A DNA stretch of 64,000 bases from an uncultured Candidatus Sumerlaeota bacterium (GCA_964473105.1 CAYYNQ010000048.1:97709-161708), one strand, 5' to 3'. Positions 1-64,000 are shown, counted from the first letter of the stretch. A program made the numbers and translations. The notes: generated by a model from the sequence alone, not told the origin.

Positions 1-30
1 CGTTTCCTTACAACCCTGGTTGAACTTGGG

Positions 31-981
31 ATGCCGGTCAATTGCCAGGAAAATGTGCGCATGTCATTGATGTCCCACTATGAGAAAATGATCCCATCGA
101 AACTCCTGATACCCCATGGTGATGGCCAAAACCAGACCAAGCCACCATGGTTGAAGGTAAAGCTTCCCTATTCAGCTTCGACCCGTCGTGTGCATGAGGT
201 CATCGAACGGCAACGCCTGAACACGGTCTGCGAGAGTGCCCATTGTCCGAACATGGGCGAATGCTGGGCCCATGGAACCGCGACATTTATGATCAATGGC
301 AATGTCTGTACACGCAGTTGCAGTTTCTGCGCAATCTATACGGGCCGACCGGAGAAATTGGACCCGGATGAATCCCGGAGAGTCTCTGAAGCAGCCATAC
401 ACATGAACCTGAAATATGTTGTTGTGACGGCGGTTAACCGGGACGAGTTGCCCGATGGTGGGGCAGCTCAGTTTGCGGCCACGATCCGTGAATTGAGGCA
501 CTCGATCCCATCGGTCCGCGTCGAGGTACTGATTCCAGACTTCAAGGGTAATGAGGCAGCCTTGGACACCGTGTTTTCCGAAGAACCGGATGTGTTAAAC
601 CATAACATGGAGACCGTCCCAAGGCTATACCAACGCGTCAGGCCCCAAGCCCGGTATCAAAGGTCTCTGGATGTCCTCAAACGGGCAAGTCGGGCTGGTC
701 TTATCACCAAGAGCGGCTTCATGGTCGGGCTGGGGGAAACAGACGAAGAGGTGCGAGCCCTGCTACGGGACCAGTTTGAATACGGTTGCAATATCGTGAC
801 AATCGGTCAATACCTCAAACCAACGCAAAGGCACCATCCCGTTGTCAGGTATGCCTCTCCAACTGAGTTTGATGCATGGAAAAATTACGGGCTTTCACTG
901 GGGCTCACAACCGTTGAATCGGGGCCACTGGTCCGAAGTTCATACCACGCCTTCGACTCGTTCAGAAGCTCGAAATCATAA
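31..981 (+). CDS. lipA: Lipoyl synthase (radical SAM enzyme)
   Basis: The protein has the two LipA cysteine clusters, CESAHCPNMGEC and CTRSCSFC, plus a KPPWLK N-terminal motif. An alternative ATG at 61 (MSLMSHYEK) is preceded by AGGAAA, so the start could be 31 or 61. The stop is TAA at 979-981. Confidence 0.9.
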   Translation: MPVNCQENVRMSLMSHYEKMIPSKLLIPHGDGQNQTKPPWLKVKLPYSASTRRVHEVIERQRLNTVCESAHCPNMGECWAHGTATFMINGNVCTRSCSFCAIYTGRPEKLDPDESRRVSEAAIHMNLKYVVVTAVNRDELPDGGAAQFAATIRELRHSIPSVRVEVLIPDFKGNEAALDTVFSEEPDVLNHNMETVPRLYQRVRPQARYQRSLDVLKRASRAGLITKSGFMVGLGETDEEVRALLRDQFEYGCNIVTIGQYLKPTQRHHPVVRYASPTEFDAWKNYGLSLGLTTVESGPLVRSSYHAFDSFRSSKS

Positions 982-1008
982 CCGGACATATAAATTCCGA
1001 GAAATATT

Positions 1009-1473
1009 TCACCTGTTGAATAGGTCAACACTGTCCAACCAGATGGTAACTGGGCCATCATTGAGTAGTGAGACCTCCATATTTGCTCCGAAAAGTCCGG
1101 TCTTGACCACAACTCCGGCATCCCCCAGCAGGTCCACAAAGCGATCGAAGAGTGCTTGGGCATCCTTGAGCGGGATGGCATTCGCAAAACCGGGACGACG
1201 TCCCCTGCGACAATCCGCATGAAGTGTGAACTGGGATACGGCAAGAATAGCCCCCCCCGTATCCAATAAAGACCGGTTCATACGATCCTTCGAATCATTC
1301 ATGATTCTCAGGTTCAGAATCTTCTGGATCATGGGCTCAATAACCATATTCGGCTTACCAAAGTCCTCACAGCCAAAACCTACCAGTAATAGATAACCCG
1401 GTCCAATACTGCCGGTCTCTTGGCCGGCCACCGTGACCCGTGCCCATTTAACACGCTGGATCAGCACCCTCAT
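1009..1473 (-). CDS. dtd: D-aminoacyl-tRNA deacylase
   Basis: The 154-aa product has the canonical Dtd N-terminus MRVLIQRV...GQETGSIGPGYLLLVGFG and a C-terminal SQFTL...G motif. Size is typical for the family. Confidence 0.85.
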   Translation of the reverse strand: MRVLIQRVKWARVTVAGQETGSIGPGYLLLVGFGCEDFGKPNMVIEPMIQKILNLRIMNDSKDRMNRSLLDTGGAILAVSQFTLHADCRRGRRPGFANAIPLKDAQALFDRFVDLLGDAGVVVKTGLFGANMEVSLLNDGPVTIWLDSVDLFNR

Positions 1474-1726
1474 TTAACCCCCCTGACCATTGCAGAGACA
1501 TCCGAGCAAGCACTTCAACAACTGAGTTGCCCGCCAGTGGCCCCATCTTACCCGAAATTCAGAATGGAGTCGAACACACCGCATGGTATCTGCCTTGATT
1601 TGAATCTAGGGGGAACTGGATTTATACATTCAGTCGCGTGCGATATAAACCGATAAGTTCTCCAGCACACCTCCATCAATCCTGGATACCTGCAGGCTAC
1701 AGGACCAACAAGTTATTGAAAATCAA

Positions 1727-2392
1727 TTGGATATGACCAAATTCCAGGATCTCATGCCCAATCCAGCAGAAAGCCGGAAATCGTCGGGACTCGAGGGAAA
1801 TCTACGTTCCGTAAAGCTGGCTAATATTCTGAAATTTCTATCAATGGGAAGAATGACGGGCCACCTGATACTCAGCAGTCCTGACTTCCGAAATGTAAGT
1901 CTGACCTTCCGAGAAGGATGCCTGACAGGAACGATGTCACCCGATCGCCCAATGAAACCTGGGCAAATCCTGATCCATAGCGGAGATCTAGAACGAAGTG
2001 ACCTGAAAAACATATTGCTTGTCCAGAGGGAGTGTAAAGATAGCTAGAAATTGGGAGCCCTGCTGCTCAATCACGAGCTTGCATCCCGGGAACAGATCAT
2101 CACGGCCCTGAATCTGCAGGTTAAAGAGGAACTGTGCGAACTGTCCAGTTGGAATGGCGGGGACTTCAAGTTTGAACAAGCCACAGATACTGATAAGGTG
2201 GGTATAGCTATCTCAATCAATATCGATGATTTGGTTGATCAGAGGATTCTAGACCATGAGAAGTGGGAGTCCATGGCCGACGATCCGAAACCCCATCCGC
2301 AAGATTCAACGCACGGTCATGATATTCAACGCTATCCTAAGCGGACTGTTCTCCGGCGCATTTGGCTATCTGGCCTAGCTGTTGTTTTTTAG
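1727..2392 (+). pseudogene. DUF4388-domain protein interrupted by one in-frame TAG at 2045-2047
   Basis: ORFs 1727-2047 and 2051-2392 are in the same frame with only a TAG between them (...KDS*KLGALLLNHEL...). Read together they give the DUF4388 pattern GNL..V.L..IL.FL...R.TG.L......G.I.F..G.I followed by two LGE/ILL-like helical repeats. TAG is a real stop elsewhere in the window (pal ends RRMY-TAG). Confidence 0.5.
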
Positions 2393-2510
2393 CCCCGGAA
2401 AATAAGCCGCCGTCCACCAAGCCAGTTTCTCTTAAAGCCCCGGATTTAAACCCATCTACCATACGGGCCAAACATAACTTGATATTTAACCCCGGAATAT
2501 TCATCAATGA

Positions 2511-3458
2511 ATGTATGGTTACCGAGTTTACAAGCTGCTCCGGATGGATCGATTTCCTATGACCTCTGCCCTAACCCGGATCCAACTAGATTCCTTGGAG
2601 CATGTTAGCTCCGGAAAGGTGCGGGAGATCTACGGCTGCGACCAAGATGTGCTATTGGTCGCCTCGGACAGGATCAGCGCCTTCGATGTTGTATTCGACC
2701 AGGGAATCCCCCATAAGGGGCGTGTCCTGACGCAGCTGGCCGCATTTTGGTTTGAGAAGACATTAGATATTGCTGCCAACCACATGGTCACAATCGATTT
2801 CGACATGATGCCCCCTGAGGTTAGGATCTGTCCCGAACTCGAGGGACGTACCACCCTTTGTCGAAAGGCCGAGGTATTGCCCGTCGAATGTGTCGTTCGA
2901 GGATATCTGGAAGGCTCGGCCTGGAAGGAATATCAGAAAAACGGGTCGGTTTGCGGGGTTCGTCTGCCCGAAGGACTACAACGCTACTCCAAACTGCCCG
3001 AGCCAATCTTCACCCCTGCCACCAAGGCTGAACAGGGTGAACATGACCAAAATATAGACTTTCGACGGTGTACTCAGATTATCGGCGCTCGCCGTGCCAC
3101 CCAGGTTCGAGACTTGAGTCTGCAGCTTTATCAGGCTGCCTGCCGTTATCTCGAAACCAGGGACATCATCATTGCGGACACCAAATTCGAGTTCGGGTTG
3201 GCTGATGGAGAACTTATTATTATTGATGAGATGCTGACACCGGATTCCTCCCGGTTCTGGATCGGAGGGTCATTTGAATCGTCGGGCGAACCGGTTAGTT
3301 TCGATAAGCAGTATGTCCGGAACTATCTCGAAACCCTGGACTGGAACAAGTCACCGCCCGCACCCATTTTACCGGAGGAAGTCATTTTCCAAACATCCCA
3401 ACGTTATCTTGACATATACCGGAAAATAACCGGCCATTTGCCTGGGTGGATTTCCTGA
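2511..3458 (+). CDS. purC: Phosphoribosylaminoimidazole-succinocarboxamide synthase (SAICAR synthetase), long form
   Basis: Contains GKVREIY, VASDRISAFDVV and IIADTKFEFG motifs and is ~300 aa like the eukaryote-type long PurC. The start is ambiguous: ATG at 2511, 2544 or 2559. Confidence 0.85.
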   Translation: MYGYRVYKLLRMDRFPMTSALTRIQLDSLEHVSSGKVREIYGCDQDVLLVASDRISAFDVVFDQGIPHKGRVLTQLAAFWFEKTLDIAANHMVTIDFDMMPPEVRICPELEGRTTLCRKAEVLPVECVVRGYLEGSAWKEYQKNGSVCGVRLPEGLQRYSKLPEPIFTPATKAEQGEHDQNIDFRRCTQIIGARRATQVRDLSLQLYQAACRYLETRDIIIADTKFEFGLADGELIIIDEMLTPDSSRFWIGGSFESSGEPVSFDKQYVRNYLETLDWNKSPPAPILPEEVIFQTSQRYLDIYRKITGHLPGWIS

Positions 3459-3727
3459 AATCTGGGCCGGTCACCCATTCCAACTGAAGGCAGACATAAA
3501 ACCAAAAACCCTTGCATGAAAATCGACCTGTCTAACAGTCGAAACGATAAGTTGACCGCCATGAAATCCCTACAGATCCAATGTACTCAGTTCATCCCGC
3601 TGATCAGGAAAATCCTTGAGAACCCGGCGATCACCGAACCAGACGTCCGCCAGGACTCTCTTTCTCTTTACCTTTAATGCCATTCATGGCCAAATGGACG
3701 TTACTTTAACCTTTGGTAAGAGCCTGC

Positions 3728-4300
3728 ATGATCTTGCTTATCGACAACTATGACTCCTTTACCTACAACCTAGCACAGTATCTGGGTGAACTGGGGGCAA
3801 AACTTGAGGTAAGAAGAAACGACGATTTATCCGTTGAAGGTATTCGACAGCTCAACCCGGTCGCCATCGTTATTTCACCCGGCCCCTGCAGCCCAGATGA
3901 AGCCGGCGTGTCGGTTGATGCCGTCCGGCAGTTGGGCGATGCCATCCCGATCCTCGGAGTCTGCTTGGGCCACCAAAGCATCGGTCAGGCCTACGGAGCC
4001 AAGGTTGACCGTGCCCCGGAAATCATGCACGGCAAAACATCCAGAATCCATCATGACGGCATGGGCGTCTTCAAGAATATCGATAATCCCTTCACGGCAA
4101 CCCGGTATCACTCTCTCATTTTGAAGCGAGAAACCATCCCTCCCTGCCTGCATGTCACTGGCTGGACGGAGGGGCCCCACCAGCTGGTCATGGGTATCCG
4201 GCATCGTGACCACCCTGTTCATGGGGTCCAGTTTCACCCTGAATCAATTCTTACATCCGTCGGCAAGAAACTGCTGGCCAATTTCTTGGAAACCCTCTGA
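3728..4300 (+). CDS. pabA: Glutamine amidotransferase component of anthranilate/aminodeoxychorismate synthase (class I GATase)
   Basis: Begins MILLIDNYDSFTYNL and has the catalytic GVCLGHQ and HGVQFHPES motifs. The track ORF begins at TTG 3713, but the ATG at 3728 matches family N-termini. PabA versus TrpG cannot be decided from sequence; pabB-pabC elsewhere in the window favours PabA. Confidence 0.8.
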   Translation: MILLIDNYDSFTYNLAQYLGELGAKLEVRRNDDLSVEGIRQLNPVAIVISPGPCSPDEAGVSVDAVRQLGDAIPILGVCLGHQSIGQAYGAKVDRAPEIMHGKTSRIHHDGMGVFKNIDNPFTATRYHSLILKRETIPPCLHVTGWTEGPHQLVMGIRHRDHPVHGVQFHPESILTSVGKKLLANFLETL

Positions 4301-4315
4301 TTCAAGGGGGATCAA

Positions 4316-5209
4316 GTGGTGCTGCCCAGTCTAAGCCCCTACCAGATCCTCAAAAGCATGCGACCGAGGCAATGGCCCAAGAACCTGCTACTGCTGGCAG
4401 GCCTGTTTTTTGCCCGCAAGTTCAACGATCCACAGTCCATTTACGCCGCACTCAGCGGATTCATCATATTTTGCGGCCTATCCGGATCGATTTACCTTTT
4501 CAATGATGTCCTTGACAGGGACAAAGACCGAAACCACCCCCTCAAGAAATCACGCCCGGTTGCGTCAGGTGCCCTGTCACCTGGAATCGCGCTGGCCACC
4601 GCGGGGATCATAACAGGCGTATCCATGGCTTGGGGATTCCAGATAAGTCCCTGGTTTGGATGGTGTTCGACGGCCTATACCCTGATGATGCTCGCTTATT
4701 CATTGAAACTGAAGCACGTCTTCTTGGTTGATACACTGATCATCGCAATGGGCTTCCTGATCCGAGCCGTCTCCGGAGTCATCGTTCTCAGGACACCATC
4801 CGCCCATGTTGAACTGACACCATGGTTCGTAATTTGTGTGTTGTTCCTGTCGCTATTGCTGGCATTCTGCAAACGACGTGCCGAAAGGGCATCTATCCTT
4901 GGTGAAGCCCTCAAAACACGGCCTGTTTTGGCCTACTACTCAATACAACTGCTCGATATGATGATTGGTGTCAGCGCATCAGGAGCTATCCTCTCCTACA
5001 CGCTATACGCGATGAGTTTCGCACGGCCATGGCTGGTGTTGTTAACCCTGATTTTCGTCCTTTTTGGAATCTTCAGGTATCTCCATCTTGTTTACGAAAG
5101 GGGACTGGGAGAAGCCCCGGAGATAATCCTGCTGACTGACCGCTCCATCCTACTATGCCTGCTGCTCTGGGGAATATCACTGATATTCATATATATGCCG
5201 GGGGGCTGA
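4316..5209 (+). CDS. UbiA-family prenyltransferase (decaprenyl-phosphate phosphoribosyltransferase-like)
   Basis: It has the NDxxDxxxD motif (NDVLDRDKDRNHP), an RPxxSG motif and about eight TM helices. The GTG start is preceded by GGGGGA. Confidence 0.8.
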   Translation: MVLPSLSPYQILKSMRPRQWPKNLLLLAGLFFARKFNDPQSIYAALSGFIIFCGLSGSIYLFNDVLDRDKDRNHPLKKSRPVASGALSPGIALATAGIITGVSMAWGFQISPWFGWCSTAYTLMMLAYSLKLKHVFLVDTLIIAMGFLIRAVSGVIVLRTPSAHVELTPWFVICVLFLSLLLAFCKRRAERASILGEALKTRPVLAYYSIQLLDMMIGVSASGAILSYTLYAMSFARPWLVLLTLIFVLFGIFRYLHLVYERGLGEAPEIILLTDRSILLCLLLWGISLIFIYMPGG

Positions 5210-5573
5210 TGAAACCGGCCCGATTTTGACCGGCCAGACAGAGATGCCAGCCACCCCGACAGCGGTTAAAATTATTCCTTAAAAAAGACATGTATAAAGT
5301 AATTGAATGCCTCTGGAATCATGCTATATATATGGTCTTGGAATCGTCTGGAATTGTTCTGCAGGGACATACTAGGAAAGGGCCACTGGCTGTCCTTTCA
5401 GATCCCCCCCCCCGAAGGGCAAGTCGGGTCGAAGGTGATTTTATCTTGTAAAATTTGGTTCAATACCATCATACAAGGTAGCCCGTGTGTCACCGACCAG
5501 AAGTCTTCACCTGCGCTGGATTACGAATTCAAGCTCAATAGTAGCAAGTGCAATATTCCCAATACGTGCCCAT

Positions 5574-5596
5574 AACCCGGGTGGGTTTTTCGTTTT
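5574..5596 (+). terminator. Possible intrinsic terminator hairpin (AACCC-GGGT-GGGTT) followed by a T-run
   Basis: The sequence aacccgggtgggtttttcgtttt lies right after the stop of a dubious 90-aa ORF (5303-5575), ~360 nt downstream of the UbiA gene. The stem is short, so this is low confidence. Confidence 0.3.
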
Positions 5597-5699
5597 CTGT
5601 CCCGGCGTATTATTCCTTCATGTTATTCCGGCCACTAAATATCGTATCACCCGACTCGTTCCGATTTGACCCGGAAAAGCCCGAATCCAAAGGTTGACC

Positions 5700-7529
5700 A
5701 TGTCTTGCGGCTCCACCGGCACCTCGACCGTAATGAACAGTCAAGAATGCAATGTCTCCGTTAACGATGTCGTACTATCGATCGCGACAGCAAACGGTAC
5801 CGGAAGCCAGTCAGCAAACCTGATCCTGACCCGTTCCATTTTCCAAATGGGTGTCCCGGTCAGCGCAAAGAATCTCTTCCCCTCAAACATTCAAGGGCTT
5901 CCGACCTGGTTCTCCATCCGTGCCAACCGCAATGGCTACACCGCCCGCCGCCCGGATGTCGATATTATGGTCTGCATGAACTCGCGCTCGGTCGAGGAGG
6001 ACCTGAGAGGATTAAATCCCGGAGCGGTCGTCCTGATTCGGGACGACCTGATGGGACACGTAGCCCGGGACGACCTAAAGGTCATCCCCGCACCCTTCAG
6101 TTCGATGGTCAAGGAAGTCTGCCCGCTGGCCAAGATTCGAAAACTTGTCATGAACATGCTGTATGTCGGCGTGCTTGCATATTTTCTCAAACTCGACCTC
6201 GATGAAGTCAACCGGGCGATCGATAGGCAGTTTTCCGGAAAGAAGAGTGCCGCCGACCTGAACCGTTCTGCAATGAAAGCCGCGTGGAAGTGGGCCAACG
6301 AAAACGTGGACCTGCAATGTCCCCACCGCATTGAAAGGATGGACGGGACCGACGACAAAATCCTAATCGAAGGGAACCAAGCCGCCGCGCTCGGGGCTGT
6401 CTGGGGAGGCATGACTCTGATGGCTTGGTATCCGATCACACCCAGCAGTTCGCTTGCGGAGGCAGCCATCGATTACCTTAAGACCTATCGACATGACCCG
6501 AAAACGGGCAAAGCAACATATGCGGTCGTTCAGGCCGAGGATGAACTGGCTGCATTCAGCATGGTGGTGGGGGGAGGCTGGGCTGGGGCTCGTTCTATGA
6601 CCACTACAGCAGGGCCCGGGATATCACTTATGGCTGAACTTGCTGGACTTTCATATTTTGCGGAAATTCCGACCGTCATTGTTGATGTCCAGAGAATGGG
6701 CCCGTCAACCGGGCTTCCGACCCGGACCTGCCAAGGTGACATCCTGAAGGCTTATTATCTTTCCCACGGGGACTGCCGCCATATCTGCCTGATTCCCGGA
6801 AACGCCCGCGAATGTTTCGAGATGATGGCAGAGTCATTTAATCTGGCGGAGAGATTCCAGACTCTGGTCTTCATGCTCAGCGACCTAGACCTTGGCATGA
6901 ACCTCTGGATGAGCCCGCGCTTCGATCCAGTCAAAAAACCGATCGATCGCGGCAAGGTCCTAAGCGCAAGTGACCTTGAAAAGCTGGATGTTTTCAATCG
7001 GTATGAGGATATTGACGGTGATGGAATTCCCTATCGGACACTACCCGGCACACCACATCCATCGGCCGCCTATTTCACCCGTGGCACAGGCCATTCCACG
7101 GCTGCGATGTATTCGGAAAACCCAGAGGATTGGAAGGCGAACATGGACCGGCTCAATTGCAAGTTTGAAACGGCACGCAAAGAGCTTCCGGAGCCAATCT
7201 GTTTGACGCATGAAAACCCGCACATCGGAATCATCGCCTATGGATCATCCGACCCGGCGGTCATCGAGGCCCTGGATGTCCTGAATCAGCAATATGATAT
7301 TACCGCGGATTACATGCGGGTTCGGGCATTACCCGTCCACCAGCATGTTTATGAATTCATCAGGAAACATGAGCGAGTTTTTCTCGTTGAACAAAATCGC
7401 GATTCGCAGTTGCATAGTATCATGTCCAGCGAGGAACCGAATCTCATGACAGACGTGTGTGCTATCCTACATTACGATGGCATGTCGATTGACGCCGCCA
7501 CCATTGTCCGCCAGATTCTAGAAAGCTGA
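5700..7529 (+). CDS. korA: 2-oxoglutarate (2-oxoacid):ferredoxin oxidoreductase, alpha subunit with N-terminal gamma domain
   Basis: An N-terminal gamma-like domain (IATANGTGSQSANLIL) is followed by a pyruvate/2-oxoacid oxidoreductase alpha domain (GNQAAALGAVWGG..., TTAGPGISLM). The ATG at 5700 has an AAAGG RBS; the track ORF begins at TTG 5694. Confidence 0.85.
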   Translation: MSCGSTGTSTVMNSQECNVSVNDVVLSIATANGTGSQSANLILTRSIFQMGVPVSAKNLFPSNIQGLPTWFSIRANRNGYTARRPDVDIMVCMNSRSVEEDLRGLNPGAVVLIRDDLMGHVARDDLKVIPAPFSSMVKEVCPLAKIRKLVMNMLYVGVLAYFLKLDLDEVNRAIDRQFSGKKSAADLNRSAMKAAWKWANENVDLQCPHRIERMDGTDDKILIEGNQAAALGAVWGGMTLMAWYPITPSSSLAEAAIDYLKTYRHDPKTGKATYAVVQAEDELAAFSMVVGGGWAGARSMTTTAGPGISLMAELAGLSYFAEIPTVIVDVQRMGPSTGLPTRTCQGDILKAYYLSHGDCRHICLIPGNARECFEMMAESFNLAERFQTLVFMLSDLDLGMNLWMSPRFDPVKKPIDRGKVLSASDLEKLDVFNRYEDIDGDGIPYRTLPGTPHPSAAYFTRGTGHSTAAMYSENPEDWKANMDRLNCKFETARKELPEPICLTHENPHIGIIAYGSSDPAVIEALDVLNQQYDITADYMRVRALPVHQHVYEFIRKHERVFLVEQNRDSQLHSIMSSEEPNLMTDVCAILHYDGMSIDAATIVRQILES

Positions 7530-7560
7530 CTCGATCACAAACCGCCGGGAATTGATTCGA

Positions 7561-8607
7561 ATGACAAACCCCTCCACCACTAAAGCCGCACCCAAGCTCA
7601 ACCGTCTTGGCCGATCTAAGGCCGATTACAAGGGTAGACCCTCTACACTTTGTAAAGGCTGCGGTCATGATTCGATCACGAGCCAGCTAATCCAGGCCTT
7701 CTGGGAGGCGGATATTGACCCTTGGCAGGTCGCCAAAATGAGCGGAATCGGTTGCTCCAGTAAAACAACCGCCTATTTCCTCGATGAATCACATGGATTC
7801 AACAGTGTTCACGGACGGATGGCACCAATATCCACAGGAGCTTACCTCGCCAACCATAATTTGGTCTATATCGGCGTGAGCGGAGACGGCGACAGCGCAT
7901 CGATAGGGCTGGGAAATTTCCTGCACATGGTACGACGGCATGTCCCGATGATCTATATCATCGAGAACAACGGTGTTTACGGCCTCACCAAAGGCCAGTT
8001 CTCTGCAACCGCTGACAAGGGATCACTCAGCAAGGGAGGCGTCATCAATCAAAGTGAACCCATTGATTGCTGTGCTCTGGCTATCCAAATGGGATGCGAA
8101 TACGTCGCCCGTACGTTTTCAGGAGACTTCAAACAACTTGGCCCACTGATCAAGGGAGCCCTCAGCCATACCGGAACCGCGTTGATCGATATCGTCTCAC
8201 CCTGTATTACATTCAATAACCATGAAGGCTCGACAAAAAGCCTGGCTTATGCCAAGTCCCATGAGGAGCAACTGCATGAGATCGGGTTCGTCCCCCAACA
8301 TGAACCCATCACCGCAGATTATGATGCAGGTGAGATCATCAAGATCGACCTGCCCGACGGGTCATCAATTCTATTGAAAAAACTGGACAGGAACCACAAT
8401 CCCGCAAACAAGCTTAAGGCCCTAAACCTACTGATGGAAGCGTCTGAAAGCCAGTTATTCCTAACCGGCCTGATTTATTGTCGATCCGATACAAATCCCA
8501 TCGAGGACCAGTTAAATCTGGTCGATGAATCCTTGGCTACGCTACCTGAATCCATGCTCCGTCCCCCACCTGAAAAGCTGAGGGAGGTCATGGATTCCCT
8601 GTCCTGA
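7561..8607 (+). CDS. korB: 2-oxoglutarate (2-oxoacid):ferredoxin oxidoreductase, beta subunit (TPP-binding)
   Basis: Has the CxGCGH motif (LCKGCGHDSI) and a TPP-binding GDG...N segment (GVSGDGDSASIG...ENNGVYGLT). It lies 22-30 nt downstream of korA. Confidence 0.85.
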   Translation: MTNPSTTKAAPKLNRLGRSKADYKGRPSTLCKGCGHDSITSQLIQAFWEADIDPWQVAKMSGIGCSSKTTAYFLDESHGFNSVHGRMAPISTGAYLANHNLVYIGVSGDGDSASIGLGNFLHMVRRHVPMIYIIENNGVYGLTKGQFSATADKGSLSKGGVINQSEPIDCCALAIQMGCEYVARTFSGDFKQLGPLIKGALSHTGTALIDIVSPCITFNNHEGSTKSLAYAKSHEEQLHEIGFVPQHEPITADYDAGEIIKIDLPDGSSILLKKLDRNHNPANKLKALNLLMEASESQLFLTGLIYCRSDTNPIEDQLNLVDESLATLPESMLRPPPEKLREVMDSLS

Positions 8608-8760
8608 ACGACCTCTGATGAATCCCGCGGAGACCTAATTAGTTCCCCTTATCAATCGGGCAGAGAGAGCCTTCAGAGGATCTGAACCGTCTTAGCATTT
8701 AAACCCGTTACACAGCATACCAAGTAAGGGGCTGCCTTTTACTGAAGTCTGTAGAAGGGA

Positions 8761-10014
8761 TCAGACATTTTCCAGATCCGGCTGGATCTTTAGCACACCG
8801 AACCCATGACGGATCAACCTCCAACGGATAAATATCGCGCCAATCGTCGCACAACCCATGATGAAGGCCGCAATCCAAAAGGGCCAGTTGGGCCCCAAAA
8901 GATCGTAAAATATCCCGCCACCGAGAATCGGGCCCAACAACCGCGCCAGGGCGGAACCGGACTGGCTGGTTCCCAGCACGTTTCCCTGTTCATGCTCACC
9001 CGCACATCTCGATATCAGTGACATCAGACAGGGCGACGCCATCCCGTGCCCGACCGAAAGCACTGCAAGCGGCAGGTAAATCCACCCCGGATGGGCACAA
9101 GCCGGTAATATGGCCAAGCCTAGGCAAAGTACGGCCGAACCGACAATCATCCAGATTTGCTCCGGAATGAACTTCACCGCCTTGCGGACGACATAGCCTC
9201 CCACAAACGCAATCACCAGCCCGATAAAAATCATAAGCTTATAAATACCTGTGTTGCTGTGTCCCATCACCTGTTGCGCAAAAATTGAGAACACGCTCTC
9301 CATCATTGCAAAGGCAAACGTAATCACGAAGAAAAGCAGGATCAGCGGCCCGATCGCCGGGTGACGTAATATTTCAAGCATCTCCGATAGCGAAGCAAAC
9401 CGGCGAGTCTGTATCCGTCCCAACTTCTCCCTCGGCAATGATTCCGGCAAACGAAAATAAGCCGCAAGCAGGTTTAGTCCACAGATCACAGTCCCTAGAA
9501 TCCCAGGGCCGACATGGGCATAGTCTGCAGGCCTGGCTGATTCCCAAGCCCCAGACGACAACGCTCCCAACACCGGGCCAAGGGCGAAACCCAAACCAAA
9601 GGCCATGCCAATCAGCCCCATTCCCGCTGCGCGGTCCTTTTCCGGAGTGACGTCGGCAATATAAGCCTGAGCTGCGGTGATATTACCCCCACAAATCCCC
9701 GCTAGAACACGAGAAAACAACAGGAGCGGGAAACTTGTTGAGATCGTAAGGAGTAAATAGGAGAGCGTTGATCCTGCAAGGCTGAGTAGAATGATCGGCC
9801 GTCGACCACGTCGATCGGACAACCGACCCCAAAACGGCGCAAACAGCATCTGCATCAGCGAGTAGGATCCCATCAACAGCGCCATTGCGATACCGGGATG
9901 CTCAGGCCAGAATACCGAACCGGTCGGACCCAGAATTGGGATGATAAGCCCGAAACCGATCAGGTCGATCAGCACGGTGAAAAAAACGATTTTTTTATCC
10001 GCTGTTCTATTCAT
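8761..10014 (-). CDS. MFS transporter (TetA/multidrug-efflux-like)
   Basis: 12-TM profile with MFS motif A (GRLSDRRGRRP). The ATG at 10014 is preferred over the GTG at 10020 that the ORF track uses. Confidence 0.8.
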   Translation of the reverse strand: MNRTADKKIVFFTVLIDLIGFGLIIPILGPTGSVFWPEHPGIAMALLMGSYSLMQMLFAPFWGRLSDRRGRRPIILLSLAGSTLSYLLLTISTSFPLLLFSRVLAGICGGNITAAQAYIADVTPEKDRAAGMGLIGMAFGLGFALGPVLGALSSGAWESARPADYAHVGPGILGTVICGLNLLAAYFRLPESLPREKLGRIQTRRFASLSEMLEILRHPAIGPLILLFFVITFAFAMMESVFSIFAQQVMGHSNTGIYKLMIFIGLVIAFVGGYVVRKAVKFIPEQIWMIVGSAVLCLGLAILPACAHPGWIYLPLAVLSVGHGMASPCLMSLISRCAGEHEQGNVLGTSQSGSALARLLGPILGGGIFYDLLGPNWPFWIAAFIMGCATIGAIFIRWRLIRHGFGVLKIQPDLENV

Positions 10015-10296
10015 TGCCACTCACATTCCGTGATCGTAATCGCAATCGTCAGCGTAATCGAGGCCGAAATTACAGCCGGCCGAGATAAAAGCCCTCAGGG
10101 TTCAATTTTAAGCAAAGATCCCTCCAGATTCCCAATTTCCCATGAATGTAATAAGCCTATCCGCTGGATCCATTGTCTTGATGATGGGTGTCAAACCCGA
10201 TGACTCGCGGTTATCGATATATACCCCTCTCATCCATATTTTTAGGCCTTAACGATGACCTTATATGAAATCAAGCTATAGAAATCTTTGCCTAGA

Positions 10297-10312
10297 TGGA
10301 ATAGAGGTTGCA
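10297..10312 (+). promoter_or_regulatory. Candidate sigma-54 (-24/-12) promoter TGGAAT-N5-TTGCA upstream of the sensor kinase operon
   Basis: TGGAATAGAGGTTGCA matches the GG-N10-GC spacing of the TGGCAC-N5-TTGCW consensus. It sits ~90-120 nt upstream of the kinase start, and the operon encodes a sigma-54 activator. A 10-bp palindrome ATGATATCAT follows it. Confidence 0.3.
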
Positions 10313-10417
10313 TATGATATCATGCAGTGATGGTTAACGGCTAAAGTCGTATAAAAATGTTCCATACAGTGCTTTTTTGTTCCTGTTTTGAACAAGATTC
10401 CATATAAATGTCCAAAT

Positions 10418-11962
10418 ATGAACATCTTTAAATTGCATCGATCCATAGGCTTCTGGGCGGTAATGTTGTTGCTTCTGGCACTTGCGCTGCAATACACAGG
10501 AGGATTATACATTATTGAACTAACTAGATTTGCGAAAGAAAAAGGCTTAGAGAACCACATGGCCGATCTGGGGCGTCTGGCTTCCACCGTCCTGAACCAA
10601 ACAGTGGATGATCTTCACGCTTTGGCGCAGGAGTCAACTTGGGCAGAAAACCCCGATTTATTCGTGTCCGATTCACCTCCAGATCCTGACACGGAAACCT
10701 ATCTGGCTGGCTTGGATTCATCCATTAGTTCTGTTGTCATCGAATTCGCTGAACGCTCCCGACTTTCCTCGATTGTCATCCTCGATCGCTCGGGAATGAT
10801 TCTTTTTCATACCGATGATCCCGACCAGATCCTCGAGTTTTGGCCTTACGACCAGCCCTGGGTCAAACTCGCGCTGGACGGACAAACTTCCTCGCCCCCG
10901 GCCTATCCTGTCGATAATCTGATGTTCAAACGCTTCTACATACCGATGAAGATGATACCCAATGTTTTACCGGGGGATTTATCCACCTCGTCGAGCAATC
11001 TGGAAGACAAACCACCCGGGTCGGAGGATGTCAATGCCCTGATCTGCCTGGTTGCAGGTCGTGATTACCTCGGCGAGATTAAGCATCTGACCCGTAGCGT
11101 CCACCGTACGGCATTTATCCTGACACTGCTTCTCGCGCTGATTGGATATTTAATCTACCGTATCATGCAGCAGCAGCGAAAGGTCGAAAGGCAGGCTTCA
11201 GAAGCCGACCGCTTGGCAAGCCTAGGCACACTTGCCGCAGGCTTTGCACACGAACTACGTAATCCGCTCGGTATTATCCGAGCCTTCATCGAAGATCTTG
11301 AACACAGTCTAAGGAACCACCAAAAACCCGAGGGCAGTATTGATCTCTGCGGGGACATCATCGAGGAAACCGACCGGATGAATCACTTGATCAGCCAATT
11401 CCTCGAATATTCGCACGACAACCGCCGTGGCAGCAATGCTTGTGTTCTAGAGTCGATTCGCAGCGTCAGGGTGATTCTATCTCCCACAGCCGAGAAAAAG
11501 GGTGTCCAGATCGACATCCAATGTCACATCCCCAATGAAACACCGCAGGATTGCAGGGCTTCTATCAATCCTGATTCCCTGAAACAGGTCATATTGAACC
11601 TGTTAATGAATGCGATTGAGATGTCCGGTCGCGAAACTAGAATCCTCTGTAACATCGGCGCGACAACCCGGCAGGTGACTATTGCAATACGTGATGAAGG
11701 TCCCGGCATCCCTCCCGGTAATGCCAAGCATATTTTTGAACCCTTCTATAGTACACGACCCGGAGGATCGGGCCTAGGTCTAGCCGTCTGCCGCCGGATT
11801 GTCCAGGATTATGGCGGCACGCTTAATCTGGATACTTCGTACAAGCTCGGGGCCCTATTCGTTATCCGCCTGCCGAGGACAAAAGGACGGGCGGACCCAT
11901 CAGACAAGCAAGAAGTCATTGGAATAAATTTTGACAACACCCAACAGGAAAGGGACGAATGA
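10418..11962 (+). CDS. Sensor histidine kinase with periplasmic sensor domain
   Basis: Two TM helices flank a ~200-aa extracytoplasmic domain. It has an HisKA H-box (FAHELRNPLG) and HATPase N/G boxes (NLLMNAIE, DEGPGIP, GGSGLGLAV). The start is uncertain: TTG at 10388 or ATG at 10418 or 10463. Confidence 0.8.
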   Translation: MNIFKLHRSIGFWAVMLLLLALALQYTGGLYIIELTRFAKEKGLENHMADLGRLASTVLNQTVDDLHALAQESTWAENPDLFVSDSPPDPDTETYLAGLDSSISSVVIEFAERSRLSSIVILDRSGMILFHTDDPDQILEFWPYDQPWVKLALDGQTSSPPAYPVDNLMFKRFYIPMKMIPNVLPGDLSTSSSNLEDKPPGSEDVNALICLVAGRDYLGEIKHLTRSVHRTAFILTLLLALIGYLIYRIMQQQRKVERQASEADRLASLGTLAAGFAHELRNPLGIIRAFIEDLEHSLRNHQKPEGSIDLCGDIIEETDRMNHLISQFLEYSHDNRRGSNACVLESIRSVRVILSPTAEKKGVQIDIQCHIPNETPQDCRASINPDSLKQVILNLLMNAIEMSGRETRILCNIGATTRQVTIAIRDEGPGIPPGNAKHIFEPFYSTRPGGSGLGLAVCRRIVQDYGGTLNLDTSYKLGALFVIRLPRTKGRADPSDKQEVIGINFDNTQQERDE

Positions 11963-12029
11963 AGTCTGGTCAATCCAGAACCGGAAACAATTGAGAGATC
12001 GAAATAAGGTTAACCAAGGAGCCCATGCC

Positions 12030-13472
12030 ATGACGACGGCATTAAAAATCCTGATACTTGACGACGAACCCAAGATGGGAAGAATCCTGTCACGGATCCT
12101 TAAACGTGAGGGACATGATGTCTCAGCCTCCAGTGATCCAAACGAGATACTCGGGAAGATCCATGACTCTCCGGTGGACCTGGCAATCACGGACCTTAAA
12201 ATGCCGGGAATGGACGGACTTGAATTCATGAGGCAGGCACGCAAAATACAGCCGAATCTGGACGTAATTATGATGACCGCCTTTGCAACGGCGGAAACCG
12301 CGGTAGAGACCATGAAAGAAGGAGCTTTCGATTATCTCATCAAGCCCTTCCCCAACGAAGAGATGATAATGGTCGTTTCTCGCGTTGCTGAACGCCGCAG
12401 GTTGCGTGATGAAAACAGGCGCCTCAAGGAAAGGCTATCGGACCGATTCAATCATGAACAGATCATATCGGTCAGTCATAACATGCGTGAGGTCATGAAA
12501 CGGGTGGGCAAGGTTTCCGTCAGCGAAGTATCTGTGTTATTGAGGGGTGAAAGTGGGACCGGCAAAGAGATCCTTGCAACCGCTATCCATGAAAACAGCT
12601 CGCGCTCGGAGAATGTTTTAATCCGAATCAACTGCGGCGCCCTCCCCGAATCGCTACTCGAGAGCGAGTTGTTTGGCCATATCAAGGGAGCCTTCACCGG
12701 CGCTGTCGAGACGCGTAAAGGCCTTTTCGAGGAGGCCCATGGGGGATCCATCTTCCTGGACGAAATCGGTGAAATCAGCCCTGCGTTGCAGGTCAAGCTA
12801 CTACGGGTGCTGCAGTCGGGCGAATTCCAGCGCGTGGGAGATACCCAAACCCTCCATGCCGATGTTCGAATTATCGCGGCCACCCACCGCGACCTGGAAA
12901 AGATGATCCAGCAAGGCGAGTTTCGCAGTGATCTCTATTATCGCCTGAACGTTGTCCCGATCATGATCCCTCCACTGCGGGATCGACCCGAGGATATTCC
13001 GGCACTGATTGACCATTTTCTTATGCGGATCCGCGAAAACAGCAACAAGACCATTCAACTGGCAAGAACGGCCTTTGACCGCTTGACTGCCTATGACTGG
13101 CCCGGAAATATCCGTGAACTCGAGAATGCAATCCAACATGCCCGGGTTATGTGCGAAGAGGATATAATCCAAGTCACGGATCTACCCGTTGTGATCCAGA
13201 TTACACTCCCTGACCCCCTTGGGAACCAAAAGCCAGGAGAGAATTCCCACCACATTGACAACCAGTTAACATTGGATGAAATCGAGAAAAAGGCATTGAT
13301 CGATGCACTCAATGCGGTGAATTATAATCATACACGTGCCGCACAAAGACTGGGTATCACCCGCCGAATGCTGGGTTCCCGACTAGACAAATACAATTTA
13401 CCCAGAAAAATAACGGATCGCGTGGTGGAGTCCATATCTATTCCCGATTCTCGCCTTAAAGATAAATCATGA
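12030..13472 (+). CDS. Sigma-54-dependent response regulator (NtrC family: REC + AAA+ + HTH)
   Basis: REC domain (ILILDDE...DLAITDLKMPGMDG) followed by AAA+ Walker A (GESGTGKE) and the GAFTGA motif (GAFTGAVETRKG). A C-terminal Fis-type HTH is present. The ATG at 12030 has an AAGGA RBS, and the gene overlaps the kinase 3' end. Confidence 0.85.
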   Translation: MTTALKILILDDEPKMGRILSRILKREGHDVSASSDPNEILGKIHDSPVDLAITDLKMPGMDGLEFMRQARKIQPNLDVIMMTAFATAETAVETMKEGAFDYLIKPFPNEEMIMVVSRVAERRRLRDENRRLKERLSDRFNHEQIISVSHNMREVMKRVGKVSVSEVSVLLRGESGTGKEILATAIHENSSRSENVLIRINCGALPESLLESELFGHIKGAFTGAVETRKGLFEEAHGGSIFLDEIGEISPALQVKLLRVLQSGEFQRVGDTQTLHADVRIIAATHRDLEKMIQQGEFRSDLYYRLNVVPIMIPPLRDRPEDIPALIDHFLMRIRENSNKTIQLARTAFDRLTAYDWPGNIRELENAIQHARVMCEEDIIQVTDLPVVIQITLPDPLGNQKPGENSHHIDNQLTLDEIEKKALIDALNAVNYNHTRAAQRLGITRRMLGSRLDKYNLPRKITDRVVESISIPDSRLKDKS

Positions 13473-14476
13473 AGACAATATCACCGGAAAAACCCCTTGA
13501 TCCTCATATCCACAAGTCATCTTCCTGGATCACGGTGCTGGCCCTGATACCCGTATTATTGGTCGGGGTTAAAGCAATGGGACAACCCGATATCCCCGGC
13601 ATTAATCATCACAGATCTGATGTTATGCCGGTTGAAATGATAAGTAGCCAGGAACAAGGATCCGAGAGACACCACTCTCTCCGGGGCCCATTTTTGGATA
13701 AATCACGACACAATCCCGCACAGCAAACACATGAGCGTTCATCCTTCTTCAAACGGCGTAAGTGGGAGAAGATGACTTTTGAAGATCCCCTGGAGAAGGA
13801 AGATCTGATCCGAATGGACAGTTATCTCCAAAAACTCATTGAACAGCATTCCATCCTGGCCAATGAACTCGAAAATATCAGCAGGGATATCGGCGGATCC
13901 ATGTCTAACAGCATCAATCCCGCTCCCAGTCCAAAAAAGGTCATCAGGAGCCCGAAAATACGCAAGATGATGGGTAAACAGCACCGACTGATCAACGAAC
14001 AACGCAATATCAGGAAAAAGATGGGTCGACACCTTTTCAAGATAGCGGTCAACCATCCACAATGGGGGCACCTCGTGGAACCTGATGGCAATGGTATTAA
14101 TAATGCCACATCGGACATCACTCTGACACGCTGGGCAAAGGCCCATCTATATATCAGTAATGGGGATATCAGGAATTTTGTGGTCATGTTTCTCGGGAAA
14201 CCCTTGGGCACGGGAATTTACCGGCGTATTAATGAGGCATTGGACAGGCAATCCGACATGACCGAGCCTGGGCACCCGGTTGCTGATGATCCGGAATGGA
14301 TTAAAGGACATCAGCACGACTCACAAAACCTCGGGGGGAGATTGATACGATTGGAAAGACATATTCGCAAACTGAAACAGGTGATCCATAGACAAGCCCG
14401 GGAAATTGATCGATTGCGGTCGATCCTTGAAGGCAAAGTTCCCCGGTCGACAGATAAAATACCGACAGTCGAATAA
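13469..14476 (+). CDS. Hypothetical membrane-anchored protein, translationally coupled to the sigma-54 response regulator
   Basis: There is an ATGA start/stop overlap with the regulator. It has an N-terminal signal anchor (WITVLALIPVLLVGVKA) and a coiled-coil C-terminus, with no recognisable domain. Confidence 0.55.
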   Translation: MKTISPEKPLDPHIHKSSSWITVLALIPVLLVGVKAMGQPDIPGINHHRSDVMPVEMISSQEQGSERHHSLRGPFLDKSRHNPAQQTHERSSFFKRRKWEKMTFEDPLEKEDLIRMDSYLQKLIEQHSILANELENISRDIGGSMSNSINPAPSPKKVIRSPKIRKMMGKQHRLINEQRNIRKKMGRHLFKIAVNHPQWGHLVEPDGNGINNATSDITLTRWAKAHLYISNGDIRNFVVMFLGKPLGTGIYRRINEALDRQSDMTEPGHPVADDPEWIKGHQHDSQNLGGRLIRLERHIRKLKQVIHRQAREIDRLRSILEGKVPRSTDKIPTVE

Positions 14477-14738
14477 CCGTATCCCAGAAATAGGCATCCC
14501 GGACACGAAGGATGTGGATGCAGAATTTCAAATAATCTTTATGGGTGACAAATTGAGTTCGGGTATTTCATTGAGCCCAGACCAAATACTTTATTTCGGG
14601 GTTGAATCCAAAGCTCCAGCAAACAAACCGAATTTCTTTCTGGTGGGTGCGTCAATGGTGTGACAATATATGATAATTAGGACACCGGAATAACTGTTTT
14701 CCCCGGTGAATATCGAACCGTTGGGAACCGGATAAACG

Positions 14739-16109
14739 ATGGAATTCAGTCTCGATAAATTCTACCAGATTAACCGGCGAGCCCTGATCTGGGTCATTCT
14801 GCTGGTCCTGATATTTTTACTCCGTGATTTCTTTGGCCTTGTGTTCCTAACCTTCGTCTTTGCATTCCTATGCGAGGCGATGGTCAAGTTCAGTGGCGTA
14901 AAACTGGGTCTTCCCCGTCGACCAGCTATTCTCATCGTATACGGCCTGTTCCTAGTAGTCCTGATCTCGCTCCTGGTCTTTGTCGTTCCGCGTGTAAACA
15001 AGGAAGCTTGGAAACTGGTCGGGAACTTGGGCGATATTCAAGAAAAAGTTGTCGATCAGAAGAACTTTCTAGTCAGGAAATATCCGGCCCTTGATGACGC
15101 TTTCACGAGTTACCTCAGGGGGGCGATCGCCCCTGAGGCACTTATCCATGTCAAGAATCAACTGGGAGCAAAACAGACCGATCTGAAACTTGAGGATCAT
15201 GAGACCTATTTCACACAATCCCTGTTTCTGTCGGATAAAGATAATCTCACCTCAAATATGCTTCAGATGAAGATCAGCGAGTTTCACAACTATGAAGAAA
15301 GTCTTCTCCTAGCTGAGTTCAACAAGTCCATAGTCACAAAAGTTCGTGAATTCATCTTCGACAAACTTCCCAACCTGATTAATGTCGCCATCACCGTTCT
15401 CCTGTCGCTCCTGTTCAGTTTCCTGATCATGATTGACATTTCACGCCTGGGACGGGAGGTTGCGAGCCTGAGACAGTCCCGGTTGCATGATTTCTATGAG
15501 CAGACGGCGCGGCCGGTCCTGCGATTTGCCTATGTTGTCGGCCGTGCCATCCAGGCTCAGTCCGTCATTGCAATCATCAATACACTCCTGACACTCGTGG
15601 GCATGTATCTGCTAAACATCTCCTCACTTGCAATGTTGTCCGTGATTGTGTTCTTCTGCAGTTTCATCCCGGTTGCCGGCGTGTTTATCTCGACAACACC
15701 AATCGTCCTAGTGGCGCTGAATAGCGATGGAGGTATGACAACTGCGATCTTGGCGATCGTCATGGTCACGGTGATTCACATCGTCGAAGCATACGGCCTG
15801 AACCCGTTGATCTACGGGAAACACATGAAAATCAATCCCGTCTTGGTATTGATCATCCTGTTCCTCGGACACCATCTGTTTGGGATATGGGGTGTGCTGC
15901 TCGGGGTTCCGGTGACGCATTATTTTATCCATGATGTCTTTGGCGTTCCGGTCTGGAGTGAAAAGAGAATGGCGCCCAATCCAGGGGTCAATCCAATTTC
16001 AGACAACAAGGATCAGATTGCGATCCAGCAGAAGGATCCGAATATACCCAGACATGATGGATCCGGCCCGTTGACGACTGATGAAGATAATTCCAGAAAT
16101 GATGCGTGA
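14739..16109 (+). CDS. AI-2E family transporter (PerM/UPF0118) with long hydrophilic loop
   Basis: Multi-TM profile with the conserved C-terminal AI-2E pattern (FIPVAG...GHHLFGIWGVLLGVP). A ~120-aa insert follows TM3. Confidence 0.8.
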   Translation: MEFSLDKFYQINRRALIWVILLVLIFLLRDFFGLVFLTFVFAFLCEAMVKFSGVKLGLPRRPAILIVYGLFLVVLISLLVFVVPRVNKEAWKLVGNLGDIQEKVVDQKNFLVRKYPALDDAFTSYLRGAIAPEALIHVKNQLGAKQTDLKLEDHETYFTQSLFLSDKDNLTSNMLQMKISEFHNYEESLLLAEFNKSIVTKVREFIFDKLPNLINVAITVLLSLLFSFLIMIDISRLGREVASLRQSRLHDFYEQTARPVLRFAYVVGRAIQAQSVIAIINTLLTLVGMYLLNISSLAMLSVIVFFCSFIPVAGVFISTTPIVLVALNSDGGMTTAILAIVMVTVIHIVEAYGLNPLIYGKHMKINPVLVLIILFLGHHLFGIWGVLLGVPVTHYFIHDVFGVPVWSEKRMAPNPGVNPISDNKDQIAIQQKDPNIPRHDGSGPLTTDEDNSRNDA

Positions 16110-16127
16110 ACAGCGTAACTAAAATAT

Positions 16128-16173
16128 TTATTCACATATTTTCTATGTATCCGGCCGCAATAATATGTGAATA
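16128..16173. repeat. 12-bp perfect inverted repeat TATTCACATATT / AATATGTGAATA with 22-nt spacer
   Basis: Seen directly in the gap between the AI-2E stop (16109) and the rmuC start (16210). It could be a stem-loop or an operator. Confidence 0.4.
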
Positions 16174-16209
16174 ACGGGTAGGCCCTATTCTGACTGAAGA
16201 CTCACCTCC

Positions 16210-17466
16210 ATGAACACCAATTTCCTGCTTGTCACCCTTGCGCTACTGGCCACATTCAACCTCTTATTGTTGCTGTGCCTTCTATTACGCAAGACATCGA
16301 ATGCTTCCGAACAGTCATTACGCGAAGAATTGGGTGCCGGGCGTGATGAAGCCGCGAGACGCGGCCTCGAGTTGCGCAAGGAAGTCTCAGGAAGTCTGGC
16401 CAAAACAGTGCAGACGCTTTCCGGAACGTTGGTCCAGTTAGGCAATATTCAAAAGCAGCAACTTGATAGAGTCACTGCGGATGTAGAGTCGATGCGGGCC
16501 AACATCAGCGAGCATTTGGACAAAATACGCAAGGTCAACGAGGAAAAACTCGAGGAGATGCGCCGCACGGTTGACGAAAAACTTCAGGGCACCCTGGAGA
16601 AGCGGCTGGGTGAATCCTTCAAACTGGTCAGCGAACGGCTAGATGCCGTACACAAGGGCCTCGGCGAGATGCAGAATCTTGCCACTGGCGTGGGTGATCT
16701 TAAGAACGTTCTGACAAACGTCAAGGTACGGGGCACGTGGGCAGAGTACCAGCTGGAAGCAATTCTCACGCAGGTGCTGACCCCAGAGCAGTTCGACCGC
16801 AACGTGGCGACCAAAGAAGGTTCGGCTGAGCGGGTCGAATTTGCCATCCGCCTACCCGGCCGGGGTGATGAACCCGACAACTGCGTCTGGTTGCCGATCG
16901 ACTCCAAGTTTCCCCAGGAGGATTACCTGCGCCTTGCCGAAGCAGCCCGTGAGGGGGACACCGACGCGGTGGCCCAGTCGGTTAAAGAGCTTCTGCGATC
17001 CGTCACCCAGTCGGCCAAAACAATCAGCGAGAAGTATCTGAACCCGCCCCGGACGACCGACTTTGCTGTGCTATACCTGCCGACCGAGGGGCTTTATGCC
17101 GAGGTGCTGCGCCAGCCGGGGCTGGTCAGTCAGCTTCAGCAGGACCACCGAGTGGTCGTCAGCGGGCCCACCACCATCGCCGCGCTTCTGAACAGCCTGC
17201 AACTCGGCTTCCGTTCACTCGCCATCGAACAACAAGCGAGCGAAGTGTGGCAGGTGCTGGCGGCTGTCAAGACCGAGTTCGGCAATTTCGGCGGCGTGCT
17301 GGCCAAGGTCAAAAAACAGCTGGCCACCGCCAGTAATACCATCGACGAGACGCAGACGCGCACTCGCGTCATGGCGCGTAAATTACGGGAAGTCGAACAG
17401 TTGCCCCCAAGCGGAAGCGACGAACTACTCGAACTCAAGTCTGAAGATGATCTCAAAAAAAACTGA
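16210..17466 (+). CDS. rmuC: DNA recombination protein RmuC
   Basis: N-terminal TM helix, a long coiled-coil and the C-terminal RmuC nuclease-like region (YLPTEGLYAEVLR...). Confidence 0.85.
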   Translation: MNTNFLLVTLALLATFNLLLLLCLLLRKTSNASEQSLREELGAGRDEAARRGLELRKEVSGSLAKTVQTLSGTLVQLGNIQKQQLDRVTADVESMRANISEHLDKIRKVNEEKLEEMRRTVDEKLQGTLEKRLGESFKLVSERLDAVHKGLGEMQNLATGVGDLKNVLTNVKVRGTWAEYQLEAILTQVLTPEQFDRNVATKEGSAERVEFAIRLPGRGDEPDNCVWLPIDSKFPQEDYLRLAEAAREGDTDAVAQSVKELLRSVTQSAKTISEKYLNPPRTTDFAVLYLPTEGLYAEVLRQPGLVSQLQQDHRVVVSGPTTIAALLNSLQLGFRSLAIEQQASEVWQVLAAVKTEFGNFGGVLAKVKKQLATASNTIDETQTRTRVMARKLREVEQLPPSGSDELLELKSEDDLKKN

Positions 17467-17543
17467 GCTTCTTGCACGTGCATTTAATGGAAATTATTTT
17501 TTGTCCGCCAGTGGCGTCGGCGACAGGCCCGAAAAAAAGTATA

Positions 17544-17780
17544 TCAGTCATTCCCATCATCACCAATTGCTTCGACAGGACAACCCTCAAGCGCCTCAAT
17601 GCAAAGTTGGGCTTCCTCATCATTCTCAGGCTGTTTGACTACGAATGAATATCCCCCATCTTCATTCCGGGTGAAATTATCCGGTGCCGTCGCTCGACAG
17701 GCATCACAGTCGATACAGGTATCATCTACATAAAATTTTCCCGCTGAATTGTCCGGGTATTTTGCATCTTTATCGGCCAT
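17544..17780 (-). CDS. Small [4Fe-4S]/[3Fe-4S] ferredoxin
   Basis: 78 aa, acidic, with CIDCDAC ... CP cluster ligands (YVDDTCIDCDACRATAP...GCPVEAI). Confidence 0.8.
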   Translation of the reverse strand: MADKDAKYPDNSAGKFYVDDTCIDCDACRATAPDNFTRNEDGGYSFVVKQPENDEEAQLCIEALEGCPVEAIGDDGND

Positions 17781-18225
17781 CGGATATTATTCCTCCCAAG
17801 TGGTCGGCAAACGTGCGGGGGGATATTTTAACCCAACCCCGTCCTATCCATTCCTGACAGTGAATCCCCGAAGAGGAACTCCCCTCCACTCTAACCCCGG
17901 ATACCTGAACAATCCAGTATTCTCCGATCCCCGCTCGAGATTCAAATCCCACATCGAAACAATTCAGGCCCGCAGACGGGCTTGCAACCCGTTCAGTTCA
18001 TCTCGAATGGCCGGACAGTCCAAAAAAGAAACGAGATGACCGGAAAAGACCAGAAATAAAGACAGCCACTGGCCTCGGGTAAATCTCAAAAAGATCTTTC
18101 ATGTCCCCCCGCCGCTACTCAGGACTTCCACCAGCCCCTCCTGAGCCAGTCCGGCGTGTCATTCAGGATCCCGAACGGCCTCTCGACATCAGGAATCCCA
18201 CCCTCAACACCCTCGAAACCCATTT

Positions 18226-18435
18226 TCAGGACTCGGCCGCTCTGTCCAATCCAGGACATGACCAACGGCCACTCTTTAGCATCTCTCCACATAACCGGAT
18301 AATATTCTGCTGTCTGGGAACCATCGCGTTAGCAAACGTTGACGGATTCTTGCCGTGGCTCCTCATTTCCTCACAATGATTCATTCCCGAATTTTTGAGC
18401 TCATAATGCAGCAAGATCTTCTCGTCTGAAACCAC
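18226..18435 (-). CDS. Possible small protein (69 aa) 5 nt downstream of secDF
   Basis: A GTG start is preceded by AAGGTAAG. The product (MVSDEKILLHYELKNSGMNHCEEM...) has no recognisable domain and may be non-coding. Confidence 0.2.
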   Translation of the reverse strand: MVSDEKILLHYELKNSGMNHCEEMRSHGKNPSTFANAMVPRQQNIIRLCGEMLKSGRWSCPGLDRAAES

Positions 18436-18440
18436 AATAC

Positions 18441-21227
18441 TTACCTTGACCGACCGATGGGCTTTGCCGCCTCGACTTTTTTCTTCTTCCTCGCAGCTAG
18501 CGCATGCTGGGTTCTATTGTTGGTATAATCGTTCCATTTATCAACAAGCGGTGTTGCGACGAAGCAGGATGAATATGTCCCGACAATCGTGCCCAACAGA
18601 ATCACCTTGGCAAAAGGTTTCAACCCTTCACCACCAATGACCAGAAGCGCCAACACGGAAACCAGCAACGTACCCGATGTGATTACGGTCCTGGACAGGG
18701 ATTGATTCATCGATAAGTTGCAAAGTTGTCTAAATGTACTGCCGAACACCGTGCGCGTATTTTCCCGCACGCGGTCGAAAATGACAATCGTGTCGTTTAC
18801 CGAAAAACCGAGCAGGACCATCAGTGCGGCAACAACCTCCAGCGTGATCTGGACCTTCCAAAGTGTCGCCAGCAGGACCACAATTGTCAGGTCATGAACC
18901 AACGCTATGATAGCAGCAACCCCAAAGAATGGCTCGAAACGGAACGACAAATAGATCAGGATGGCTATCGATGCCAGCAGAACAACCCACAGGGCCAGTT
19001 CGCGGAATTCACCGCTGGTTAGAGCGCCGAATTCAGCCCGACCCGCGATCTTGAATGAATCGCCGAATTTTGAGCTCAATGCCTCATCAAACTTTTGTTC
19101 CGTTTTAGGTAAAGAGGGACCGGTCTCATCCTCAACCAGCTTGGTTTCAACCTGATAACGATTCCCCTCACTAATTATCGGAATAACCCGGGGATCCTCA
19201 AGACCATGCTCAAGCATGGTCGCGCGAATTGCCTCCTCCTTGACTTCGTCATTATCAAAACGAACCTCAGCTCGAACTCCGCCAGCAAAATCCACCCCAT
19301 ACTGGAGGCCACCGCCGGTAACGACCATAACAGCTGTTATTACAAGAACACCTATGGAAAGAGGCCATGAAAATTTTCGGAGGCCGATAAAATTGATCGC
19401 GGGATTCCTGAATACGGTCAGCTTCCCCAAGGAAAGTTGTCCGAACTTTCCGAACCACAACGCGCAAAGTGTATAGGTGACAGTCAAACCCGTGAACAAA
19501 TTGGCGATCAATCCGAAGGACATGGTCAACGCAAACCCCTTCACCGATCCTTCCGTAAACTGAAGCAAAATCAGGGCCGCCATCAACGTCGTCAAGTTTG
19601 AATCGAGAATAACCGTGAATGCGCGATTGAATCCCAGCCCGATTGCCTGTCTGAGAGGCCTCCCAGCATCCAGCTCCTCACGAATACGCTCATAGATCAA
19701 AACATTTGCATCGACAGCCATGCCGATTGTCAGAAGAATTCCTCCGATTCCTGACAATGTTAGCGTTGCTCGTGCAAGCGACATAATCGCCAAGATTATC
19801 AAAACATTAAGAATCAGCGCGAATATCGATATGATCCCGGCCGTGCCGTAGTAAAGAATCATGAAGAATGTGACGATCAGAGCGCCCAGAATAAGCGCCT
19901 CGACCCCCGAAAGTATTGACTCAGCCCCCAGCGTCGCGCCGATACTATTCTTCTGCTCGATCTTCAGGGGTGCTGGCAGCGAACCAGCTTTGAGGATCTG
20001 GCTCAACTCTGTGGCTTCCTCGTTTGTGAACCCGCCTTCAATCACCGCCCGGCCATCTGTAATTGCGACCTGGATCGTGGGGGCCGACCGAACCACACCA
20101 TCAAGCAGGATCGCCATCTGGCGTTTCGGCTCGGAATCGGCATACTTGGAGGTCATCTCGGAAAATTTTCTCGTTCCTTCGGGGTTGAACTCAAGAGAGA
20201 CCTTTATCTGGTTCCTGAAATCCGTAGGATCATATTGAACCCCGGCCTCGCGTAAGTCCTCACCAGTCAACTGCGTTCTAGTGACTAGAATGAAATCACG
20301 CTCGGAATAGGTGACAGTCTGGGTATCCGGATCGAAAGATCCCAGTTTCCCATCCACGCGCTCACTGCCAACGGGCAGATTGGCTGTTGAGAAAAGACGA
20401 CCGGTCACCGGATCCACCAGCGAATCACTTCTTTGGTGGACCATCCGAAACTCCAGATAGGCCGGCTTAATCATGTTATCGATCAGGCGGTCGGGATCCT
20501 TCACACCGGGAACTTGGACACGAATCCGATCAGTGCCCTGAAGTGAGATCCTAGCCTGAACCACCCCCAGCCCGTTGACCCGCTCCTCGATTCCTTTCTT
20601 GGCGCCATCAATCATATCCCGGAATTGACGGTCAATGTAAGATGGCGTGATATCAATACGGGCCTTCCTTCCGGCCTTCAGGGTCGACTCCAATGTCGGC
20701 CCGTCAAACTGAACCGTCTCCTCGAAAACCTTGATCAGGTCTGCGGTAACCTTCGAATTAGCGGGATTGGCAATACCGATATTAAAGGCCGCCTGACCCT
20801 TGATCGGTTCAGCATTCAGGGCCACCCCCAGATCATTTAACTCACGCCTGAGGATCTCTATGATGCCTTCAACCTCGTCGATCTCGGCTTTCTGCCGATC
20901 GAGCATCAGCGTGACATCTGCACCGCCCAACAGGTCCAGCCCAAGGGGAACGGCCCTGTCCCGCAACCGGTCCGCCGTCTCTTCCCAGGCAATCTGGTCC
21001 TGGTTGTCATCAAACCATTTCGACAACTTGGGATTTTCCTCCCTCCAGTTCTCCAGTGTCGCCTGGTCATCGGTATCGGGTCGGTCCACACCCTCGGGGC
21101 GGGGGGCCGTCAGTTCAACCCGTGTCTGCAGGTGCAGGTAATAGCGTGCTGTTGGCACAACTAGATAAACCGAAACTACTGCGACGCATGCAATGAGCGC
21201 GACGCGGATTTTTGAGATAGGTCTCAT
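18441..21227 (-). CDS. secDF: Protein translocase subunit SecDF (fused SecD-SecF)
   Basis: 928 aa. An N-terminal TM helix and large periplasmic domain are followed by 6 TM helices (SecD), a second periplasmic domain and 6 more TM helices (SecF). RND-type motifs are present, for example GLDLLGGADVTL. Confidence 0.9.
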   Translation of the reverse strand: MRPISKIRVALIACVAVVSVYLVVPTARYYLHLQTRVELTAPRPEGVDRPDTDDQATLENWREENPKLSKWFDDNQDQIAWEETADRLRDRAVPLGLDLLGGADVTLMLDRQKAEIDEVEGIIEILRRELNDLGVALNAEPIKGQAAFNIGIANPANSKVTADLIKVFEETVQFDGPTLESTLKAGRKARIDITPSYIDRQFRDMIDGAKKGIEERVNGLGVVQARISLQGTDRIRVQVPGVKDPDRLIDNMIKPAYLEFRMVHQRSDSLVDPVTGRLFSTANLPVGSERVDGKLGSFDPDTQTVTYSERDFILVTRTQLTGEDLREAGVQYDPTDFRNQIKVSLEFNPEGTRKFSEMTSKYADSEPKRQMAILLDGVVRSAPTIQVAITDGRAVIEGGFTNEEATELSQILKAGSLPAPLKIEQKNSIGATLGAESILSGVEALILGALIVTFFMILYYGTAGIISIFALILNVLIILAIMSLARATLTLSGIGGILLTIGMAVDANVLIYERIREELDAGRPLRQAIGLGFNRAFTVILDSNLTTLMAALILLQFTEGSVKGFALTMSFGLIANLFTGLTVTYTLCALWFGKFGQLSLGKLTVFRNPAINFIGLRKFSWPLSIGVLVITAVMVVTGGGLQYGVDFAGGVRAEVRFDNDEVKEEAIRATMLEHGLEDPRVIPIISEGNRYQVETKLVEDETGPSLPKTEQKFDEALSSKFGDSFKIAGRAEFGALTSGEFRELALWVVLLASIAILIYLSFRFEPFFGVAAIIALVHDLTIVVLLATLWKVQITLEVVAALMVLLGFSVNDTIVIFDRVRENTRTVFGSTFRQLCNLSMNQSLSRTVITSGTLLVSVLALLVIGGEGLKPFAKVILLGTIVGTYSSCFVATPLVDKWNDYTNNRTQHALAARKKKKVEAAKPIGRSR

Positions 21228-21285
21228 GTCTTTTGTTTTTTCTCCCTCGATCGGGCCGCAAGGTCACCCTCGTGGCCGGGTAGAA

Positions 21286-22101
21286 TCAAAGTAGCTGTGT
21301 ATTATTGATGATCAACTGAAAATCACAATTCAGGAAATTGGCCGCTTTGCGGGAAATCCGCATACGCGACATGAATATTTCAAAATATTCCATCACCTGG
21401 CTGATATTTGTATCAATTTCCAAGCGGAGCGTAATCCGGTGATTTTCACGATCGACCTCGATGGATGAATTGCGCGCCGCATAGTTGACCCGGTCATGGA
21501 TATCGAAATTAATCATCTTTGGGTTCCTCACCCGGGAACGCAATACATCGCTCTTGTCTGCGAGAATCAGAGCCGCACAAGGATTGTTGACAGGTTCCCC
21601 AATCGTTTCATCATGGTTGGCGATTGCGCCACAAACAACCGCAATTTCCTCGACTGGCATCCTGCGTTCATGCAAAAGCGTATATGCAATCAACGCTGAT
21701 GACTGTGGGTGCTCCGACCGATGAACCAAATTACCGATATCATGCAGAAATCCGGCCACCGATGCCAGTTCCATTTCCCGCCGCGGCAAGTTCAGATCCT
21801 CCAATATACGGAAAGCCCTCTGACTGACCCGGCCTACGTGCTTTAAGCCATGATCTGTGTAGCCAATCGTTTCGAGGTAACGGTCCGCCATCTGGATCAT
21901 CGAGCAGATCTCCGGATCCGACCGCAGGGTCATGATCGTGATCCTGTCGGATTCAAGCCCCCCCTCCGGCAAACCCTCGGCCTCGGAAGCGATACTACGA
22001 TCAATCGCCTCAAGTTCCTCACTCAGATTTCCGGCCGGATAAGTTTCATCCATGGGTCTTGATTGAATCACCTGTAGGACAGCTTGTTCTGAACAGTTCA
22101 C
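21286..22101 (-). CDS. HD-domain phosphohydrolase
   Basis: H...HD metal-binding motif (GLKHV...GFLHDIGNL...H...D). The GTG start overlaps the yajC stop (GTGA), so co-transcription with yajC and secDF is likely. Confidence 0.75.
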   Translation of the reverse strand: MNCSEQAVLQVIQSRPMDETYPAGNLSEELEAIDRSIASEAEGLPEGGLESDRITIMTLRSDPEICSMIQMADRYLETIGYTDHGLKHVGRVSQRAFRILEDLNLPRREMELASVAGFLHDIGNLVHRSEHPQSSALIAYTLLHERRMPVEEIAVVCGAIANHDETIGEPVNNPCAALILADKSDVLRSRVRNPKMINFDIHDRVNYAARNSSIEVDRENHRITLRLEIDTNISQVMEYFEIFMSRMRISRKAANFLNCDFQLIINNTQLL

Positions 22102-22460
22102 ACCGACCGCCGCAACTCGGTTTTTTCAGATTCCTTACCTGGAACAACCTGACTGATTGAATTCCGGCTGAAGGTCAGTGCTGTCTTGGGACAGACAATA
22201 ATATTTACTGTATTCTCTTCCTTGTTGACCGATTCAACCTTACCGTGAATGCCCCCGGCCGAGATCACCCGATCACCTTTGGCGAGGTTGTCGATCATCA
22301 ACTGGCGTTTTTTCTGCTCCGTTCGTTGCGGCCGCAAAATTAGAAAATAAAATAAAAGGGCGATGAAACCGAACATTAATAAAACCGGGCTCATACCACC
22401 CGGGGGTTGCTCGCTTGACTGAGCCGCCCAAGCAAGGATTGTTCTCAGCTTGTGTTCCAT
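22098..22460 (-). CDS. yajC: Preprotein translocase subunit YajC
   Basis: Matches YajC layout: N-region, a single TM (LLMFGFIALLFYFLILRPQ...) and then KGD.V.T.GG..G.V. Confidence 0.8.
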   Translation of the reverse strand: MEHKLRTILAWAAQSSEQPPGGMSPVLLMFGFIALLFYFLILRPQRTEQKKRQLMIDNLAKGDRVISAGGIHGKVESVNKEENTVNIIVCPKTALTFSRNSISQVVPGKESEKTELRRSV

Positions 22461-22709
22461 GCAACTCCATCCCCCCCCAATTTCAGGCCCATGTCACCCT
22501 TAAACTCAACGAAAAGTGAGGAGGACACAACCTCAATCTTTCCCGCGCAGGAAAAGGAGGTTCCTTTTATCATCCCGACCCTTTTAAGTCAATTGGGGAT
22601 TGCAGGTCATGAGCTGAAAACGATAGAGTTACAGGATAATACTCTCTGCTCACTCCACCGCCATCCTCAGCGAAACCTGAAAAATACCCAGCTTTGGCTT
22701 CCTCCCTGA

Positions 22710-23471
22710 ATGAATGACAATCAACTCATCGCCTTTGACAACAACCGGCGCCATCATTTGAAAATAAAACTCTTAGGTGGTCTGGATGAGGCGGGAAGAG
22801 GCTGCTTGGCCGGGCCGGTCGTCGCTGCCTGCGTAGTATTTGATTCTGGCGCCCCGCTACCCGGACTCAACGATTCCAAAAAAATCACTGCTACTAGGCG
22901 GAAAAGTTTGGTCGAGCCGATTCTTGAACATGCCAAATCATGGGGACTTGGTTTCGCGACAAATTTTGAAATTGACCGCATCAATATCCTGCAGGCAACA
23001 CTTCTTGCGTCACGCCGGGCAATGAGAGATCTGAAACCCGCCCCGGAATTTTTACTGACCGACTACCTTAAACCCCGTGGCTGTAGCTACCCCCTTGAAT
23101 CGCTGATCAAGGGCGACAACCGAAGCCAGGTCATCGCAGCCGCTTCGGTGTTGGCCAAGGTTGCCAGTGATCATATCATGATCGCCCTTGACAAAATCTA
23201 CCCTGATTATGGTTTTTCCAGGCATAAGGGTTATGGTACCAAGGAACACAGGGAAACCCTGCATCTCCACGGACCATCCAAACTGCACCGTGTCAGTTTC
23301 GCCGGAGTCGGATTTTTCGACCTACCTGTCGAAAAAGGGTTGCTGAACTCGAACCCCCTGACGCACAAACCAGTTAACCGGTTGAATAAGCACCACTGGA
23401 TGAGAATTCTCTCGAATAGTGGCCTGGATCTCGATCCCACTGAGTTGATACCCCTGATTTCCACCCGGTAA
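22710..23471 (+). CDS. rnhB: Ribonuclease HII
   Basis: GLDEAGRGCLAGPVVAA catalytic motif and DSK...KGD motifs. It carries a ~20-aa N-terminal extension relative to typical RnhB. Confidence 0.85.
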   Translation: MNDNQLIAFDNNRRHHLKIKLLGGLDEAGRGCLAGPVVAACVVFDSGAPLPGLNDSKKITATRRKSLVEPILEHAKSWGLGFATNFEIDRINILQATLLASRRAMRDLKPAPEFLLTDYLKPRGCSYPLESLIKGDNRSQVIAAASVLAKVASDHIMIALDKIYPDYGFSRHKGYGTKEHRETLHLHGPSKLHRVSFAGVGFFDLPVEKGLLNSNPLTHKPVNRLNKHHWMRILSNSGLDLDPTELIPLISTR

Positions 23472-23588
23472 CAGGCAGCATTTCCCTTGATTGAATATTG
23501 AACAAAATATTTGGTTGTCGTAATCATTGTCGTCGACATCATCGGAGATGTAGTATGACCACATCAAATCACCACAGGGGAGGGAAAC

Positions 23589-23993
23589 GTGAGCCCACGC
23601 AAAAAAAGTCGATTCGGACCCGGAAATTTCATGATCCTAGTCGTAATCGGAATCATCGCCATGATCATCGCCACGGGCAATGTCGACCGAATAATGGAAA
23701 AGCTCTTCAGTGCCTATGCAGCATTAATCGTCCTGATTATCATATTTGAGTATCTGCTGATCAAAGGTTCAGACCGATCGACGATCTATCAGCGGGAGTT
23801 ACAGGCCGCCGGAACAATCCGTCGTGATGACCTGCTCGCCATGCGTGAAATCGAGATCCGACTGGTTGAGTTAAAGGCAAGGATCACAACAAATATGGAA
23901 AGGGAACATGATCCCGAAGCGATCTGCGGCGCCATGAAAAAGTCTATGGACAACCTTGACGAAGCACTTCACCTGATCCGCAAGCGGATCTAA
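23589..23993 (+). CDS. Hypothetical small membrane protein (2 TM + coiled-coil tail)
   Basis: GTG start. Two hydrophobic helices (ILVVIGIIAMIIA; ALIVLIIIFEYLLI) are followed by a charged helical tail. Confidence 0.45.
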   Translation: MSPRKKSRFGPGNFMILVVIGIIAMIIATGNVDRIMEKLFSAYAALIVLIIIFEYLLIKGSDRSTIYQRELQAAGTIRRDDLLAMREIEIRLVELKARITTNMEREHDPEAICGAMKKSMDNLDEALHLIRKRI

Positions 23994-24048
23994 CCAGAGT
24001 GCGCGGGGGAGCCTGTATTCATATTGCACTACGCTCCTACCCTGTCTT

Positions 24049-24618
24049 TCAAGCATCCGGACCCGTCGTGCTCCCTTTCTTCGACTTGGATCCCGCCTTA
24101 ATGCTCTTGGCATCCAGCGGTTTCCCTTGCTTCACACGCTCCAAGGCCTCGGAAAGGGTCATGTTGCCGGGCAGAAGGCGCAATAATCTGCCCAAGGACT
24201 TGTTCATCTCAAGCAGAAGTGAATGCCAGTCCAGTTCCAGTTTTGACCGCGTGTTGTCATCCATAACCTGGATATGGGAAAGGCTGACCGACATGGAGAG
24301 CACATGCACAATTTCGGAGGCGTGTTCGAAAGCAGGCCCCATGGCCTCGGAAAACTGAAATTGCTTGCGGGAGAGTATCGTCATCGTCTGAAAAAAAGCT
24401 TTTTCTTCCGATGCCTCAATTTGTCGCTCTTCGATATCCCGCGCGAAAAACTGGAAATACTTCAACCACAAACTGATATATTCCTGGCAAACAGCTATTC
24501 GATTTTCCAGCGTCAGCAGGTTCTTGACATATTCCTTCTGTTCCTTCCTCAACTTAAACCGGACAACCTTGTTGATCGTACCCTTTGCTTCCCTATTTTT
24601 CCGTGCCATAATTACCAC
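24049..24618 (-). CDS. Hypothetical cytoplasmic protein, apparent paralogue of ORF 28265-28714
   Basis: 189 aa with no known domain. Its motif SMSVSLSHIQ...RSKLELDWHSLLLEMNKSLGRL aligns with SAMSMAHLKN...RRKILGTWHVCYLKLIRTLGAL of the 149-aa protein. Confidence 0.5.
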   Translation of the reverse strand: MVIMARKNREAKGTINKVVRFKLRKEQKEYVKNLLTLENRIAVCQEYISLWLKYFQFFARDIEERQIEASEEKAFFQTMTILSRKQFQFSEAMGPAFEHASEIVHVLSMSVSLSHIQVMDDNTRSKLELDWHSLLLEMNKSLGRLLRLLPGNMTLSEALERVKQGKPLDAKSIKAGSKSKKGSTTGPDA

Positions 24619-24712
24619 GTCCCGTAACAGGAATACCGGTATCCTTCAATCCGGGCGTTTCTGATCGAATCAGCCCGAAGCCCCTAGATCTGGTCAATCC
24701 GGTTGCATCGAT

Positions 24713-24829
24713 TCAGTCTTTTTTAAAGACATTGAGGGTAAAGAAAAAATATCCGAGAACATGCAGAATTGCAATGATCGTCAGGACTTCGACCAGATAG
24801 ACATAATTGTCACTTAGCCATTGAAACAT
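24713..24829 (-). CDS. Unannotated small ORF: 38-aa hydrophobic peptide MFQWLSDNYVYLVEVLTIIAILHVLGYFFFTLNVFKKD
   Basis: ATG preceded by GGCGGAG with a 7-nt spacer. It has a single predicted TM helix and lies between the lipoprotein gene and ORF 24049-24618. It falls below the 60-aa cutoff of the ORF track. Confidence 0.3.
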   Translation of the reverse strand: MFQWLSDNYVYLVEVLTIIAILHVLGYFFFTLNVFKKD

Positions 24830-24898
24830 GTCTATTCTCCGCCTTCATAACAAACGGCCTAAACCCTGTGGCCGTCCGGTTAATTCCTCGATCCCGAT

Positions 24899-27800
24899 TC
24901 AAAACCCACGAAATGACACGACTTGCTGAACACCCATTGGCTTGAACTGAATCTGGGGGTACACAATTCCATGTTGGATCTGCTGTTGCTCCTGTCGCGC
25001 CTCATGAATCTGCTGAAAAGCGACTTGGACAATCCTTCTAGCCTCGTTCGTATCATACAGGTCGAGAATGAGCAGCTTCTCAAAGTTAACAGCCGCCAAA
25101 CGGGACTTGGCTAGCATCGCGAGGGCCAACTGATGCAGACCCACTCGAGCTGGTGGAGGTGATATTTCCTTGACTTGAGTCCCTATCTCCGTGATACGGG
25201 TTCTGAGATCTGAAGGCGAGGTGGCTTCGATCAATGCCAACGCCTGGGCCTGGCCCCGCGGACCGATGACCATTCTTATCAGGGTCGCCGACCCGAGATT
25301 CAAAATCGGGGAAAATGCCTTCAGCTCATCGGTGAATTCCTTCATGTAGGTATTCAATCGAGCATCATATTCACGCTCATCCAAATGTGTTGCAATATCG
25401 ACAAGGATCTCCTGTGCATCCCTGGCGTTACTGTAACTCGAACGATAATCCTGGCTCTGATAGTCCATCTGCGAATACTTTACTTTCAATTCAACCTGAG
25501 TCACCTTCCCTGGAAGATAGGTCCTGGCCCCGCGCGTCTCAAGTTTATCCAGTTGCTCCTGCATGGCCAGCACCAAATCCGTCAGAACTTGCGGGGTCAT
25601 TTCGACCAAACCTGCTAGTTGGGCCTCCAGTAGGTTGACCTTGTCCTGAAAGTCCTCATAGTTCTCCGGATCAAATTCGTTTTTGATATTCTGAATTTGT
25701 TCCAGGACTACCGATAAATCATTGACCTGATAATAACCAGCCCCAACCTTCTGTGCTTCATTAAGTTTCGAATTAAGCATGTTCATTCGGTCGCGAAATG
25801 ATTTGCGTTTCGCTGAACGTGTGACTTCCTGAGCGGTATTGACCGCGGTGACAGCCAATGATCTGGATAGGCTGAAGTCACCCCCATCCAACGCCTGCCT
25901 AGCCTGACCGGCATCGCTAATCACTTCTGCCAGTTTTTTCCTTTCATATTCCCAGGCGTAAAATCGCTTGGCAGTCGCGATGGCATTCTCAGACTCGATA
26001 ACCTTTGCATATAGGGCATTATGCGCCTGCTGAACGGCCTGATCTCCAACGACAACAGCTTCACCGTAATGACCCGAATCGTAAAGGGCCTGAAGATTAC
26101 GCCTCAGTTCGCGTGCCTCAAGCATGAGAGCAATGGCATATTCGTCGGCTCCGGCCTGTTGACCCCTGTCCAACAGCCGCTGAGATTCTGCAAGATGACC
26201 CTCACTCCATTGGCGTAGTGAATTTGAACGGGCTTCCGAAGCGATTTGTTGTGACTGTAGAGCACTCTCTATCGCACTCTTGAGACCTCCGCCCATGAGG
26301 GCATCCTCGGCAATCGTCTGGGCCACCAAGGCTTGGGTATATGCATCAGTCTCGTATTCCTCAGCCCGGCTATCCCTAGCTGAGACCAAAGCGTCACGTG
26401 CAGTCTCGATCTCCTTGATCGCAACCCGTTCAAGCTCCTGAACCATGACTTCGAGCTGGGCCCGAGTATCGCCCGCCCGTGCCACTGCAGCACGATATTT
26501 CTGTTCGACCATCAAAACCTTGGTCTCCTCAAGGATGCCCCCCGTCTTATCCAGTTCATCCGAGGCATATTCACGTGCACCTTCTCGTTCATAACGGGAA
26601 AGTTCATTCGCAATTTCGAGGATGGAATTGTGGGCAACAACACGATAGGTCTGGCGAGTCACATCATCAGCACTCTTGACAACCGCTTGGGCAGTTTCAA
26701 TCGAAAGGTCAAAATCCTTGGACTCGCGCTTCAACTCCGCAAGGCCCAGTTGCAGCTGGGTACTTGCCAGTTGAGCCTGAAGTTCCCCCTTCATGGCAAG
26801 CTTTCCATCCTCCAAGGCGCGCTCCTCGTCCTGCCAGTCTCCGGGAATCTTCTGGGCAAATATTGTACCCATCCGCTTAAAGACCTGTTCCGCCGTGGCA
26901 AGACTTTCCGATGCCCGGGAAATATGCTGCGCAGCCAGAATATCATAATCCCCGGTAATCTTGATATTGAGTTCAAGCGCCCGTTTGCTGACTTCCTTGG
27001 ACTCCGTGTAATACTCTTCACCAAACAGACCCGATGCCTCCTCAAGAAGTGCTTCAAGCTGCTCAACACGGCCCGGCAGATATGTCCGGGCCTTTTCATT
27101 GTCAAGGACCGCAATGGCAGCCTGAACGGCACCCATCTCCGCCTTAGCGGCTTCGCGCTTTGTCTCAACAATCAAATCCTCCACCCGGGGTTGAAGCTTG
27201 GGCGCCAAGGTCAGGACCGTGTCATAATTGCGGTCATAGAACTGTGTCAGCATGTTCTCGAATTCCTTGCTGACCTCGCGGAAGGACTGCAGTGCGAATA
27301 TCTCGGATCCCAGATCGGTCGCTGTATCCAGCAGGTTCTCGATGATCACAATTTTCTTCTGGCTTTTGACCTCCTTGGTTTTCTGAATCCCCTCTTGCTT
27401 ATTCTGGCGGGCAAGGTTACGGGTATTGATCGCATTGCGGTAATCAAAATCGACCTCTATGAATCGCTTGATCTCATCGATGTGTGCCTGCATTTTCTGA
27501 ACAAACTCAGGAGCATGATCCTCGGCCGCCTCGTTTATCAGATCCTGCTTCATCTGATTTGCCTCGGCCAGCCCTTCGACCGACTCATTTTCCAGATTCT
27601 GCAGCAGGAACTGAATATCATCATAAACCTTTGACAAGGTCCTGATGGAGTCGTCGAATTTTTCCTTTTCGATATATTCCAAGCCCTGCGTGTTGTCGAT
27701 AACGATCTGGTCATACAGGGTCGGGTTTTCCTGTTTTCCCTGGTTCTTGTCCGCGATCTTCAGCCATTTGCTGGCCTGGTTCTTAAGGTGATTGGAATAC

Positions 27801-28135
27801 TGGATCTTCGTATTGTTCAACAGGGTCTTGCTTTGATCCGAAGCTTCCCTGGCCTTCAAGCGGGCCTCCTTGAACTGACCGGTGTTGATCAGGCTTTGGG
27901 CCTCGTTGATCGAGTTGTTGGTGCCCTCGAGTTGGTCGGTCGTGAACTCGACGGCCTGATTCACGACCGCTTCGTCCCTGCGCTTGGTAGCACCCTTGAG
28001 GTTGTGTTCTGCGAGCATTTTGTTACAGCCTGTGGTCGCCAGCAGGAAAAAACACAAAAGCCCCGCCGTCAGGATACTGAGCATCCGCCCTGGGCAGTCA
28101 CTCATATTGTTTCGGATATAAATCTTATCAGACAC
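24899..28135 (-). CDS. Giant (1078 aa) coiled-coil lipoprotein of unknown function
   Basis: The GTG start has a strong AAGGAG RBS. The signal peptide ends in a lipobox (LLATTGC). The rest is almost entirely E/K/Q/L/A-rich alpha-helical sequence with internal repeats such as ARTYLPGRVEQLEALLEEA and ARTYLPGKVTQVELKV. Confidence 0.7.
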   Translation of the reverse strand: MSDKIYIRNNMSDCPGRMLSILTAGLLCFFLLATTGCNKMLAEHNLKGATKRRDEAVVNQAVEFTTDQLEGTNNSINEAQSLINTGQFKEARLKAREASDQSKTLLNNTKIQYSNHLKNQASKWLKIADKNQGKQENPTLYDQIVIDNTQGLEYIEKEKFDDSIRTLSKVYDDIQFLLQNLENESVEGLAEANQMKQDLINEAAEDHAPEFVQKMQAHIDEIKRFIEVDFDYRNAINTRNLARQNKQEGIQKTKEVKSQKKIVIIENLLDTATDLGSEIFALQSFREVSKEFENMLTQFYDRNYDTVLTLAPKLQPRVEDLIVETKREAAKAEMGAVQAAIAVLDNEKARTYLPGRVEQLEALLEEASGLFGEEYYTESKEVSKRALELNIKITGDYDILAAQHISRASESLATAEQVFKRMGTIFAQKIPGDWQDEERALEDGKLAMKGELQAQLASTQLQLGLAELKRESKDFDLSIETAQAVVKSADDVTRQTYRVVAHNSILEIANELSRYEREGAREYASDELDKTGGILEETKVLMVEQKYRAAVARAGDTRAQLEVMVQELERVAIKEIETARDALVSARDSRAEEYETDAYTQALVAQTIAEDALMGGGLKSAIESALQSQQIASEARSNSLRQWSEGHLAESQRLLDRGQQAGADEYAIALMLEARELRRNLQALYDSGHYGEAVVVGDQAVQQAHNALYAKVIESENAIATAKRFYAWEYERKKLAEVISDAGQARQALDGGDFSLSRSLAVTAVNTAQEVTRSAKRKSFRDRMNMLNSKLNEAQKVGAGYYQVNDLSVVLEQIQNIKNEFDPENYEDFQDKVNLLEAQLAGLVEMTPQVLTDLVLAMQEQLDKLETRGARTYLPGKVTQVELKVKYSQMDYQSQDYRSSYSNARDAQEILVDIATHLDEREYDARLNTYMKEFTDELKAFSPILNLGSATLIRMVIGPRGQAQALALIEATSPSDLRTRITEIGTQVKEISPPPARVGLHQLALAMLAKSRLAAVNFEKLLILDLYDTNEARRIVQVAFQQIHEARQEQQQIQHGIVYPQIQFKPMGVQQVVSFRGF

Positions 28136-28264
28136 CTTGCAACTCCTTGAATTGACCCACGAGACTCAACGGCCCCATGCACCCGCTCAGCCTCTGGATT
28201 TTGTATTCCTTACGTTCTGGTCTTGGAGATCCCGGGGTTCAACCCCCGATCCCCGGGCTTCATA

Positions 28265-28714
28265 CTAGATAGCAATCTTCTTCCGCGCCTGTTTCTTGTT
28301 CTCATGCTGCTGAGCCACTATCTCCCGATGAAGATGCGGATAATACCCCAAACCCATGACCTCAAGTGCGCCGAGTGTCCGTATCAATTTCAGGTAACAG
28401 ACATGCCAAGTCCCCAATATTTTCCGCCGCTCTGTGGCCGGCAGGTTTTTGAGATGCGCCATGCTCATCGCCGATTTGAGCGTTTCCATCATCTTGTCCC
28501 CATCAAATTGAAGCCCTCCGGGTAGTTCTTCCGACACCTTCTTGTAGAGCCTTGAAAGTTCTGTCTTCAACCGCAGGTATTCCTTCTCCTGATCCGACTG
28601 GACTCCCGCGTCGCTAAAGGCCTTGAGAAAGACTAGCTTGATACGCATCCAGATCTCCAAAATTTTCTTGACGGCCTCTTCAAAGGACTCAACCTGTGAT
28701 GGTATCAGGGGCAT
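28265..28714 (-). CDS. Hypothetical cytoplasmic protein (149 aa), paralogue of ORF 24049-24618
   Basis: No known domain and a helical profile. It shares the ...S.MS..H......R.K....WH..L.L.....LG.L motif with the 189-aa protein. Confidence 0.5.
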   Translation of the reverse strand: MPLIPSQVESFEEAVKKILEIWMRIKLVFLKAFSDAGVQSDQEKEYLRLKTELSRLYKKVSEELPGGLQFDGDKMMETLKSAMSMAHLKNLPATERRKILGTWHVCYLKLIRTLGALEVMGLGYYPHLHREIVAQQHENKKQARKKIAI

Positions 28715-28738
28715 TGAAAGCAGAAACCTCCCTAGAAC

Positions 28739-29848
28739 TTACCTTCTTGACGACCCTCTTGACGACCTCCCTGAGGCCTGACCAAATGAAGCCGGGTTCA
28801 TCATCATGGCAACTCCATTCATGCCGGAACCCGCCAAATTGGAGCCCCTCTGGGCTCCTGCTGCATGAGCGGAGTTACGCCTGCCACGACCTGACGCCAT
28901 CTTCTGCTCCTCAATCTTGTCTCGCAGTGACATCGGGTCCCCGTAGGGGATCCAATGGTCGGAATGAGGCGGCCTAACTGACGGCGGCACCGGCGGCAGG
29001 GGGATAAACAGCGTGTAAAATTCACTGGTCAAGTCGTCCTTGTTCGTGCGGTATTCCTGGAGAAAACGATTAGACCAGTCATCCTTGACACGCTGATCCT
29101 TTTCCTGAAACTTGTCCCGGTATTTCGGAACCGCCTGTGCCTCATCAATCGGCATCTCGATAACAACTTTTCCCGGTCCATTGCCAAGATCATCAACCAT
29201 GCGCCAAGCACGGTTACGTGACACCGAATCATGACGCTCGGTACTCATGATATTGAAGCCGTAAAATTCCAATGGGTTCAGTTGGTTCGCAGCCAGCAAC
29301 GCACCCACCAACCGCTCCTTGACACGCTGGTTACTTTGGCCAATGTAATTGTCGTCATTGATATCCACCTTCGTATACTGGTCATCATTCGCTTCAACAT
29401 CTCCATTGGTCCCGTCATCAAAATAGGATTCCTTGTCTGTTGCGGGAACTTCCTTGATCTGGGCGTCATCGAGCAGATCACCGGTGATGGCATCGAAGAT
29501 TCGTGTCCCCGTAATGACCTTGATTTTCGGGATGACTTCCTCGGCTCCAACGGACATATCCATATCCTCGGTATAACCGGATTCCGATGTGGAAGCATCC
29601 ATGGACCCGTCTTCCACCGGTCCGGGAGGGATCGGTAAACCCGCTGTCTCGCGCGCACGGTTGACCGGGTTGAGGCCAGCGCCGCCCCCCATGGACGGGG
29701 GCGCCGTTTCATTCAAGGTATCCATACCGGACATTACAGCGTTCATTTCGGCCAAGCCCTGTGCCCTTGCTGTGGACGGCAGAACTCCGACCCAGAAAAC
29801 CGTCAGGATCAAGCCGAAAAGCGGCGCGTTTTTACTCTGGATCTTCAC
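28739..29848 (-). CDS. Secreted hypothetical protein (acidic core, basic R/S-rich C-terminal tail)
   Basis: GTG start. The signal peptide ends ...VGVLPSTARA|QG. A D/E-rich middle region is followed by a C-terminal GRGRRNS...SRGSSRR tail. Confidence 0.6.
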   Translation of the reverse strand: MKIQSKNAPLFGLILTVFWVGVLPSTARAQGLAEMNAVMSGMDTLNETAPPSMGGGAGLNPVNRARETAGLPIPPGPVEDGSMDASTSESGYTEDMDMSVGAEEVIPKIKVITGTRIFDAITGDLLDDAQIKEVPATDKESYFDDGTNGDVEANDDQYTKVDINDDNYIGQSNQRVKERLVGALLAANQLNPLEFYGFNIMSTERHDSVSRNRAWRMVDDLGNGPGKVVIEMPIDEAQAVPKYRDKFQEKDQRVKDDWSNRFLQEYRTNKDDLTSEFYTLFIPLPPVPPSVRPPHSDHWIPYGDPMSLRDKIEEQKMASGRGRRNSAHAAGAQRGSNLAGSGMNGVAMMMNPASFGQASGRSSRGSSRR

Positions 29849-29890
29849 GTCACATCACCCTGTTAAACACGTTACATCACCCTGCTAAAC
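29846..29890. repeat. Tandem 22-nt direct repeat x2 (ACGTCACATCACCCTGTTAAAC / ACGTTACATCACCCTGCTAAAC) abutting the GTG start of ORF 28739-29848
   Basis: Seen in the sequence with 20/22 identity. On the coding (minus) strand each copy reads GTTTAnCAGGGTGATGTnACGT, so each carries an SD-like AGGGTGA plus a GTG. Confidence 0.45.
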
Positions 29891-30377
29891 CTTTTAGTTC
29901 CAAGGACTTTGTATCTGAAATCATTTAGCTCGAAAATCAAGATGCTGTCAACTTCCAAATAACCTCAATCCATATAGGGCTTCCCGATACAATATAACGG
30001 ACCGTTCCTGTGTGACTCGACCTGTCCCTTCAGAAAAAATCGCCATGGTGTGTAAAATTGAAACATCGTGTCGTCATGGAAATAGGACTGTTAATATTGA
30101 CACGTATATTTTTGTGTTATATTGATATTAAAGTATTTATATTTTATTATAGATCTGTATTCAAGGATTACGAGTCAAGACCAAGGAGCTCAATCTCAAT
30201 TCATCAACCAATACCTGAAATAACTTGGCAGATCAGCGGGGATCAGGCTACACTGCCAGCTGCCGGTAGCTGCGAATGCAGCGGGTCTCGGCAACCCCGC
30301 AGAAGTTTCAGTGGTTCTGCATGAACCGGAACCCTTGAAGCAGAATGATCCCTGTGTTATCCGAGGTAAGGTTCTAG

Positions 30378-30872
30378 ATGCTAGACGATGCCGCCACTTT
30401 GCACAACCTTCTCAATTTCATGCAAGAGATGCAGTCGGATAAGACTGGCAAAAATGACTTGGCAAAACGGCGCCTGGCTCTATTGGAAGAGAGGCGCCGC
30501 GAGCTGTTCGAAAATATAACCTCAAGTAGCCCGGACAACGAATCAAGACGAAAACTTGAAGAGACCGAGCATCAACTCGAACAGACCCGAAAAACCCTGC
30601 TGGAATCTGAGGATGAGTTACGTGTAACGTTGACTGAGCTACGGCAACGGATCCTAAAAATGACGAATGATGAATTGGCCCAGCTTGAAACGGAGAATCG
30701 TGAAATCCGGCTTCGCAAAGAAGAGATCCAGCACGGGTTACTGCCGGAAATCCGTGAGAGGCTGACACGTCTTGAAGAGGAAGAGTCGGATTTGAATCAT
30801 CGGTCGGCATCTGTTGCCAAGCGAATTCGCAAATTAACCGCACTCGATCTGGAGAAAAGTGATGTTGCCTGA
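30378..30872 (+). CDS. Hypothetical cytoplasmic coiled-coil protein (164 aa)
   Basis: E/R/L-rich heptad-like sequence. It lies 60 nt upstream of the FAD oxidoreductase gene, so it may be co-transcribed. Confidence 0.5.
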   Translation: MLDDAATLHNLLNFMQEMQSDKTGKNDLAKRRLALLEERRRELFENITSSSPDNESRRKLEETEHQLEQTRKTLLESEDELRVTLTELRQRILKMTNDELAQLETENREIRLRKEEIQHGLLPEIRERLTRLEEEESDLNHRSASVAKRIRKLTALDLEKSDVA

Positions 30873-30933
30873 CCCCTCGGTTCCCGTCACAGGCTGATCG
30901 TCGCTGACCGCACCGCCCGGTTGCGGAAGGATT

Positions 30934-32436
30934 TTGTCCTTGAACACCAGAAATGCAGTCATTATAGGCTCGGGCGTTGCCGGATTGGCTGCCGCGTTGC
31001 GGCTTGACGGTGAGGGCTCTTGGAAGACAAGACTATTGGAGCGCGAAAACCGCCCTGGCGGTCTTGCCCGTTGTCTCCACTTCAAGGGTATCTCAACCGA
31101 CCTCGGGCCACACCGCATCCACACCGAAATTCCCGAAGTCGGGAAACTAATTGACAGGATCGCAAAAAAATCACTCTATACCGTTCGCCGTTCCAGTCGT
31201 ATCTACCTGCGGGGGCGATTCCTCAATTACCCGCCAGCCCCACTGGAAATGGCACTCAGACTAGGCCCCCACAGGCTGGCGTATTTTGCAGCCAGCTACC
31301 TGTCAGGCAAATTCCGGGGTATTCAGGGCCGTGATACATATGAATCCCTGATGTGCAGGGCCTTCGGCAAGGCTCTGTATGAGTTTCTGCTGAAACCCTA
31401 TACGGAAAAAACCTGGAAAACCCCGGCCACACAGCTCCATGCCGACACGGCCCGCGTTAGGGTCTCGGCCGGCAGCCTTGCCAAAATGACCAAGCGTCTC
31501 CTGAAAAATGAACGTGCCGGAAGTGAGACTGCCCTGAAGGAATTTCAATATGTGCGCGGGGGCGTGGAGACACTTGTAAATCATCTATCCACCCTTGTAT
31601 GCGAAACGGGAGCATCCATCCTGCTAAACAGGGAGGTTCACCAGCTGGACCTTGACCAGTCCACCGGCAAGATTCGGTCGATTCATCACTCGCAGGCGGA
31701 ATGGGCACCGCGGGGACGAAAGCTTCAGTCCGGCCGGCCTGAGAAGCACCCGACAGGACTGCCTCGTGATTCGCAGAGTGAAGTCACAGACCTCGTGATT
31801 TCGACTGTTCCCTTGCCAATGCTGCTTGGAAAACTTCTGCCTCCGATCGACTCGCTGGCCGATGCGCGCACGGCCGCGCAGGGGCTCAAGTACCTGGACA
31901 TGATCTTCGTCCTTTTTATCGTAAAACGAAAGATCATCTCCGGGGACAATTGGCTCTATTTTCCCGAACCGGATCTGGTCTTCAACCGTGGATACGAAGC
32001 CAAGAGTTTCGATCCAAAAATGGGACCGGATGACCGGTCAGTGCTATGCTTGGAGATCACCGTTGGACCCGACGGCCAACTCGGCCATGAATCCGATGAG
32101 TCGATACTTGATCTTGTGCGCGAACAGATCACCAAAACAGGCCTTTTCAGCAGCAAAGAAATCGATGAAGAACATGTTTATCGGCTACCCTATGCCTACC
32201 CTCTCTACACCATTGACTATGACCAGCGACTGGCCCGTGTTTTCAGGGGACTACGCGGAATCCGTAACCTGATCACCGTTGGAAGACAGGGCCTTTTCAA
32301 TCATAATAACATGGACCACTCGATATACATGGGTCTGCGTGCAGCGGACACACTCAACCGTTATCAAACAGGGGAAGCTGTCGACCACTGGTATGACCAG
32401 GTCGATGGATTCAAGCGCATGAGAATCATCGATTGA
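30934..32436 (+). CDS. FAD-dependent oxidoreductase (amine oxidase / protoporphyrinogen oxidase / CrtI-like fold)
   Basis: N-terminal dinucleotide-binding GxGxxG (VIIGSGVAGLAAA) and a C-terminal FAD motif (VGRQGLFNHNNMDHSIYMGLRAA). The TTG start is preceded by GGAAGGA. Confidence 0.75.
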   Translation: MSLNTRNAVIIGSGVAGLAAALRLDGEGSWKTRLLERENRPGGLARCLHFKGISTDLGPHRIHTEIPEVGKLIDRIAKKSLYTVRRSSRIYLRGRFLNYPPAPLEMALRLGPHRLAYFAASYLSGKFRGIQGRDTYESLMCRAFGKALYEFLLKPYTEKTWKTPATQLHADTARVRVSAGSLAKMTKRLLKNERAGSETALKEFQYVRGGVETLVNHLSTLVCETGASILLNREVHQLDLDQSTGKIRSIHHSQAEWAPRGRKLQSGRPEKHPTGLPRDSQSEVTDLVISTVPLPMLLGKLLPPIDSLADARTAAQGLKYLDMIFVLFIVKRKIISGDNWLYFPEPDLVFNRGYEAKSFDPKMGPDDRSVLCLEITVGPDGQLGHESDESILDLVREQITKTGLFSSKEIDEEHVYRLPYAYPLYTIDYDQRLARVFRGLRGIRNLITVGRQGLFNHNNMDHSIYMGLRAADTLNRYQTGEAVDHWYDQVDGFKRMRIID

Positions 32437-32633
32437 AAAGGAAGGTCATGGGCCCTTCAATACACTTCCTGAATCTCTCCGCCCCCCACTCCGGGCAGGA
32501 TCGGTTTTTAGGGCTTGAATTAATTTCCTTGTTCGGCGAGAATCACCTCGTATTATGCGACGAAAAATGGCTACGGGGGCCGGGCAGACACTGGTTCTCG
32601 GATAGTTTATAGCAATTGAAAGGAAGGTCCAGG

Positions 32634-33191
32634 ATGAAACATAAGTTTCGGATTTGCGTAGCCCTACTCAGCATGACAGGGCTGTTTTTCGCCACCGGGT
32701 GTTCCTGGTTGCCCATCGGAGGAGAAACTGGTTCGGATAACGAGGAAAATGCCTCGGGAGCCGGCTGGAACGATGGAGGTGATGTCCCGCCTATGCCTGA
32801 AAGCACGGGGGATGACGCCTCCGGCCAACTCGTCCGTCCGGGCGAAACAGTCGATTTTCCAGAAATGAAAGTGATCTATTTTGACTACAACCGCTTCAAC
32901 ATAAGGGCAGACCAACGTGAAATCCTGGTTCAAAACCTGAAACGTCTGAACGACAACCCACAGGATAAGGTCTACATCGAAGGTCATTGCGATGAACGCG
33001 GAACGATCGAGTATAATTTCAACCTCGGACAGAGACGGGCAAATGTCATCCGAGATTATTTTATCGAGAATGGCGTCAATGCCGACCGGATTGCAACTGT
33101 CAGCAAGGGCGAGGAAGAGCCGTCCGTGACGGGCCATACCGAGGCGGCGTGGTCCCAAAACCGGCGCTGCGAATTCCGGCGGATGTATTAG
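32634..33191 (+). CDS. pal: Peptidoglycan-associated lipoprotein (OmpA-family C-terminal domain)
   Basis: Lipobox FFATGC, then the OmpA-like domain (IYFDYNRFNIR...YIEGHCDERGTIEYNFNLGQRRANVIRDYF...RRCEF). The ATG at 32634 has an AAGGAAGG RBS and the stop is TAG. Confidence 0.85.
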   Translation: MKHKFRICVALLSMTGLFFATGCSWLPIGGETGSDNEENASGAGWNDGGDVPPMPESTGDDASGQLVRPGETVDFPEMKVIYFDYNRFNIRADQREILVQNLKRLNDNPQDKVYIEGHCDERGTIEYNFNLGQRRANVIRDYFIENGVNADRIATVSKGEEEPSVTGHTEAAWSQNRRCEFRRMY

Positions 33192-33295
33192 TCGGTCGGC
33201 CTCCTGAAACAATGGAATCCCGAAAAACCGTGGACCCTTGACCGGGTTCCACGGTTTTTTTGGGTCCTGCACCGGTCGCTATTACGGAGGTCTAA

Positions 33296-34342
33296 CTAGA
33301 CAGTCGACCGGTAGACCTCGGCCATCTCCTGCAGCGTGACCGGCTTGAAATCCGTTGCATGGCCAGCCTGTCCGAAGGCCTTCATTCTCTTCAGGTAAAC
33401 ATCCTTCATCGCTTCACGTGCCGGGACCAGATACTGGCGTGGATCGAAATGACCGGGATTCTCGGCAAGATGTCTGCGTATTGCGCCCGTCATCGCCAGT
33501 CTGCTGTCCGTATCCACATTGACTTTTCTGACGCCGTGCTTGATGCCATCCTGAATTTCCTCAATCGGAACGCCGAATGTCCCAGGCATATCTCCACCAT
33601 ACTGATTCATGATGTCCACCAGTTCACATGGGACGGAACTGGATCCATGCATCACCAGATGACAATTAGGCATTTTTTCATGGATTTCATGGATCCGGTC
33701 CATTGCCAGTTTTGGAGGCAGCATTGCACCGGTCTTGGGATCTTTCCTGAGGCTCTTGTAAGCGCCATGGCTCGTACCGATCGCAACAGCCAGCGCATCA
33801 AGGCCAGTCTTGGCAACGAAATCCTCCGCTTGTTTCGGATCTGTCAGGTGCTCGTCCAGTTCATCGCCTTCCAGACCTGCGCCCTGTCCATCCTCGATGC
33901 CACCGAGACAACCCAGTTCACCTTCGACCGTCACGCCCAAGGGATGAGCTAGCTCAACAACCCTGCGTGTCACAGCGGCATTATCTTCATAGCTGAGAGG
34001 CACCTTACCCGACTCATCGAGCGAGCCGTCCATCATGACGCTTGTAAAGCCGAGATCAATGGCCATTTGACATGTCTCGGGACTGTTCCCGTGATCCAAG
34101 TGCATTGCGATGGGAATCCGTGGACATTCCTCTGCAGCCGCCTCAATCAATTTCTTAAGATAGATCATCTTGCTGTATTTCAACGCACCGCGGCTTGCCT
34201 GAATGATGACCGGGCTATGGACTTCGACGGCCGCCTCCATGATCGCCTGGATCTGTTCCATATTGTTCACATTAAAGGCGCCAACTCCGTATCCGGCCTT
34301 CGCAGCCTCATCGAGTATCTGGCGCATCGGGACTAAAGGCAT
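33296..34342 (-). CDS. fba: Fructose-bisphosphate aldolase, class II
   Basis: [28 protein letters not shown]-terminus, and the HLDHG and GTSHGAYK motifs. The ATG has a GGAGGAG RBS; the track ORF begins 2 codons upstream at a TTG. Confidence 0.9.
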
Positions 34343-34496
34343 TTCCAATCTCCTCCATCAAATTTGATATTGATCACGCACAATGGGATGCTCACAAAAC
34401 CGGCCGAAGGGTCCCGAAATCGAACACGTCTGGAAACCCTCATGCATCACCATCAATCACATCGCAAAGCCCGCTTGGAGCTTAGCATACCGAATT

Positions 34497-35840
34497 TCAG
34501 GGCGCACGGAGATCCACACAGTGAAGCACTGACTGACTGCGAATCAGAAGGCGGCCGTCTGCCAGCGCAAGCGGCGACCACATCTGAAGATCTTCACGGG
34601 GGCCATCCGTTCCAAACAGGTTGGCCTCGGCCAACGGGACATATTTCTCGGGTCCGGGTTCAATCAACCTCAGGTGGCCTGACCTTCCGTCCTGACTGAT
34701 CAGCATCCCGTCGGCCAACAACATGCAACCGCGGCCCAGATTGGGCTGGTTACCGGTTCTCCACAACACCTCACCTCTCAGGTTCAAACATAATAATCCG
34801 CCGTCGGCTAACCAACGCAGACCCCTTTGGTTGCTATTGTTATTCACCAAAAGGTATATATATCCCTCATAGTAAACAGCCGGATGGAGGTGCGAACCTC
34901 TTTCAATACGAAACACTTCGCTTGCCGACCAAGTTCCTTGGTCACCTGATATCTCCAAAAGAACTGTAAGCGGAGTATATCCTTCCGTCACCAGTAGCCT
35001 GTTTGTTTCGACCTGCGTTACCGTCGCTACCGGCATAAGTGACCTGAAGTTGTCATATTTCCACAGGATCCTGCCCGAATCCGGATCGATCCCATGAACA
35101 ATCGCACTACCCGAAGGGCTGGCCTCACTCTTTGCCTCTCTGTTGCTACTGATAAAGACAACCTGGTCCATACCTTCAATGCGTACATGACTGGATGTCA
35201 TGCAACTGGACAGTGGGGTCTCGATTCTCCATGTTTCGTGCCCGGTTTTAGATTCTAGTGCCACCAAACCGGCCGCCGGAGACAAGGGAGCGACGATGAC
35301 TTGGTCCTTCCAGAGTACCGGAGAGTGTGAATAACCAAACATTGGAACCTCAGTCGGATATTTCTCACCAAGCAGGATGGTCCATACAGGTTTGTGAGTT
35401 TCACGGTCAATACAAAGAACACGACCGAATCCCGACACACAGAAAACGGAAGTGTTGTTTACGGCGGGAACAGTCCTCGATCCCGGGTAGGACAACTTGC
35501 CCGGTTGTGGGCTTTCATGGGTCCAAATGGATTTCCCACTCTCAAGGTCAATACACCGAAGCACATCCTTTGCCCCGGCAACCCGATCGAAGATGAAAAC
35601 CTCACCACGATGTACGGAACATCCGCCGAAACCCGGCCCCACATCGGCCGACCAGAGAATCCTTGCCCCCCCCGGTGAAAAGAAACGCACCAGATTTTTT
35701 TCCTCCGAGACATTGTCCCCTCCGGGCCCCTGAAAGCCTGGCCAATCGGCGAAACAAACCGCTCGAGGACCGAAAAATAATCCTACAATGATGATGAATA
35801 GGTATAGACGCATCTCTTTTCCAACCAAGGAGGCAAACAT
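34497..35840 (-). CDS. PQQ-like beta-propeller repeat protein (BamB-like), secreted
   Basis: A signal peptide is followed by repeated ...W...G....SP..... blades of the kind seen in PQQ/BamB propellers. Confidence 0.7.
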   Translation of the reverse strand: MFASLVGKEMRLYLFIIIVGLFFGPRAVCFADWPGFQGPGGDNVSEEKNLVRFFSPGGARILWSADVGPGFGGCSVHRGEVFIFDRVAGAKDVLRCIDLESGKSIWTHESPQPGKLSYPGSRTVPAVNNTSVFCVSGFGRVLCIDRETHKPVWTILLGEKYPTEVPMFGYSHSPVLWKDQVIVAPLSPAAGLVALESKTGHETWRIETPLSSCMTSSHVRIEGMDQVVFISSNREAKSEASPSGSAIVHGIDPDSGRILWKYDNFRSLMPVATVTQVETNRLLVTEGYTPLTVLLEISGDQGTWSASEVFRIERGSHLHPAVYYEGYIYLLVNNNSNQRGLRWLADGGLLCLNLRGEVLWRTGNQPNLGRGCMLLADGMLISQDGRSGHLRLIEPGPEKYVPLAEANLFGTDGPREDLQMWSPLALADGRLLIRSQSVLHCVDLRAP

Positions 35841-35848
35841 AAATGGGC

Positions 35849-37117
35849 TCAGATTTCCGTTCCCGGTTCAAGGGTAGCATGTTTCGGGATAATTACCACC
35901 CCATCACGGATATAATATTGCTCATTGGGGCCGTCATATTCATGATGATGTTCACGGTTCAGGATGCTACAACCCCGGCCGATTCTTGCATTCTTGTCGA
36001 TGATTGTGTTTTCAATCCTGCAGTCATCACCAATTCCAATGGGCGGAGCCCCGGCAGATAACGGTTCGCGTGTCTGTTCGGGGCCCATGTGTTCATAATA
36101 GTCAGCACCCATCATCATGGTTCTCGACATCCTGACATTTTTCCCGATAATGCTCCGTATCCCGATCAGGCAGGATTCCAGTTCAGCCTGTTCGATACGG
36201 CAACCGGATGCAATTCGGGCGTTTTTCAGCCTGATATCCAGCATACTTGCCGCGGGCAGAAACCTCAGACGGGTGTATATAGGAGCTGTCTGGTCGAAGA
36301 AGACAAATGGTGGATCGGGCTGCGTGATGGAGATGTTCATGTCGTAGAATGCGCGAATAGTACCGATATCCTCCCAGAAGCCATTGAATACATATCCAAA
36401 AACCTTCCGGGTAACGACGGCCGACGGCACGATATTGTGTCCAAAGTCATTCATCATGGGATTATCAAGGAAATCCTGCAGGACTGAAGTCTTGAAGATA
36501 TAAATACCCATTGAGGCCAAATAGGGATGGTCCTCGCCCATTCCCCATTTCTGACGGATGGCGGACGAAGCAGCTAGCGACGGGAGATCCTTCTGAACGG
36601 GTTTCTCATGCATAGCTCGGACCCGGTCTTTTTCATCCAGAGTAACGATGCCAAAGTCCTGGGCACGTTTCTGTTCCGTTGAATGCAGGGCAATGGTCAC
36701 ATCTGCATTCTGATTAATATGAAACTGGAGCACCTCTCCCAAATTCATCCGGAAGACTGCATCACCGGGGAGGATCAGGATGTGTTCCGGTCGCCGCCGA
36801 AGAAAATCCTTCATATTACGCCTGACAGCATCGGAAGTCCCCTGGTACCAGTCCATATTCTCATCGCTCTGACTTGCAGCCTGAAGGCGCACAAAACCAC
36901 GGTTAAACGGATCAAACTGGTATGTCGCGGAAATGTGCTGGTTCAGAGAGCTCGAATTGAACTGGGTCAGGACGTAAATGCGGTTGAATCCGGAATTGAT
37001 GCAGTTGCTGATCGGGATATCAATCAGTCTGAATTTTCCGGCAATCGGCACCGCGGGCTTGGCACGATATTTCGTCAGGGGCCACAACCGAGATCCGCGA
37101 CCGCCACCGAGGATCAC
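35849..37117 (-). CDS. glgC: Glucose-1-phosphate adenylyltransferase
   Basis: ILGGGRGSRLWPLTKYRAKPAVPIAGKFRLIDIPISNCINSG N-terminus and a left-handed beta-helix C-terminus. The only in-frame start after the upstream stop is the GTG at 37117. Confidence 0.85.
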   Translation of the reverse strand: MILGGGRGSRLWPLTKYRAKPAVPIAGKFRLIDIPISNCINSGFNRIYVLTQFNSSSLNQHISATYQFDPFNRGFVRLQAASQSDENMDWYQGTSDAVRRNMKDFLRRRPEHILILPGDAVFRMNLGEVLQFHINQNADVTIALHSTEQKRAQDFGIVTLDEKDRVRAMHEKPVQKDLPSLAASSAIRQKWGMGEDHPYLASMGIYIFKTSVLQDFLDNPMMNDFGHNIVPSAVVTRKVFGYVFNGFWEDIGTIRAFYDMNISITQPDPPFVFFDQTAPIYTRLRFLPAASMLDIRLKNARIASGCRIEQAELESCLIGIRSIIGKNVRMSRTMMMGADYYEHMGPEQTREPLSAGAPPIGIGDDCRIENTIIDKNARIGRGCSILNREHHHEYDGPNEQYYIRDGVVIIPKHATLEPGTEI

Positions 37118-37450
37118 GGCTATTGCCGATTGTGTGAGTTGACTGGCGACATTCGGCAGAGCGATGAGCCGTTACCTCCGTTGAGTTGAACCTCTTCATG
37201 ATACCTGAAAGCTGAGATTGTCCTAACCCCTGCCCCTACCCAAATCCAGTCCCTTTTAACGGATATTCCAGGGTCTTTCCATAATTTTACAGCCCAAGCG
37301 TGCGTGAATTTTACATGCAATTTATTCGCTGAGTGGATAAGATGTGGGTTCCCCGGCGTGATTCAGAACGTAAATTCCCCAACGTTTCTGGTTCCCAGCG
37401 GGACACCCAGATCAGAATGTGGAAGGTGATAAAGGACAATGTGCCAATCA

Positions 37451-39121
37451 ATGAAGCGGCGCAGTCGGTTGACCACCGAAGGACCCGGACGGGCTCCCAA
37501 CCGGGCCATGCTGCGTGCCGTGGGGTTCATCGATGATGATTTTGAACGTCCCATGGTTGGGGTTGCCTCCCTGCACAGTGATATCACTCCCTGCAACGCA
37601 AACTTGGACAGGCTCGCCCGAAAAGGTGTTGAAGGAATACGCGCCGCAGGTGGTGTTCCACAAATCTACGGTGCACCGACAGCTAGCGATGGCATCATGA
37701 TGGGACACCAAGGCATGCGAATGAGCCTGGTCAGTCGCGAAGTGATCGCCGACTCGATCGAGGTAACCAGCGGCGGAATGAATCACGATGGGGTTCTGGC
37801 TTTCGGAGGCTGCGACAAGAACATGCCCGGCTGCCTGATGGGGATGGCGCGTCTCAATACACCTGGTATTTTCGTCTACGGCGGAAGTATCCTGCCGGGT
37901 ATAGGACGTCAGGGAGAAGTCATCGACATCATCTCGATTTTTGAAGCCGTCGGGAAATTCCAGACCGGATCGATCGACCAAAAGGATTTGACATTTGTCG
38001 AAACGGGGGCCTGCCCCGGTGCCGGAGCCTGTGGCGGAATGTACACCGCCAACACGATGAGTTCAGCCATTGAGGCCATGGGGCTCAGCCTACCCTATGG
38101 CGCGAGTAACCCGGCCGTCTCCGCAGCCAAGGAACGAGAGTCCTATCTTGCAGGCCAGGCTCTCGTCAGACTCATTGAACAGAATATTTCCACAAGGGAC
38201 ATCATCACCCGCGAGTCGCTGGAAAACGCATACACCCTAGTTTTGGCGCTCGGGGGGTCCACCAATGCGGTCCTCCACCTTATGGCCATTGCAAACGAGG
38301 CCGAGGTTGAATGGTCACTCGATGATTTCGACCGACTGGGCGACCGGGTCCCGCATCTGGCAGACCTAAAACCCGGAGGACGTTATGTCATGCATGACCT
38401 TCATTGTGCAGGCGGAACACCACCCGTCATGCGTGCCCTTCTCGACAAAAATTTCCTGAACGGCGACTGCATGACCTGCACGGGACGAACCCTAGCTGAG
38501 AACCTGAATAATGTCGAGAGCATCTATGAAAGAAAACAATCCGTGATCAAACCCTTCGATAAACCAATGCATGGAACCGGTCACCTAGTGGTACTCAGGG
38601 GCAACCTTGCGCCGGAGGGAGCCGTTGCAAAGGTGGCGGGGCTGAAGAAACTGAGCCTCACCGGCCCGGCACGGGTATTTGAGGGAGAGGAGGCATGCTT
38701 TGAAGCCATTCGCAAACGTGAAATCAGATCCGGCGATGTCATCGTGATCAGAGGTGAAGGTCCGGTGGGCGGACCCGGGATGCGTGAAATGTTGGCCGTA
38801 ACAGCTGCGCTCGTCGGGCAGGGACTAGGCGAAAAAGTTGGCCTGATAACCGATGGCCGCTTCAGCGGCGGCAGCCATGGACTGGTTGTCGGCCACGTTG
38901 CACCAGAAGCCTGGGTCGGCGGGCCAATCGGCCTTGTGAAAGAAAGTGATTCCATCACCATAGATGCCGAAAAGAAGCTACTCCGGATCCATATCAACGA
39001 TAAGGAATTGGAGACACGGAAAGCCTTATGGATCAAGCCGGAAATACGTGAGAAACGTGGTGTATTGGCAAAATATGCCGCAACCGTCCGTTCTGCATCC
39101 GAGGGCGCTGTCACATCCTGA
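37451..39121 (+). CDS. ilvD: Dihydroxy-acid dehydratase
   Basis: [26 protein letters not shown] aligns with the E. coli IlvD N-terminus. [16 protein letters not shown] cluster ligands and a SGGSHG motif are present. The track ORF begins 4 codons upstream, at 37439. Confidence 0.9.
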
Positions 39122-39183
39122 TTGATCGGGCCAGCACCGTAACCGAGAATTTATCCCGACCGCCCCCCAAAAAACCAAGGTCC

Positions 39184-40458
39184 ATGAATCCAGCCCAAAA
39201 TATCTCCATTAATCATGCCGGAATCCTTAAGACATCGCCGGCCATCCGCCTGATCAACATTAGCAAATTCTACTGGAAGAGCTCCCGGCAAACGGTGTCC
39301 ATAAAGGAGCGTGTTCTGACCTCGCTGGTCCGTAAGGACCAGAAAGATATGGTCATTGCGCTCGACCAGCTTAATCTCACGGTTCGATCCGGTGAAGCAC
39401 TCGGAATCATCGGACCCAACGGTGCCGGGAAATCCACGCTCCTCAAGATTATCGCTGGTATTTCAGAGCCAACAAGCGGAAGCGTCGAGGTTAACGGAAA
39501 GGCACTCGGCCTCATCGAACTGGGGGCAGGCTTTCACCCCGAATTGACAGGTGAAGAGAACATCTACCTGCAGGGCTCGATTTATGGATTCCCCGCTGGT
39601 GTCATCAGGGACAGAATCGACGCGATCCTCGACTTCGCTGAACTAGGAGATTTCAGGCATATGCCCGTCAAACATTATAGCTCTGGCATGTTTGTCAGGC
39701 TGGGTTTTTCGATCGCCATGCATACAGACCCCGATATCCTGCTGATCGATGAAGTGCTCTCTGTCGGTGACCAGCGATTCCAGGACCGCTGCTTGGAATC
39801 TATTCATGAGAAGATGAAGCAGGGAACCACGATTCTTTTCATCACCCATTTCCCCGAACAAACTGATGAGATATGTCATCGGGTTGCCTGGTTTGACAAA
39901 GGGAATATCCGTGTCATTGGCGACACACGCAGTGTGATCCAAGCCTATATTCAGGAACGCATCAGCGTTCATTACGCCGACTGGAAGGGGCCTTGGGGTG
40001 AGCAGGTCAACGCCGTTGGATTGCCGGGCCGGTTCGGAACCGGGGAGGCCACGATTGTTTCAGTTCAACTCCTCGATGGATCCGGAATGCCCGGATTCAA
40101 TTTCCGGACCGGATCCAGCCTGACCGTTAGGATCGAATTTGAAGCCCAACCCGAAATCAAACACATGGACTGCTCAATGGCGCTGTATACCGAGGAAGGG
40201 TTTGTCCTCGGACATTTTCAGGCAAGCCAGGACGAAAAAATAATCACTCCCGGGAGGGAAAGATCGGGAACGGCAAGAATCGAAATCCCCGAACTACCCC
40301 TGTTGCCTGGACGTTATGGTGTTTCCATTGCCCTATGTTCCCCAAATAATCCGGAACACCATTACTGTCACCTCTATAAACTCATAGATTTCTCAATACG
40401 AAATGAAGCCGCTTTCAAAAATGACGCGCCCCTGCGCCTACAGCCACTAACCCTGTGA
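39184..40458 (+). CDS. Wzt/TagH-type ABC transporter ATP-binding protein with C-terminal carbohydrate-binding-like domain
   Basis: Walker A (GPNGAGKST), signature (YSSGMFVRLGFS), Walker B (LLIDEVLSVGD) and the family-specific LGLIELGAGFHPELTGEENIYL motif. About 170 extra C-terminal residues follow. No Wzm-like permease gene is adjacent. Confidence 0.8.
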   Translation: MNPAQNISINHAGILKTSPAIRLINISKFYWKSSRQTVSIKERVLTSLVRKDQKDMVIALDQLNLTVRSGEALGIIGPNGAGKSTLLKIIAGISEPTSGSVEVNGKALGLIELGAGFHPELTGEENIYLQGSIYGFPAGVIRDRIDAILDFAELGDFRHMPVKHYSSGMFVRLGFSIAMHTDPDILLIDEVLSVGDQRFQDRCLESIHEKMKQGTTILFITHFPEQTDEICHRVAWFDKGNIRVIGDTRSVIQAYIQERISVHYADWKGPWGEQVNAVGLPGRFGTGEATIVSVQLLDGSGMPGFNFRTGSSLTVRIEFEAQPEIKHMDCSMALYTEEGFVLGHFQASQDEKIITPGRERSGTARIEIPELPLLPGRYGVSIALCSPNNPEHHYCHLYKLIDFSIRNEAAFKNDAPLRLQPLTL

Positions 40459-41123
40459 CACCATGCACCCGCTCGCTCGGCCAAATGGAAGTCTTCCGGG
40501 CAGAATCCTAATTCCGCCATCCATAGTCGATTTCAAGCACTATTTCTCTATGAATGTGAAATACCTTAAAAGTATAATGAAATCATATTTTATGTGTCGA
40601 GTATCAGGGATTTATAGAGAAGATAAATCACCTAGATATGCTAATTATCTTGCCCGTATAGGGTTGCCTGAGTAATAGTCACTTCTAAAAATCAATATGG
40701 GCCCCGTAATTTTTCAGCAACGAAATGCATAAGGTGGTCGGGATCATCAACCAGCCACACCTCGGTTCTCCAGCTTATGGGCGACTATCCATTTACAAAA
40801 GGAGTCTTTTGAAAGAAACGCACTAACATACACGATTGATACCTTACCGGAAATTACAGACCTTGGACCCCTGACAGGATACCAAAGGACGACTTGATGG
40901 TCTGGCAGGTCGATTCCAGAAAATTATTTAACCGGGAAGGTCCCAGGGGCTGGCGGACATCCACCATGTCAGCATCCCCAGTCCGGGTTTATTGCCAACG
41001 CAATTGCCTAACCATGCTGAAAGGATTAGGATGAGTGCAGGGATATCCGTGATTTCCTGATCAACGGACATGCCCCAGCAAAAGCCGGAAATCATCTGGC
41101 AATGCAATAGAAGGTGATGCAAG

Positions 41124-42167
41124 ATGCCGAAAACGGAGAATATAAGGATTGGTATTGTCGGGGCCGGAAACAATACCTGCAAGATGCACATCCCCAAGTT
41201 ACAGGCCATCAAAGGTGTCAATCTCGTCAGTGTTTGCAACCGTTCACAAGAATCTGCACAACGGGTCGCTGACCAGTTTATGATTCCGGTTGTCTATGAA
41301 TCCTGGCAGGATCTCGTTGCGGCAGATGATACGGATGCCATTCTCATTGGCACGTGGCCATATTTGCATTGCCCAGTTACACTGGATGCACTTCAGCACA
41401 ACAAGCATGTCCTTTGCGAAGCGCGGATGGCGATGAATGCACGAGAGGCTCACCTAATGCTGGAAACTGCGCGGGAGTTCCACGATCTTGTGACACAGGT
41501 CGTGCCTTCGCCTTTTACGCTTGGTGTCGACAATACCATCCGGCGCATGATCGCCGAGGATTACTTGGGTGATCTACTCGCGATGGAAGTGCGGGCATCA
41601 ACAGGGTTTCTCAACCGGGATGCACCCCTCGGCTGGCGTCAAGCATCTGAACTGAGTGGAATGAATATCATGACACTCGGGATCTGGTATGAGGCCGTGA
41701 TGCGCTGGGTCGGCCAAGCCGAGTCCGTTCAAGCCCAAGGGCTGACATTTTCCAAAATGCGCAGGGATGACCATGGCATCAAAATACCTGTGCGCATCCC
41801 GGAACATTTGAATGTCAACGCAAGGATGGAATGCGGTGCGCTGGCACATTTCCTAATCTCCTCGGTGGCCGGACTTCAGGGTCCGCCCCAGGTCTGGCTC
41901 TACGGGGAAAAAGGTACGCTTCTGTTCCGCGAGGGCAAACTATTTGGAGGCCGGAGAGATGATGGAAACCTGAAATTCATCGATATCCCAAAGCATGAGT
42001 TTATGTCATGGCAGGTCGAGGCTGAATTTATCGATGCGATCCGAGACGTCGCACCAGTTAGATTGACCACATTTAATGATGGGGTGAAATACATGGAATT
42101 TACCGAAGCTGTAAACCTGAGTATGACCCACGGGGAAACAATTCATCTCCCACTTGGGGATCTATAA
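41124..42167 (+). CDS. Gfo/Idh/MocA family oxidoreductase
   Basis: N-terminal Rossmann motif (IGIVGAGNNTCKMHIP) and a C-terminal alpha/beta domain typical of this family. Confidence 0.8.
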   Translation: MPKTENIRIGIVGAGNNTCKMHIPKLQAIKGVNLVSVCNRSQESAQRVADQFMIPVVYESWQDLVAADDTDAILIGTWPYLHCPVTLDALQHNKHVLCEARMAMNAREAHLMLETAREFHDLVTQVVPSPFTLGVDNTIRRMIAEDYLGDLLAMEVRASTGFLNRDAPLGWRQASELSGMNIMTLGIWYEAVMRWVGQAESVQAQGLTFSKMRRDDHGIKIPVRIPEHLNVNARMECGALAHFLISSVAGLQGPPQVWLYGEKGTLLFREGKLFGGRRDDGNLKFIDIPKHEFMSWQVEAEFIDAIRDVAPVRLTTFNDGVKYMEFTEAVNLSMTHGETIHLPLGDL

Positions 42168-42178
42168 TGGGAGATACT

Positions 42179-42991
42179 ATGACATCTATAAACATACCCC
42201 TTTTCATGATCGATGCCTTCACGGATATCCCTTTTAGGGGCAACCCGACAGCGGTATGCATCCTGGATACTCCACGCGAGGATACCTGGCTGCAATCGGT
42301 CGCGTTCGAGATGAATCTTCCAGAATCAGCCTTTGCAATGAAACAGCAGAACAACTGGAATCTGCGCTGGTTTACACCTACCAATGAGGTACCTCTTTGC
42401 GGACATGCGACGCTCGCGACTGCACATGCCCTCTGGGACTCTGATCGGGTGGATATGAATGAAGAGATTCGGTTTCAAACAGCAAGTGGGATGCTAAATA
42501 CCCGGAATAACAAGGACATGATCGAGATGGACTTCCCATTGATCGAAACGGAAAGCAGAAATCTAGAACCCCAAGTCGAGGGATTTCTTGCAACCGCATT
42601 GAACGTGAAGATCAAGGAATCATACCGGGCCGGCGAGGACATTCTGATCCTGCTTGAGGATGAGGCATTGGTTCGGAATCTGAAACCCGACCTCATACAA
42701 CTCAAAGAGATGGATGTAAGGGGTTTCATCGTGACCGGTCCAAACACGAATTCCTCCTATGACTTCATCTCACGTTTTTTCGCCCCCCGAATCGGTATTC
42801 CCGAGGACCACGTGACGGGTTCAGCCCACTGCGCCTTGGGGCCCTTCTGGGGCAAAAGACTGAAAAAGGGCATATTGACTGGCTATCAGGCATCCGGCCG
42901 AGGTGGGGTGGTCTCGGTTGAGCTTTACGATGACCATGTCAATCTCAAAGGTCGAGCGGTGACCGTCATGAAAGGGCACCTCGTGATCTGA
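42179..42991 (+). CDS. PhzF-family isomerase
   Basis: Begins M.INIPLFMIDAFTD..FRGNPTAV and is ~270 aa. The ATG at 42179 has a GGGAGA RBS, and a TAATG overlap with the upstream gene is possible at 42167. Confidence 0.8.
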   Translation: MTSINIPLFMIDAFTDIPFRGNPTAVCILDTPREDTWLQSVAFEMNLPESAFAMKQQNNWNLRWFTPTNEVPLCGHATLATAHALWDSDRVDMNEEIRFQTASGMLNTRNNKDMIEMDFPLIETESRNLEPQVEGFLATALNVKIKESYRAGEDILILLEDEALVRNLKPDLIQLKEMDVRGFIVTGPNTNSSYDFISRFFAPRIGIPEDHVTGSAHCALGPFWGKRLKKGILTGYQASGRGGVVSVELYDDHVNLKGRAVTVMKGHLVI

Positions 42992-43338
42992 TCAGTTCTG
43001 GTTCAATCACAGGAGTTTTGAACAAATCACGATAATCGGGATCACACCCGTAAAATGACCCGGACCTTTCCGACATAATCTTGAACGAATAACGACCAAG
43101 CGCAGGGTTTGTTGGTGCTCAGGTGTTCGATTCTGCAATGCCTGGGCCAAGTCTCAGACTGTTGACCCTCCCGAACCAACCTGCCGAAAGCGAGAGGAGA
43201 TGTCCCATTCATTGCGATTGAACAAGATTCATCGCGACGTAATATGAACCAAGCGGAGTATTCTGGACAATGATATCGCTATGTTCTCCACCGCCATCTT
43301 CATGCACTACGTGTCCAACTTCGCGTGATATCACCGAT

Positions 43339-44499
43339 TTAACGTAGCTTCAACATTGCCAATCCCGCCATTGCCAGCAGAAACGAAACCAGCCAAAAGC
43401 GAATAATAATCGGACTCTCGGGAATTCCCATTCTTTCGAAATGATGATGCAGCGGTGACATGAGAAAAATTCGTTTCTTTCCGCGCAGTTTGCAAGACCC
43501 CACCTGCAAAATCACCGACAGACACTCAATCACAAAAATCCCGCCGATCACTAACAACAACATCTCTTGCTTCAACAGTATTGCTGTAGTTCCCAAGGCA
43601 CCTCCCAGCATCATCGATCCCGTATCACCCATGAACACCGAAGCGTGATGTGCGTTGAACCATAGAAACCCCATTGAAGCACCCAGCAAGGCCGCAAGAA
43701 AAACCACGATCTCTCCCCCACTCCTGATATATGGAACAAGCAGGTAGTCAGAAAAATCCACACGGCTAACCAGATAGGCCACGATCAAAAATGCCATGAC
43801 GTTCGAGATGGTCACGCCAATAGCCAACCCATCTAGACCATCGGTCAGATTGACCGCATTGGATGCAGCCCACATCACGATGACCACGAATGGAATGAAC
43901 CAAATGCCGAGATTTGGATAAATTTGCTTGAAAAACGGCACTGTGAGATACGGATAACCCGTGTAGATAATATTCTCATCCCCACCAGGCGCATAACTTG
44001 CCTGCCATTCACTTCCCTGAAACATCAGAGAAATTCCCAGTGAAATCCCGAGGATGGCCTGAATACACAGTTTTGAGCAGGCGCTTAGTCCCCCATGATG
44101 CTGCCTCCGGATCTTGCAAAAATCGTCCCAAAAACCTAGCCCTGCGAAACCGAGAGACATCACGATCAGCAGAATCACGTGCATGTTGTTCAGGCGGCAC
44201 AATATAAATACCGGAATTAACAATGCAACCAGAATCAGCAACCCACCCATCGTGGGAGTACCACGCTTACTGCCATGCATATGCGCCAAGCTGATCGCAC
44301 CATCACCGCTGGTCTCACGAATCACCTGCCCGGCTTTCATTCGGCGCAGTATCGCGATGATGCGCGGACCCACTATCAGCGAAATCGCGAAGGACAGGCC
44401 CAACGCCAGAGCACCTCTTACGGTGATAAACTGAAGAACCCGCATGAAGCCAATATCTCCATCTTTGGATGCAAGCCAGTCGAGTAATAAGATCAGCAT
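43339..44499 (-). CDS. mraY: Phospho-N-acetylmuramoyl-pentapeptide transferase
   Basis: Co-linear with E. coli MraY, including KRGTPTMGG, NAVNLTDGLDGLA, FMGDTGS and QVGSCKLRGKK. It has 10 TM helices. Confidence 0.9.
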   Translation of the reverse strand: MLILLLDWLASKDGDIGFMRVLQFITVRGALALGLSFAISLIVGPRIIAILRRMKAGQVIRETSGDGAISLAHMHGSKRGTPTMGGLLILVALLIPVFILCRLNNMHVILLIVMSLGFAGLGFWDDFCKIRRQHHGGLSACSKLCIQAILGISLGISLMFQGSEWQASYAPGGDENIIYTGYPYLTVPFFKQIYPNLGIWFIPFVVIVMWAASNAVNLTDGLDGLAIGVTISNVMAFLIVAYLVSRVDFSDYLLVPYIRSGGEIVVFLAALLGASMGFLWFNAHHASVFMGDTGSMMLGGALGTTAILLKQEMLLLVIGGIFVIECLSVILQVGSCKLRGKKRIFLMSPLHHHFERMGIPESPIIIRFWLVSFLLAMAGLAMLKLR

Positions 44500-44514
44500 C
44501 AGGCCTTGACTCCC

Positions 44515-45966
44515 TTATTCAGAACCGTCTCCAAATAAATCCATATCCGGCATAATCGCCCGGGCGATTGCCTCGAGCTCGAAACCATGTGAACCCTTGA
44601 AAAAGACCCGGTCGCCGGGTTCCAGGTTTGCCGCAAGTGCTTCGACAATTCCTTGACGGTCAGAACCATAACCACATGCTTGGATCCCCATATTTTCCAG
44701 TCGTCCAGCCAGTTCTGTACAGCGCTCACCCAGCCCCAGAAACATTGCCGGCCGGGCTTGGATCAACAGCGGTATAAGCGAATCATGTTCCGATTTCGCA
44801 TGGTCACCCAGTTCCAGCATATCAGCCAGAACGATCACAAGTCTTCCGCCAGGCCCCAAGTCACTGAGTGACCGGATGGCACACTGCATCCCGGAAGGTG
44901 TGGCATTGTAACAGTCCAGAATAAATGTCCAGTCGCCTACCCGTACCACTTCACCCCGGCAGCGTTCTAAATGGAAGTCCTCCAGGCCCCCGCAAACCAT
45001 AAATGGATCGAAATCCATGGCCAGCAACAGGGCCGCGGCTGCCGCCACATTATCCAATTGGTGTCGACCGAACAAAGGTAATTCGAGTTTCGTGCGAGTA
45101 ACATCGCCGATTGTCATACTAAACCGGTAACCGACCGGATCAAACCTGTCCACATCATGTACAAAAACGTCTGCCTCAGACCCCGTTCCGTCCGGAGCTT
45201 CAACTGAAAAATTGGTCAACGGGTATTCCCTGAATTCATCGATGCACGTCCGCGTATTGGGACATTGCGCATTCACTACGAGTGGCGTTCCTGGTCGGCA
45301 ATTTCTGAATAGGTCGAGCTTCGCGGATACCAGATCCGCATGCGAATCGAACATGCCAATATGGGCGCGACCGATCTGTGTTAACAAAGCCGCTGTGGGA
45401 TCTGCAATACGGGCAAGTCTGGCTAGTTCACCTGGCTGGTTCATACCCAACTCGAGCACGGTCACTTCATGTTCGCTCGCGAGGCGCATGAGCGTATGCG
45501 GAACGCCTACCAGATTGTTGAAATTCTGAAAAGGTTGAAGTATCTTGTATTCTTGGTCAAGTGAAGCGGCCACAAGCCGGCGGGTTGTCGTCTTTCCGGC
45601 ACTTCCGCCAATCGCAAGAACAGGTCCACCCCACTCTGTTCTTCTTGCAAGCGCCAACTCACCATAAGCCTCCAGAGTATCCATAACCCGCAGACACGGT
45701 ATATTCAATCCGAGAGGGTCGAATTCATGGCCCGACATGATAATCAGTCCCGAGGCACCCGCTTCGATTGCTTGTCCCAGAAAATCATGTCCATCAAATC
45801 GATCACCCTTCAATGCAAGAAAAACATCGCCTTTCGCGATCGAACGGCTATCGGTTTGAATTCGGCTGAATGACACACACCCGGCCAGATTTTGGCATTC
45901 ACAATCAAGCAGATGACTCACATGATCCCAGGTCCACTGTCCGAGACTATGGTTTATGTTGATCAT
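44515..45966 (-). CDS. murF: UDP-N-acetylmuramoyl-tripeptide--D-alanyl-D-alanine ligase
   Basis: Mur ligase motifs GSAGKTTT, DSRSIAKGDVFLALKGDRFDGHDF and the central/C-terminal Mur ligase domains. The first ATG (45966) has a GGCAGGA RBS; the track ORF begins at TTG 46002. Confidence 0.85.
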   Translation of the reverse strand: MININHSLGQWTWDHVSHLLDCECQNLAGCVSFSRIQTDSRSIAKGDVFLALKGDRFDGHDFLGQAIEAGASGLIIMSGHEFDPLGLNIPCLRVMDTLEAYGELALARRTEWGGPVLAIGGSAGKTTTRRLVAASLDQEYKILQPFQNFNNLVGVPHTLMRLASEHEVTVLELGMNQPGELARLARIADPTAALLTQIGRAHIGMFDSHADLVSAKLDLFRNCRPGTPLVVNAQCPNTRTCIDEFREYPLTNFSVEAPDGTGSEADVFVHDVDRFDPVGYRFSMTIGDVTRTKLELPLFGRHQLDNVAAAAALLLAMDFDPFMVCGGLEDFHLERCRGEVVRVGDWTFILDCYNATPSGMQCAIRSLSDLGPGGRLVIVLADMLELGDHAKSEHDSLIPLLIQARPAMFLGLGERCTELAGRLENMGIQACGYGSDRQGIVEALAANLEPGDRVFFKGSHGFELEAIARAIMPDMDLFGDGSE

Positions 45967-46027
45967 AAATCGAGTCCTGCCCAAAGAGGCCACTACATGC
46001 AATCATCTGTTGGGTTCCGGGGTTTCA

Positions 46028-47545
46028 TTACCCGGCGTAGCGTTCACAAATGCAATTCCTTGCCACCTCAATATCATCAAAATGTGATTTACGACCCATC
46101 ACGTCCTGATAATTCTCATGGCCCTTGCCCGCAACGAGGACAAAATCACCTTCACCGGCCATCGAAATGGCGCTACGAATCGCGGCGTTACGATCCAGAC
46201 ATATTTCAAGAACGGACTCCGGGCCCATAATTTCCCTGGCCCCAGCAGCAACCATATCGGCGATTTCCCGTGGATCCTCAGTTCTCGGATTGTCATTCGT
46301 GATAATCAAGATATCCGCATATTCCGCAGCGGCTCGGCCCATCATTGGCCGCTTTGTATTGTCACGATCGCCTCCCGCACCGAAAACAACAATCAACCTC
46401 GAAGGGGTCTCTTGCCGGGCATTATCAAGTGCCTTTGCAAGTGAGTCAGGAGTGTGTGCATAATCGATGACAATATCAAAAGGCTGGCCTTCATCAACAT
46501 ATTGAAACCTTCCAGGAACACACTCCATGGCACGTATCCCCTCAGCAATTGCATCATCCGTAAACCCCGCCGCCGCCGCCATGCCGACCGAAACGAGACA
46601 ATTCTGAATATTGAAATCTCCCGGCAGGTGTGTCATGACCTCAAGAATTCGCCCATCCAATCTGATCCGGATGCGATGTCCCCGCCCATCGGGGACCACA
46701 GAAGATACCGAAACTCCGGTATCGCGGCGTTTCATACTGTAATCCAAGACACGGTTCCTGCCGGATTTTTCTACATGTTGCGCGATATGCATGCCAGCTG
46801 GATCGTCCACATTCAGAACAGCTATTCCCGCAGGATTGTCGGCCAATATTTCAGTATATAACCGCTGCTTAGCTGTGCGGTAATCCTCCATAGACCCGTG
46901 GTAATCCAGATGGTCCTGCGTGAGATTGGTAAAACCTGCCGCCGCAAGAAATATACCGTCAACCCGGTACTGGTGTAACGCATGGGAACTGATTTCCATA
47001 GCTACAGCATCAACCCCATCGGCATGCATCCGGGTCAGTATACGGGCAATCTCACCCGGCGCCGGCGTTGTTGTCGGTGCCGGAAGAACCTGACCTTTCC
47101 ATCGGTTGTTGACGGTTCCCATCACACCTGCAGATTTTCCTGCTGCACAAATGATTGATTCCATAATCCATGTAACGGTCGTTTTTCCGTTGGTTCCACT
47201 GATCCCGAACACGGTCATCTCCCGCGAGGGATCCTGCTCGACATGATGGGCCAGGAGTGAGAAAACCCGCCTTGTTGGTTGCACTGTGACCAGATGCATA
47301 CCCTCGGGCGCCCGCGGGCCGGATCCATTTTCAACCAGGGCACAACGGCACCCCAGACGGGCGGCCTGCTCAAGATAATCATGTCCGTCGGCACGATACC
47401 CCTCTATGGCAACGAACAGGATTCCTGGGCCACATTTCCTAGAATCATCAGTTACATCATCAAACCATAAATCAGGAATGTTACCGGCCAACGGCCGAAT
47501 GTCGAACTTATTCAGGACATCATTCAGGTGAAACACGATTGCCAC
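46028..47545 (-). CDS. murE: UDP-N-acetylmuramoyl-L-alanyl-D-glutamate--2,6-diaminopimelate ligase
   Basis: GISGTNGKTT Walker motif and a DNPR motif (ITNDNPRTEDPREI). It is co-linear with E. coli MurE. Confidence 0.9.
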   Translation of the reverse strand: MAIVFHLNDVLNKFDIRPLAGNIPDLWFDDVTDDSRKCGPGILFVAIEGYRADGHDYLEQAARLGCRCALVENGSGPRAPEGMHLVTVQPTRRVFSLLAHHVEQDPSREMTVFGISGTNGKTTVTWIMESIICAAGKSAGVMGTVNNRWKGQVLPAPTTTPAPGEIARILTRMHADGVDAVAMEISSHALHQYRVDGIFLAAAGFTNLTQDHLDYHGSMEDYRTAKQRLYTEILADNPAGIAVLNVDDPAGMHIAQHVEKSGRNRVLDYSMKRRDTGVSVSSVVPDGRGHRIRIRLDGRILEVMTHLPGDFNIQNCLVSVGMAAAAGFTDDAIAEGIRAMECVPGRFQYVDEGQPFDIVIDYAHTPDSLAKALDNARQETPSRLIVVFGAGGDRDNTKRPMMGRAAAEYADILIITNDNPRTEDPREIADMVAAGAREIMGPESVLEICLDRNAAIRSAISMAGEGDFVLVAGKGHENYQDVMGRKSHFDDIEVARNCICERYAG

Positions 47546-47601
47546 TGCCCGGTCCGCCGTCCGGGGTGAAAGACCGGATCATGGTTTATGCGACCTAAGA
47601 G

Positions 47602-49746
47602 TCAATTTCCGCTGGACCGCCTTAAATACTGATCGGATGGATGGGAAAATACAAGTATCGCCTTGCGGTTGGTCGGGATCTGAGAACCCGGCTTAGGTTG
47701 CTGACTTACCAAGATTCCGGATCCCAGCATCTGAGATTGAATCCCCATACGGTCCAACAGCTGGAAAACTTCAACCATGGTTTTTCCCCGACAATCGGGC
47801 ATGGTTTTGACAACAATCGGGGATTGATCCTCCAAATTCTCGGGCAATGCCGGCAGCAGCATTTCATCGGGTATGGAAACCTGTGCTTCGGTCCGGATGT
47901 CACTCCATTCCGCCCCAATATCCTCAACATGAATCTGATCTGAAAGGTGGGCCATCCGCCAAACATCCACATCAGAAGGCTGTATTCCCAAAACGTGAAC
48001 CGCAGCCTTGGCGATCTCACGAAACACAGGGACAGCCACCTTACTGGCATAATAACTGGTTTGGGGGTCATCAAGATACACGAAGATGGCTAACTGAGGA
48101 TCGTTGAGTGGCAGCAGCCCAGCAAATGAGGAGTAATATTGTCTTCGCTCATCATCCCCGCGTTTACGCAGTTGTTTCCGGGCAGTCCCAGTCTTCCCAC
48201 CGACGCGGTATCCGGGCAGCCTCGCCTTCTTTCCGGTCCCTTCCTCAACAACCCGTTCAAGCAATTCGAGCATCTGCCGGCAGGTATTACTACCGGCAAC
48301 CCGTTCAATACGTACGGGTTCGATCGTCCGGATGGTCCTGCCTTGCATCGACTGGAGTTCGCTCACGAGATAGGGCTTCATCCTCCATCCATCATTACCG
48401 ATCGCAGCTAGCGCCTGCACAACCTGAATCGCAGTCAATGTTGTTTCATAACCGATCGCCAGCCAGTTTTGGGATATTCCCGACCAGCGGTCAACGGTCT
48501 TGAGAACACCACGACTTTCACCATTGAGTTCAATCCCTGTCTTTTCACCGAAGCCAAAACGTCTTAGACCATCATACTGGACGATGGGTTCCATGCGATT
48601 GGCAAGCATTGCCATGGCGATGTTGCTGGACTCGGCGAATGCTGTGTAAAATGGCACAACACCCAGATTATGACTGTCACGAAGTCGCTTGCCCTTGATC
48701 AATACGCTTCCTCCATGACAGTCTACCTGCTCGCTTGTGGACATCAGATCGTTATCCAGCATAATGGCCGTTGTAAAAACCTTCATAACCGACCCGATCT
48801 GGATGGGATGTGTCAGTGCCCTGTTGGTTCTTTGATGGCGTTCGGCCTTCCCGAAATCGTTTGGATCAAATCCCGGATCATTCGCCAGGGCAAGAATAGC
48901 TCCAGTCTTCACATCCATAACAACGGCCACCCCTCCCTCTGACCCAGTACTCTCTACCTGACGCGTGAGTGCCCGCTCCGTAAACATCTGTATCATCTCA
49001 TCAATAGTCAGGATTAATGTATGGCCGAAAGTGTCTTCGAGCACCTCACTTTCATTGGGCTTGAGGGGTTCACGGACAGAATCAACGGGACGTTTCGAAT
49101 CCCTGTACTCACCCCTGAGCCAGTCATCATAAATCAATTCCAGACCTTCGAGCCCTATGTTATCACCGCTGTCGTCAATCTTGGTGAACCCCAATACATG
49201 TGAGGCCAATCTACCGTTCGGATAGGATCGCTTGCTGTCGCGTTCATAAATCAAAACATTGGGAGGCAGGTCATAACGGGCCTCGATATCCTTGACTCGC
49301 TCACTAGTTTCCTCGGGGGCCTTGCGAATGAGGATATGCTGGCGCTTCTTGTCCAACATTTTCAGAACTTTCTCGGTATCAGAACCTGTTGCCGCGGCCA
49401 GTTCCCCACAAAGGGCAATGGGATCAAGCACCTGATCCGATCTGATTTTTCCGGAAAGCATTTTTTTTCCCTGCAATTTCAAATGCTTGTCGAGCATCCT
49501 GATGCTGAATATGATTTTTTCATTCAAGTAAGATGTTGCAAGCGGACTGCCCTTACGATCGAGTATATCTCCACGGCGAGGGTTGAGTACAAATTTCCGA
49601 CTCTGCTGGTTGCGGGCACGGGTCATAAAAACCTCGTGTTCGACAACCTGCAACTGGAACAACCGGATTTCAATGATAACAAATGTTACAAACGAAATGA
49701 TGACCATTAGGGCCATCCGGATTCGGTGTGTTTTGACAATGGTCAT
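47602..49746 (-). CDS. ftsI: Penicillin-binding protein FtsI/PBP3-like transpeptidase with C-terminal PASTA domain
   Basis: N-terminal TM (MALMVIISFVTFVIIEI), dimerisation domain, transpeptidase motifs (SVMK, SSN, KTGT) and a C-terminal PASTA fold (...DCRGKTMVEVFQLLDRMGIQS...GSGILVSQQPKPGSQI). The start is moved to the ATG at 49746 (AAGAGG RBS); the upstream 68 codons in the track ORF look non-coding. Confidence 0.85.
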   Translation of the reverse strand: MTIVKTHRIRMALMVIISFVTFVIIEIRLFQLQVVEHEVFMTRARNQQSRKFVLNPRRGDILDRKGSPLATSYLNEKIIFSIRMLDKHLKLQGKKMLSGKIRSDQVLDPIALCGELAAATGSDTEKVLKMLDKKRQHILIRKAPEETSERVKDIEARYDLPPNVLIYERDSKRSYPNGRLASHVLGFTKIDDSGDNIGLEGLELIYDDWLRGEYRDSKRPVDSVREPLKPNESEVLEDTFGHTLILTIDEMIQMFTERALTRQVESTGSEGGVAVVMDVKTGAILALANDPGFDPNDFGKAERHQRTNRALTHPIQIGSVMKVFTTAIMLDNDLMSTSEQVDCHGGSVLIKGKRLRDSHNLGVVPFYTAFAESSNIAMAMLANRMEPIVQYDGLRRFGFGEKTGIELNGESRGVLKTVDRWSGISQNWLAIGYETTLTAIQVVQALAAIGNDGWRMKPYLVSELQSMQGRTIRTIEPVRIERVAGSNTCRQMLELLERVVEEGTGKKARLPGYRVGGKTGTARKQLRKRGDDERRQYYSSFAGLLPLNDPQLAIFVYLDDPQTSYYASKVAVPVFREIAKAAVHVLGIQPSDVDVWRMAHLSDQIHVEDIGAEWSDIRTEAQVSIPDEMLLPALPENLEDQSPIVVKTMPDCRGKTMVEVFQLLDRMGIQSQMLGSGILVSQQPKPGSQIPTNRKAILVFSHPSDQYLRRSSGN

Positions 49747-50368
49747 GCCGACCTCTTGAACACCTTCGGAATCAGGTATCAGCCAGATCCACTCCGCTCC
49801 TGTGAATGGATTCCAATCTTCTTTGAAAACCCCCATGCAGGCTACGGGAAGAAGTGTCGCCAATATCGGGCAGGGGCCAGACATCGGCGACAATCCTTCC
49901 CTACCTGTCCACAAAATATTTACGGCATGACCCCATAACGGGGGCACCAAGATTGTGGACAGGGCGCCTACCTCACGGTTCCCGGTCCCTCAAAAGCCGG
50001 CCCTACGGCCTTCAACTTGGACCTGAGGGAGAACAATCGCGTATCAGCGGTCACATAGCCGGGCGATCCATATGAAAAAGAACGTATTTCAAAGGAACCT
50101 TACGGAAACGTCCGGTCTACACCTGATCATCAGCGGGAGGAGTCAACTGGACCAAATATACTGCCTCAACATACGAGCCTGATCAGGACCGACAACCGTG
50201 GAGTAAATTGTATGCCACGCTCGTTCGCGCGCGGCCTGAAAATCGTGTCCTGCCTCCCTTCCTAATCACATTTTATCCGGGGACAGATGAATTTTCCTGG
50301 AACAGTCGGAAAAATGCCCCTACTATCAAGGGACTTAGGTCGTAGATTTTACCTCTGTTCATCCACAC

Positions 50369-50827
50369 TCAATCCCCCGCTTCGGCCCGGCTAATCCAAC
50401 CCATCTGTTCACTCAGGTTCTGGAACCACTCCAGATGCCCGTGGTTATCGATACCGGATCGTTGCCTTCCGGAGTGCAGCGCATAACGCATGTAGGTTCT
50501 CCGGTCGAACTTTATGACCTGACGCCGGTCAGGAGCACAGGCTTCAAGTTTCAACTCATCGACGGCATAGTCATAAAGCCCGGAAGGATTCTGTAATGCC
50601 TCATTCTCATGACGTAATTCATTGATTGAGCTAAGTAGCAATTGCTGCTGGTCCTGAAGCGGCACCATCTCATTATTCATCCGCGTGATCTGAAACTGGA
50701 GATGGATATGGGCCATCCCAAACAAAAACATGCTGATGATCAACGAAGTGGTTCGGACAACCAGGCCAGGCGCCAGAAAAGCTTGTTTGGCCTGAGGATT
50801 TTGACGAACGGGTGATAACTTTGACAT
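50369..50827 (-). CDS. ftsL: Cell division protein FtsL-like (TM + coiled coil)
   Basis: Sits in the conserved dcw slot between rsmH and ftsI. It has a single TM (LIISMFLFGMAHI) followed by a leucine-rich coiled coil. The assignment is by position and architecture only. Confidence 0.55.
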   Translation of the reverse strand: MSKLSPVRQNPQAKQAFLAPGLVVRTTSLIISMFLFGMAHIHLQFQITRMNNEMVPLQDQQQLLLSSINELRHENEALQNPSGLYDYAVDELKLEACAPDRRQVIKFDRRTYMRYALHSGRQRSGIDNHGHLEWFQNLSEQMGWISRAEAGD

Positions 50828-50880
50828 CTGTCAGCCATCCTTGTTGTCAGCTGTTCATCCCCTGACCGGCGGGTTCAGGA

Positions 50881-51849
50881 TCATCCAGAAAACTTCACGA
50901 CCGCCCTCAACCGGGCGGAACGACTGCGCGGATTACGCTCAACTTCAACGGGGCCGGGCCGAACGACCTTTCGTGTCAGCAAACGAGCCGGGGGAGGCAC
51001 ATCAGGGTCCGGAAAAGGGCCAGGACTACGCAAAGGGGCCGTGATCTTCTTCATAAATTGTTTCACTCTCCGATCCTCCCCCGAATGAAACGAGATGACA
51101 GCCAACCTTCCACCTGGCCGGAGCGCCTCAAACGCATCCGGCAATACCCTCTCCAATGTCTCGTATTCCCGATTCACTTCAATTCTGAGGCTCATAAAGA
51201 CCCGGGTGGCTGGATGCGTGTTCGGAGGCCAGTGTCTCCGCGGTATTGCACCTGCCACGATTTCGCCCAATTGCTTGCCCGTCCTGATACGGCCGTCTAA
51301 ACGCGCCTCGATAATTTTCCTTGCAATACGCCGGCTCCAGCGCTCATCCGCATTCACATAAAATATCCCGGCAAGATCGTTTTCCGACCACTCGTTGACC
51401 ATTTTCTCGGCCGAAGGACCCACCTGCTCGGGATTGAGTTTCATGTCCAGTGCGATGTCACTATTCCAACTCAGGCCACGAGAAGGATCTAGAATTTGTG
51501 GTGTCGATGGCCCCAGATCGAGTAGGCATCCGTCTAGAAGGCCGTCATTAAGGTCGGCTAGTACGGTGGGAATTGCGACGGATAGATCAATATGATCGGA
51601 GGGTATCAGCGTGTATGAGGAGAGAGGGAAGCCGGCAGCCTCCAGGCGCTGCCTGGCTGCCGTCAGCATTTTCGGGTCCTTCTCCCACCCGATCAAGTGA
51701 CCATCGACACCAATCTTGTCAAGAATCCCGACTGCATGCCCCGCATGACCAAGGGTCAGGTCGGCGAAGACTTCGCCGAAGGCAGGAGCCAGAATCTTTA
51801 AAACCTCCTGTAGCAGGACAGGTTCATGAACAACCTGCTGTCCATTCAT
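50881..51849 (-). CDS. rsmH: 16S rRNA (cytosine1402-N4)-methyltransferase
   Basis: HEPVLLQEVL...DLTLGHAGH... SAM-MTase motifs. The start overlaps the mraZ stop. Confidence 0.9.
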   Translation of the reverse strand: MNGQQVVHEPVLLQEVLKILAPAFGEVFADLTLGHAGHAVGILDKIGVDGHLIGWEKDPKMLTAARQRLEAAGFPLSSYTLIPSDHIDLSVAIPTVLADLNDGLLDGCLLDLGPSTPQILDPSRGLSWNSDIALDMKLNPEQVGPSAEKMVNEWSENDLAGIFYVNADERWSRRIARKIIEARLDGRIRTGKQLGEIVAGAIPRRHWPPNTHPATRVFMSLRIEVNREYETLERVLPDAFEALRPGGRLAVISFHSGEDRRVKQFMKKITAPLRSPGPFPDPDVPPPARLLTRKVVRPGPVEVERNPRSRSARLRAVVKFSG

Positions 51850-52589
51850 TTATTTTCCTGTTGCGGGGTTCCCATTTGACTGAAACCGGGTGCAACCGGC
51901 GGAGTCGCCGGGCCAAATCCCTCCTGGCCCGAAGTCGTCATCATGTTCTGGGATGGCTGCGTAATAGTAGGCTGCACAGGCACCATCGGCATCATCATCG
52001 GCATCATCATCGGCTGAGCCGAATAACCACCCCATCCGCCCGGAAACTGACCCTGCGATGACTGTCGGGGTGTCCTTGCACCCGAATCCACAACTGGTTG
52101 TCCATCCGGCTGTTGAATCGGTGCTGCCCCGGCCGTTGCTTCCGTCTGCTGTTGCTGCTGACTCAGGCTGAACGCATTATTCAAGGCCTGATAATAGACT
52201 TGCTCATTATAAATCCGCATGTGGTCCATGCATCCGGAGACAACAACCTGCGTCTGTAACTCAATGCCACACAAATCCATCATCATCTGGTTCAACTTGA
52301 AACGATTCTGATTATCGAGCGCCATCGTATCCGCAATTGAGGTATTCATATTACGAACCATCATCTCGTAGGCGTTATGCTCGTCCATCCGGCTCCAGCG
52401 CTCGATCTCTTCCAGAAAATAGGGATAGGGCATAACCTTGATGGACCGGTCCGGAGTGATCATGACACCGACTGAATCGACCTGCTCCGGACACAGTTCT
52501 CGTAGGATACTCTTGTATTTTGAAGGCAAACCGACACGCCCCTTGCCGTCTACCTGCATCCTGAAGCTACCCATAAAGACTTGAGCCAT
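51846..52589 (-). CDS. mraZ: Transcriptional regulator MraZ with ~100-aa Q/P/M-rich low-complexity C-terminal extension
   Basis: The N-terminal ~150 aa hold the two MraZ DXXXR-type repeats (FRMQVDGKGRVGLPSKY...; NRFKLNQMMMDLCGI...). Residues ~150-247 are low-complexity (SQQQQQTEATAGAAPIQQP...MMMPMMMPMVPVQP...). Confidence 0.8.
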   Translation of the reverse strand: MAQVFMGSFRMQVDGKGRVGLPSKYKSILRELCPEQVDSVGVMITPDRSIKVMPYPYFLEEIERWSRMDEHNAYEMMVRNMNTSIADTMALDNQNRFKLNQMMMDLCGIELQTQVVVSGCMDHMRIYNEQVYYQALNNAFSLSQQQQQTEATAGAAPIQQPDGQPVVDSGARTPRQSSQGQFPGGWGGYSAQPMMMPMMMPMVPVQPTITQPSQNMMTTSGQEGFGPATPPVAPGFSQMGTPQQENK

Positions 52590-52809
52590 GACCTAGACCT
52601 TCCAAAAGAAGCGAATTATGAGACAAGTCTCCCCGTACCCTAGCCCTTAATCACCACCGAAAACCCCTTTTACACCACATATAGGGAAAATCAGGTTTAA
52701 GTAAACACCTTACTCCACAATTATGTCAAGAACTAAATTTACTCATTACAGTGCGTTAACCCCCGATATGAGTTGAGTAGAGCAGAAAACTGTAAAATAT
52801 TATAAGATT

Positions 52810-52827
52810 TATAATATCAATATTATA
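52810..52827. repeat. AT-rich inverted repeats (TATAATAT-CA-ATATTATA and overlapping ATATTATA-N6-TATAATAT) upstream of mraZ
   Basis: Seen in the sequence ~220-240 nt upstream of the mraZ start, in the dcw promoter region. Confidence 0.3.
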
Positions 52828-53024
52828 TAAATTTCTGTGGGAGGAGATTATTTAGGAAATCAACCTTTCAAGATCTCCGGGGATTCGCTCAATTAATCCG
52901 CTACATGTATAAAATCCGCCCGGGGGCGAGGGAGGGGTGATGAAGCCGGGCATGACAGATTCATCTCCATCATCAACCACAGGACGGCGAGGATATACGC
53001 AAACCGTGCGAAGGGGCTTATTTA

Positions 53025-56000
53025 TTATTGACCGATATCAACCGCTGAATCCAATGGATCGAACAGACCGTTGCCGTTGATATCGATCAAGATCGGCACA
53101 GTCCAGGCGAGTGGATAAATTGGCCGGGATCGGTGTAGAGGATGCAGCATGTCATGAATCGGCTTATTCCCGTAGGTCGAAACGCCAAGCAACGTATCCT
53201 TGAAGTCGACGATCTTGAAAGCCCTGAGGCTTTGCACATCATATTGAGCCATAGATTTTTCCGGATTCGGATAGCGTTGGCTGAACTCGATCCCGGGGTA
53301 AGACATGAGACCCGCTTGGAGTTTACCCTCCTTCTCGTAGACAAAGTGGTTCAAGACCACCCAGTTCGGCGCGGTAATCCTCAGGCGAGTGGGCAAGCTC
53401 AAATCGAGGGGGACATGCCCACCCACATTGATCTCGCCGACACTGAAATCGATAAATGGCCCGTTCGTGATCTGGATCTTCATCCCCTTGATTGCAGTAA
53501 TCAACTCAGCGGGTGTAATCCGGCTCAGATCGTCCTTGCCAACGTAAACGAGCATACGCGGATATCCGGGTTCAGAACCAAATACGGTCTGACCCGTAGG
53601 CACGATCCCCGGAATATATGACCTGCCATCAATCCAGTTGTAAAACCAGAATCCCTGAATTTCCTTGAGTTCATTGACTCCTCTGCTCCGCATCAGCGCA
53701 ACGGCATCAATGGTGGGATCTACCCCATCCGCCGTGGTATAACCAACACGGTAGGGATTCCCGTCACCACGTGAAAAGTAGCCCTTTCCAGTGTGGGTAT
53801 AGGGCAGATCAGACTGAATGATTGCGCCGGGATACTGGCCACGTAATGCTGCAATAAACTCCTCCGAGGATTCTGTGTTGATCCAGTGATTGCGTGCTTT
53901 CAAAGGATCCTTTGCATGAGGACCGATCGGATAAAGAAAAAACTGCCCCCATTCCACGAATTTCGGGTGGGCCGTCCGAAAACCCATTATACTGCGAACC
54001 TGGCCCTCGAGCCCGAGTCCCCTGATGACAGGAGACAGGTCGGTCAGCGTCTCAAAATCCCCAGTGATTACCCAGTCAACCCCTTCAGCTGCCGCCATCA
54101 AAACAATATCCTCTGCGCCAACCATATTCCCAGGTGTTGCCACGGTTCTAACCCCAGCTTCAACAGAGGTCCAGCCCGGTGTCGGGTTGCTCTGCGCAAG
54201 GGGGACAGTAATTCTTTTCTTTTCACGGCTTTCAATGTGGATATCTAGGACAGTTCGGTCATATTCAATCCCATGGTAGACCTCCAAGGTCCAGTCACCC
54301 GGAATCAGGGGAATTGATCTTCCCCCGACGGGAATATAGGCCATGTCAAAATAACCGGCAGCACTTCGGGGCGGGCCGAAATTAAGTGGCGGGGTCGGAT
54401 ATATCGATTTTATCCTCACCCGGGCTGCGAGAGGTGCACTTGTCTCTTCGTCAACAACCTTAACTTCAAGGGAAGCTTCCTCCTCCACCTCGATCCTGAT
54501 TTTGGCATTTCTGTAGTGGAGCAAATCGCGTGAATCCATCCTGATTCCGCGGAAGGCCTTTTTGCTTTCGATCACCGAGCGGTGTCGGATCACGTAAACG
54601 TCACGGGGTAAAAGCATCTGAAAAAAGCCTTCCGAATCAGCCCGAGCATACATTCTGGTACTCAAGGGCATTCCGGGCCTGGTGAGGTAATTCGCCTCGA
54701 TGATACCGTTCGGAACCGGTCTCCCATCCTCCTCAAAAACCAATTCCCCCTTAAGGGTTCCGTAGTCAATACCTCGGTCCCTGAGGATGTTTGCATAGGC
54801 ATCCCCATAATAGCCCTGAGTGACCCACATATCGCGGCTCAGGATTCTGGAACCTTGAGTATCGATCAAACCAAGATCTTCTATGAAGACTCGGGCTTCC
54901 TGGGCCTCAGACCTACGGGGTAACCGCGTGACGACATGTGAAACCCCCGTGCGTTTCGTCCTTGGATCCCGAACCAGAACATGGGAAATTTCTGTCATGG
55001 TCGTGCCGGGATCATTCGTGAGGACATGAAGGATATTCGCGCCATCTGCAGCGCCGGGATCCTGCATCACAACATGGGAAGTACGTGTCGAGGAGGTTCC
55101 GATGTCGTGCCTGAAAACATTTGTTCCCGACAACGCCTCAGTCGTGCCGTCATCATTCACTAGCCAATGAGATATGTGCGTTTCGGTCGTTGCGGTATCG
55201 TCCAATAAAACACGGGTCTGGGACGGAAAGCCCCGTAACCGCCCAGTCACCTTACCAGCGAGCGGCGCAACGGCAATTGTCATCTTCCCCCAATTGCAGA
55301 AAAGGTGTTCAAGGTCGTGATTTTTCGTGGTCCGGCTAGTGATGATATCATCCCCGCCCACGTAGAGCCTGCCGTCACCCCAAAACGCCACATCACAGAC
55401 TGGCGGAATCTCCAAGCCATCTGGTAAATCCAGGAATCTGGTTTCAATCCTGACGCGCTCGCTGTTCTCGCGGATCCAGTATGTCGTTTCAATCCGGATA
55501 AATCCATGATCGAAGGGCGATCCGCCAAAACGAAGGCCCACGGACTTTTCATCGGTAACGATATCGATTTCATCATATTCGATTACGATATCATCGGAAC
55601 TTGTTCCGATACCCTGGGTGTAGTAACCGAGCATATCGAGCGGATAACCATCAAGGCTGACATCAATCAATGCACCGGGAATCCGGTCGCCCGCCCGCAA
55701 CAGGTCCATTTCACCAGACAGCGGGGTGGATGTTGTCGATGGCCTGTTCTCAATCGATGCAAAGGTAAGACGGATCTGCCCGTTCGAAAGCCTCCAGTCA
55801 CCAGCTTGTCCCATTGCATATGGGCCTGCATCCGGGGCAAAAATCCAAGGCAGCTGCTCAGCAACGGCCTTCCCGACCTCAACCCGTGGCAGGTCGGGCT
55901 GGTTTTTTCTGGAATCCCGCACCGCCGGTGGTTCTGAGATACCTGAACTCCCCGATGGAACGGTCGCCATACAGGGACTGACAGGTATCATCCAAGCCAC

Positions 56001-56045
56001 AAACAGAAGGATGGCCTGCAGCACAGGGCTGCATTCTGATACCAT
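53025..56045 (-). CDS. Large secreted protein (~1000 aa) with internal SHV(L/V)xxDPGT-type repeats, unknown function
   Basis: The ATG at 56045 (GAGG RBS) gives a signal peptide MVSECSPVLQAILLFVAWMIPVSPCMA. About four degenerate ~20-aa repeats occur near aa 300-390 (ISHWLVNDDGTT / SHVVMQDPGAADG / ILHVLTNDPGTT / ISHVLVRDPRT / VSHVVTRLP). The large C-terminal region is beta-rich. The track ORF extends to TTG 56108. Confidence 0.65.
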   Translation of the reverse strand: MVSECSPVLQAILLFVAWMIPVSPCMATVPSGSSGISEPPAVRDSRKNQPDLPRVEVGKAVAEQLPWIFAPDAGPYAMGQAGDWRLSNGQIRLTFASIENRPSTTSTPLSGEMDLLRAGDRIPGALIDVSLDGYPLDMLGYYTQGIGTSSDDIVIEYDEIDIVTDEKSVGLRFGGSPFDHGFIRIETTYWIRENSERVRIETRFLDLPDGLEIPPVCDVAFWGDGRLYVGGDDIITSRTTKNHDLEHLFCNWGKMTIAVAPLAGKVTGRLRGFPSQTRVLLDDTATTETHISHWLVNDDGTTEALSGTNVFRHDIGTSSTRTSHVVMQDPGAADGANILHVLTNDPGTTMTEISHVLVRDPRTKRTGVSHVVTRLPRRSEAQEARVFIEDLGLIDTQGSRILSRDMWVTQGYYGDAYANILRDRGIDYGTLKGELVFEEDGRPVPNGIIEANYLTRPGMPLSTRMYARADSEGFFQMLLPRDVYVIRHRSVIESKKAFRGIRMDSRDLLHYRNAKIRIEVEEEASLEVKVVDEETSAPLAARVRIKSIYPTPPLNFGPPRSAAGYFDMAYIPVGGRSIPLIPGDWTLEVYHGIEYDRTVLDIHIESREKKRITVPLAQSNPTPGWTSVEAGVRTVATPGNMVGAEDIVLMAAAEGVDWVITGDFETLTDLSPVIRGLGLEGQVRSIMGFRTAHPKFVEWGQFFLYPIGPHAKDPLKARNHWINTESSEEFIAALRGQYPGAIIQSDLPYTHTGKGYFSRGDGNPYRVGYTTADGVDPTIDAVALMRSRGVNELKEIQGFWFYNWIDGRSYIPGIVPTGQTVFGSEPGYPRMLVYVGKDDLSRITPAELITAIKGMKIQITNGPFIDFSVGEINVGGHVPLDLSLPTRLRITAPNWVVLNHFVYEKEGKLQAGLMSYPGIEFSQRYPNPEKSMAQYDVQSLRAFKIVDFKDTLLGVSTYGNKPIHDMLHPLHRSRPIYPLAWTVPILIDINGNGLFDPLDSAVDIGQ

Positions 56046-57410
56046 CAGACCTCGAAATACAGAAACGGTGGAACCAACAACCTTGCTGGGGAAATCAAAA
56101 GGAATCAAAATCTACGCACCTCCAAACACCCGGAATCCATGGGCAGTCTGCCATTCTCCCCGAATCTTGAGCAAATTCCAGACCCAATCTACGATTCCCT
56201 TAATGTATTCCGGTTGGATGGGAACCATTTTTTATACAAGATCCTGCTCATATAGCTGAAATAATGTGGCTTATATCCGTTTTCAGGCTTGTATGGGCAA
56301 CCTCAACCTGAACGCGGCCCGTTAGAATGCAAAATACCTATGGCTTAATATCAACCGGATTGCACGACAAAATAACACGGGTATTACAAGCAAAAAAGTC
56401 GTCGACACGACTCATCGGAGAAACCGAATTACACGCTCTTTGACTCGATGGTCAAAATCAGAACGGGATGAATTAACAGGATGGTTGATCCGGAAAATTT
56501 CCGGAGTTCCAAGATATAACTTCGCTTCACCAAACAGCCTGTGGCAAAGGCAACCATGGGGCCTGCTTTTCGGTGTTGTTTTCCGCCAGTTACGAATCAG
56601 GCCGGAACCACCACCTGAGTCGACTCCCTCATCATAATCTTGGAACCACGCTCCAGACTGACAGCCTGAATCCAGGCATCGTGCAGTATTACAAGGATCC
56701 CTTCACACGATTCGAGGGCACTGAGATCGCCGCTGGCCCCCGCCTGTGCCAAGGCCCCAATGAGATAGTTGTATATCCCACCGAACCGGACTGCAAGACG
56801 ATGCTGAGCAACTGAGTCGTAGTTCAACGAACCGGAAAGCTCAATCAAGGATACTGACGGCCTTGTCGATTGATAAAAGCGCCTCTTCCTGTCGCTCATT
56901 CGCCAGCAATTTCATTACGTCGTGAATATGTCCAATCGCCCCCTCGCAAAGATAAGCGGTCACTTCTTGCTGCGTCGCTGTCATAATCTCGGTCAGCATC
57001 TGGGAATTTAGCAATTGAGAAGACATGACCCCATCCCCCTTGTTGATCTTGCACTGATTTTTTGGATTTGCCCCGCCCGATGGGGCAGGCATTCAAACCC
57101 AAGGAACCCAGTGCAAGAAATGGATATGCCGAAATCTGGAGGCTTGTGGGTTTCGGGCCAATGGAGTATCATCAAATTGTTTATTTAGAATGACCTGCAA
57201 AGAAATACCAAGGATATTTGAAAGGCCCGGACTGGGTTGTTGAATCTGATATATTGCCCGATTCCTGACGGTCTGAACCGTGCGTGCCCAGAGGAATACC
57301 GGAAATCCGTCATGCGCGATCATTTACTGGAACCCTGAATTGAAATGTAAATCCTATTTGATCGTCTGTTATAGTGTCGTGCCTAAACAATAAACGAAAC
57401 AGCCTTGGAC

Positions 57411-59315
57411 ATGCTTGCAGAACTCTATTTCAGAAATTCCGGCGTTGGAACTCTTGGTCATTCCAATGACAAGGAACAATGGATTCGATTTAACAACCCC
57501 TTGGAAATCTATTCCACGAACCGGCCTGATGAAGTCCCTCAGTTACTGGACAAGATCCGCGGCACAACGCTCGATGGATACTGGGCCGCTGGATTTATCG
57601 GTTATGAAGCCGCATCCGGACTTGACCCCGCTTTCAGGGCTCATCAAGGCATGGATGATATGCCGATTTTGTGGTTTGCAATTTTCGATCAACCGAAACC
57701 GGTCATTGAACCAAGGTCGACCCAAGGTGGCGACCCAGGTGTCGGCCGCCCTGAATTCGACACTTGGAAAGCATCGGTTACACGCGAAGAATACCACAAA
57801 CATGTTGGTCGGATTCGTGAATACATCGGCAAGGGAGACACCTATCAGGTTAACTACTGTTATCCCCTGAGCGCCGGGTTCAAGGGTGATCCACTCTCAG
57901 GTTTCATAGACCTCTACCGCGTGCAACCTACAGACTATGCGGCCTATCTGGATACAGGTCGACAATACATCCTTTCACTGTCACCGGAACTATTTTTTCA
58001 CCAAAATAACCATGATGTGATAACGCGTCCCATGAAGGGCACGGCACCGCGTGGCCGGTGGCTGGAGGAAGACGAGGAAAACATTCGCCGCCTGAAACTC
58101 AACCCCAAGGATCGTGCTGAGAACCTGATGATTGTCGACCTACTTCGCAATGACCTAGGCCGTATCGCCCTGACGGGCTCTGTCGAAGTAACATCCCTTT
58201 ATGAGATCGAAAAGTACAGGACGATTCTCCAAATGACCTCCAGCATTCAGGCAAGGACCGACTGCCACCCCGTAGACACATTGAAAGCCATGTTCCCAAG
58301 CGGCTCCGTGACCGGGGCGCCCAAGATTCGGACTATGGAGATTATCCTAGAACAGGAATCCGAACCACGCGGGGTTTATACCGGGGCTATCGGATGGTTC
58401 GGCCCGAATTCCCAGGCTCGATTCAATGTTGCGATCCGTACAATCACAATACAATACTCGGAAAGCTGCAGCAGCCCGAAGCAGGCCCTCTTTGGTGTCG
58501 GCAGTGGAATCACCTGGTATTCGAACCCAGCAGAGGAATTTGATGAAACATGTGCAAAGGCACGGATACTTTCCCGGCAACCGAAGGATATCAGCCTGCT
58601 GGAAACTATCCTTTGGGAGCCGAGACGGGGATACTTCCTGCTGGACCTGCACCTCGACAGGCTTTCCAATAGCGCCGCACTGCTTGATTTCAAGTTCAAT
58701 TACGGGGAAATTATCAGGCGGCTCCATGAAGCCAAGGAAAAATTTTCATCCCATGATATCAGGGTTCGCCTTATCTTGGATCGTGATGGCGGGCTCAAAC
58801 TAGAATGTTCGCCACTGACAGGAACGGTCGGATCTGCCTGCCCGGACGACGAAAGCCATCGGACCCTCCGTGTCGGCCTTGCAAAAACCCCTGTCGACAG
58901 GTGGAATCCGTTTCTATATCACAAGACAACAAACCGTGCAGACTACGACATGGCCTTGGACGAATGCAGGGGCCTTGACGATGCCATACTCTGGAACGAA
59001 AGAGGTGAAGTCACGGAGACCAGTCGTGCAAACCTGGTCGTCGACACAGACAACGGCTTGGTTACACCTGCAAGGGACTGCGGACTTTTAGCCGGGACAT
59101 TTCGTCATCACCTGCTAAAGGAGGGGACTATAGGCGAAGGGGTGATAGACATTAAAACGCTGATCTCGGCCCGCAGGTTCTGGCTTGTCAATTCAGTACG
59201 ACGGTGGGTGAGGGCTGAACTGATTGACCGGGCCGATACCTGGAAGGATCGGCATCAATCCGGCTCGTCGAAACCTAGCCAGGGAGCGAACGGCTGCCGT
59301 GTCCATGCTGTCTGA
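57411..59315 (+). CDS. pabB: Bifunctional aminodeoxychorismate synthase component I / aminodeoxychorismate lyase (PabB-PabC fusion)
   Basis: The N-terminal ~370 aa are a chorismate-binding domain (GDTYQVNYCYP, PELFF, MKGTAPRG, NLMIVDLLRNDLG, FPSGSVTGAPK, GVYTGAIGWF). The C-terminal ~260 aa are class IV aminotransferase/PabC-like (FLYHKTTNR, ILWNERGEVTETSRANL). Confidence 0.8.
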   Translation: MLAELYFRNSGVGTLGHSNDKEQWIRFNNPLEIYSTNRPDEVPQLLDKIRGTTLDGYWAAGFIGYEAASGLDPAFRAHQGMDDMPILWFAIFDQPKPVIEPRSTQGGDPGVGRPEFDTWKASVTREEYHKHVGRIREYIGKGDTYQVNYCYPLSAGFKGDPLSGFIDLYRVQPTDYAAYLDTGRQYILSLSPELFFHQNNHDVITRPMKGTAPRGRWLEEDEENIRRLKLNPKDRAENLMIVDLLRNDLGRIALTGSVEVTSLYEIEKYRTILQMTSSIQARTDCHPVDTLKAMFPSGSVTGAPKIRTMEIILEQESEPRGVYTGAIGWFGPNSQARFNVAIRTITIQYSESCSSPKQALFGVGSGITWYSNPAEEFDETCAKARILSRQPKDISLLETILWEPRRGYFLLDLHLDRLSNSAALLDFKFNYGEIIRRLHEAKEKFSSHDIRVRLILDRDGGLKLECSPLTGTVGSACPDDESHRTLRVGLAKTPVDRWNPFLYHKTTNRADYDMALDECRGLDDAILWNERGEVTETSRANLVVDTDNGLVTPARDCGLLAGTFRHHLLKEGTIGEGVIDIKTLISARRFWLVNSVRRWVRAELIDRADTWKDRHQSGSSKPSQGANGCRVHAV

Positions 59316-59525
59316 GATATCCCTCCCTGCACAACGATCCTGGAATTACAGGAGACCCTGTCTGGCATACATGAAGTCGCAACCACAAACCATTAACCTT
59401 TAGATCTCTGGAAATTTGTCCGCCGACATATCAACACGGGCGCCATCGACACAAATCACCTGCCCGCCCAGGCCTCTCAGAAATGGATAATGATCATCCG
59501 GCCTTATTGGGCGATCTCGCCGTTG

Positions 59526-61961
59526 TCATGTATCCCCAACAACCCGTCGGCTCGATACAACCTTATCGGGCCCGAGGGCATTGTGGAGTTCACGTAGGAC
59601 TATCCCCTTGGTCAGAAACTTCGGCAGAATGACCGGCTGATCGGCCCGGCCCGGCGGCAATAAGACATAAAATGGAACACCGCTTTCACCAAACTGGTTT
59701 AGAACCTTGAGTATAACCTCGTCTTTCCGTGTCCAGTCCGCCTTGACGGGAATGACGCCATATTTCTCCATGGTTGCACGGACTTCCCCGGTATCGAGCG
59801 CGGTTTTCTCATTGTACTTGCATGACGCACACCAGTCGGCCGTGAAATCAATAAATATGGGTTTGTTTTCCCGCACCATTTGCTCAATTGCATCAATGTC
59901 AAACGAAACCCAGGGAATGACGTCTTCATCCGCCACGAAAATACGAGCCTGTGGGCCGAAATTCACCAGATTTTTATCATGGGAACTGATATACCGGTAG
60001 GGCAGGAAATAAAAACTCAGGGCCAGAATCGCCGTGACAAGCCATGGGGTCGTTCGCCGGAAATTACGGGAAGCCCTCAGGTCTGTTCCCCTGCCGTACA
60101 ACCATGCAACCAGGCCTACTACCACAAGAAATATGATAGTCGCCCAGAAACCGGCTCGGCTGACTTGGCCAGCAACAACAAAAAGCAGCCAGACCACCGT
60201 CGCTAAAAGTAACAGTCCCATGCACCCTTTGAATGTCGCCATCCAGTTACCAGGCCTGGGCAACCATCTCAGCCAGCCGGGATTCATGGACAACAGGAGA
60301 TATGGGAACGCAAGGCCCGACCCTGTCGTCAGAAAGAAGGCCAGAACCACAGGTCCCGATTTCGTGAACGCATAGCCCACGGCCGGGCCTAGAAATGGCG
60401 CGACACACGGCGTGGAGAGAGCCGTTGCCAAAACACCGTTCACAAAGGCACCCGCGTAACCCTCTTGTTGTGTGGCTGAACCGATGCTCTGATTCACCGA
60501 AGCGCTGAGATTGATCGAAAATACCCCAAACAAGCTGAGGCTGAAGGCCAGTACGGCCGCCGACATGATGATCACAAAAATGGGGTTTTGAAGGTGGAAT
60601 CCCCAGCCGACAGCCGTTCCAGCTGCACGCAATCCGATGACAGTCAGCGCCAAGACGGAAAACGAGGCCAGTATACCCAGCGTAAACATCAGCCCCATCC
60701 GAAATATCCTAGCCGGGTTATCATTCGCCTGCCTGACAAAACTCAAGATCTTGATCGAGATCACCGGAAGAACACACGGCATGACATTGAGAATTATACC
60801 TCCCAAAAAGGCAAGAAGCAGGAAATACCAAACCGATTGTTCATGGCGTTTCATTTCAAGAAAACTGAACCCACGCGGAATATCCTCCGGACCTGCACCC
60901 GGCTTTATGCCCTCGATACTGCCTATTGGATCCACAACAACCGATGGGACACTGGGAACAACCGCACGGACATCGCCGATCTGGGCGGTCAAGCTCAACT
61001 GCACCATGACTTCGGTCAAATCTGGTTCACCATCTTTCATGAGTGGAACACGGAGGACGCCGGCCAGTTCATGCCGGCCGTCTGCAACCCCCGGAGAAGG
61101 TATAACCGGCCAACTCAGCATTAATTTTCCATTCTCAACCAAGGCCTCACCGGCATGGGTGTTCTCCCAGCCCTCAACGGCATGGGGATACAAACCCGAT
61201 TGTAAATCCAGTCGCCCTGCCTCATCAGCAATCTTCCATCCTTCCCGAGGAGTGACCTCTAGATTCAAAACCGAGGTCTTACCGGAAACAAACTGGATGT
61301 CGTCAAGGCCGGGAATACGAATCTGCAACTGATTCGTCGTAATATGACCCGCTGGACCCGACCTCGGAACAAATACCGGAACACGTTCCGCGAAATAATC
61401 TATGTATTTTCTGTCATATGAAGGTTCTCCAGAACCGACGGGCAATCGTATGGACATGGATTCCCCGCCCGGAATACAGCTTTCCCTGCAAGCAAGCCAT
61501 TTAGTCAGGGCTTTCAATTCGATCGACTGATCAATGATGGTATCAGGAGGGGTCACTTCCACGAAAAGTACGGTTTCCCCGTGGTAACCATATCCTGTAA
61601 TCGCCGAGTCCCCGGAACCGGTCGTGAATTTTTCAGGTACAGGCCATTGAAGGGGCCCGACCTTCCAGCCCTCGGGCAGATCCCAGCGGATGTCGGTCGC
61701 CAAACCGATGTCGCCCCAGTTATGCCAGTAAATATGCCATTGGGGCTGCATTCGGTATCTCACCCCAAGCCGGAAGGGCTCGCCGGGTTGAACTGATTTA
61801 ATGTCGGCGATGAGGTCGGCCCCGACCTGAGATTTGGCGGGCTTAATACCATCAGGCATATTAATCCGTTCAAACTGACCGAAGGCGGTATGGCCTAGGA
61901 GCAGGCAGGCTATAAATGAAATCCAGTTCATGGAATGAAATGATGCTTGTCTTTGCTTCAT
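59526..61961 (-). CDS. dsbD: Thiol:disulfide interchange protein DsbD-like (extended N-terminal periplasmic region + 8-TM core + C-terminal thioredoxin domain)
   Basis: The TM core has paired cysteines (NVMPCVLP; STPCVAPF) and the C-terminal thioredoxin domain has DFTADWCASCK. The N-terminal periplasmic part is ~370 aa, against ~130 aa in E. coli DsbD, and carries a CRESC pair. Confidence 0.8.
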   Translation of the reverse strand: MKQRQASFHSMNWISFIACLLLGHTAFGQFERINMPDGIKPAKSQVGADLIADIKSVQPGEPFRLGVRYRMQPQWHIYWHNWGDIGLATDIRWDLPEGWKVGPLQWPVPEKFTTGSGDSAITGYGYHGETVLFVEVTPPDTIIDQSIELKALTKWLACRESCIPGGESMSIRLPVGSGEPSYDRKYIDYFAERVPVFVPRSGPAGHITTNQLQIRIPGLDDIQFVSGKTSVLNLEVTPREGWKIADEAGRLDLQSGLYPHAVEGWENTHAGEALVENGKLMLSWPVIPSPGVADGRHELAGVLRVPLMKDGEPDLTEVMVQLSLTAQIGDVRAVVPSVPSVVVDPIGSIEGIKPGAGPEDIPRGFSFLEMKRHEQSVWYFLLLAFLGGIILNVMPCVLPVISIKILSFVRQANDNPARIFRMGLMFTLGILASFSVLALTVIGLRAAGTAVGWGFHLQNPIFVIIMSAAVLAFSLSLFGVFSINLSASVNQSIGSATQQEGYAGAFVNGVLATALSTPCVAPFLGPAVGYAFTKSGPVVLAFFLTTGSGLAFPYLLLSMNPGWLRWLPRPGNWMATFKGCMGLLLLATVVWLLFVVAGQVSRAGFWATIIFLVVVGLVAWLYGRGTDLRASRNFRRTTPWLVTAILALSFYFLPYRYISSHDKNLVNFGPQARIFVADEDVIPWVSFDIDAIEQMVRENKPIFIDFTADWCASCKYNEKTALDTGEVRATMEKYGVIPVKADWTRKDEVILKVLNQFGESGVPFYVLLPPGRADQPVILPKFLTKGIVLRELHNALGPDKVVSSRRVVGDT

Positions 61962-62442
61962 GGACGAGACGAAACCAATCGGGCCAAGATTCCGGGAAAT
62001 CGTCGCACATTCCCGTTGGGGTGGTAAAGAAGCTAAATTCAGGTCAAGCCGGAAGCAAATTGGGGAACATGGGTAAATTCATGCATATATAGTTGATAAT
62101 AATATTTTTACATTGCCCACAGGAGGTGCCTCCAACTTGTACATTTTCAGAGATGATACGGCCGGCCTTGCGTGACATATCGTCTTCCCAGACAATGGGA
62201 TATAATTGAATCATTCTGCGCCAGCCGAGGAAAATTTTGACCGCATCAGACATGACCACAATCACCATATGCGTCTCGGATGAAGGAATAGACTCTTTTC
62301 AGATGATCAGTATGCCCTGCCTGATCCCTCCACGAATACGACCGCAGGCCATGCCGCAGTTTGCCATAAAATCGCAGAACCCGATCCGCCTCTCAAGCGG
62401 TGATCGGCCGGTCAACATACACCATGGGGACTATAACAGCCC

Positions 62443-63201
62443 CTAAAATGCCCAAATCATGTGACGGAACTCAACCCAGTTTCCCGCCCCCCAGTAATCC
62501 CTCCATTTTGCAAACAGATCCGCCTGGCCAATGCCCCAGTGACAGGACTGCAACCACAGGCCACACAAGGTGGAGCGGTGAAAATGCGTGACCTTTGCAT
62601 CGGCTGCATACCTGATATCCCATCCGGCATCAACCAACCGCCAGCAGAAGTCCGCGTCCTCTCCGGGATAAGGCAGACCTATATCAAGTCCACCAAGTTC
62701 AAGATATACGTCACGCCTCACCGTAAAGTTGGCAGTGAGCGCAAAGGGTCTTGTGAATTTTCCTCCGGCCTCAAGATATTTTTCCTGATCAAACCAACGA
62801 CGCACGGCAATGAACTCCTCCACATATGAACCGGTCCTGACATCGCATACGGCGCCGGGCACAAGGGCCACCTTTTCATCGGGCCGTAAATTATCAACAA
62901 CCCTTCGAACCTGCTCCAGCCAGTCGCTGTCGGGAACACAGTCGCTGTCGATAAATGCTATCCACTCTTCCCGTGCCTCCTCCGCCCCACGGTTCCGGGC
63001 TTGGCAGCGATTCGGTTCCGGCTCACTGACAACACGCGCCCCGGCCTCCCGCGCTGCTTGCGCTGTGTCATCCGTCGAGCCATTGTCCACGACAATCACT
63101 TCAAAATACTCCCGCGAACAGGCACCTCCGACTATCCCCTCGACACAGCGTCGAACAAATTCCGGACGGTTTCGAACAGGAATGACCACCGAGATACCCA
63201 T
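62443..63201 (-). CDS. Glycosyltransferase family 2
   Basis: ISVVIPVRNRPEFV...VVDNGSTDDT and DSDC (DxD) motifs. Confidence 0.8.
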   Translation of the reverse strand: MGISVVIPVRNRPEFVRRCVEGIVGGACSREYFEVIVVDNGSTDDTAQAAREAGARVVSEPEPNRCQARNRGAEEAREEWIAFIDSDCVPDSDWLEQVRRVVDNLRPDEKVALVPGAVCDVRTGSYVEEFIAVRRWFDQEKYLEAGGKFTRPFALTANFTVRRDVYLELGGLDIGLPYPGEDADFCWRLVDAGWDIRYAADAKVTHFHRSTLCGLWLQSCHWGIGQADLFAKWRDYWGAGNWVEFRHMIWAF

Positions 63202-63382
63202 AGGCTAACCCTAACGCAAAAAGAGAGGATGAGAAACCTTCATTTGATCAGGAGTGGACAAGGGAAGGTTCATCATTATCAACCAGACCGAGCTGACTGG
63301 GAAAAGGGTTTGAGTGGAAGATTGGGAGGGATTTCTCAATACTGATTACGATGGAGGGACAATGTGTTAAGATTCCGGAATC

Positions 63383-64000
63383 ATGAAAAACTATAATAGC
63401 ATAAGAGGAAAGTGGTATTGGCTGGTCCTGTCAGCTGTATTGTTCCTGCCAATATACGGGAGGTTTCTTGTTGGTTGGTCACCGGTCGGTGGTGACATCG
63501 TTAACCAATACCTGCCTTATCAGGAACTGATTCGTGAATCCGTACAACAGGGTCAACTGCCCCTATATAATGCGAAAACATTCTGCGGACGGCCCTTGAT
63601 GGCCGACATTCAGGTCGGCGTGCTATATCCGCCAAACTGGTTGCACTGGATCCTGCCTCTACCGATCTCATTCGCCCTGACTCTCGCACTTCACGGTTTC
63701 TGGATGATTTTCGGCTGCTTCATGTTGGGCCGATACTGGAAATTTCACCCTGCGGCGATCACTCTGGCAGCCGTCCTGTTCTGCGCGAACCCTTTCTTTA
63801 TACTCAGACTCAGTCAGGGAGTGATCCTCTTTATCTATGCGGGATCCTGGTGGCCGTGGATGGCGCTCTCCGTCGCTCGGCTGGTCAACAAGCCGTGCTT
63901 CGGACGCATGGCCGTATTTACCCTGTGCACCAGTATGTCCCTGCTAGCAGGTTCCCCCCAGATCACTTTTTATGGTTGGATCGGGACCTGTGTACTTGCC
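63383..64000 (+). CDS. YfhO-like polytopic membrane protein, 3' partial (runs off window end)
   Basis: An open frame runs from the ATG at ~63383 to the window end. Multiple TM helices and a YfhO-type motif QLPLYNAKTFCGRPLMADIQVGVLYPPNWLHW are present. It is divergent from the GT2 gene. Confidence 0.55.
   Translation, partial: MKNYNSIRGKWYWLVLSAVLFLPIYGRFLVGWSPVGGDIVNQYLPYQELIRESVQQGQLPLYNAKTFCGRPLMADIQVGVLYPPNWLHWILPLPISFALTLALHGFWMIFGCFMLGRYWKFHPAAITLAAVLFCANPFFILRLSQGVILFIYAGSWWPWMALSVARLVNKPCFGRMAVFTLCTSMSLLAGSPQITFYGWIGTCVLA

Follow-up and report, generated by a model that had tools for sequence, protein, structure and literature searches.

The window, that is, the whole 64-kb stretch of DNA that was analysed, contains a three-gene operon on the plus strand, in which the genes for a sensor histidine kinase (10418-11962), an NtrC-family response regulator (12030-13472) and a protein that we designate X (13469-14476) follow one another. 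The kinase of 514 amino acids starts at ATG 10418 and not at TTG 10388, and exactly this product is already on record in public collections. It is built from a first membrane segment (TM1), a PDC/Cache domain, a second membrane segment (TM2), a HisKA domain (residues 269-332; PF00512, 2e-10) and a HATPase_c domain (residues 384-488; PF02518, 1e-24). HisKA with the phospho-accepting histidine, together with HATPase_c, places it among class I sensor histidine kinases. About 30 full-length orthologues share 36-65% identity, and the FAHELRNPL motif is invariant among 16 of them. The initial annotation had described the protein as a periplasmic-sensing kinase, and this agrees with the 196-residue extracytoplasmic domain found between the two hydrophobic segments. 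The AlphaFold2 model of this domain (residues 33-228, nt 10514-11101) reached a pLDDT of 85 and a pTM of 0.81, and Foldseek matched it to the sensor domains of KinD, DctB, DcuS, CitA and WalK with a probability of 1.0 and E values of 2e-5 to 1e-3. As modelled, the extracytoplasmic part, placed between two membrane segments, has the PDC/Cache fold: a PAS-like alpha/beta fold preceded by a long N-terminal helix. The Pfam dCache_1 score of the sensor domain stayed below the threshold (18.5 vs 45 bits). By the NCBIfam cut-offs, the kinase is not an equivalog of AtoS (177 vs 646 bits) or ZraS (155 vs 479 bits).

The regulator of 480 amino acids contains a receiver domain (Response_reg, PF00072, 7e-28), an AAA+ domain (Sigma54_activat, PF00158, 3e-71) and a Fis-type HTH (HTH_8, PF02954, 1e-10). 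The GAFTGA motif and the receiver motif DLKMPGMDG are visible in the alignment. This is the composition of an NtrC-family enhancer-binding response regulator, as had been proposed from the first reading. It is not an equivalog of AtoC (500 vs 714 bits), ZraR (400 vs 760 bits) or NtrC (425 vs 559 bits) by the NCBIfam cut-offs. The kinase and regulator genes had been thought to overlap. It turned out that they do so only when the regulator is read from the longest-ORF start, TTG 11931. The supported start is ATG 12030, 67 nt past the kinase stop at 11962. All ten orthologous regulators, with an identity of 60-76%, align from this methionine, and the exact 480-aa protein is on record in public collections, its gene being called from the same start on a Logan contig. 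The ribosome-binding site AAGGAG (12016-12021, plus strand) lies inside the 67-nt spacer, and 64 of these 67 nucleotides are identical in the close relative L008.

At the other end of the regulator gene, the reported overlap with X is real: the stop and the start share ATGA at 13469-13472 on the plus strand. Of 17 distinct orthologous loci, 14 share such a 4-nt overlap, as ATGA or GTGA, and to judge from the gene arrangement it would allow translational coupling of X to the regulator. The 335-aa X consists of a predicted export signal (residues 1-37), a poorly conserved, disordered linker (38-104), a helical core (105-265) and a C-terminal helix or coiled coil (276-320). Thus, the length, the hydrophobic N-terminal segment and the long C-terminal helix or coiled coil noted earlier are retained in our description. 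The signal anchor is not, or is at best doubtful. The N-termini of 25 family members have a positive n-region and an h-region of 13-25 residues, often followed by AxA and then Q, which looks like a cleavable Sec signal peptide. The AlphaFold2 model of X, built from five sequences, is only moderately confident (mean pLDDT 66) and shows confident helices at residues 110-146, 162-194, 217-263 and 276-320. According to this model, X is all-helical and probably oligomeric. In comparison with L008, the overall dN/dS of X was 0.50; it was lower in the core (0.34) and higher in residues 1-100 (0.90). This indicates a real gene with purifying selection on the helical core. X evolves faster than the kinase and the regulator.

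The statement that X has no recognisable domain was borne out by our searches, as neither a Pfam nor an NCBIfam family was found and there was no match among PDB sequences or by fold. Word-indexed homology searches with X alone or with a 10-sequence X alignment returned almost nothing, and an exhaustive phmmer search with X gave only 4 proteins. Therefore, the relatives of X were reached through the kinase orthologues and synteny. Two known groups of helical proteins were considered. X does not belong to the Spy/CpxP/ZraP group, as no LTXXQ/Spy/CpxP-type match was found in 23 family members and no match was found by fold. X was also rejected as a PspA/IM30/ESCRT-III protein: there was no Pfam match, the Foldseek matches to CdvB2 and Vipp1 were non-significant (E above 0.1), and X carries an export signal. 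Apparently, X belongs to an undescribed family of predicted secreted, helical and fast-evolving proteins for which sequence searches detect no relatives. Since X has no informative sequence or fold relative, we infer its function, as a kinase partner or as an output, from its context.

This context is strictly conserved. X directly follows the regulator in 17 of 17 distinct orthologous loci, and the order kinase-regulator-X is the same in all of them, while the flanking genes vary. The three genes therefore deserve the name of one signalling unit that they had been given, and the third gene does travel with the kinase-regulator pair. The order was found in 10 of 10 contigs reached through kinase orthologues, with unrelated flanking genes, and in 9 of 9 core loci from a genome collection, where loci were retrieved with a regulator HTH pattern. 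A further seven divergent loci have a weak X-like gene at the same place. The X family model gave 17 matches in 56 fetched loci, all immediately downstream of the regulator, and X was not found in 37 loci of other sigma-54 activators. Neither the X alignment nor a nine-sequence alignment of the sensor domain offered a sufficiently conserved stretch for scanning the collections. The CLVAGRDY pattern was without a match in the genome collection, and in metagenomes it retrieved a single close relative, which was partial. Named records for the orthologous loci are Sumerlaeota/BRC1 MAGs or just "bacterium". Thus, the kinase, the sigma-54 activator and X form one lineage-specific operon, with its order kept in every orthologous locus found.

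Upstream of the kinase gene, a sequence fitting the GG-N10-GC geometry of sigma-54 promoters had been pointed out, and we located this -24/-12 element, TGGAAT-AGAGG-TTGCA (TGGAATAGAGGTTGCA), at 10297-10312 on the plus strand. Transcription is predicted to start near 10323. The element agrees with the consensus TGGCAC-N5-TTGCW at 9 of 11 positions; its GG and GC 10 nt apart, its context and its upstream placement are those of a sigma-54 dependent promoter. Taken alone, TGGAATAGAGGTTGCA does not score above chance in the window. With at most two mismatches to the consensus, the window contains 24 sites vs 30 expected. In a scan with a matrix made from the orthologues' sites, from which the window and the orthologous locus L001 were excluded, TGGAATAGAGGTTGCA was third of 128,000 positions with 14.4 bits, and a level of 14.8 bits is reached on average in shuffled windows. 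What makes the site significant is only where it stands and the fact that orthologous loci have kept it. Of 16 orthologous loci, 14 have an equivalent element (nGGAAC or TGGCCC, N5, TTGCn) at a distance of 104-140 nt upstream of the kinase N-terminus. Among the first 11 loci, nine had it in this position window vs 0.03 expected from 5000 shuffles. The element of the window aligns base for base with that of L001. The comparison thus supports the promoter proposed on first reading, a candidate conserved in both sequence and position.

It could be argued that the match in the window arose by chance and that the operon has a promoter of another type, which escaped recognition. The scan results would allow this, the putative operators that follow the element are degenerate in the window, and promoter types in this phylum are uncharacterised. 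However, the site shares its position and its core with that of L001 and falls in the position window observed in 13 other loci, and the matrix hit rate puts the odds of so good a site in this 37-nt window at about 1e-3. Moreover, the spacer between TGGAATAGAGGTTGCA and the kinase contains no sigma-70-like site. We consider a chance match very improbable. Neither the 64-kb window nor any of the fetched loci contained an rpoN gene. The scan of the genome collection revealed 37 other loci, mostly from Sumerlaeota MAGs, that encode GAFTGA-type activators, which suggests that the phylum uses sigma-54.

Other sigma-54-like sites were also considered. An internal site at 10476-10491 (TGGCACTTGCGCTGCA) would put the dyads described below at classical upstream distances. 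It was rejected, as it lies within the TM1 coding region and is made of Leu, Ala and Gln codons. No more than 6 of 16 loci have similar sites, and these show CTGC in place of the expected TTGC and stand at a variable distance from the dyads. The other high-scoring sites of the window (4868, 44115 and 43134, all on the minus strand) are inside genes or antisense.

Between the promoter and the kinase gene, NtrC/NifA-like palindromes, TGTAC-N6-GTACA, occupy fixed positions in 13 of the 14 promoter-bearing loci. Their consensus in orthologous leaders is TGTACGATATCGTACA. When all 4-mer dyads were scanned without bias, with spacers of 0-12, only GTAC-N6-GTAC was common to at least three leaders, and no shared dyad was found upstream of the promoter. 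Exact copies of GTAC-N6-GTAC were present in 6 of 11 leaders vs 0.05 expected. The proximal dyads, G[TC]AC-N6-GT[AG]C, are centred at +42 in six loci, at +44 in L017 and at +32 in three, and the distal ones at +74 in ten loci, at +72 in L015 and at +64 in two. The centres are thus quantised at +32/+42 and +64/+74, and paired dyads are spaced by 21, 31-32 or 42 bp, that is, by whole helical turns. In 765 kb of loci, all matches of at least 15 bits to the operator matrix fell in these leaders, except for a few in the divergent subgroup and one in L064. A leader RNA element is unlikely, as there was no Rfam match and the consensus is a perfect 16-bp palindrome, as would be expected of a DNA site for a protein dimer rather than of a hairpin. 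The position of the dyads downstream of the promoter is uncommon among enhancer sites, and it would suit repression equally well.

In the window itself, no site matches the operator matrix. Where the orthologue leaders show dyad-symmetric sites of the TGT-N10-ACA type, paired on one DNA face, it keeps a degenerate proximal dyad and a distal half-site. The proximal one, GTTC-CATACA-GTGC (10359-10372, centre about +42), scores below the threshold and aligns with GCTCTATATGGTAC of L001. At the distal position (10390-10403, centre about +74), which aligns with ATTGAACTATTTCGTGCACC of L001 (16.5 bits at +74), the left half-site GAAC (TTGAAC, 10388-10393) is all that remains. The recognition helix of the regulator reads GITRRMLGSR in the window vs GITRRTLGYR in 10 of 10 orthologues, and both substitutions are unique to the window. 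Autoregulation, which had been hinted at from the promoter, appears plausible, given a dyad motif nearly confined to these leaders at fixed distances from the promoter. In the genome of the window, with its degenerate operators and two unique substitutions in the recognition helix, it may be weaker or use an altered site. There is a precedent: in Desulfovibrio vulgaris, sigma-54 dependent regulators bind upstream of the operons that encode them (PMC3333781).

Such dyads could instead serve negative autoregulation, with the regulator or another dimeric repressor at about +42/+74 blocking the sigma-54 polymerase from clearing the promoter or elongating, and with activation coming from elsewhere or from solution. 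Repression of promoters of their own genes is known for both NtrC and PspF, the dyads lie in the part of the leader that is transcribed, 44-86 bp past the -12 element, and the region upstream of the promoter has no conserved dyad. On the other hand, a sigma-54 promoter needs an activator, and the only DNA-binding protein travelling with the operon is its own regulator. The dyads hold a fixed helical phase with the promoter, as would be expected for a face-specific contact, and Caulobacter FlbD, with its ftr elements, is a known case of sigma-54 promoter activator sites lying downstream of the transcription start. We regard repression from the dyads as rather unlikely. The leader dyads resemble the sites of FlbD in layout; FlbD belongs to another branch of the regulator family, acts on flagellar genes and comes from another organism (for background on FlbD, see PMC3096577).

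Taken together, the sequence data lead us to favour, with moderate confidence, an autoregulated sigma-54 operon in which secreted X partners the extracytoplasmic PDC/Cache domain of the kinase or is the output of the system. The kinase would perceive an extracytoplasmic cue and phosphorylate the regulator. The regulator would then assemble on the two helically phased leader dyads, centred about +42 and +74, and remodel the sigma-54 RNA polymerase at the promoter of its own operon, so that the system would amplify itself. X would be made in a fixed ratio with the regulator, be exported through Sec and oligomerise by its C-terminal helix. In the periplasm it may act either as a partner and feedback modulator of the kinase sensor domain or as the effector of the system.

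The last point has two sides. X may be an output only, a secreted structural or chaperone-like envelope protein that is made when the kinase is stimulated and does not feed back on it. A predicted exported, all-helical and probably oligomeric protein would suit this role. The operon also appears to be its own main target, since almost no operator copies occur elsewhere in the 765 kb of loci, and a distance-correlation (mirror-tree) test did not single out the sensor domain as a partner of X (r 0.76-0.84 with every partner). However, the 4-nt overlap with the regulator and the strict co-occurrence with one sensor type are the pattern of an accessory partner, and an effector would more often be a separate and separately regulated gene. 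We give the output-only role a low probability. One version of our model goes further: X would found a new family of exported helical co-sensors and feed back on the PDC/Cache kinase, within a self-contained three-component sigma-54 circuit with two phased downstream enhancers (about +42 and +74). This version is tentative. We know of no sigma-54 system for which such wiring, with downstream phased enhancers and a secreted feedback partner, has been reported.

The kind of system is not new, since two-component systems that have a sigma-54 activator and extracytoplasmic accessory proteins are well known. The ZraP-ZraS-ZraR system of E. coli and Salmonella responds to envelope stress, and its small exported helical oligomeric protein ZraP both depends on the system and feeds back on it. 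Both systems combine a periplasmic-sensor kinase, a sigma-54 activator response regulator and an exported helical protein, and the best NCBIfam matches include ZraS and ZraR. However, the scores of the kinase and the regulator are far below the cut-offs (155 vs 479 and 400 vs 760 bits). X is more than twice as long as ZraP, without an LTXXQ/Spy/CpxP-type or fold match, and is encoded downstream with translational coupling, whereas zraP is divergently transcribed. In the WalK/WalR system of Firmicutes, the genes of the extracytoplasmic proteins YycH and YycI come immediately behind those of the two-component pair, and the two proteins act on a sensor domain of the PDC/Cache type. For the sensor model of the window, matches were obtained to the extracellular domain of WalK (4ywz, 7dud; target TM-score about 0.6) and to a WalK-YycH model (9a5d). 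In contrast, WalR is OmpR-type and works with sigma-70, and X is all-helical and had no YycH or YycI match in Pfam scans. AtoS/AtoC and NtrB/NtrC share the regulator architecture (receiver, AAA+ with GAFTGA, Fis-type HTH), and AtoC is the best NCBIfam match (500 bits). The sites of NtrC and NifA are TGT-N10-ACA, which the leader dyads resemble. The differences are the sub-cut-off scores, another sensor domain, the third gene, and sites that lie downstream and not 80-150 bp upstream.

Thus, the new elements are an accessory protein, X, from a family without detectable relatives, a three-gene unit strictly conserved across a barely studied phylum, and paired dyads at a fixed helical phase downstream of a sigma-54 promoter. 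We know of no cultured model organism in the phylum to which the module appears to be confined. The practical value is modest and consists in a well-defined target for annotation and heterologous reconstitution. If the regulator activates from the leader dyads, the module would illustrate, in compact and natural form, a bacterial enhancer that works from downstream, and if X modulates the kinase, it would represent a new class of helical periplasmic co-sensor.

The region consists of three genes on one strand: a sensor kinase (10418-11962, +), an NtrC-family sigma-54 activator (12030-13472, +) and the gene of a 335-residue protein, here called X (13469-14476, +). The kinase start at ATG 10418 is supported by an exact 514-aa product recorded in public collections, and in a Logan contig the kinase gene is called from the same start. 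With this product on record, the longest ORF, from TTG 10388, was rejected. For the regulator, ATG 12030 is supported by a 480-aa product, also on record in public collections. AAGGAG lies upstream at 12016-12021, and the alignment of all ten orthologous regulators begins at this Met. Since the kinase stops at 11962, 67 nt therefore separate the two genes; the kinase-regulator overlap proposed in the initial annotation appears only when the regulator is taken as the longest ORF, from TTG 11931. The overlap of the regulator with X was confirmed, ATGA at 13469-13472 being common to the stop and the start. The 262-nt spacer after X (14477-14738) has no convincing terminator on the + strand. It is followed by an AI-2E family transporter gene (14739-16109), whose adjacency to the module is not kept in other loci.

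Elsewhere in the window, two adjoining ORFs at 5694-8607 resemble 2-oxoacid:ferredoxin oxidoreductase. POR and POR_N domains are present in the first, and the translation of the second contains a motif of the thiamine-diphosphate type (GDG...NN). Part of a cell-wall and division cluster occupies 43339-49950 on the minus strand, with an MraY-like glycosyltransferase, two Mur ligases and a class B penicillin-binding protein. Because a BamB-like PQQ-repeat protein is encoded at 34497-35840, the gene content suggests that the host has an outer membrane.

Tracing about 30 kinase orthologues that share the sensor domain (36-65% identity) led to ten contigs. The order kinase-regulator-X was present in all ten, between unrelated flanking genes. 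Using a motif scan for the regulator HTH, we obtained 56 loci from the genome collection. Sumerlaeota/BRC1 MAGs contributed about 40 of these loci, and all 56 were scored by three profiles, one each for X, the sensor domain and the regulator. X is located directly 3' of the regulator in 9/9 core orthologues from this collection. Seven more divergent loci have a weak X-like gene at the same place, and all of these except L049 also have a weak sensor match. By the same scoring, X and the sensor domain were both absent from the remaining 37 activator loci. Altogether, the regulator is followed by X in 17 of 17 distinct orthologous loci, with a 4-nt overlap in 14, which bears out the idea that the third gene travels with the kinase-regulator pair. 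The mean pairwise distance increases from the regulator (0.32) to the kinase core (0.50), the sensor domain (0.63) and the X core (0.74).

The kinase contains HisKA and HATPase_c domains, and the regulator contains REC, Sigma54_activat, AAA_lid_14 and HTH_8. Alignment with the orthologues showed GAFTGA and the receiver aspartate motif in the regulator. The top NCBIfam matches were AtoS and ZraS for the kinase, and AtoC, NtrC and ZraR for the regulator. All of these scores are far under the equivalog cut-offs, so the two proteins are new members of their families and not orthologues of the named systems. Kinase residues 33-228, lying between two hydrophobic stretches, were modeled from a 27-sequence alignment (pLDDT 85, pTM 0.81). 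Using Foldseek, we found that the model matches the PDC/Cache extracytoplasmic domains of KinD, DctB, DcuS, CitA and WalK; a WalK-YycH model was matched as well. The kinase is of the PDC/Cache type.

X belongs to no Pfam or NCBIfam family. A profile of 13 family members compared with PDB sequences gave nothing but coiled-coil noise in the C-terminal helix, as did Pfam scans of 23 members, and X matched none of Spy/CpxP/ZraP, PspA, YycH and YycI. The initial view of X as a protein with no recognisable domain thus holds. A word-indexed sequence search with X returned X itself, and exhaustive phmmer over 1.8 billion representatives found 4 proteins. X is a real gene despite these scarce relatives. 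Between the window and L008, a 91%-related metagenome contig, the dN/dS of X is 0.50 overall, with 0.34 for the helical core alone and 0.90 for the first 100 residues; the kinase and the regulator have 0.20-0.21. The two copies of X differ by one in-frame 3-nt indel. The value of about 0.9 over residues 1-100 takes in the signal peptide and the linker.

The AlphaFold2 model of X was built on five sequences and reaches moderate confidence (mean pLDDT 66). The model begins with a hydrophobic helix and disorder up to about residue 104, followed by a helical core (110-146, 162-194 and 217-263, pLDDT mostly >90) and a long C-terminal helix (276-320). The N-termini of 25 members begin with positive charge, contain a hydrophobic run of 13-25 residues and often show AxA and then Q. 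In place of the signal anchor proposed earlier, we read this pattern as a Sec signal peptide that is cleaved, although X may instead keep an uncleaved anchor. X is an exported, fast-evolving, helical protein. Its disordered linker (residues 38-104, window 13580-13780) is His/Met-rich in the clade of the window, L001 and L008, with the stretches HHRSDVMPVEMIS, ERHH and THERSS, and MPDEMMSHHKRTSDRHH in L008. This composition recalls metal-binding periplasmic motifs. In other clades the linker is Pro/Ala/Gly-rich.

Upstream of the kinase, sequence inspection gave a sigma-54-type 16-mer, TGGAATAGAGGTTGCA (10297-10312, +). Taken alone it is unremarkable, equally consensus-like sites being no commoner than in shuffles. 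By a matrix of the orthologues' sites, with the window and L001 left out, it ranks third in the window and not above shuffled sequence. The comparison of loci argues for the -24/-12 promoter that had been proposed, in place of the matrix score: of the 16 loci with upstream sequence, 14 have nGGAAC/TGGCCC-N5-TTGCn on the + strand, 104-140 nt upstream of the kinase N-terminus. Among the first 11 loci the element fell inside this range in 9 (0.03 expected; maximum of 2 in 5000 shuffles). The elements of the window and L001 align base for base within spacers that have otherwise diverged. No sigma-70-like site was found in the spacer before the kinase, and no rpoN within the 64-kb window or any fetched locus. 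The window's best sigma-54-like match by the orthologue matrix (17.1 bits), CGGCACGTCGTTTGCA at 4868-4883 on the minus strand, is antisense within the ORF 4316-5209, and similar scores are reached in shuffled windows. Another site, TGGCACTTGCGCTGCA (10476-10491), one mismatch from the consensus, lies inside the first transmembrane segment of the kinase. It was judged a coding by-product of Leu-Ala-Leu-Ala-Leu-Gln codons, like sites occurring in 6/16 orthologues.

Downstream of the promoter and ahead of the kinase start, the orthologue leaders carry the palindrome TGTAC-N6-GTACA (consensus TGTACGATATCGTACA; L002, L003, L004, L005, L006, L009, L011, L014 and others), a site of the TGT-N10-ACA type, NifA/NtrC-like. 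In an unbiased 4-mer dyad scan (spacers 0-12), it was the only dyad common to at least three leaders, and no shared dyad was found upstream of the promoter. The dyad is present in exact form in 6 of 11 leaders (0.05 expected), and strong matrix matches in 765 kb of fetched loci fall almost exclusively within these leaders. Counted from a transcription start assumed 12 nt after the GC, the proximal dyad has its center at +42 (six loci), +44 (L017) or +32 (three loci), and the distal one at +74 (ten loci), +72 (L015) or +64 (two loci). The main positions, +32/+42 and +64/+74, are quantised. Paired dyads are 21, 31-32 or 42 bp apart, that is, whole helical turns. Because the distance of the dyads to the promoter is fixed and that to the start codon varies, they are tied to the promoter and lend it support in their turn. 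These comparisons show a conserved three-gene unit, a conserved -24/-12 element and phased dyads linked to it. In L005 (7001-7117, with a promoter-like element too) and L007 (7001-7036), operator sites reach or enter the annotated kinase coding sequence, so from the sequence these starts are probably annotated too far upstream; the resulting N-terminal extensions are not common to the orthologues.

The window is the exception among the leaders (sites 10359-10403), with a degenerate proximal site, GTTCCATACAGTGC (10359-10372), recognized by comparison with orthologue leaders, and, where the distal site would be, no more than a half-site. The recognition helix of its regulator (13330-13360, residues ~434-444) reads GITRRMLGSR, against GITRRTLGYR in 10/10 orthologues; both substitutions are confined to the window. 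In this genome the altered helix goes together with the loss of canonical operator sequences. In a divergent subgroup the leader palindrome is placed beyond X, at a distance of about 250-420 nt (L029 7525-7544, L035 7675-7694, L038 5558-5577). It reads TGTGTACTATATGGTACAGT in L029 and L038, L035 differing by one base, and the copy in L029 is followed by a hypothetical gene of 345 aa. Upstream of the kinase, L029 and L038 gave no canonical promoter, and L035 has a weak match only. The regulatory wiring of this subgroup may differ.

The regulator would bind the leader dyads and control its own operon. In Desulfovibrio vulgaris, sigma-54 dependent regulators bind their own operons (PMC3333781), a precedent for such self-binding. 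We favor activation from this downstream position; the main rival is that the regulator bound at the same dyads represses instead. X may act in the periplasm on the kinase sensor domain, or as the output of the system. In function, the nearest known systems are ZraPSR and WalKR-YycHI, but X differs from their accessory proteins by every sequence and fold criterion tested. The initial finding is real and its reading largely correct. The operon is lineage-specific and of a kind of system already known; what is new is that X comes from an undescribed family and that the placement of the operators is unusual.

Follow-up and report, generated by a model that had tools for sequence, protein, structure and literature searches.

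A conserved structured RNA element between ftsL and ftsI of Candidatus Sumerlaeota, a candidate cis-acting leader of ftsI

In model organisms, ftsL and ftsI abut or overlap. In the cluster of cell-division and wall-synthesis genes (dcw) of an uncultured Candidatus Sumerlaeota bacterium, several hundred nucleotides separate the two genes, and the question is what this gap encodes and how it bears on the expression of ftsI. The DNA analysed was a stretch of 64,000 nucleotides (hereafter the window; GCA_964473105.1, CAYYNQ010000048.1:97709-161708), in which the dcw genes follow the order mraZ-rsmH-ftsL-[gap]-ftsI-murE-murF-mraY, the same order as in relatives. The features that flank the gap are as follows.

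50369..50827, minus strand: ftsL-like gene, 152 aa, with one transmembrane helix and a coiled-coil-like region (from the ORF list; weak Pfam FtsL match, E 0.08)
47602..49746, minus strand: ftsI, class B PBP of 714 aa from the ATG at 49746 (Pfam PF03717, E 3e-16; PF00905, E 7e-64)
about 49084-49584, minus strand: PBP dimerisation domain of FtsI (Pfam PF03717)
about 48010-48933, minus strand: transpeptidase domain of FtsI (Pfam PF00905)
47644..47805, minus strand: single C-terminal PASTA domain of FtsI (Pfam PF03793 and profile matches)
49744..49768, minus strand: GTGTTCAAGAGGTCGGC ATG, comprising the ftsI start codon and its Shine-Dalgarno sequence (AGAGG), 69 nt from the end of the three-way junction described below

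The upstream edge of the gap is the stop codon of the ftsL-like gene, whose ORF ends at 50369; the counterparts of this gene in relatives give weak or faint DivIC matches, and its place between rsmH and ftsI is conserved. The downstream edge is the likely ftsI start, the ATG at 49746, which has the AGAGG Shine-Dalgarno sequence 7 nt upstream and a transmembrane helix directly after it. Consistent with the initial annotation, which had described about 620 nt with no coding-strand ORF of 60 aa or more, the gap between these limits is 622 nt long (49747-50368) and its coding strand holds only ORFs of 28, 28, and 31 codons. The same annotation had suspected that the 68 codons added to the N terminus of ftsI by the ORF track look non-coding, and comparison of the sequences indicates that they are indeed not coding: the FtsI of the related locus L002 (75% identical) starts at the equivalent ATG (MTIFKTHR), indels in the alignment of the window with L002 disrupt the reading frame over these codons, and the codons overlap the three-way junction. 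A search with all six frames of the window gap against the gaps of 15 relatives revealed no conserved peptide. A small conserved ORF was considered and rejected; matches were obtained only to L002 (79% identical); they had 35-60% amino acid identity and were spread over several frames and both strands.

The downstream protein has the parts of a class B PBP, namely an N-terminal transmembrane anchor, a pedestal (PBP dimer) and a transpeptidase domain, with SxxK (SVMK), SxN (SSN), and KTG (KTGT) motifs seen in the translation, and its gene has the FtsI position between ftsL and murE. That it ends in a PASTA domain, as had been proposed, was confirmed by an HMM search: PF03793 scored 25.1 bits over residues 716-769 of the 782-codon ORF, above the curated gathering cut-off of 23.2, and 30 bits when the C-terminal 77 residues were searched alone. 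The domain was found in all 18 clade members tested, and a profile of the clade C termini matched the solved PASTA domains of Staphylococcus aureus PBP1 (7o61, E 3.6e-11), PknB (2kui, E 1e-7), and PBP2x (2z2l, E 3e-4). The accompanying view of PASTA as unusual in diderms fails outside Proteobacteria. Among the fetched loci, the domain also exceeds the Pfam cut-off in FtsI-type PBPs of Acidobacteriota, Thermoanaerobaculia, Myxococcales, Chlorobiales, and Saprospiraceae (Bacteroidota), and about two thirds of the best 120 FtsI homologues listed carry it. PASTA on this FtsI is therefore real but ordinary, because the FtsI of Acidobacteriota, Myxococcales, Chlorobiales, and Bacteroidota has it too. 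The protein shares with PBP2x and S. aureus PBP1 the pedestal-transpeptidase-PASTA architecture but has one PASTA domain where those proteins have two, and it belongs to another phylum; an FtsI with one PASTA domain, as here, is common in Acidobacteriota and other non-proteobacterial phyla.

The gap recurs in related loci. A scan of genomes with a full-length FtsI alignment was dominated by other phyla and gave only 3 Sumerlaeota loci, and a scan of metagenomes with a clade-specific pedestal alignment gave 4 loci. In each of the 15 distinct related loci that were read, which are Candidatus Sumerlaeota-like, about 370-1270 nt without a called gene lie at this place, much longer than the ftsL-ftsI spacing of other phyla, whose median on the same lower-bound measure is about 61 nt, with frequent overlap. 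Neither an annotated small gene in the gap nor a conserved longer FtsI N terminus was seen in these relatives. What fills the gap is very probably a conserved structured RNA element. It is about 480-550 nt long, highly structured, specific to Candidatus Sumerlaeota and without an Rfam family, and it is retained while FtsI diverges to about 38-45% identity. Its parts in the window, together with a hairpin close to ftsL, are listed below.

50308..50334, minus strand: terminator-like hairpin and T-run, GTCCCTTGATAGTAGGGGC ATTTTTCC, 35 nt past the ftsL stop codon (consensus scan and a second scan)
50196..50250, minus strand: block A, a conserved ACAnATTT, then a hairpin of variable sequence (50214-50235), then a stretch with TTTACTCC (E-INS-i alignment of 14 gaps)
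50177..50204, minus strand: 5' strand of the long-range helix P0, ACTCCACGGTTGTCGGTCCTGATCAGGC (RNAduplex; MFE and centroid folds)
49998..50176, minus strand: interior domain closed by P0 (composition and motif counts)
50112-50125, minus strand: mini hairpin within the interior domain
49970..49997, minus strand: 3' strand of P0, GCTTTTGAGGGACCGGGAACCGTGAGGT (RNAduplex; MFE and centroid folds)
49837..49971, minus strand: three-way junction (MFE -77.3 kcal/mol, covariation, covariance model)
49966-49971 paired with 49837-49842, minus strand: P1, with a conserved CAGGC/GCCUG core
49904-49963, minus strand: P2, a variable hairpin
49846-49901, minus strand: P3, a long hairpin with a conserved GGGG/CCCC base

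Covariation supports the junction. It was aligned by hand, guided by structure and padded with N so that MAFFT kept the columns, and an Infernal alignment served as a cross-check; plain MAFFT followed by RNAalifold gave zero pairs on the junction, as MAFFT misaligned the variable hairpins. In the hand-made alignment 94.6% of cells were paired and 25 of 36 pairs showed compensatory changes, and the Infernal alignment of 13 sequences gave 90.8% and 28 of 36, compared with 36-46% paired in slid controls. The covariation score was 0.47 versus 0.16-0.17 in shuffles, and none of 500 shuffles reached 0.47. A covariance model, R1, built from 11 sequences recovered the two held-out loci (L129 and L130) with E values of 3-5e-4 at the expected place and on the expected strand, and matched the window at 49822-49986 with 77.7 bits. 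Neither the rest of the window nor about 100 outgroup loci gave a match at E<1. In L007, L009, and L090 the repeats described below and the closing helix are present, and the model detected no junction.

For the 22 nt upstream of the junction, RNAduplex picked the homologous segment as best partner in 12 of 13 loci, the two held-out ones among them. The sequence of the long-range helix P0 differs in each locus, and the helix of 10-22 bp closes a domain of 170-370 nt. Both P0 and the junction appear in unconstrained MFE and centroid folds of the whole window gap. The tail of block A continues into P0, and the block A hairpin, judged by eye rather than by a formal count, keeps its complementarity while its sequence differs among loci. 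A T-loop reading of GGTTCGAG in block A was discarded, as the segment looks T-loop-like but lacks a closing T-arm. The interior domain is enriched in TCC and depleted in GGA on the sense strand, and in most relatives it forms a C/U-rich tract of GYTCCN repeats; the repeats are weak in the window, where TCC occurs 7 times versus a shuffle mean of 3.2, GGA occurs twice and C/G is 0.90. The terminator-like hairpin next to ftsL is not conserved in relatives and is missing from L002.

With Rfam 15, no family reached its gathering score in the window or in the loci of 14 relatives; at E<=10 the L088 gap gave no match and the window gap gave only two chance-level plus-strand matches, far below gathering scores. 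No tRNA or tmRNA was found in the window.

Which strand acts is the point on which the readings of this element divide. Folded whole, the window gap reached -238 kcal/mol (z = -3.1) in sense, with none of 20 shuffles as good, versus -191 kcal/mol (z = -1.5) in antisense; in 11 of 13 loci the junction was stabler in sense than in antisense, and in 10 of 13 its sense z-score was the lower. G-U to A-C counts were 22:10 in the junction and 23:8 in P0, in alignments and duplexes that were themselves built on the sense strand. This strand evidence is moderate and not decisive, the G-U to A-C ratio being only about 2-3 to 1. A cis-acting leader of ftsI is favoured because the ftsI-sense strand folds better, and, with the same moderate strand preference, the element has one of the features expected of a riboswitch or cis-leader, a conserved covarying structured domain upstream of ftsI and on its strand.

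On the opposite strand, 8 of the 13 junction-bearing loci (L004, L005, L088, L089, L125, L127, L129, and L130, the last two held out) carry a perfect TTGACA, a spacer of 17-18 nt and TAnnnT, with a T-rich stretch upstream. The distance of the pattern to the junction is fixed (51-69 nt), but that to the ftsI ATG varies (13-600 nt); its background rate is 0.016 per kb, so that about 0.008 chance matches are expected at that place. It is absent from the window and from L002, the window's antisense hexamers being degenerate (TTGAAC, with no TAnnnT at 17-18 nt). In relatives the -35 hexamer TTGACA is read on the opposite strand of TGTCAAAGAAAA, whose positional homologue in the window is the GTGTTCAAGAGGTCGGC site of the ftsI Shine-Dalgarno sequence. 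Of two candidates for this homologue, TTTTCAAAGAAGAT (49816-49829) was rejected on its spacing from the junction, and GTGTTCAAGAGG at 49757-49768 is the true one because its spacing fits within the 51-69 nt. Judging from these promoter-like sequences, most relatives probably transcribe an RNA antisense to the element, to which the structure could then belong.

Taking the evidence together, we assign a probability of about 0.45 to the statement, including its sense strand and action in cis, that the element is an intercistronic cis-acting leader of ftsI. The sigma-70 promoter upstream of mraZ would drive transcription of the element along with the operon, and the element would form the intercistronic leader of an ftsI-murE-murF-mraY message and set or regulate the amount of transcript or translation that passes on from ftsL to ftsI; a factor could bind at the conserved helix cores, and the unstructured C-rich loop of most lineages might offer an entry for Rho or an RNase. 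We infer the functional strand, the action in cis and every one of these steps; the gap, its conservation, its structure, the lack of an ORF, and the lack of a sigma-70-like sense promoter within it are direct observations. The layout in sense runs from block A through the P0-closed interior to the junction directly downstream, with the ftsI ribosome-binding site about 60-70 nt further. The mraZ promoters of the clade are sigma-70-like (TTGACA-N16-18), which makes a sigma-70 scan meaningful here, and the four gaps so scanned (window, L002, L088, and L125) gave no sense promoter. In L088, L125, and L130 the ftsI ATG is only 13-20 nt past the last conserved motif, and sense transcription must therefore cross the element for ftsI to be expressed.

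Several observations speak against the leader reading, the three loci with no detected junction among them. No expression platform was found: there is no conserved intrinsic terminator on either strand, none of four loci (window, L002, L088, and L125) has a hairpin followed by a U-run on the stretch from the junction to ftsI, and, in a non-systematic look, there is no evident sequestering of the Shine-Dalgarno sequence. The strands of the junction are short and variable and its conserved bases lie inside helices, an arrangement unlike that usually seen in small-molecule riboswitches. The window copy lacks the C-rich character of a Rho site, and a Rho-loading (C>G) tract was dropped as a universal feature, C/G being 1.3-1.9 in most relatives and 0.9-1.1 in the window, L002, L129, and L004. 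Of the origins that had been suggested for the gap, a regulatory RNA fits best insofar as a conserved, covarying RNA structure is present, its regulatory role staying a candidate one; an attenuator in the classic sense is unsupported, given the missing hairpin and U-run in the window and relatives.

The conserved antisense sigma-70-like promoter of most relatives makes an antisense, GGA-rich non-coding RNA gene a serious rival, if in our judgement a somewhat doubtful one. Such a gene would lie opposite ftsI, be transcribed from a promoter back-to-back with the ftsI start, and resemble the CsrB/RsmZ type of 'sponge'; its RNA would begin about 30 nt before the mirrored junction and hold a purine-rich interior with many GGA motifs (CAGGAGC, ACGGGAAC) closed by the long-range helix, the sense structure being a by-product. 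Beyond the promoter, with its fixed distance to the junction and variable distance to ftsI, the composition of the interior agrees with this proposal, as the TCC enrichment in sense is a GGA enrichment in antisense and the GYTCCN repeats are strongly strand-specific. Sense GGA is depleted in all 15 interior domains. Across these domains antisense GGA runs at 1.8-7.7 per 100 nt (3.2-7.7 in 14 of them) and is enriched in all except that of L129 (5 versus 5.9 expected). The antisense junction also still folds far better than shuffled sequence (mean z -4.9). However, the window and L002 keep the structure without the promoter, the window interior has only 7 antisense GGA in 181 nt (3.2 expected), and the junction and P0 favour sense in energy, z-score, and G-U counts. 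No conserved antisense terminator was found near ftsL and no CsrB/Rsm-type Rfam match on either strand; no CsrA is encoded in the 64-kb window or the fetched loci, which is uninformative on the CsrA content of the genomes. A combination would have both strands at work: ftsI would have a structured leader in sense, under the control of either a cis-encoded antisense RNA or transcription that starts at the antisense promoter and collides with the sense transcript. This would tune the share of the mraZ-operon transcript that reaches ftsI and the mur genes, the antisense arm having been lost in the lineage of the window. The combination would unite the sense structure, the conserved antisense promoter, and the sense read-through required for ftsI, but no other reading is less parsimonious, the antisense RNA would leave the ftsI ribosome-binding site uncovered, and we regard the combination as improbable.

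Two readings that need no functional RNA fare far worse. A decayed gene or proline-rich linker, raised in part by the initial annotation, would make the GYT-CCN hexamers (Val/Ala)-Pro repeats and the helices incidental. The hexamers do vary chiefly at the sixth base, like a third codon position, and short runs stay in one frame (6 of 8 in L090, 5 of 6 in L007), but across a locus they occur in all three frames, the relatives have no called ORF here and none of the frames encodes a conserved peptide. Moreover, the region is kept over deep divergence, down to the FtsI identities given above, with compensatory base-pair changes, and the window has almost no GYTCCN hexamers (2 versus 1.2 expected), so that this origin is very unlikely. 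Just as little credence goes to the idea of the repeats as recognition sites in DNA for a transcription factor, MraZ for instance, that controls an internal ftsI promoter. The repeats are direct and oriented and MraZ is encoded in the same cluster, yet the MraZ boxes of the clade, seen in the window and 7 relatives, consist of GTGGG repeats overlapping the promoter upstream of mraZ, whereas the repeats of the gap are GTTCCC/GCTCCC with an irregular spacing of 5-37 nt. An MraZ-binding array of GTGGG-type direct repeats at about 10-bp spacing was accordingly rejected for the gap, which holds the irregularly spaced GYTCCN instead. The four gaps scanned have no sense promoter for such sites to act on, and covarying long-range helices are not expected from DNA sites.

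Among described RNAs, the candidate leader of ftsI is closest in setting to two from the dcw cluster. UpsM is about 200 nt long and is not known outside Rhodobacterales. It is reported to be a structured non-coding RNA upstream of mraZ that arises by partial termination and whose processing affects dcw mRNA levels; it shares with the Sumerlaeota element the position of a structured non-coding segment inside the division/cell wall cluster, on the path of the operon transcript. The Sumerlaeota element differs in lying between ftsL and ftsI, in its length of about 500 nt, in its long-range helix and three-way junction, and in lacking a terminator, and it has no sequence or Rfam relationship to UpsM. 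The mraW RNA motif is small and lies upstream of mraW/rsmH. Found in Actinomycetales (RF01746; Weinberg et al. 2010; PMC2864571), it is likewise a candidate cis-regulatory structured RNA at a dcw-cluster gene, limited to a single lineage and detected by comparative genomics (PMC2864571), but no RF01746 match was obtained in the Sumerlaeota element by the Rfam scan. With OLE, GOLLD, ROOL, and raiA, all in Rfam, the element shares its size class (several hundred nucleotides), the presence of several covarying helices, some of them long-range, restriction to a lineage, and a conserved gene neighbourhood. It matches none of them, its interior is largely low-complexity and C/U-rich (GGA-rich in antisense) with no intricate conserved core, and it is only a candidate as an independent gene. 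If read in antisense, it would resemble CsrB/RsmY/RsmZ in its many GGA motifs and, in most relatives, in a putative sigma-70 promoter of its own, and would differ in having no Rfam match or terminator, in the absence of the promoter from the window, and in a structure that favours the other strand.

Bacteria have few large structured RNAs with long-range helices, and a function is missing for most of those known. We lean towards the view that the gap encodes an undescribed class of such RNAs, about 500 nt in size and confined to Sumerlaeota, which would either control the septal transpeptidase and the mur genes or act as an antisense GGA-rich sponge, and which, as part of the same assessment, most lineages would pair with a dedicated promoter on the strand opposite ftsI. 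The site of the element is fixed and interpretable, immediately before the gene that encodes the essential septal transpeptidase and within the most conserved bacterial gene cluster, in a phylum that is uncultivated and represented by metagenomes only. Should the element regulate ftsI, it would give cell division a control point at the RNA level, one absent from model organisms because their ftsL and ftsI leave no room between them; if it is an antisense GGA-rich RNA, a global post-transcriptional regulator would be placed inside the dcw cluster. Either reading comes with a concrete RNA family of 13 junction-bearing examples and a working covariance model.

The element also bears on gene calling, as it corrects the N termini of clade FtsI proteins. 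Several FtsI entries of the clade in the databases have an N terminus extended into the RNA element: the NCBI call for the ftsI of the window is 744 aa and is extended in this way, and the database call for L125 is 854 aa, with a start inside the junction.

The ftsI gene of the window almost certainly starts at the ATG at 49746 and not at the TTG at 49950 of the ORF track, because this ATG is preceded at 7 nt by an AGAGG Shine-Dalgarno sequence and followed directly by a transmembrane helix, because the FtsI of the related locus L002 (75% identical) begins at the equivalent ATG (MTIFKTHR), and because nucleotide alignment with L002 reveals frame-breaking indels in the upstream 200 nt. The view of the initial annotation that the 68 additional N-terminal codons look non-coding was thus borne out, and the gap between the ftsL-like gene and ftsI therefore measures 622 nt. 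Its coding strand contains ORFs of 28, 28, and 31 codons only.

Genes of the dcw cluster and the gap in the window
51846-52589, minus strand: mraZ
50881-51849: rsmH
50369-50827: ftsL-like gene
49747-50368: gap of 622 nt between the ftsL-like gene and ftsI
47602 to 49746 (ATG) or 49950 (TTG, ORF track): ftsI
After ftsI: murE, murF, and mraY

Candidatus Sumerlaeota (FtsI homologue P0024 and loci L007-L009) are the closest named relatives. The unusual ORF-less gap reported initially proved to be real: every related locus fetched has a long ftsL-ftsI gap without a called gene (618 nt in L002, 764 in L003, 652 in L004, 827 in L005, 488 in L006, 642 in L125, 681 in L126/L088, 1270 in L127, 591 in L128, 656 in L129, and 614 in L130; about 370-900 nt in L007, L008, L009, L089, and L090). 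By the same lower-bound measure, the median in 76 outgroup loci is 61 nt, and the spacing in the closest diderm outgroups (Acidobacteriota and Chlorobi) is -4 to +61 nt. Therefore, the long gap is a trait of the phylum and not an accident of one genome.

Aligned with E-INS-i and viewed on the ftsI-sense strand, 14 gaps share conserved blocks with variable stretches between them. The gap is a real, conserved structured RNA element that is apparently undescribed.

Parts of the RNA element (ftsI-sense strand, 5' to 3')
50196-50250: block A, ACAnATTT, then a hairpin differing in sequence between species, then TTCGAGTTTCTCC
170-370 nt long: interior domain, C/U-rich, with many GYTCCN hexamers in most lineages
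49837-49971: three-way junction of the outer helix P1 (conserved core CAGGC/GCCUG), P2 (hairpin of variable length), and P3 (long hairpin with conserved base GGGG/CCCC)
After the junction: 3' conserved part, a short stretch ACTCACC..., then the motif TGTCAAAGAAAA

In the window and L002, repeats are scarce in the interior domain, and C is not enriched there (C/G 0.90). FtsI gene calls in databases run N-terminally into the element in the window, L125, L003, and L005; the 744-aa NCBI protein P0001 starts at window position 49836, the called ftsI start of L125 (3001) falls within its three-way junction (2911-3005), and FtsI lengths of 882 and 854 aa are partly artefacts of such over-extension.

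In a hand-made, structure-guided alignment of the junction (11 sequences), 94.6% of cells were paired and 25 of 36 pairs showed compensatory changes; none of 500 shuffles was as good, and slid controls were 38-46% paired. Similarly, the Infernal alignment of 13 sequences gave 90.8% paired cells and compensatory changes in 28 of 36 pairs, again with 0/500 shuffles as good. Because both alignments favour the structure by construction, we conducted an independent test with R1, a covariance model of the junction built from the 11 sequences of the hand-made alignment. R1 recovered the later-fetched, held-out relatives L129 (E 5e-4) and L130 (E 3e-4), each with a sense-strand match inside the gap that lies ∼100-130 nt upstream of ftsI. 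It gave neither a further copy in the window nor any match at E<1 among roughly 100 outgroup loci (∼0.9 Mb).

For the long-range helix P0, the 22 nt directly upstream of P1 were searched against everything upstream of them in the gap. They paired best with the tail of block A in 12/13 loci, including the held-out ones, in duplexes of 10-22 bp that differ in sequence in each species (window, CCACGGTTGTCGGTCC with GGACCGGGAACCGTG; L127, TCTCCGCGGATTTC with GGAATCCGAATGGAGA). The evidence lies in this positional consistency; duplex energy alone is not always better than that of shuffles in GC-rich loci. Folding the entire 625-nt gap of the window without constraints gave both P0 and the junction in the MFE and centroid structures (-238 kcal/mol, z = -3.1).

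The Sumerlaeota-like loci L007 (3113-3490), L009 (2919-3465), and L090 (785-1150) carry GYTCCN repeats inside a long-range helix, followed by a single strong hairpin, with no detectable three-way junction; the closing helix of L009 (TGATCAGGCCGG/CCGGCCTGATCA) is P1-like. The RNA family is therefore heterogeneous. In the more distant L128 (FtsI 39% identical; stronger MraZ Pfam match), R1 found no junction on either strand of the 591-nt gap (2410-3000), the sense strand of which is purine-rich; this gap holds either different content or a strongly diverged element. In L127, ∼600 nt (2440-3000) with tandem GGGGTCGGAGGATGCATCAGGG copies and palindromic hairpins lie between the RNA element and ftsI and look like a small inserted repeat element.

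Rfam covariance-model scanning of the gap, as proposed initially, yielded no known family; scans of the window and relatives gave no match for the element, and no tRNA was found at it. A conserved small protein was rejected: six-frame peptides matched only the near-identical L002, in several frames and with amino-acid identity below nucleotide identity. The GYTCCN hexamers resemble (Val/Ala)-Pro codons but occupy all three frames within one locus. The gap repeats are also not MraZ boxes, being irregularly spaced and unlike the GTGGG repeats that overlap the sigma-70-like mraZ promoters (TTGACA-N16-18) of the clade.

With moderate confidence, we consider the element a cis-acting intercistronic leader of ftsI. 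The gaps of the window, L002, L088, and L125 showed no sigma-70-like sense promoter, and the ftsI ATG of L088, L125, and L130 lies only 13-20 nt past the last conserved motif; therefore, ftsI can be expressed only if sense transcription crosses the element. Consistent with a sense RNA, sense folding of the gap in the window is 47 kcal/mol more favourable than antisense folding, the sense junction is more stable in 11/13 loci and has the lower z-score in 10/13, and the ratio of G-U pairs to A-C oppositions is 22:10 in the junction and 23:8 in P0, the latter count being biased by how strands were chosen. The chief rival is a separate antisense RNA gene whose body would be GGA-rich and sponge-like; we consider it less likely, but several features of the opposite strand support it. 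Read on the antisense strand, the motif TGTCAAAGAAAA becomes a T-rich stretch and then TTGACA, and in eight loci TAnnnT follows exactly 17-18 nt downstream on this strand (TTGACA in sense coordinates: L004 4894-4899, L005 4802-4807, L088 2622-2627, L089 2373-2378, L125 3067-3072, L127 2403-2408, L129 1550-1555, L130 2977-2982). With a background of 0.016 full patterns per kb in all DNA examined, about 0.008 matches are expected at this site, compared with 8 observed. This promoter-like element aims into the gap, opposite to ftsI; it lies at a fixed 51-69 nt from the junction and at a variable 13 to 600 nt from the ftsI ATG and therefore belongs with the RNA element, not ftsI. Further, the interior domain is purine-rich and GGA-dense on the antisense strand (CAGGAGC, ACGGGAAC), antisense GGA being far more numerous than sense GGA in 15/15 domains and above the shuffle mean in 14/15. 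However, the window and L002 lack the antisense pattern, and their homologous position (49757-49768, GTGTTCAAGAGG) holds the ftsI Shine-Dalgarno sequence instead. A sense leader under the control of an antisense transcript is possible.

Building on the observed fold, its conservation, and the lack of an ORF and of an internal sense promoter, we infer how an ftsI leader might act. The operon transcript from the mraZ promoter would run through the element. The fold, which P0 closes and the junction caps immediately before the ribosome-binding site, would set how much message or translation goes on to ftsI and the mur genes. A factor may bind to the conserved helix cores, and the C-rich, G-poor, unpaired interior of most lineages has the composition of a Rho-entry site or could be an RNase target. 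We found neither a terminator nor evident sequestering of the ribosome-binding site that could serve as an expression platform.

The nearest analogues are dcw-associated RNAs located elsewhere in the cluster, namely UpsM and the Rhodobacter dcw 5' UTR, which lie upstream of mraZ (PMC8266604), and the actinomycete mraW motif RF01746 (PMC2864571); they are unrelated to the gap element in sequence or position. The element is similar to the orphan large RNAs OLE, ROOL, GOLLD, and raiA in its size and its long-range pairing but matches none. Full-text literature searches returned no paper linking Sumerlaeota with non-coding RNA and none describing a structured element between ftsL and ftsI.

The C-terminal PASTA domain ascribed to FtsI was confirmed: Pfam assigns PBP dimerisation, transpeptidase, and one C-terminal PASTA domain, the last at 25.1 bits (cut-off 23.2; 30 bits for the last 77 residues by themselves). 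A PASTA match was obtained in all 18 clade members tested, and a profile of the clade C-termini matches the PASTA domains of known structure in S. aureus PBP1 (7o61, E 3.6e-11), PknB, and PBP2x. The view of the initial annotation that the domain is unusual for a diderm fails outside Proteobacteria: PF03793 occurs on ∼two thirds of the best 120 FtsI homologues listed, many from Acidobacteria, and FtsI C-termini of Acidobacteriota, Thermoanaerobaculia, Myxococcales, Chlorobiales (with two PASTA domains), and Saprospiraceae loci (taxa by locus title) pass the cut-off. PASTA on FtsI is thus ordinary.

Elsewhere in the cluster, a canonical sigma-70 promoter (TTGACA-N18-TTTACT; 52700-52729, minus strand) lies over GTGGG-type MraZ boxes (TGTGGAG…), with equivalents upstream of mraZ in L002-L006, L125, and L126 (GGTGGGGAATTGTG in relatives); therefore, Sumerlaeota use E. 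coli-like promoter and MraZ-box logic. The stretch at 52550-52999 is AT-rich (GC 0.38-0.40). MraZ of the window (51846-52589, minus strand) has 247 aa, with a ∼90-residue C-terminal low-complexity extension enriched in Gln, Pro, and Met (…QQQQQTEATAGAAPIQQ… PMMMPMMMPMVPVQP…); this long form also occurs in L002 (243 aa), and in other relatives the protein measures 167-179 aa. The dcw cluster of L126 carries a small gene pair (6714-7297) inserted between murE and murF, and one of the two genes matches Pfam ParE_toxin. In L003, nadA and a CNNM/CBS gene (7487-9572), not murE, follow ftsI, and the dcw cluster is therefore broken directly after ftsI.

Follow-up and report, generated by a model that had tools for sequence, protein, structure and literature searches.

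The closest described relatives of the protein reported here are the carbaryl hydrolases CehA of Rhizobium sp. AC100 and McbA of Pseudomonas sp. C5pp and P. putida XWY-1, the type members of the NF038032 profile. The AC100 protein carries a signal peptide, and the activity of McbA requires the histidines of its PHP domain (PMC8292978). Canonical PHP domains hold a trinuclear metal site made up of nine ligands (HxH, D/H, H, E, H, H and DxH). [quoted passage not shown]

Here we describe a locus within 64,000 nucleotides of DNA from an uncultured Candidatus Sumerlaeota bacterium (GCA_964473105.1 CAYYNQ010000048.1:97709-161708; hereafter, the window), for which the original prediction proposed a large secreted repeat protein of unknown function beside a 1.3-kb gene-poor region. 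In our account, to which we assign a probability of roughly 0.7, the locus combines two unrelated things, namely a PHP protein related to CehA/McbA that is devoid of a metal site, and a decaying flagellin locus.

A large gene for a predicted exported, multidomain protein

The large gene lies on the minus strand, where ORF calling identified a frame of 1027 amino acids from its first TTG (53025..56108) and of 1006 amino acids from the ATG at 56045 (53025..56045), the latter being the form used here (P0001). An identical protein is recorded from both the NCBI and ENA assemblies. Annotation pipelines call it 'hypothetical', and its distant relatives CehA/McbA metallohydrolase. In the structure model its N-terminus forms a hydrophobic helix, and many members of its family carry clear Sec or lipoprotein (lipobox) signal peptides, which together indicate that P0001 is exported, with a putative signal peptide at amino acids 1-27 (MVSECSPVLQAILLFVAWMIPVSPCMA; 55965..56045, minus strand). 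The anticipated exported protein of ~1000 amino acids was thus recovered. About 95 nt 3' of the stop codon, a consensus scan alone placed a terminator-like hairpin (52916..52929, minus strand), a weak call because such sites are as many in this region as chance expects; sigma-70 and terminator consensus scans both gave counts at or below chance, and the only hairpins noted here are the two placed after gene ends, this one and that at 56396-56413.

The AF2 model of P0001 (pLDDT 83.5, pTM 0.83) is disordered only at amino acids 285-390 and resolves five parts, all encoded on the minus strand: an N-terminal galactose-mutarotase-like beta-supersandwich (amino acids ~50-281; 55203..55898), a predicted disordered linker of about nine degenerate repeats of 15-16 residues (amino acids 277-405; 54831..55217), two Ig/transthyretin-like (CarboxypepD_reg-like) beta-sandwiches (amino acids ~400-617; 54195..54848), a PHP-fold domain homologous to the CehA/McbA metallohydrolase domain (amino acids ~618-900; 53346..54194), and a C-terminal beta domain (53028..53345) that ends in a conserved DxNGNGxxD loop with an invariant D988. 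Sequence searches of the PDB with P0001 came back empty, and Foldseek matches to the PDB were mostly Ig-like domains. The supersandwich resembles accessory domains such as the GH38 C-terminal, GH36 N-terminal, GH174, aldose 1-epimerase and YidC P1 domains; however, its identity to galactose-mutarotase-like domains is 5-11% with no Pfam match, and unlike the supersandwich enzymes, P0001 offers no epimerase or glycosidase catalytic context. Likewise, the sandwiches gave no Pfam match to PF13620 (CarboxypepD_reg-like/transthyretin-like) at the gathering score. The PHP domain was compared with 3e38, a Bacteroides two-domain PHP-like phosphoesterase, and 2anu, the PHP-family protein TM0559 of Thermotoga (PDB), at 9-12% sequence identity; both are predicted metal-dependent phosphoesterases by their depositors' titles, whereas the ligand positions of P0001 hold Gly, Arg, Phe, Gln, Leu or Thr.

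The repeats follow the consensus (I/V)SHV(L/V)xxDPGTxxxx, in agreement with the SHV(L/V)xxDPGT block first proposed. BLOSUM62 self-comparison of amino acids 266-410 peaked at an offset of 15 residues (z = 7.8, 500 shuffles), followed by a second offset of 31 residues (z = 5.7), and pLDDT falls below 50 over amino acids 285-390. Tandem Repeats Finder detected no repeats at the DNA level, so that the repeats, visible only in the protein, must be old and degenerate. The linker is lineage-specific: a 91% identical relative (P0006) has the same block, an orthologue at 65% identity (P0002) has only ~2 units, and dN/dS over the block is 0.66 against locus L033.

The PHP domain has lost its metal site

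Word-index homology searches were nearly empty, and relatives of P0001 were therefore taken from an exhaustive phmmer search, which yielded 1196 at E < 1e-3. Homologues were placed at 30 genomic loci, 28 of them titled Sumerlaeota, Sumerlaeia, Sumerlaeaceae or BRC1, and the remaining two an unclassified bacterium and a Solibacteraceae MAG. The gene's neighbours give no clue to its function, as none is shared with the window: mraZ adjoins it in the window, L003-L005 have a TPR protein there, and the neighbours that recur elsewhere are housekeeping genes of the ubiE/ubiX type or tandem paralogues.

P0001 retains none of the nine metal ligands, the corresponding positions being G631, R633, G639, F664, R690, Q701, L747, T817 and Q819. 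We took a census of ligands over 151 scorable sequences, drawn from the best-scoring 150 of the 1196 family representatives. All nine (HHDHEHHDH) are present in 51 of the 151, and 79, mostly from Candidatus Sumerlaeota, have at most one, thus lacking eight or nine. Several of the replacements are Arg, Gly or aromatic residues conserved in the clade, with G631 kept in 64, R690 in 63 and R819 in 40 of the 79. This clade is matched by no Pfam model and by no NCBIfam model at a passing score, and the family alignment has no invariant His at any position.

To what extent is P0001, then, a CehA/McbA protein? Against NF038032 it scores 17.7 bits (E 0.0018), covering profile positions 182-253 only, where the curated cut-off is 80; canonical relatives match the profile in full with 93-171 bits, and ligand-less relatives reach 17-74 bits. 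Intermediates nevertheless match the entire 315-position profile (P0039 with 74 bits and P0071 with 73 bits, compared to 171 bits for the canonical P0102), and so the homology can be traced. In canonical relatives the profile runs from the PHP domain to ~5-25 residues short of the C-terminus, and its last residues align with P0001 positions ~993-998 of 1006; P0001 has a PHP (distorted barrel) fold and then a beta domain, as in the NF038032 family. It also shares with canonical relatives the motifs E-x-G-Y-P-R (E825-R830) and TNGPF, as well as D663 and D780. In our account, the PHP and C-terminal beta parts descend from a trinuclear-metal hydrolase of the CehA/McbA type. P0001 differs from CehA/McbA in its added N-terminal supersandwich, repeat linker and two sandwiches and, unlike them, shows no link to xenobiotic catabolism that we could find.

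The original prediction held that assignment to a characterised enzyme such as a CehA/McbA-like metallohydrolase would overturn the view of an unknown protein. The kinship is there, but, failing the NF038032 cut-off and devoid of metal ligands, P0001 is better termed a degenerate relative than a characterised enzyme. That it is an ordinary, active CehA/McbA metallohydrolase that merely diverged is scarcely credible. Such a reading could draw on the PHP fold, the weak NF038032 match and the name CehA/McbA metallohydrolase given by NCBI to a distant relative (P0003); it is, however, at odds with a score so far below 80 bits and is contradicted by the census, P0001 having no ligand where 51 relatives have nine.

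A conserved protein with a remodelled pocket

The folded domains of P0001 are under purifying selection. Compared to its 91% identical counterpart in L033 (dS ~0.25), dN/dS is 0.185 for the whole protein and 0.05, 0.18, 0.15 and 0.09 for the N-terminal, sandwich, PHP and C-terminal domains, respectively. Since the ligand-less clade is large, conserved and under such selection, it makes a clean natural case of wholesale erasure of a PHP active site. The precedent in polymerase III alpha is more limited; it lost several ligands and P0001 all nine, and the two, one being a domain of a cytoplasmic replicase, are kin at the superfamily level only.

We propose that P0001 is an exported, modular cell-envelope protein of a clade centred on Candidatus Sumerlaeota, which would have lost its work as a metallohydrolase and would most likely serve as a non-catalytic binding or scaffolding protein for a glycan or an anionic polymer. 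On this view, the supersandwich and sandwiches could behave like carbohydrate-binding elements, with the repeat linker serving as a flexible tether.

The conserved replacement residues and the PHP-domain dN/dS of 0.15 fit a new, metal-independent catalytic site equally well. P0001 might accordingly still be an enzyme, with a PHP pocket remodelled to use Arg, Asp and Glu in place of metals on, for example, a phosphorylated, sulfated or uronic polysaccharide, and with the supersandwich and sandwiches helping to bind the substrate, an arrangement found in many glycoside hydrolases and lyases. We consider this a serious though less probable alternative. In its favour are the replacements conserved across the clade, the persistence of D663, D780, E825-x-G-Y-P-R830 and TNGPF, and an N-terminal fold typical of carbohydrate-active enzymes. 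Against it, an invariant His is absent throughout the family alignment and the PHP-domain histidines are essential in McbA; moreover, a literature search found no report of a PHP enzyme working without metals, and the only precedent for ligand loss that it found, polymerase III alpha, is non-catalytic.

From the sequence alignment, R633 and R690 are predicted to sit in the former metal pocket. In a more speculative form of the idea, which we hold to be rather improbable, the PHP fold of the ligand-less clade has been neo-functionalised, with conserved arginines (R633 and R690 in P0001 and, in most members, R819) standing in for the three metals. If true, the site would act at the surface of Sumerlaeota cells, binding or even cleaving polymers that carry phosphate, sulfate or carboxylate groups, and the PHP superfamily would gain a new mechanistic class. 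The clade could serve as a model pseudoenzyme or, possibly, as an instance of arginine-for-metal exchange, and metabolic reconstructions of uncultured Sumerlaeota should leave its ligand-less proteins out of their tally of hydrolases.

The overlapping small ORFs are a fliS pseudogene

The second component of the locus, the 1.3 kb between the large gene and pabBC, contains short ORFs only, as proposed, and two of them had been suggested to derive from one frameshifted small gene. These minus-strand ORFs (56841-57092 and 56597-56899) overlap by 59 nt and match successive halves of the FliS profile (FliS = PF02561 / TIGR00208), at PF02561 positions 7-55 (22.7 bits) and 56-114 (29.4 bits); NCBIfam matched the halves as well. 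Removal of one base restores a FliS of 142 amino acids that scores 64.7 bits (E 1e-17) over positions 7-114 of 115, so the suggestion proved right, the gene being that of the flagellin export chaperone. Profile matches and DNA alignments place the pseudogene at 56597..57026 on the minus strand, with its start codon (ATG 57026) and ribosome-binding site (AAGGGGGA) intact. A 1-nt insertion at 56846/56847 interrupts its frame and makes a TGA stop at 56841-56843.

The frameshift is inherited. L034, a contig from another sample with 99.0% identity, and the ENA scaffold L002 both have the extra base, whereas DNA alignments show that L001, L035 and L036 lack it. The relatives without it, at about 84-90% DNA identity, encode the junction KAVSILIELSG in a single frame. 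Corrected fliS has a dN/dS of 0.13 against L001, similar to that of its neighbours (0.08-0.16), and thus the frameshift is recent. The same constraint, the 65% identity of the corrected product to the L001 FliS, and the intact start codon and ribosome-binding site might be taken to mean that FliS is made normally, either because the extra base arose in sequencing or assembly or because programmed +1 frameshifting reads past it. We find this very unlikely, given the recurrence of the base in a second sample and in the ENA scaffold, an insertion site (ATCCTTGATTGAG) that is not a homopolymer, the single-frame junction of the relatives and the missing partner fliC. The prfB +1 frameshift motif is CUU UGA; the context in fliS, CUU GAU UGA, does not allow +1 re-pairing of the prfB type, and programmed frameshifting was rejected for want of a suitable slippery context and with the relatives in frame.

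A proposed stepwise loss of flagellin genes

In the syntenic relative L001, fliC (475), fliS (171), h150 and radC (467) lie in this order between pabBC and the large gene, with fliS directly after fliC. In the window, by contrast, the frame of fliS is broken and no flagellin gene, its client and typical neighbour, adjoins it. tblastn searches of the window for fliC, h150 and radC turned up nothing, local alignment recovered no relics of fliC or h150 and a weak 3' trace of radC only, and no flagellar gene or flagellin was found elsewhere in the 64 kb. The possible radC 3' relic (~56414-56440) precedes a terminator-like hairpin at 56396-56413 (together 56396..56440, minus strand). Its motif TTTCTCCGATGAGTCG aligns with the final codons of the L001 radC, and because the local score reaches only z = 3.1, we treat the relic as tentative. 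The hairpin (GAGTCGTGTCGACGACTT, followed by a T-run) has an identical stem in L033.

L035 is collinear with the window and likewise has no fliC, h150 or radC, yet it is in frame at the fliS frameshift site (an N-gap lies in the 5' part of its fliS, whose frame is thus seen to be intact only around the site). The deletions therefore preceded the frameshift. We infer an ancestral order of pabBC diverging from fliC-fliS-h150-radC and the large gene, from which fliC, h150 and radC would have been deleted first, this order and meaning of the losses being reconstructed; the orphaned chaperone gene would then have gained its 1-nt insertion. The relic would thereby record how a single lineage of Sumerlaeota lost a flagellin locus step by step, and it agrees with the patchy distribution reported for flagellar genes in the phylum (PMC8092238). 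A Pfam FliS match in such MAGs does not imply motility.

The remaining spacer and its conserved blocks

What remains between the two genes would be the fliS pseudogene, a near-neutral spacer and two short promoter-proximal blocks, one at pabBC and one at the large gene. Apart from the fliS halves, no short ORF stays open in the relatives; stops or frameshifts interrupt them, and their mismatches favour no codon position. The ORFs 57093-57323, 56429-56557, 56327-56443 and 56440-56637 were rejected as genes, all being broken in relatives. Identity of the spacer to L033 is 77-81%, compared to 90-96% in coding DNA.

The region had also been thought to be a large regulatory or non-coding RNA locus, an idea that did not hold up and that we now regard as highly improbable. 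It can appeal to the conserved hairpin and to two blocks conserved above background, 49 nt at 56148-56196 and 130 nt at 57255-57387. Yet an Rfam covariance-model scan of 52400-57700 gave no match at E <= 1, and RNA folding energy was not below that of shuffles (z +0.69 and -1.09). Furthermore, a third of the region is a recognisable pseudogene, the rest of the spacer diverges at about the synonymous rate, and the blocks are short and lie beside the two flanking gene starts, like promoters or leaders.

The pabBC-proximal block (57255..57387) was found by local alignment with L001 5277-5410 (z = 11.9 compared to shuffles) and is presumably the pabBC promoter and leader. The 49-nt block (56148..56196, minus strand), ~100-150 nt upstream of the large-gene start, was found by comparison with L001, where it is 88% identical to 9961-10007 amid unalignable intergenic DNA; it occurs once in the window, and its core is invariant in L033 and L035. 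All four of its substitutions relative to L001 are non-synonymous in the covering ORF, and the block is thus conserved at the nucleotide level, probably as a promoter, operator or 5' leader element. The ORF 56112-56228 was rejected as a leader peptide, since all substitutions relative to L001 are non-synonymous and mismatches to L033 and L035 avoid third positions. A sigma-54 promoter was likewise rejected: the block contains GG-N10-GC with TTGCT, but with four mismatches to TGGCACG-N4-TTGCW, and the window shows no excess of sigma-54-like matches, with 72 against an expected 90. Elsewhere in the window, an NtrC-type activator is encoded at 11931-13472.

Identity and flanks of the large gene

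The interval 53025..56108 contains a single long minus-strand ORF, with ATG 56045 as its most plausible start, giving a protein of 1006 aa (P0001) whose exact sequence is already recorded in NCBI and ENA assemblies. Housekeeping genes flank it: one side carries mraZ, rsmH and the dcw cluster, and the other carries dsbD and a pabB-pabC fusion gene (pabBC, 57405-59315) transcribed divergently from the large gene, with only short ORFs between the large ORF and pabBC. The original observation of a large repeat protein beside a gene-poor stretch was confirmed. Upstream, an in-frame TAG at 56112-56114 (minus strand) separates the large ORF from a 38-codon ORF (56112-56228). This codon is TGG in the loci of two relatives, L033 and L035, where the JGI protein (P0006, 91% identical to P0001) is 1068 aa long, and so the start of the gene is annotated differently among strains. 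The substitution pattern of this upstream extension is unlike that of coding sequence. The neighboring MraZ (51846-52589) is unusually long (247 aa), the NCBIfam MraZ models covering only its first ~135-149 residues, and the MraZ of the syntenic relative L001 (243 aa) carries the same C-terminal extension.

The large protein is a degenerate relative of CehA/McbA-type hydrolases

A Pfam search of P0001 gave no match, and NCBIfam returned one weak, partial match, to the metallohydrolase model CehA_McbA_metalo (NF038032), at 17.7 bits where the cut-off is 80. Word-index searches recovered three relatives only; an exhaustive phmmer search yielded 1196 representatives of clusters with E < 1e-3 (76 of these < 1e-30), most of them 800-1000 aa long, with alignments that cover query residues ~400-1000 and also the N-terminal domain. 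Foldseek matches were chiefly to Ig-like sandwiches. A degenerate-pattern scan, using one genome per species, identified 30 loci encoding relatives, 28 of them in MAGs titled Sumerlaeota, Sumerlaeia, Sumerlaeaceae or BRC1, which makes this uncultured phylum the most likely origin of the window. Many homologues have clear Sec or lipoprotein signal peptides at their N-terminus, which makes export a trait of the family. In eight of the more distant Sumerlaeota loci (L010, L011, L013, L015, L016, L023, L027 and L029), a shorter paralogue (~260-400 aa) adjoins the ~900-aa family member in tandem.

We then aligned 159 members against the profile of the family and scored nine ligand columns. In distant relatives the PHP ligand set is complete (D-x-H-x-H, S-x-D-S, T-D-H, G-D-E, W-G-H, N-H-P and D-x-H); the same columns of the window protein read E-A-G-V-R, T-P-G-N, G-D-F, G-F-R, W-G-Q, D-L-P and T-G-Q, retaining none of the nine ligands. 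Among the 151 scorable relatives the counts were bimodal, with 51 proteins keeping 9/9 ligands and 79 keeping 0-1/9, and the ligand states of P0071, P0098 and P0119 look intermediate. Within the ligand-less group the replacements at these columns are not random; G631 occurs in 64/79 proteins, R690 in 63/79 and R819 in 40/79, and position 664 is mostly aromatic. Canonical relatives pass NF038032 with 93-171 bits across all 315 profile positions, and ligand-less relatives score from 74 down to 17 bits. Since the scores grade from canonical to ligand-less proteins, the homology to the CehA/McbA domain is real, and P0001 falls outside the family by the curated criteria. The initially 'unknown' protein is therefore placed as a relative of these PHP hydrolases with accessory beta modules, but as a degenerate one, its metal site gone and its score below the cut-off.

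We computed dN/dS against the 91%-identical relative from L033 (dS ~0.25). Values were 0.05 for the N-terminal supersandwich, 0.18 for the Ig/transthyretin-like sandwiches, 0.15 for the PHP domain, 0.09 for the C-terminal beta domain and 0.55 for the signal peptide. These substitution patterns indicate that the large gene is functional and that its PHP domain is constrained despite the absent canonical site. A review reports three PHP-domain histidines of McbA to be crucial for carbaryl hydrolysis (PMC8292978), and the PHP domain of E. coli Pol III alpha is described as having lost metal ligands and kept a structural role (PMC3666897). Our preferred reading is that P0001 would bind or scaffold without catalysing a reaction; it may instead be a neo-enzyme that works without metal. 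The bearing on Sumerlaeota genome annotation, and as a pseudoenzyme case, is modest.

Self-comparison of P0001 revealed a 15-residue period (z = 7.8) of about nine units at aa 277-405, predicted to be disordered. P0002, the 65%-identical orthologue, has only about two units at this place and P0006 has the same block as P0001, so the block represents a short linker motif, placed between the first domain and the rest of the protein, that has expanded in a lineage-specific manner. It evolves almost freely (dN/dS 0.66), and no DNA-level tandem repeat is left in it.

The gene-poor stretch contains a fliS pseudogene

The suggestion that two overlapping small ORFs represent one frameshifted gene proved right, and the gene is fliS: Pfam FliS profile positions 7-55 match ORF 56841-57092 and positions 56-114 match ORF 56597-56899, and NCBIfam agrees on both. 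DNA alignment to L001 showed one extra base (window ATCCTTGATTGAG against ACCCTC-ATTGAG), placed at 56846/56847 and creating a TGA at 56841-56843. Removing one base yields a 142-aa FliS that matches end to end with 64.7 bits (E 1e-17) and is 65% identical to that of L001, and the predicted junction KAVSILIELSG is encoded exactly in the relatives P0160 and P0162. L035, L001 and the 524-bp contig L036 lack the extra base; it recurs in the contig L034, which comes from another sample and matches the window without gaps at 99.0% identity, and in the ENA scaffold L002. The mutation is therefore inherited and does not stem from an assembly error. Against L001, dN/dS of the corrected fliS is 0.13, resembling mraZ (0.08) and pabBC (0.16), and so the inactivation is recent. 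L036 (398-524, against window 56572-56711) follows the window fliS as far as 56712, beyond which the similarity is lost completely, altering the FliS C-terminus (P0160); this could reflect a chimeric contig or a strain rearrangement.

L001 and the window share the gene order dsbD-(ahpC)-pabBC ... large gene-mraZ-rsmH. Between pabBC and the large gene, L001 encodes flagellin (fliC, 475 aa), FliS (171 aa), a 150-aa ORF (h150) and a RadC-like protein (467 aa), and tblastn found none of fliC, h150 and radC in the window. Between pabBC and the large gene, L035 has the same layout as the window and lacks the same three genes, yet it keeps the fliS frame at the insertion site, and therefore these deletions preceded the frameshift. 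No other flagellar genes occur within the 64-kb window; flagellar genes are reported from some Sumerlaeota subgroups only (PMC8092238). In L003, a Sumerlaeia MAG, a radC-like gene lies directly upstream of the large-gene homologue; it appears there as a set of three ORFs that overlap and are in different frames (5311-5985, 5969-6481 and 6184-6672, within 5311-6672) and may be disrupted too.

In L001, dsbD and pabBC are also separated by a gene for a 223-aa AhpC/Redoxin protein; at this place the window has only ~210 nt (59316-59525), with a weak tblastn match at 59361-59480 to the last 40 AhpC residues (35% identity, E 0.03); by this comparison, a second local gene loss may have occurred. In several loci a helical ORF of ~150-170 aa with faint apolipoprotein-like Pfam matches lies upstream of the large-gene homologue (L001 7734-8186, after fliS; L011 7286-7801 and equivalents in L013-L016), directly so in five distant loci. 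In BLASTP the L001 ORF and those of the distant loci did not cluster.

The remaining spacer

Besides the pseudogene (56597-57026), the spacer holds a segment (57255-57387) that aligns with the end of the L001 pabBC-fliC spacer nearest to pabBC (z = 11.9), a weak likeness to the last radC codons (~56414-56440; z = 3.1), a terminator-like hairpin conserved in L033 (56396-56413) and a 49-nt block (56148-56196) that L001 matches at 88% identity and that closer relatives keep unchanged. The rest shares 77-81% identity with L033, compared with 90-96% for coding DNA, a divergence roughly at the synonymous rate. The idea of a large regulatory or ncRNA region was not supported: Rfam gave no match at E <= 1, folding energies were no different from those of shuffles, the small ORFs showed no conservation, and the two conserved blocks, lying beside the two gene starts, are best interpreted as elements of promoters or leaders. 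A candidate sigma-54 promoter within the 49-nt block was not borne out.

Elsewhere in the window, 24049-30872 carries a run of four ORFs without Pfam match at E <= 0.001 (189 aa, 1078 aa at 24899-28135, 369 aa and 164 aa). At 10388-13472 a histidine kinase adjoins a sigma-54-dependent response regulator of the NtrC type (Sigma54_activat, 238 bits), and so the organism probably uses RpoN-dependent promoters.
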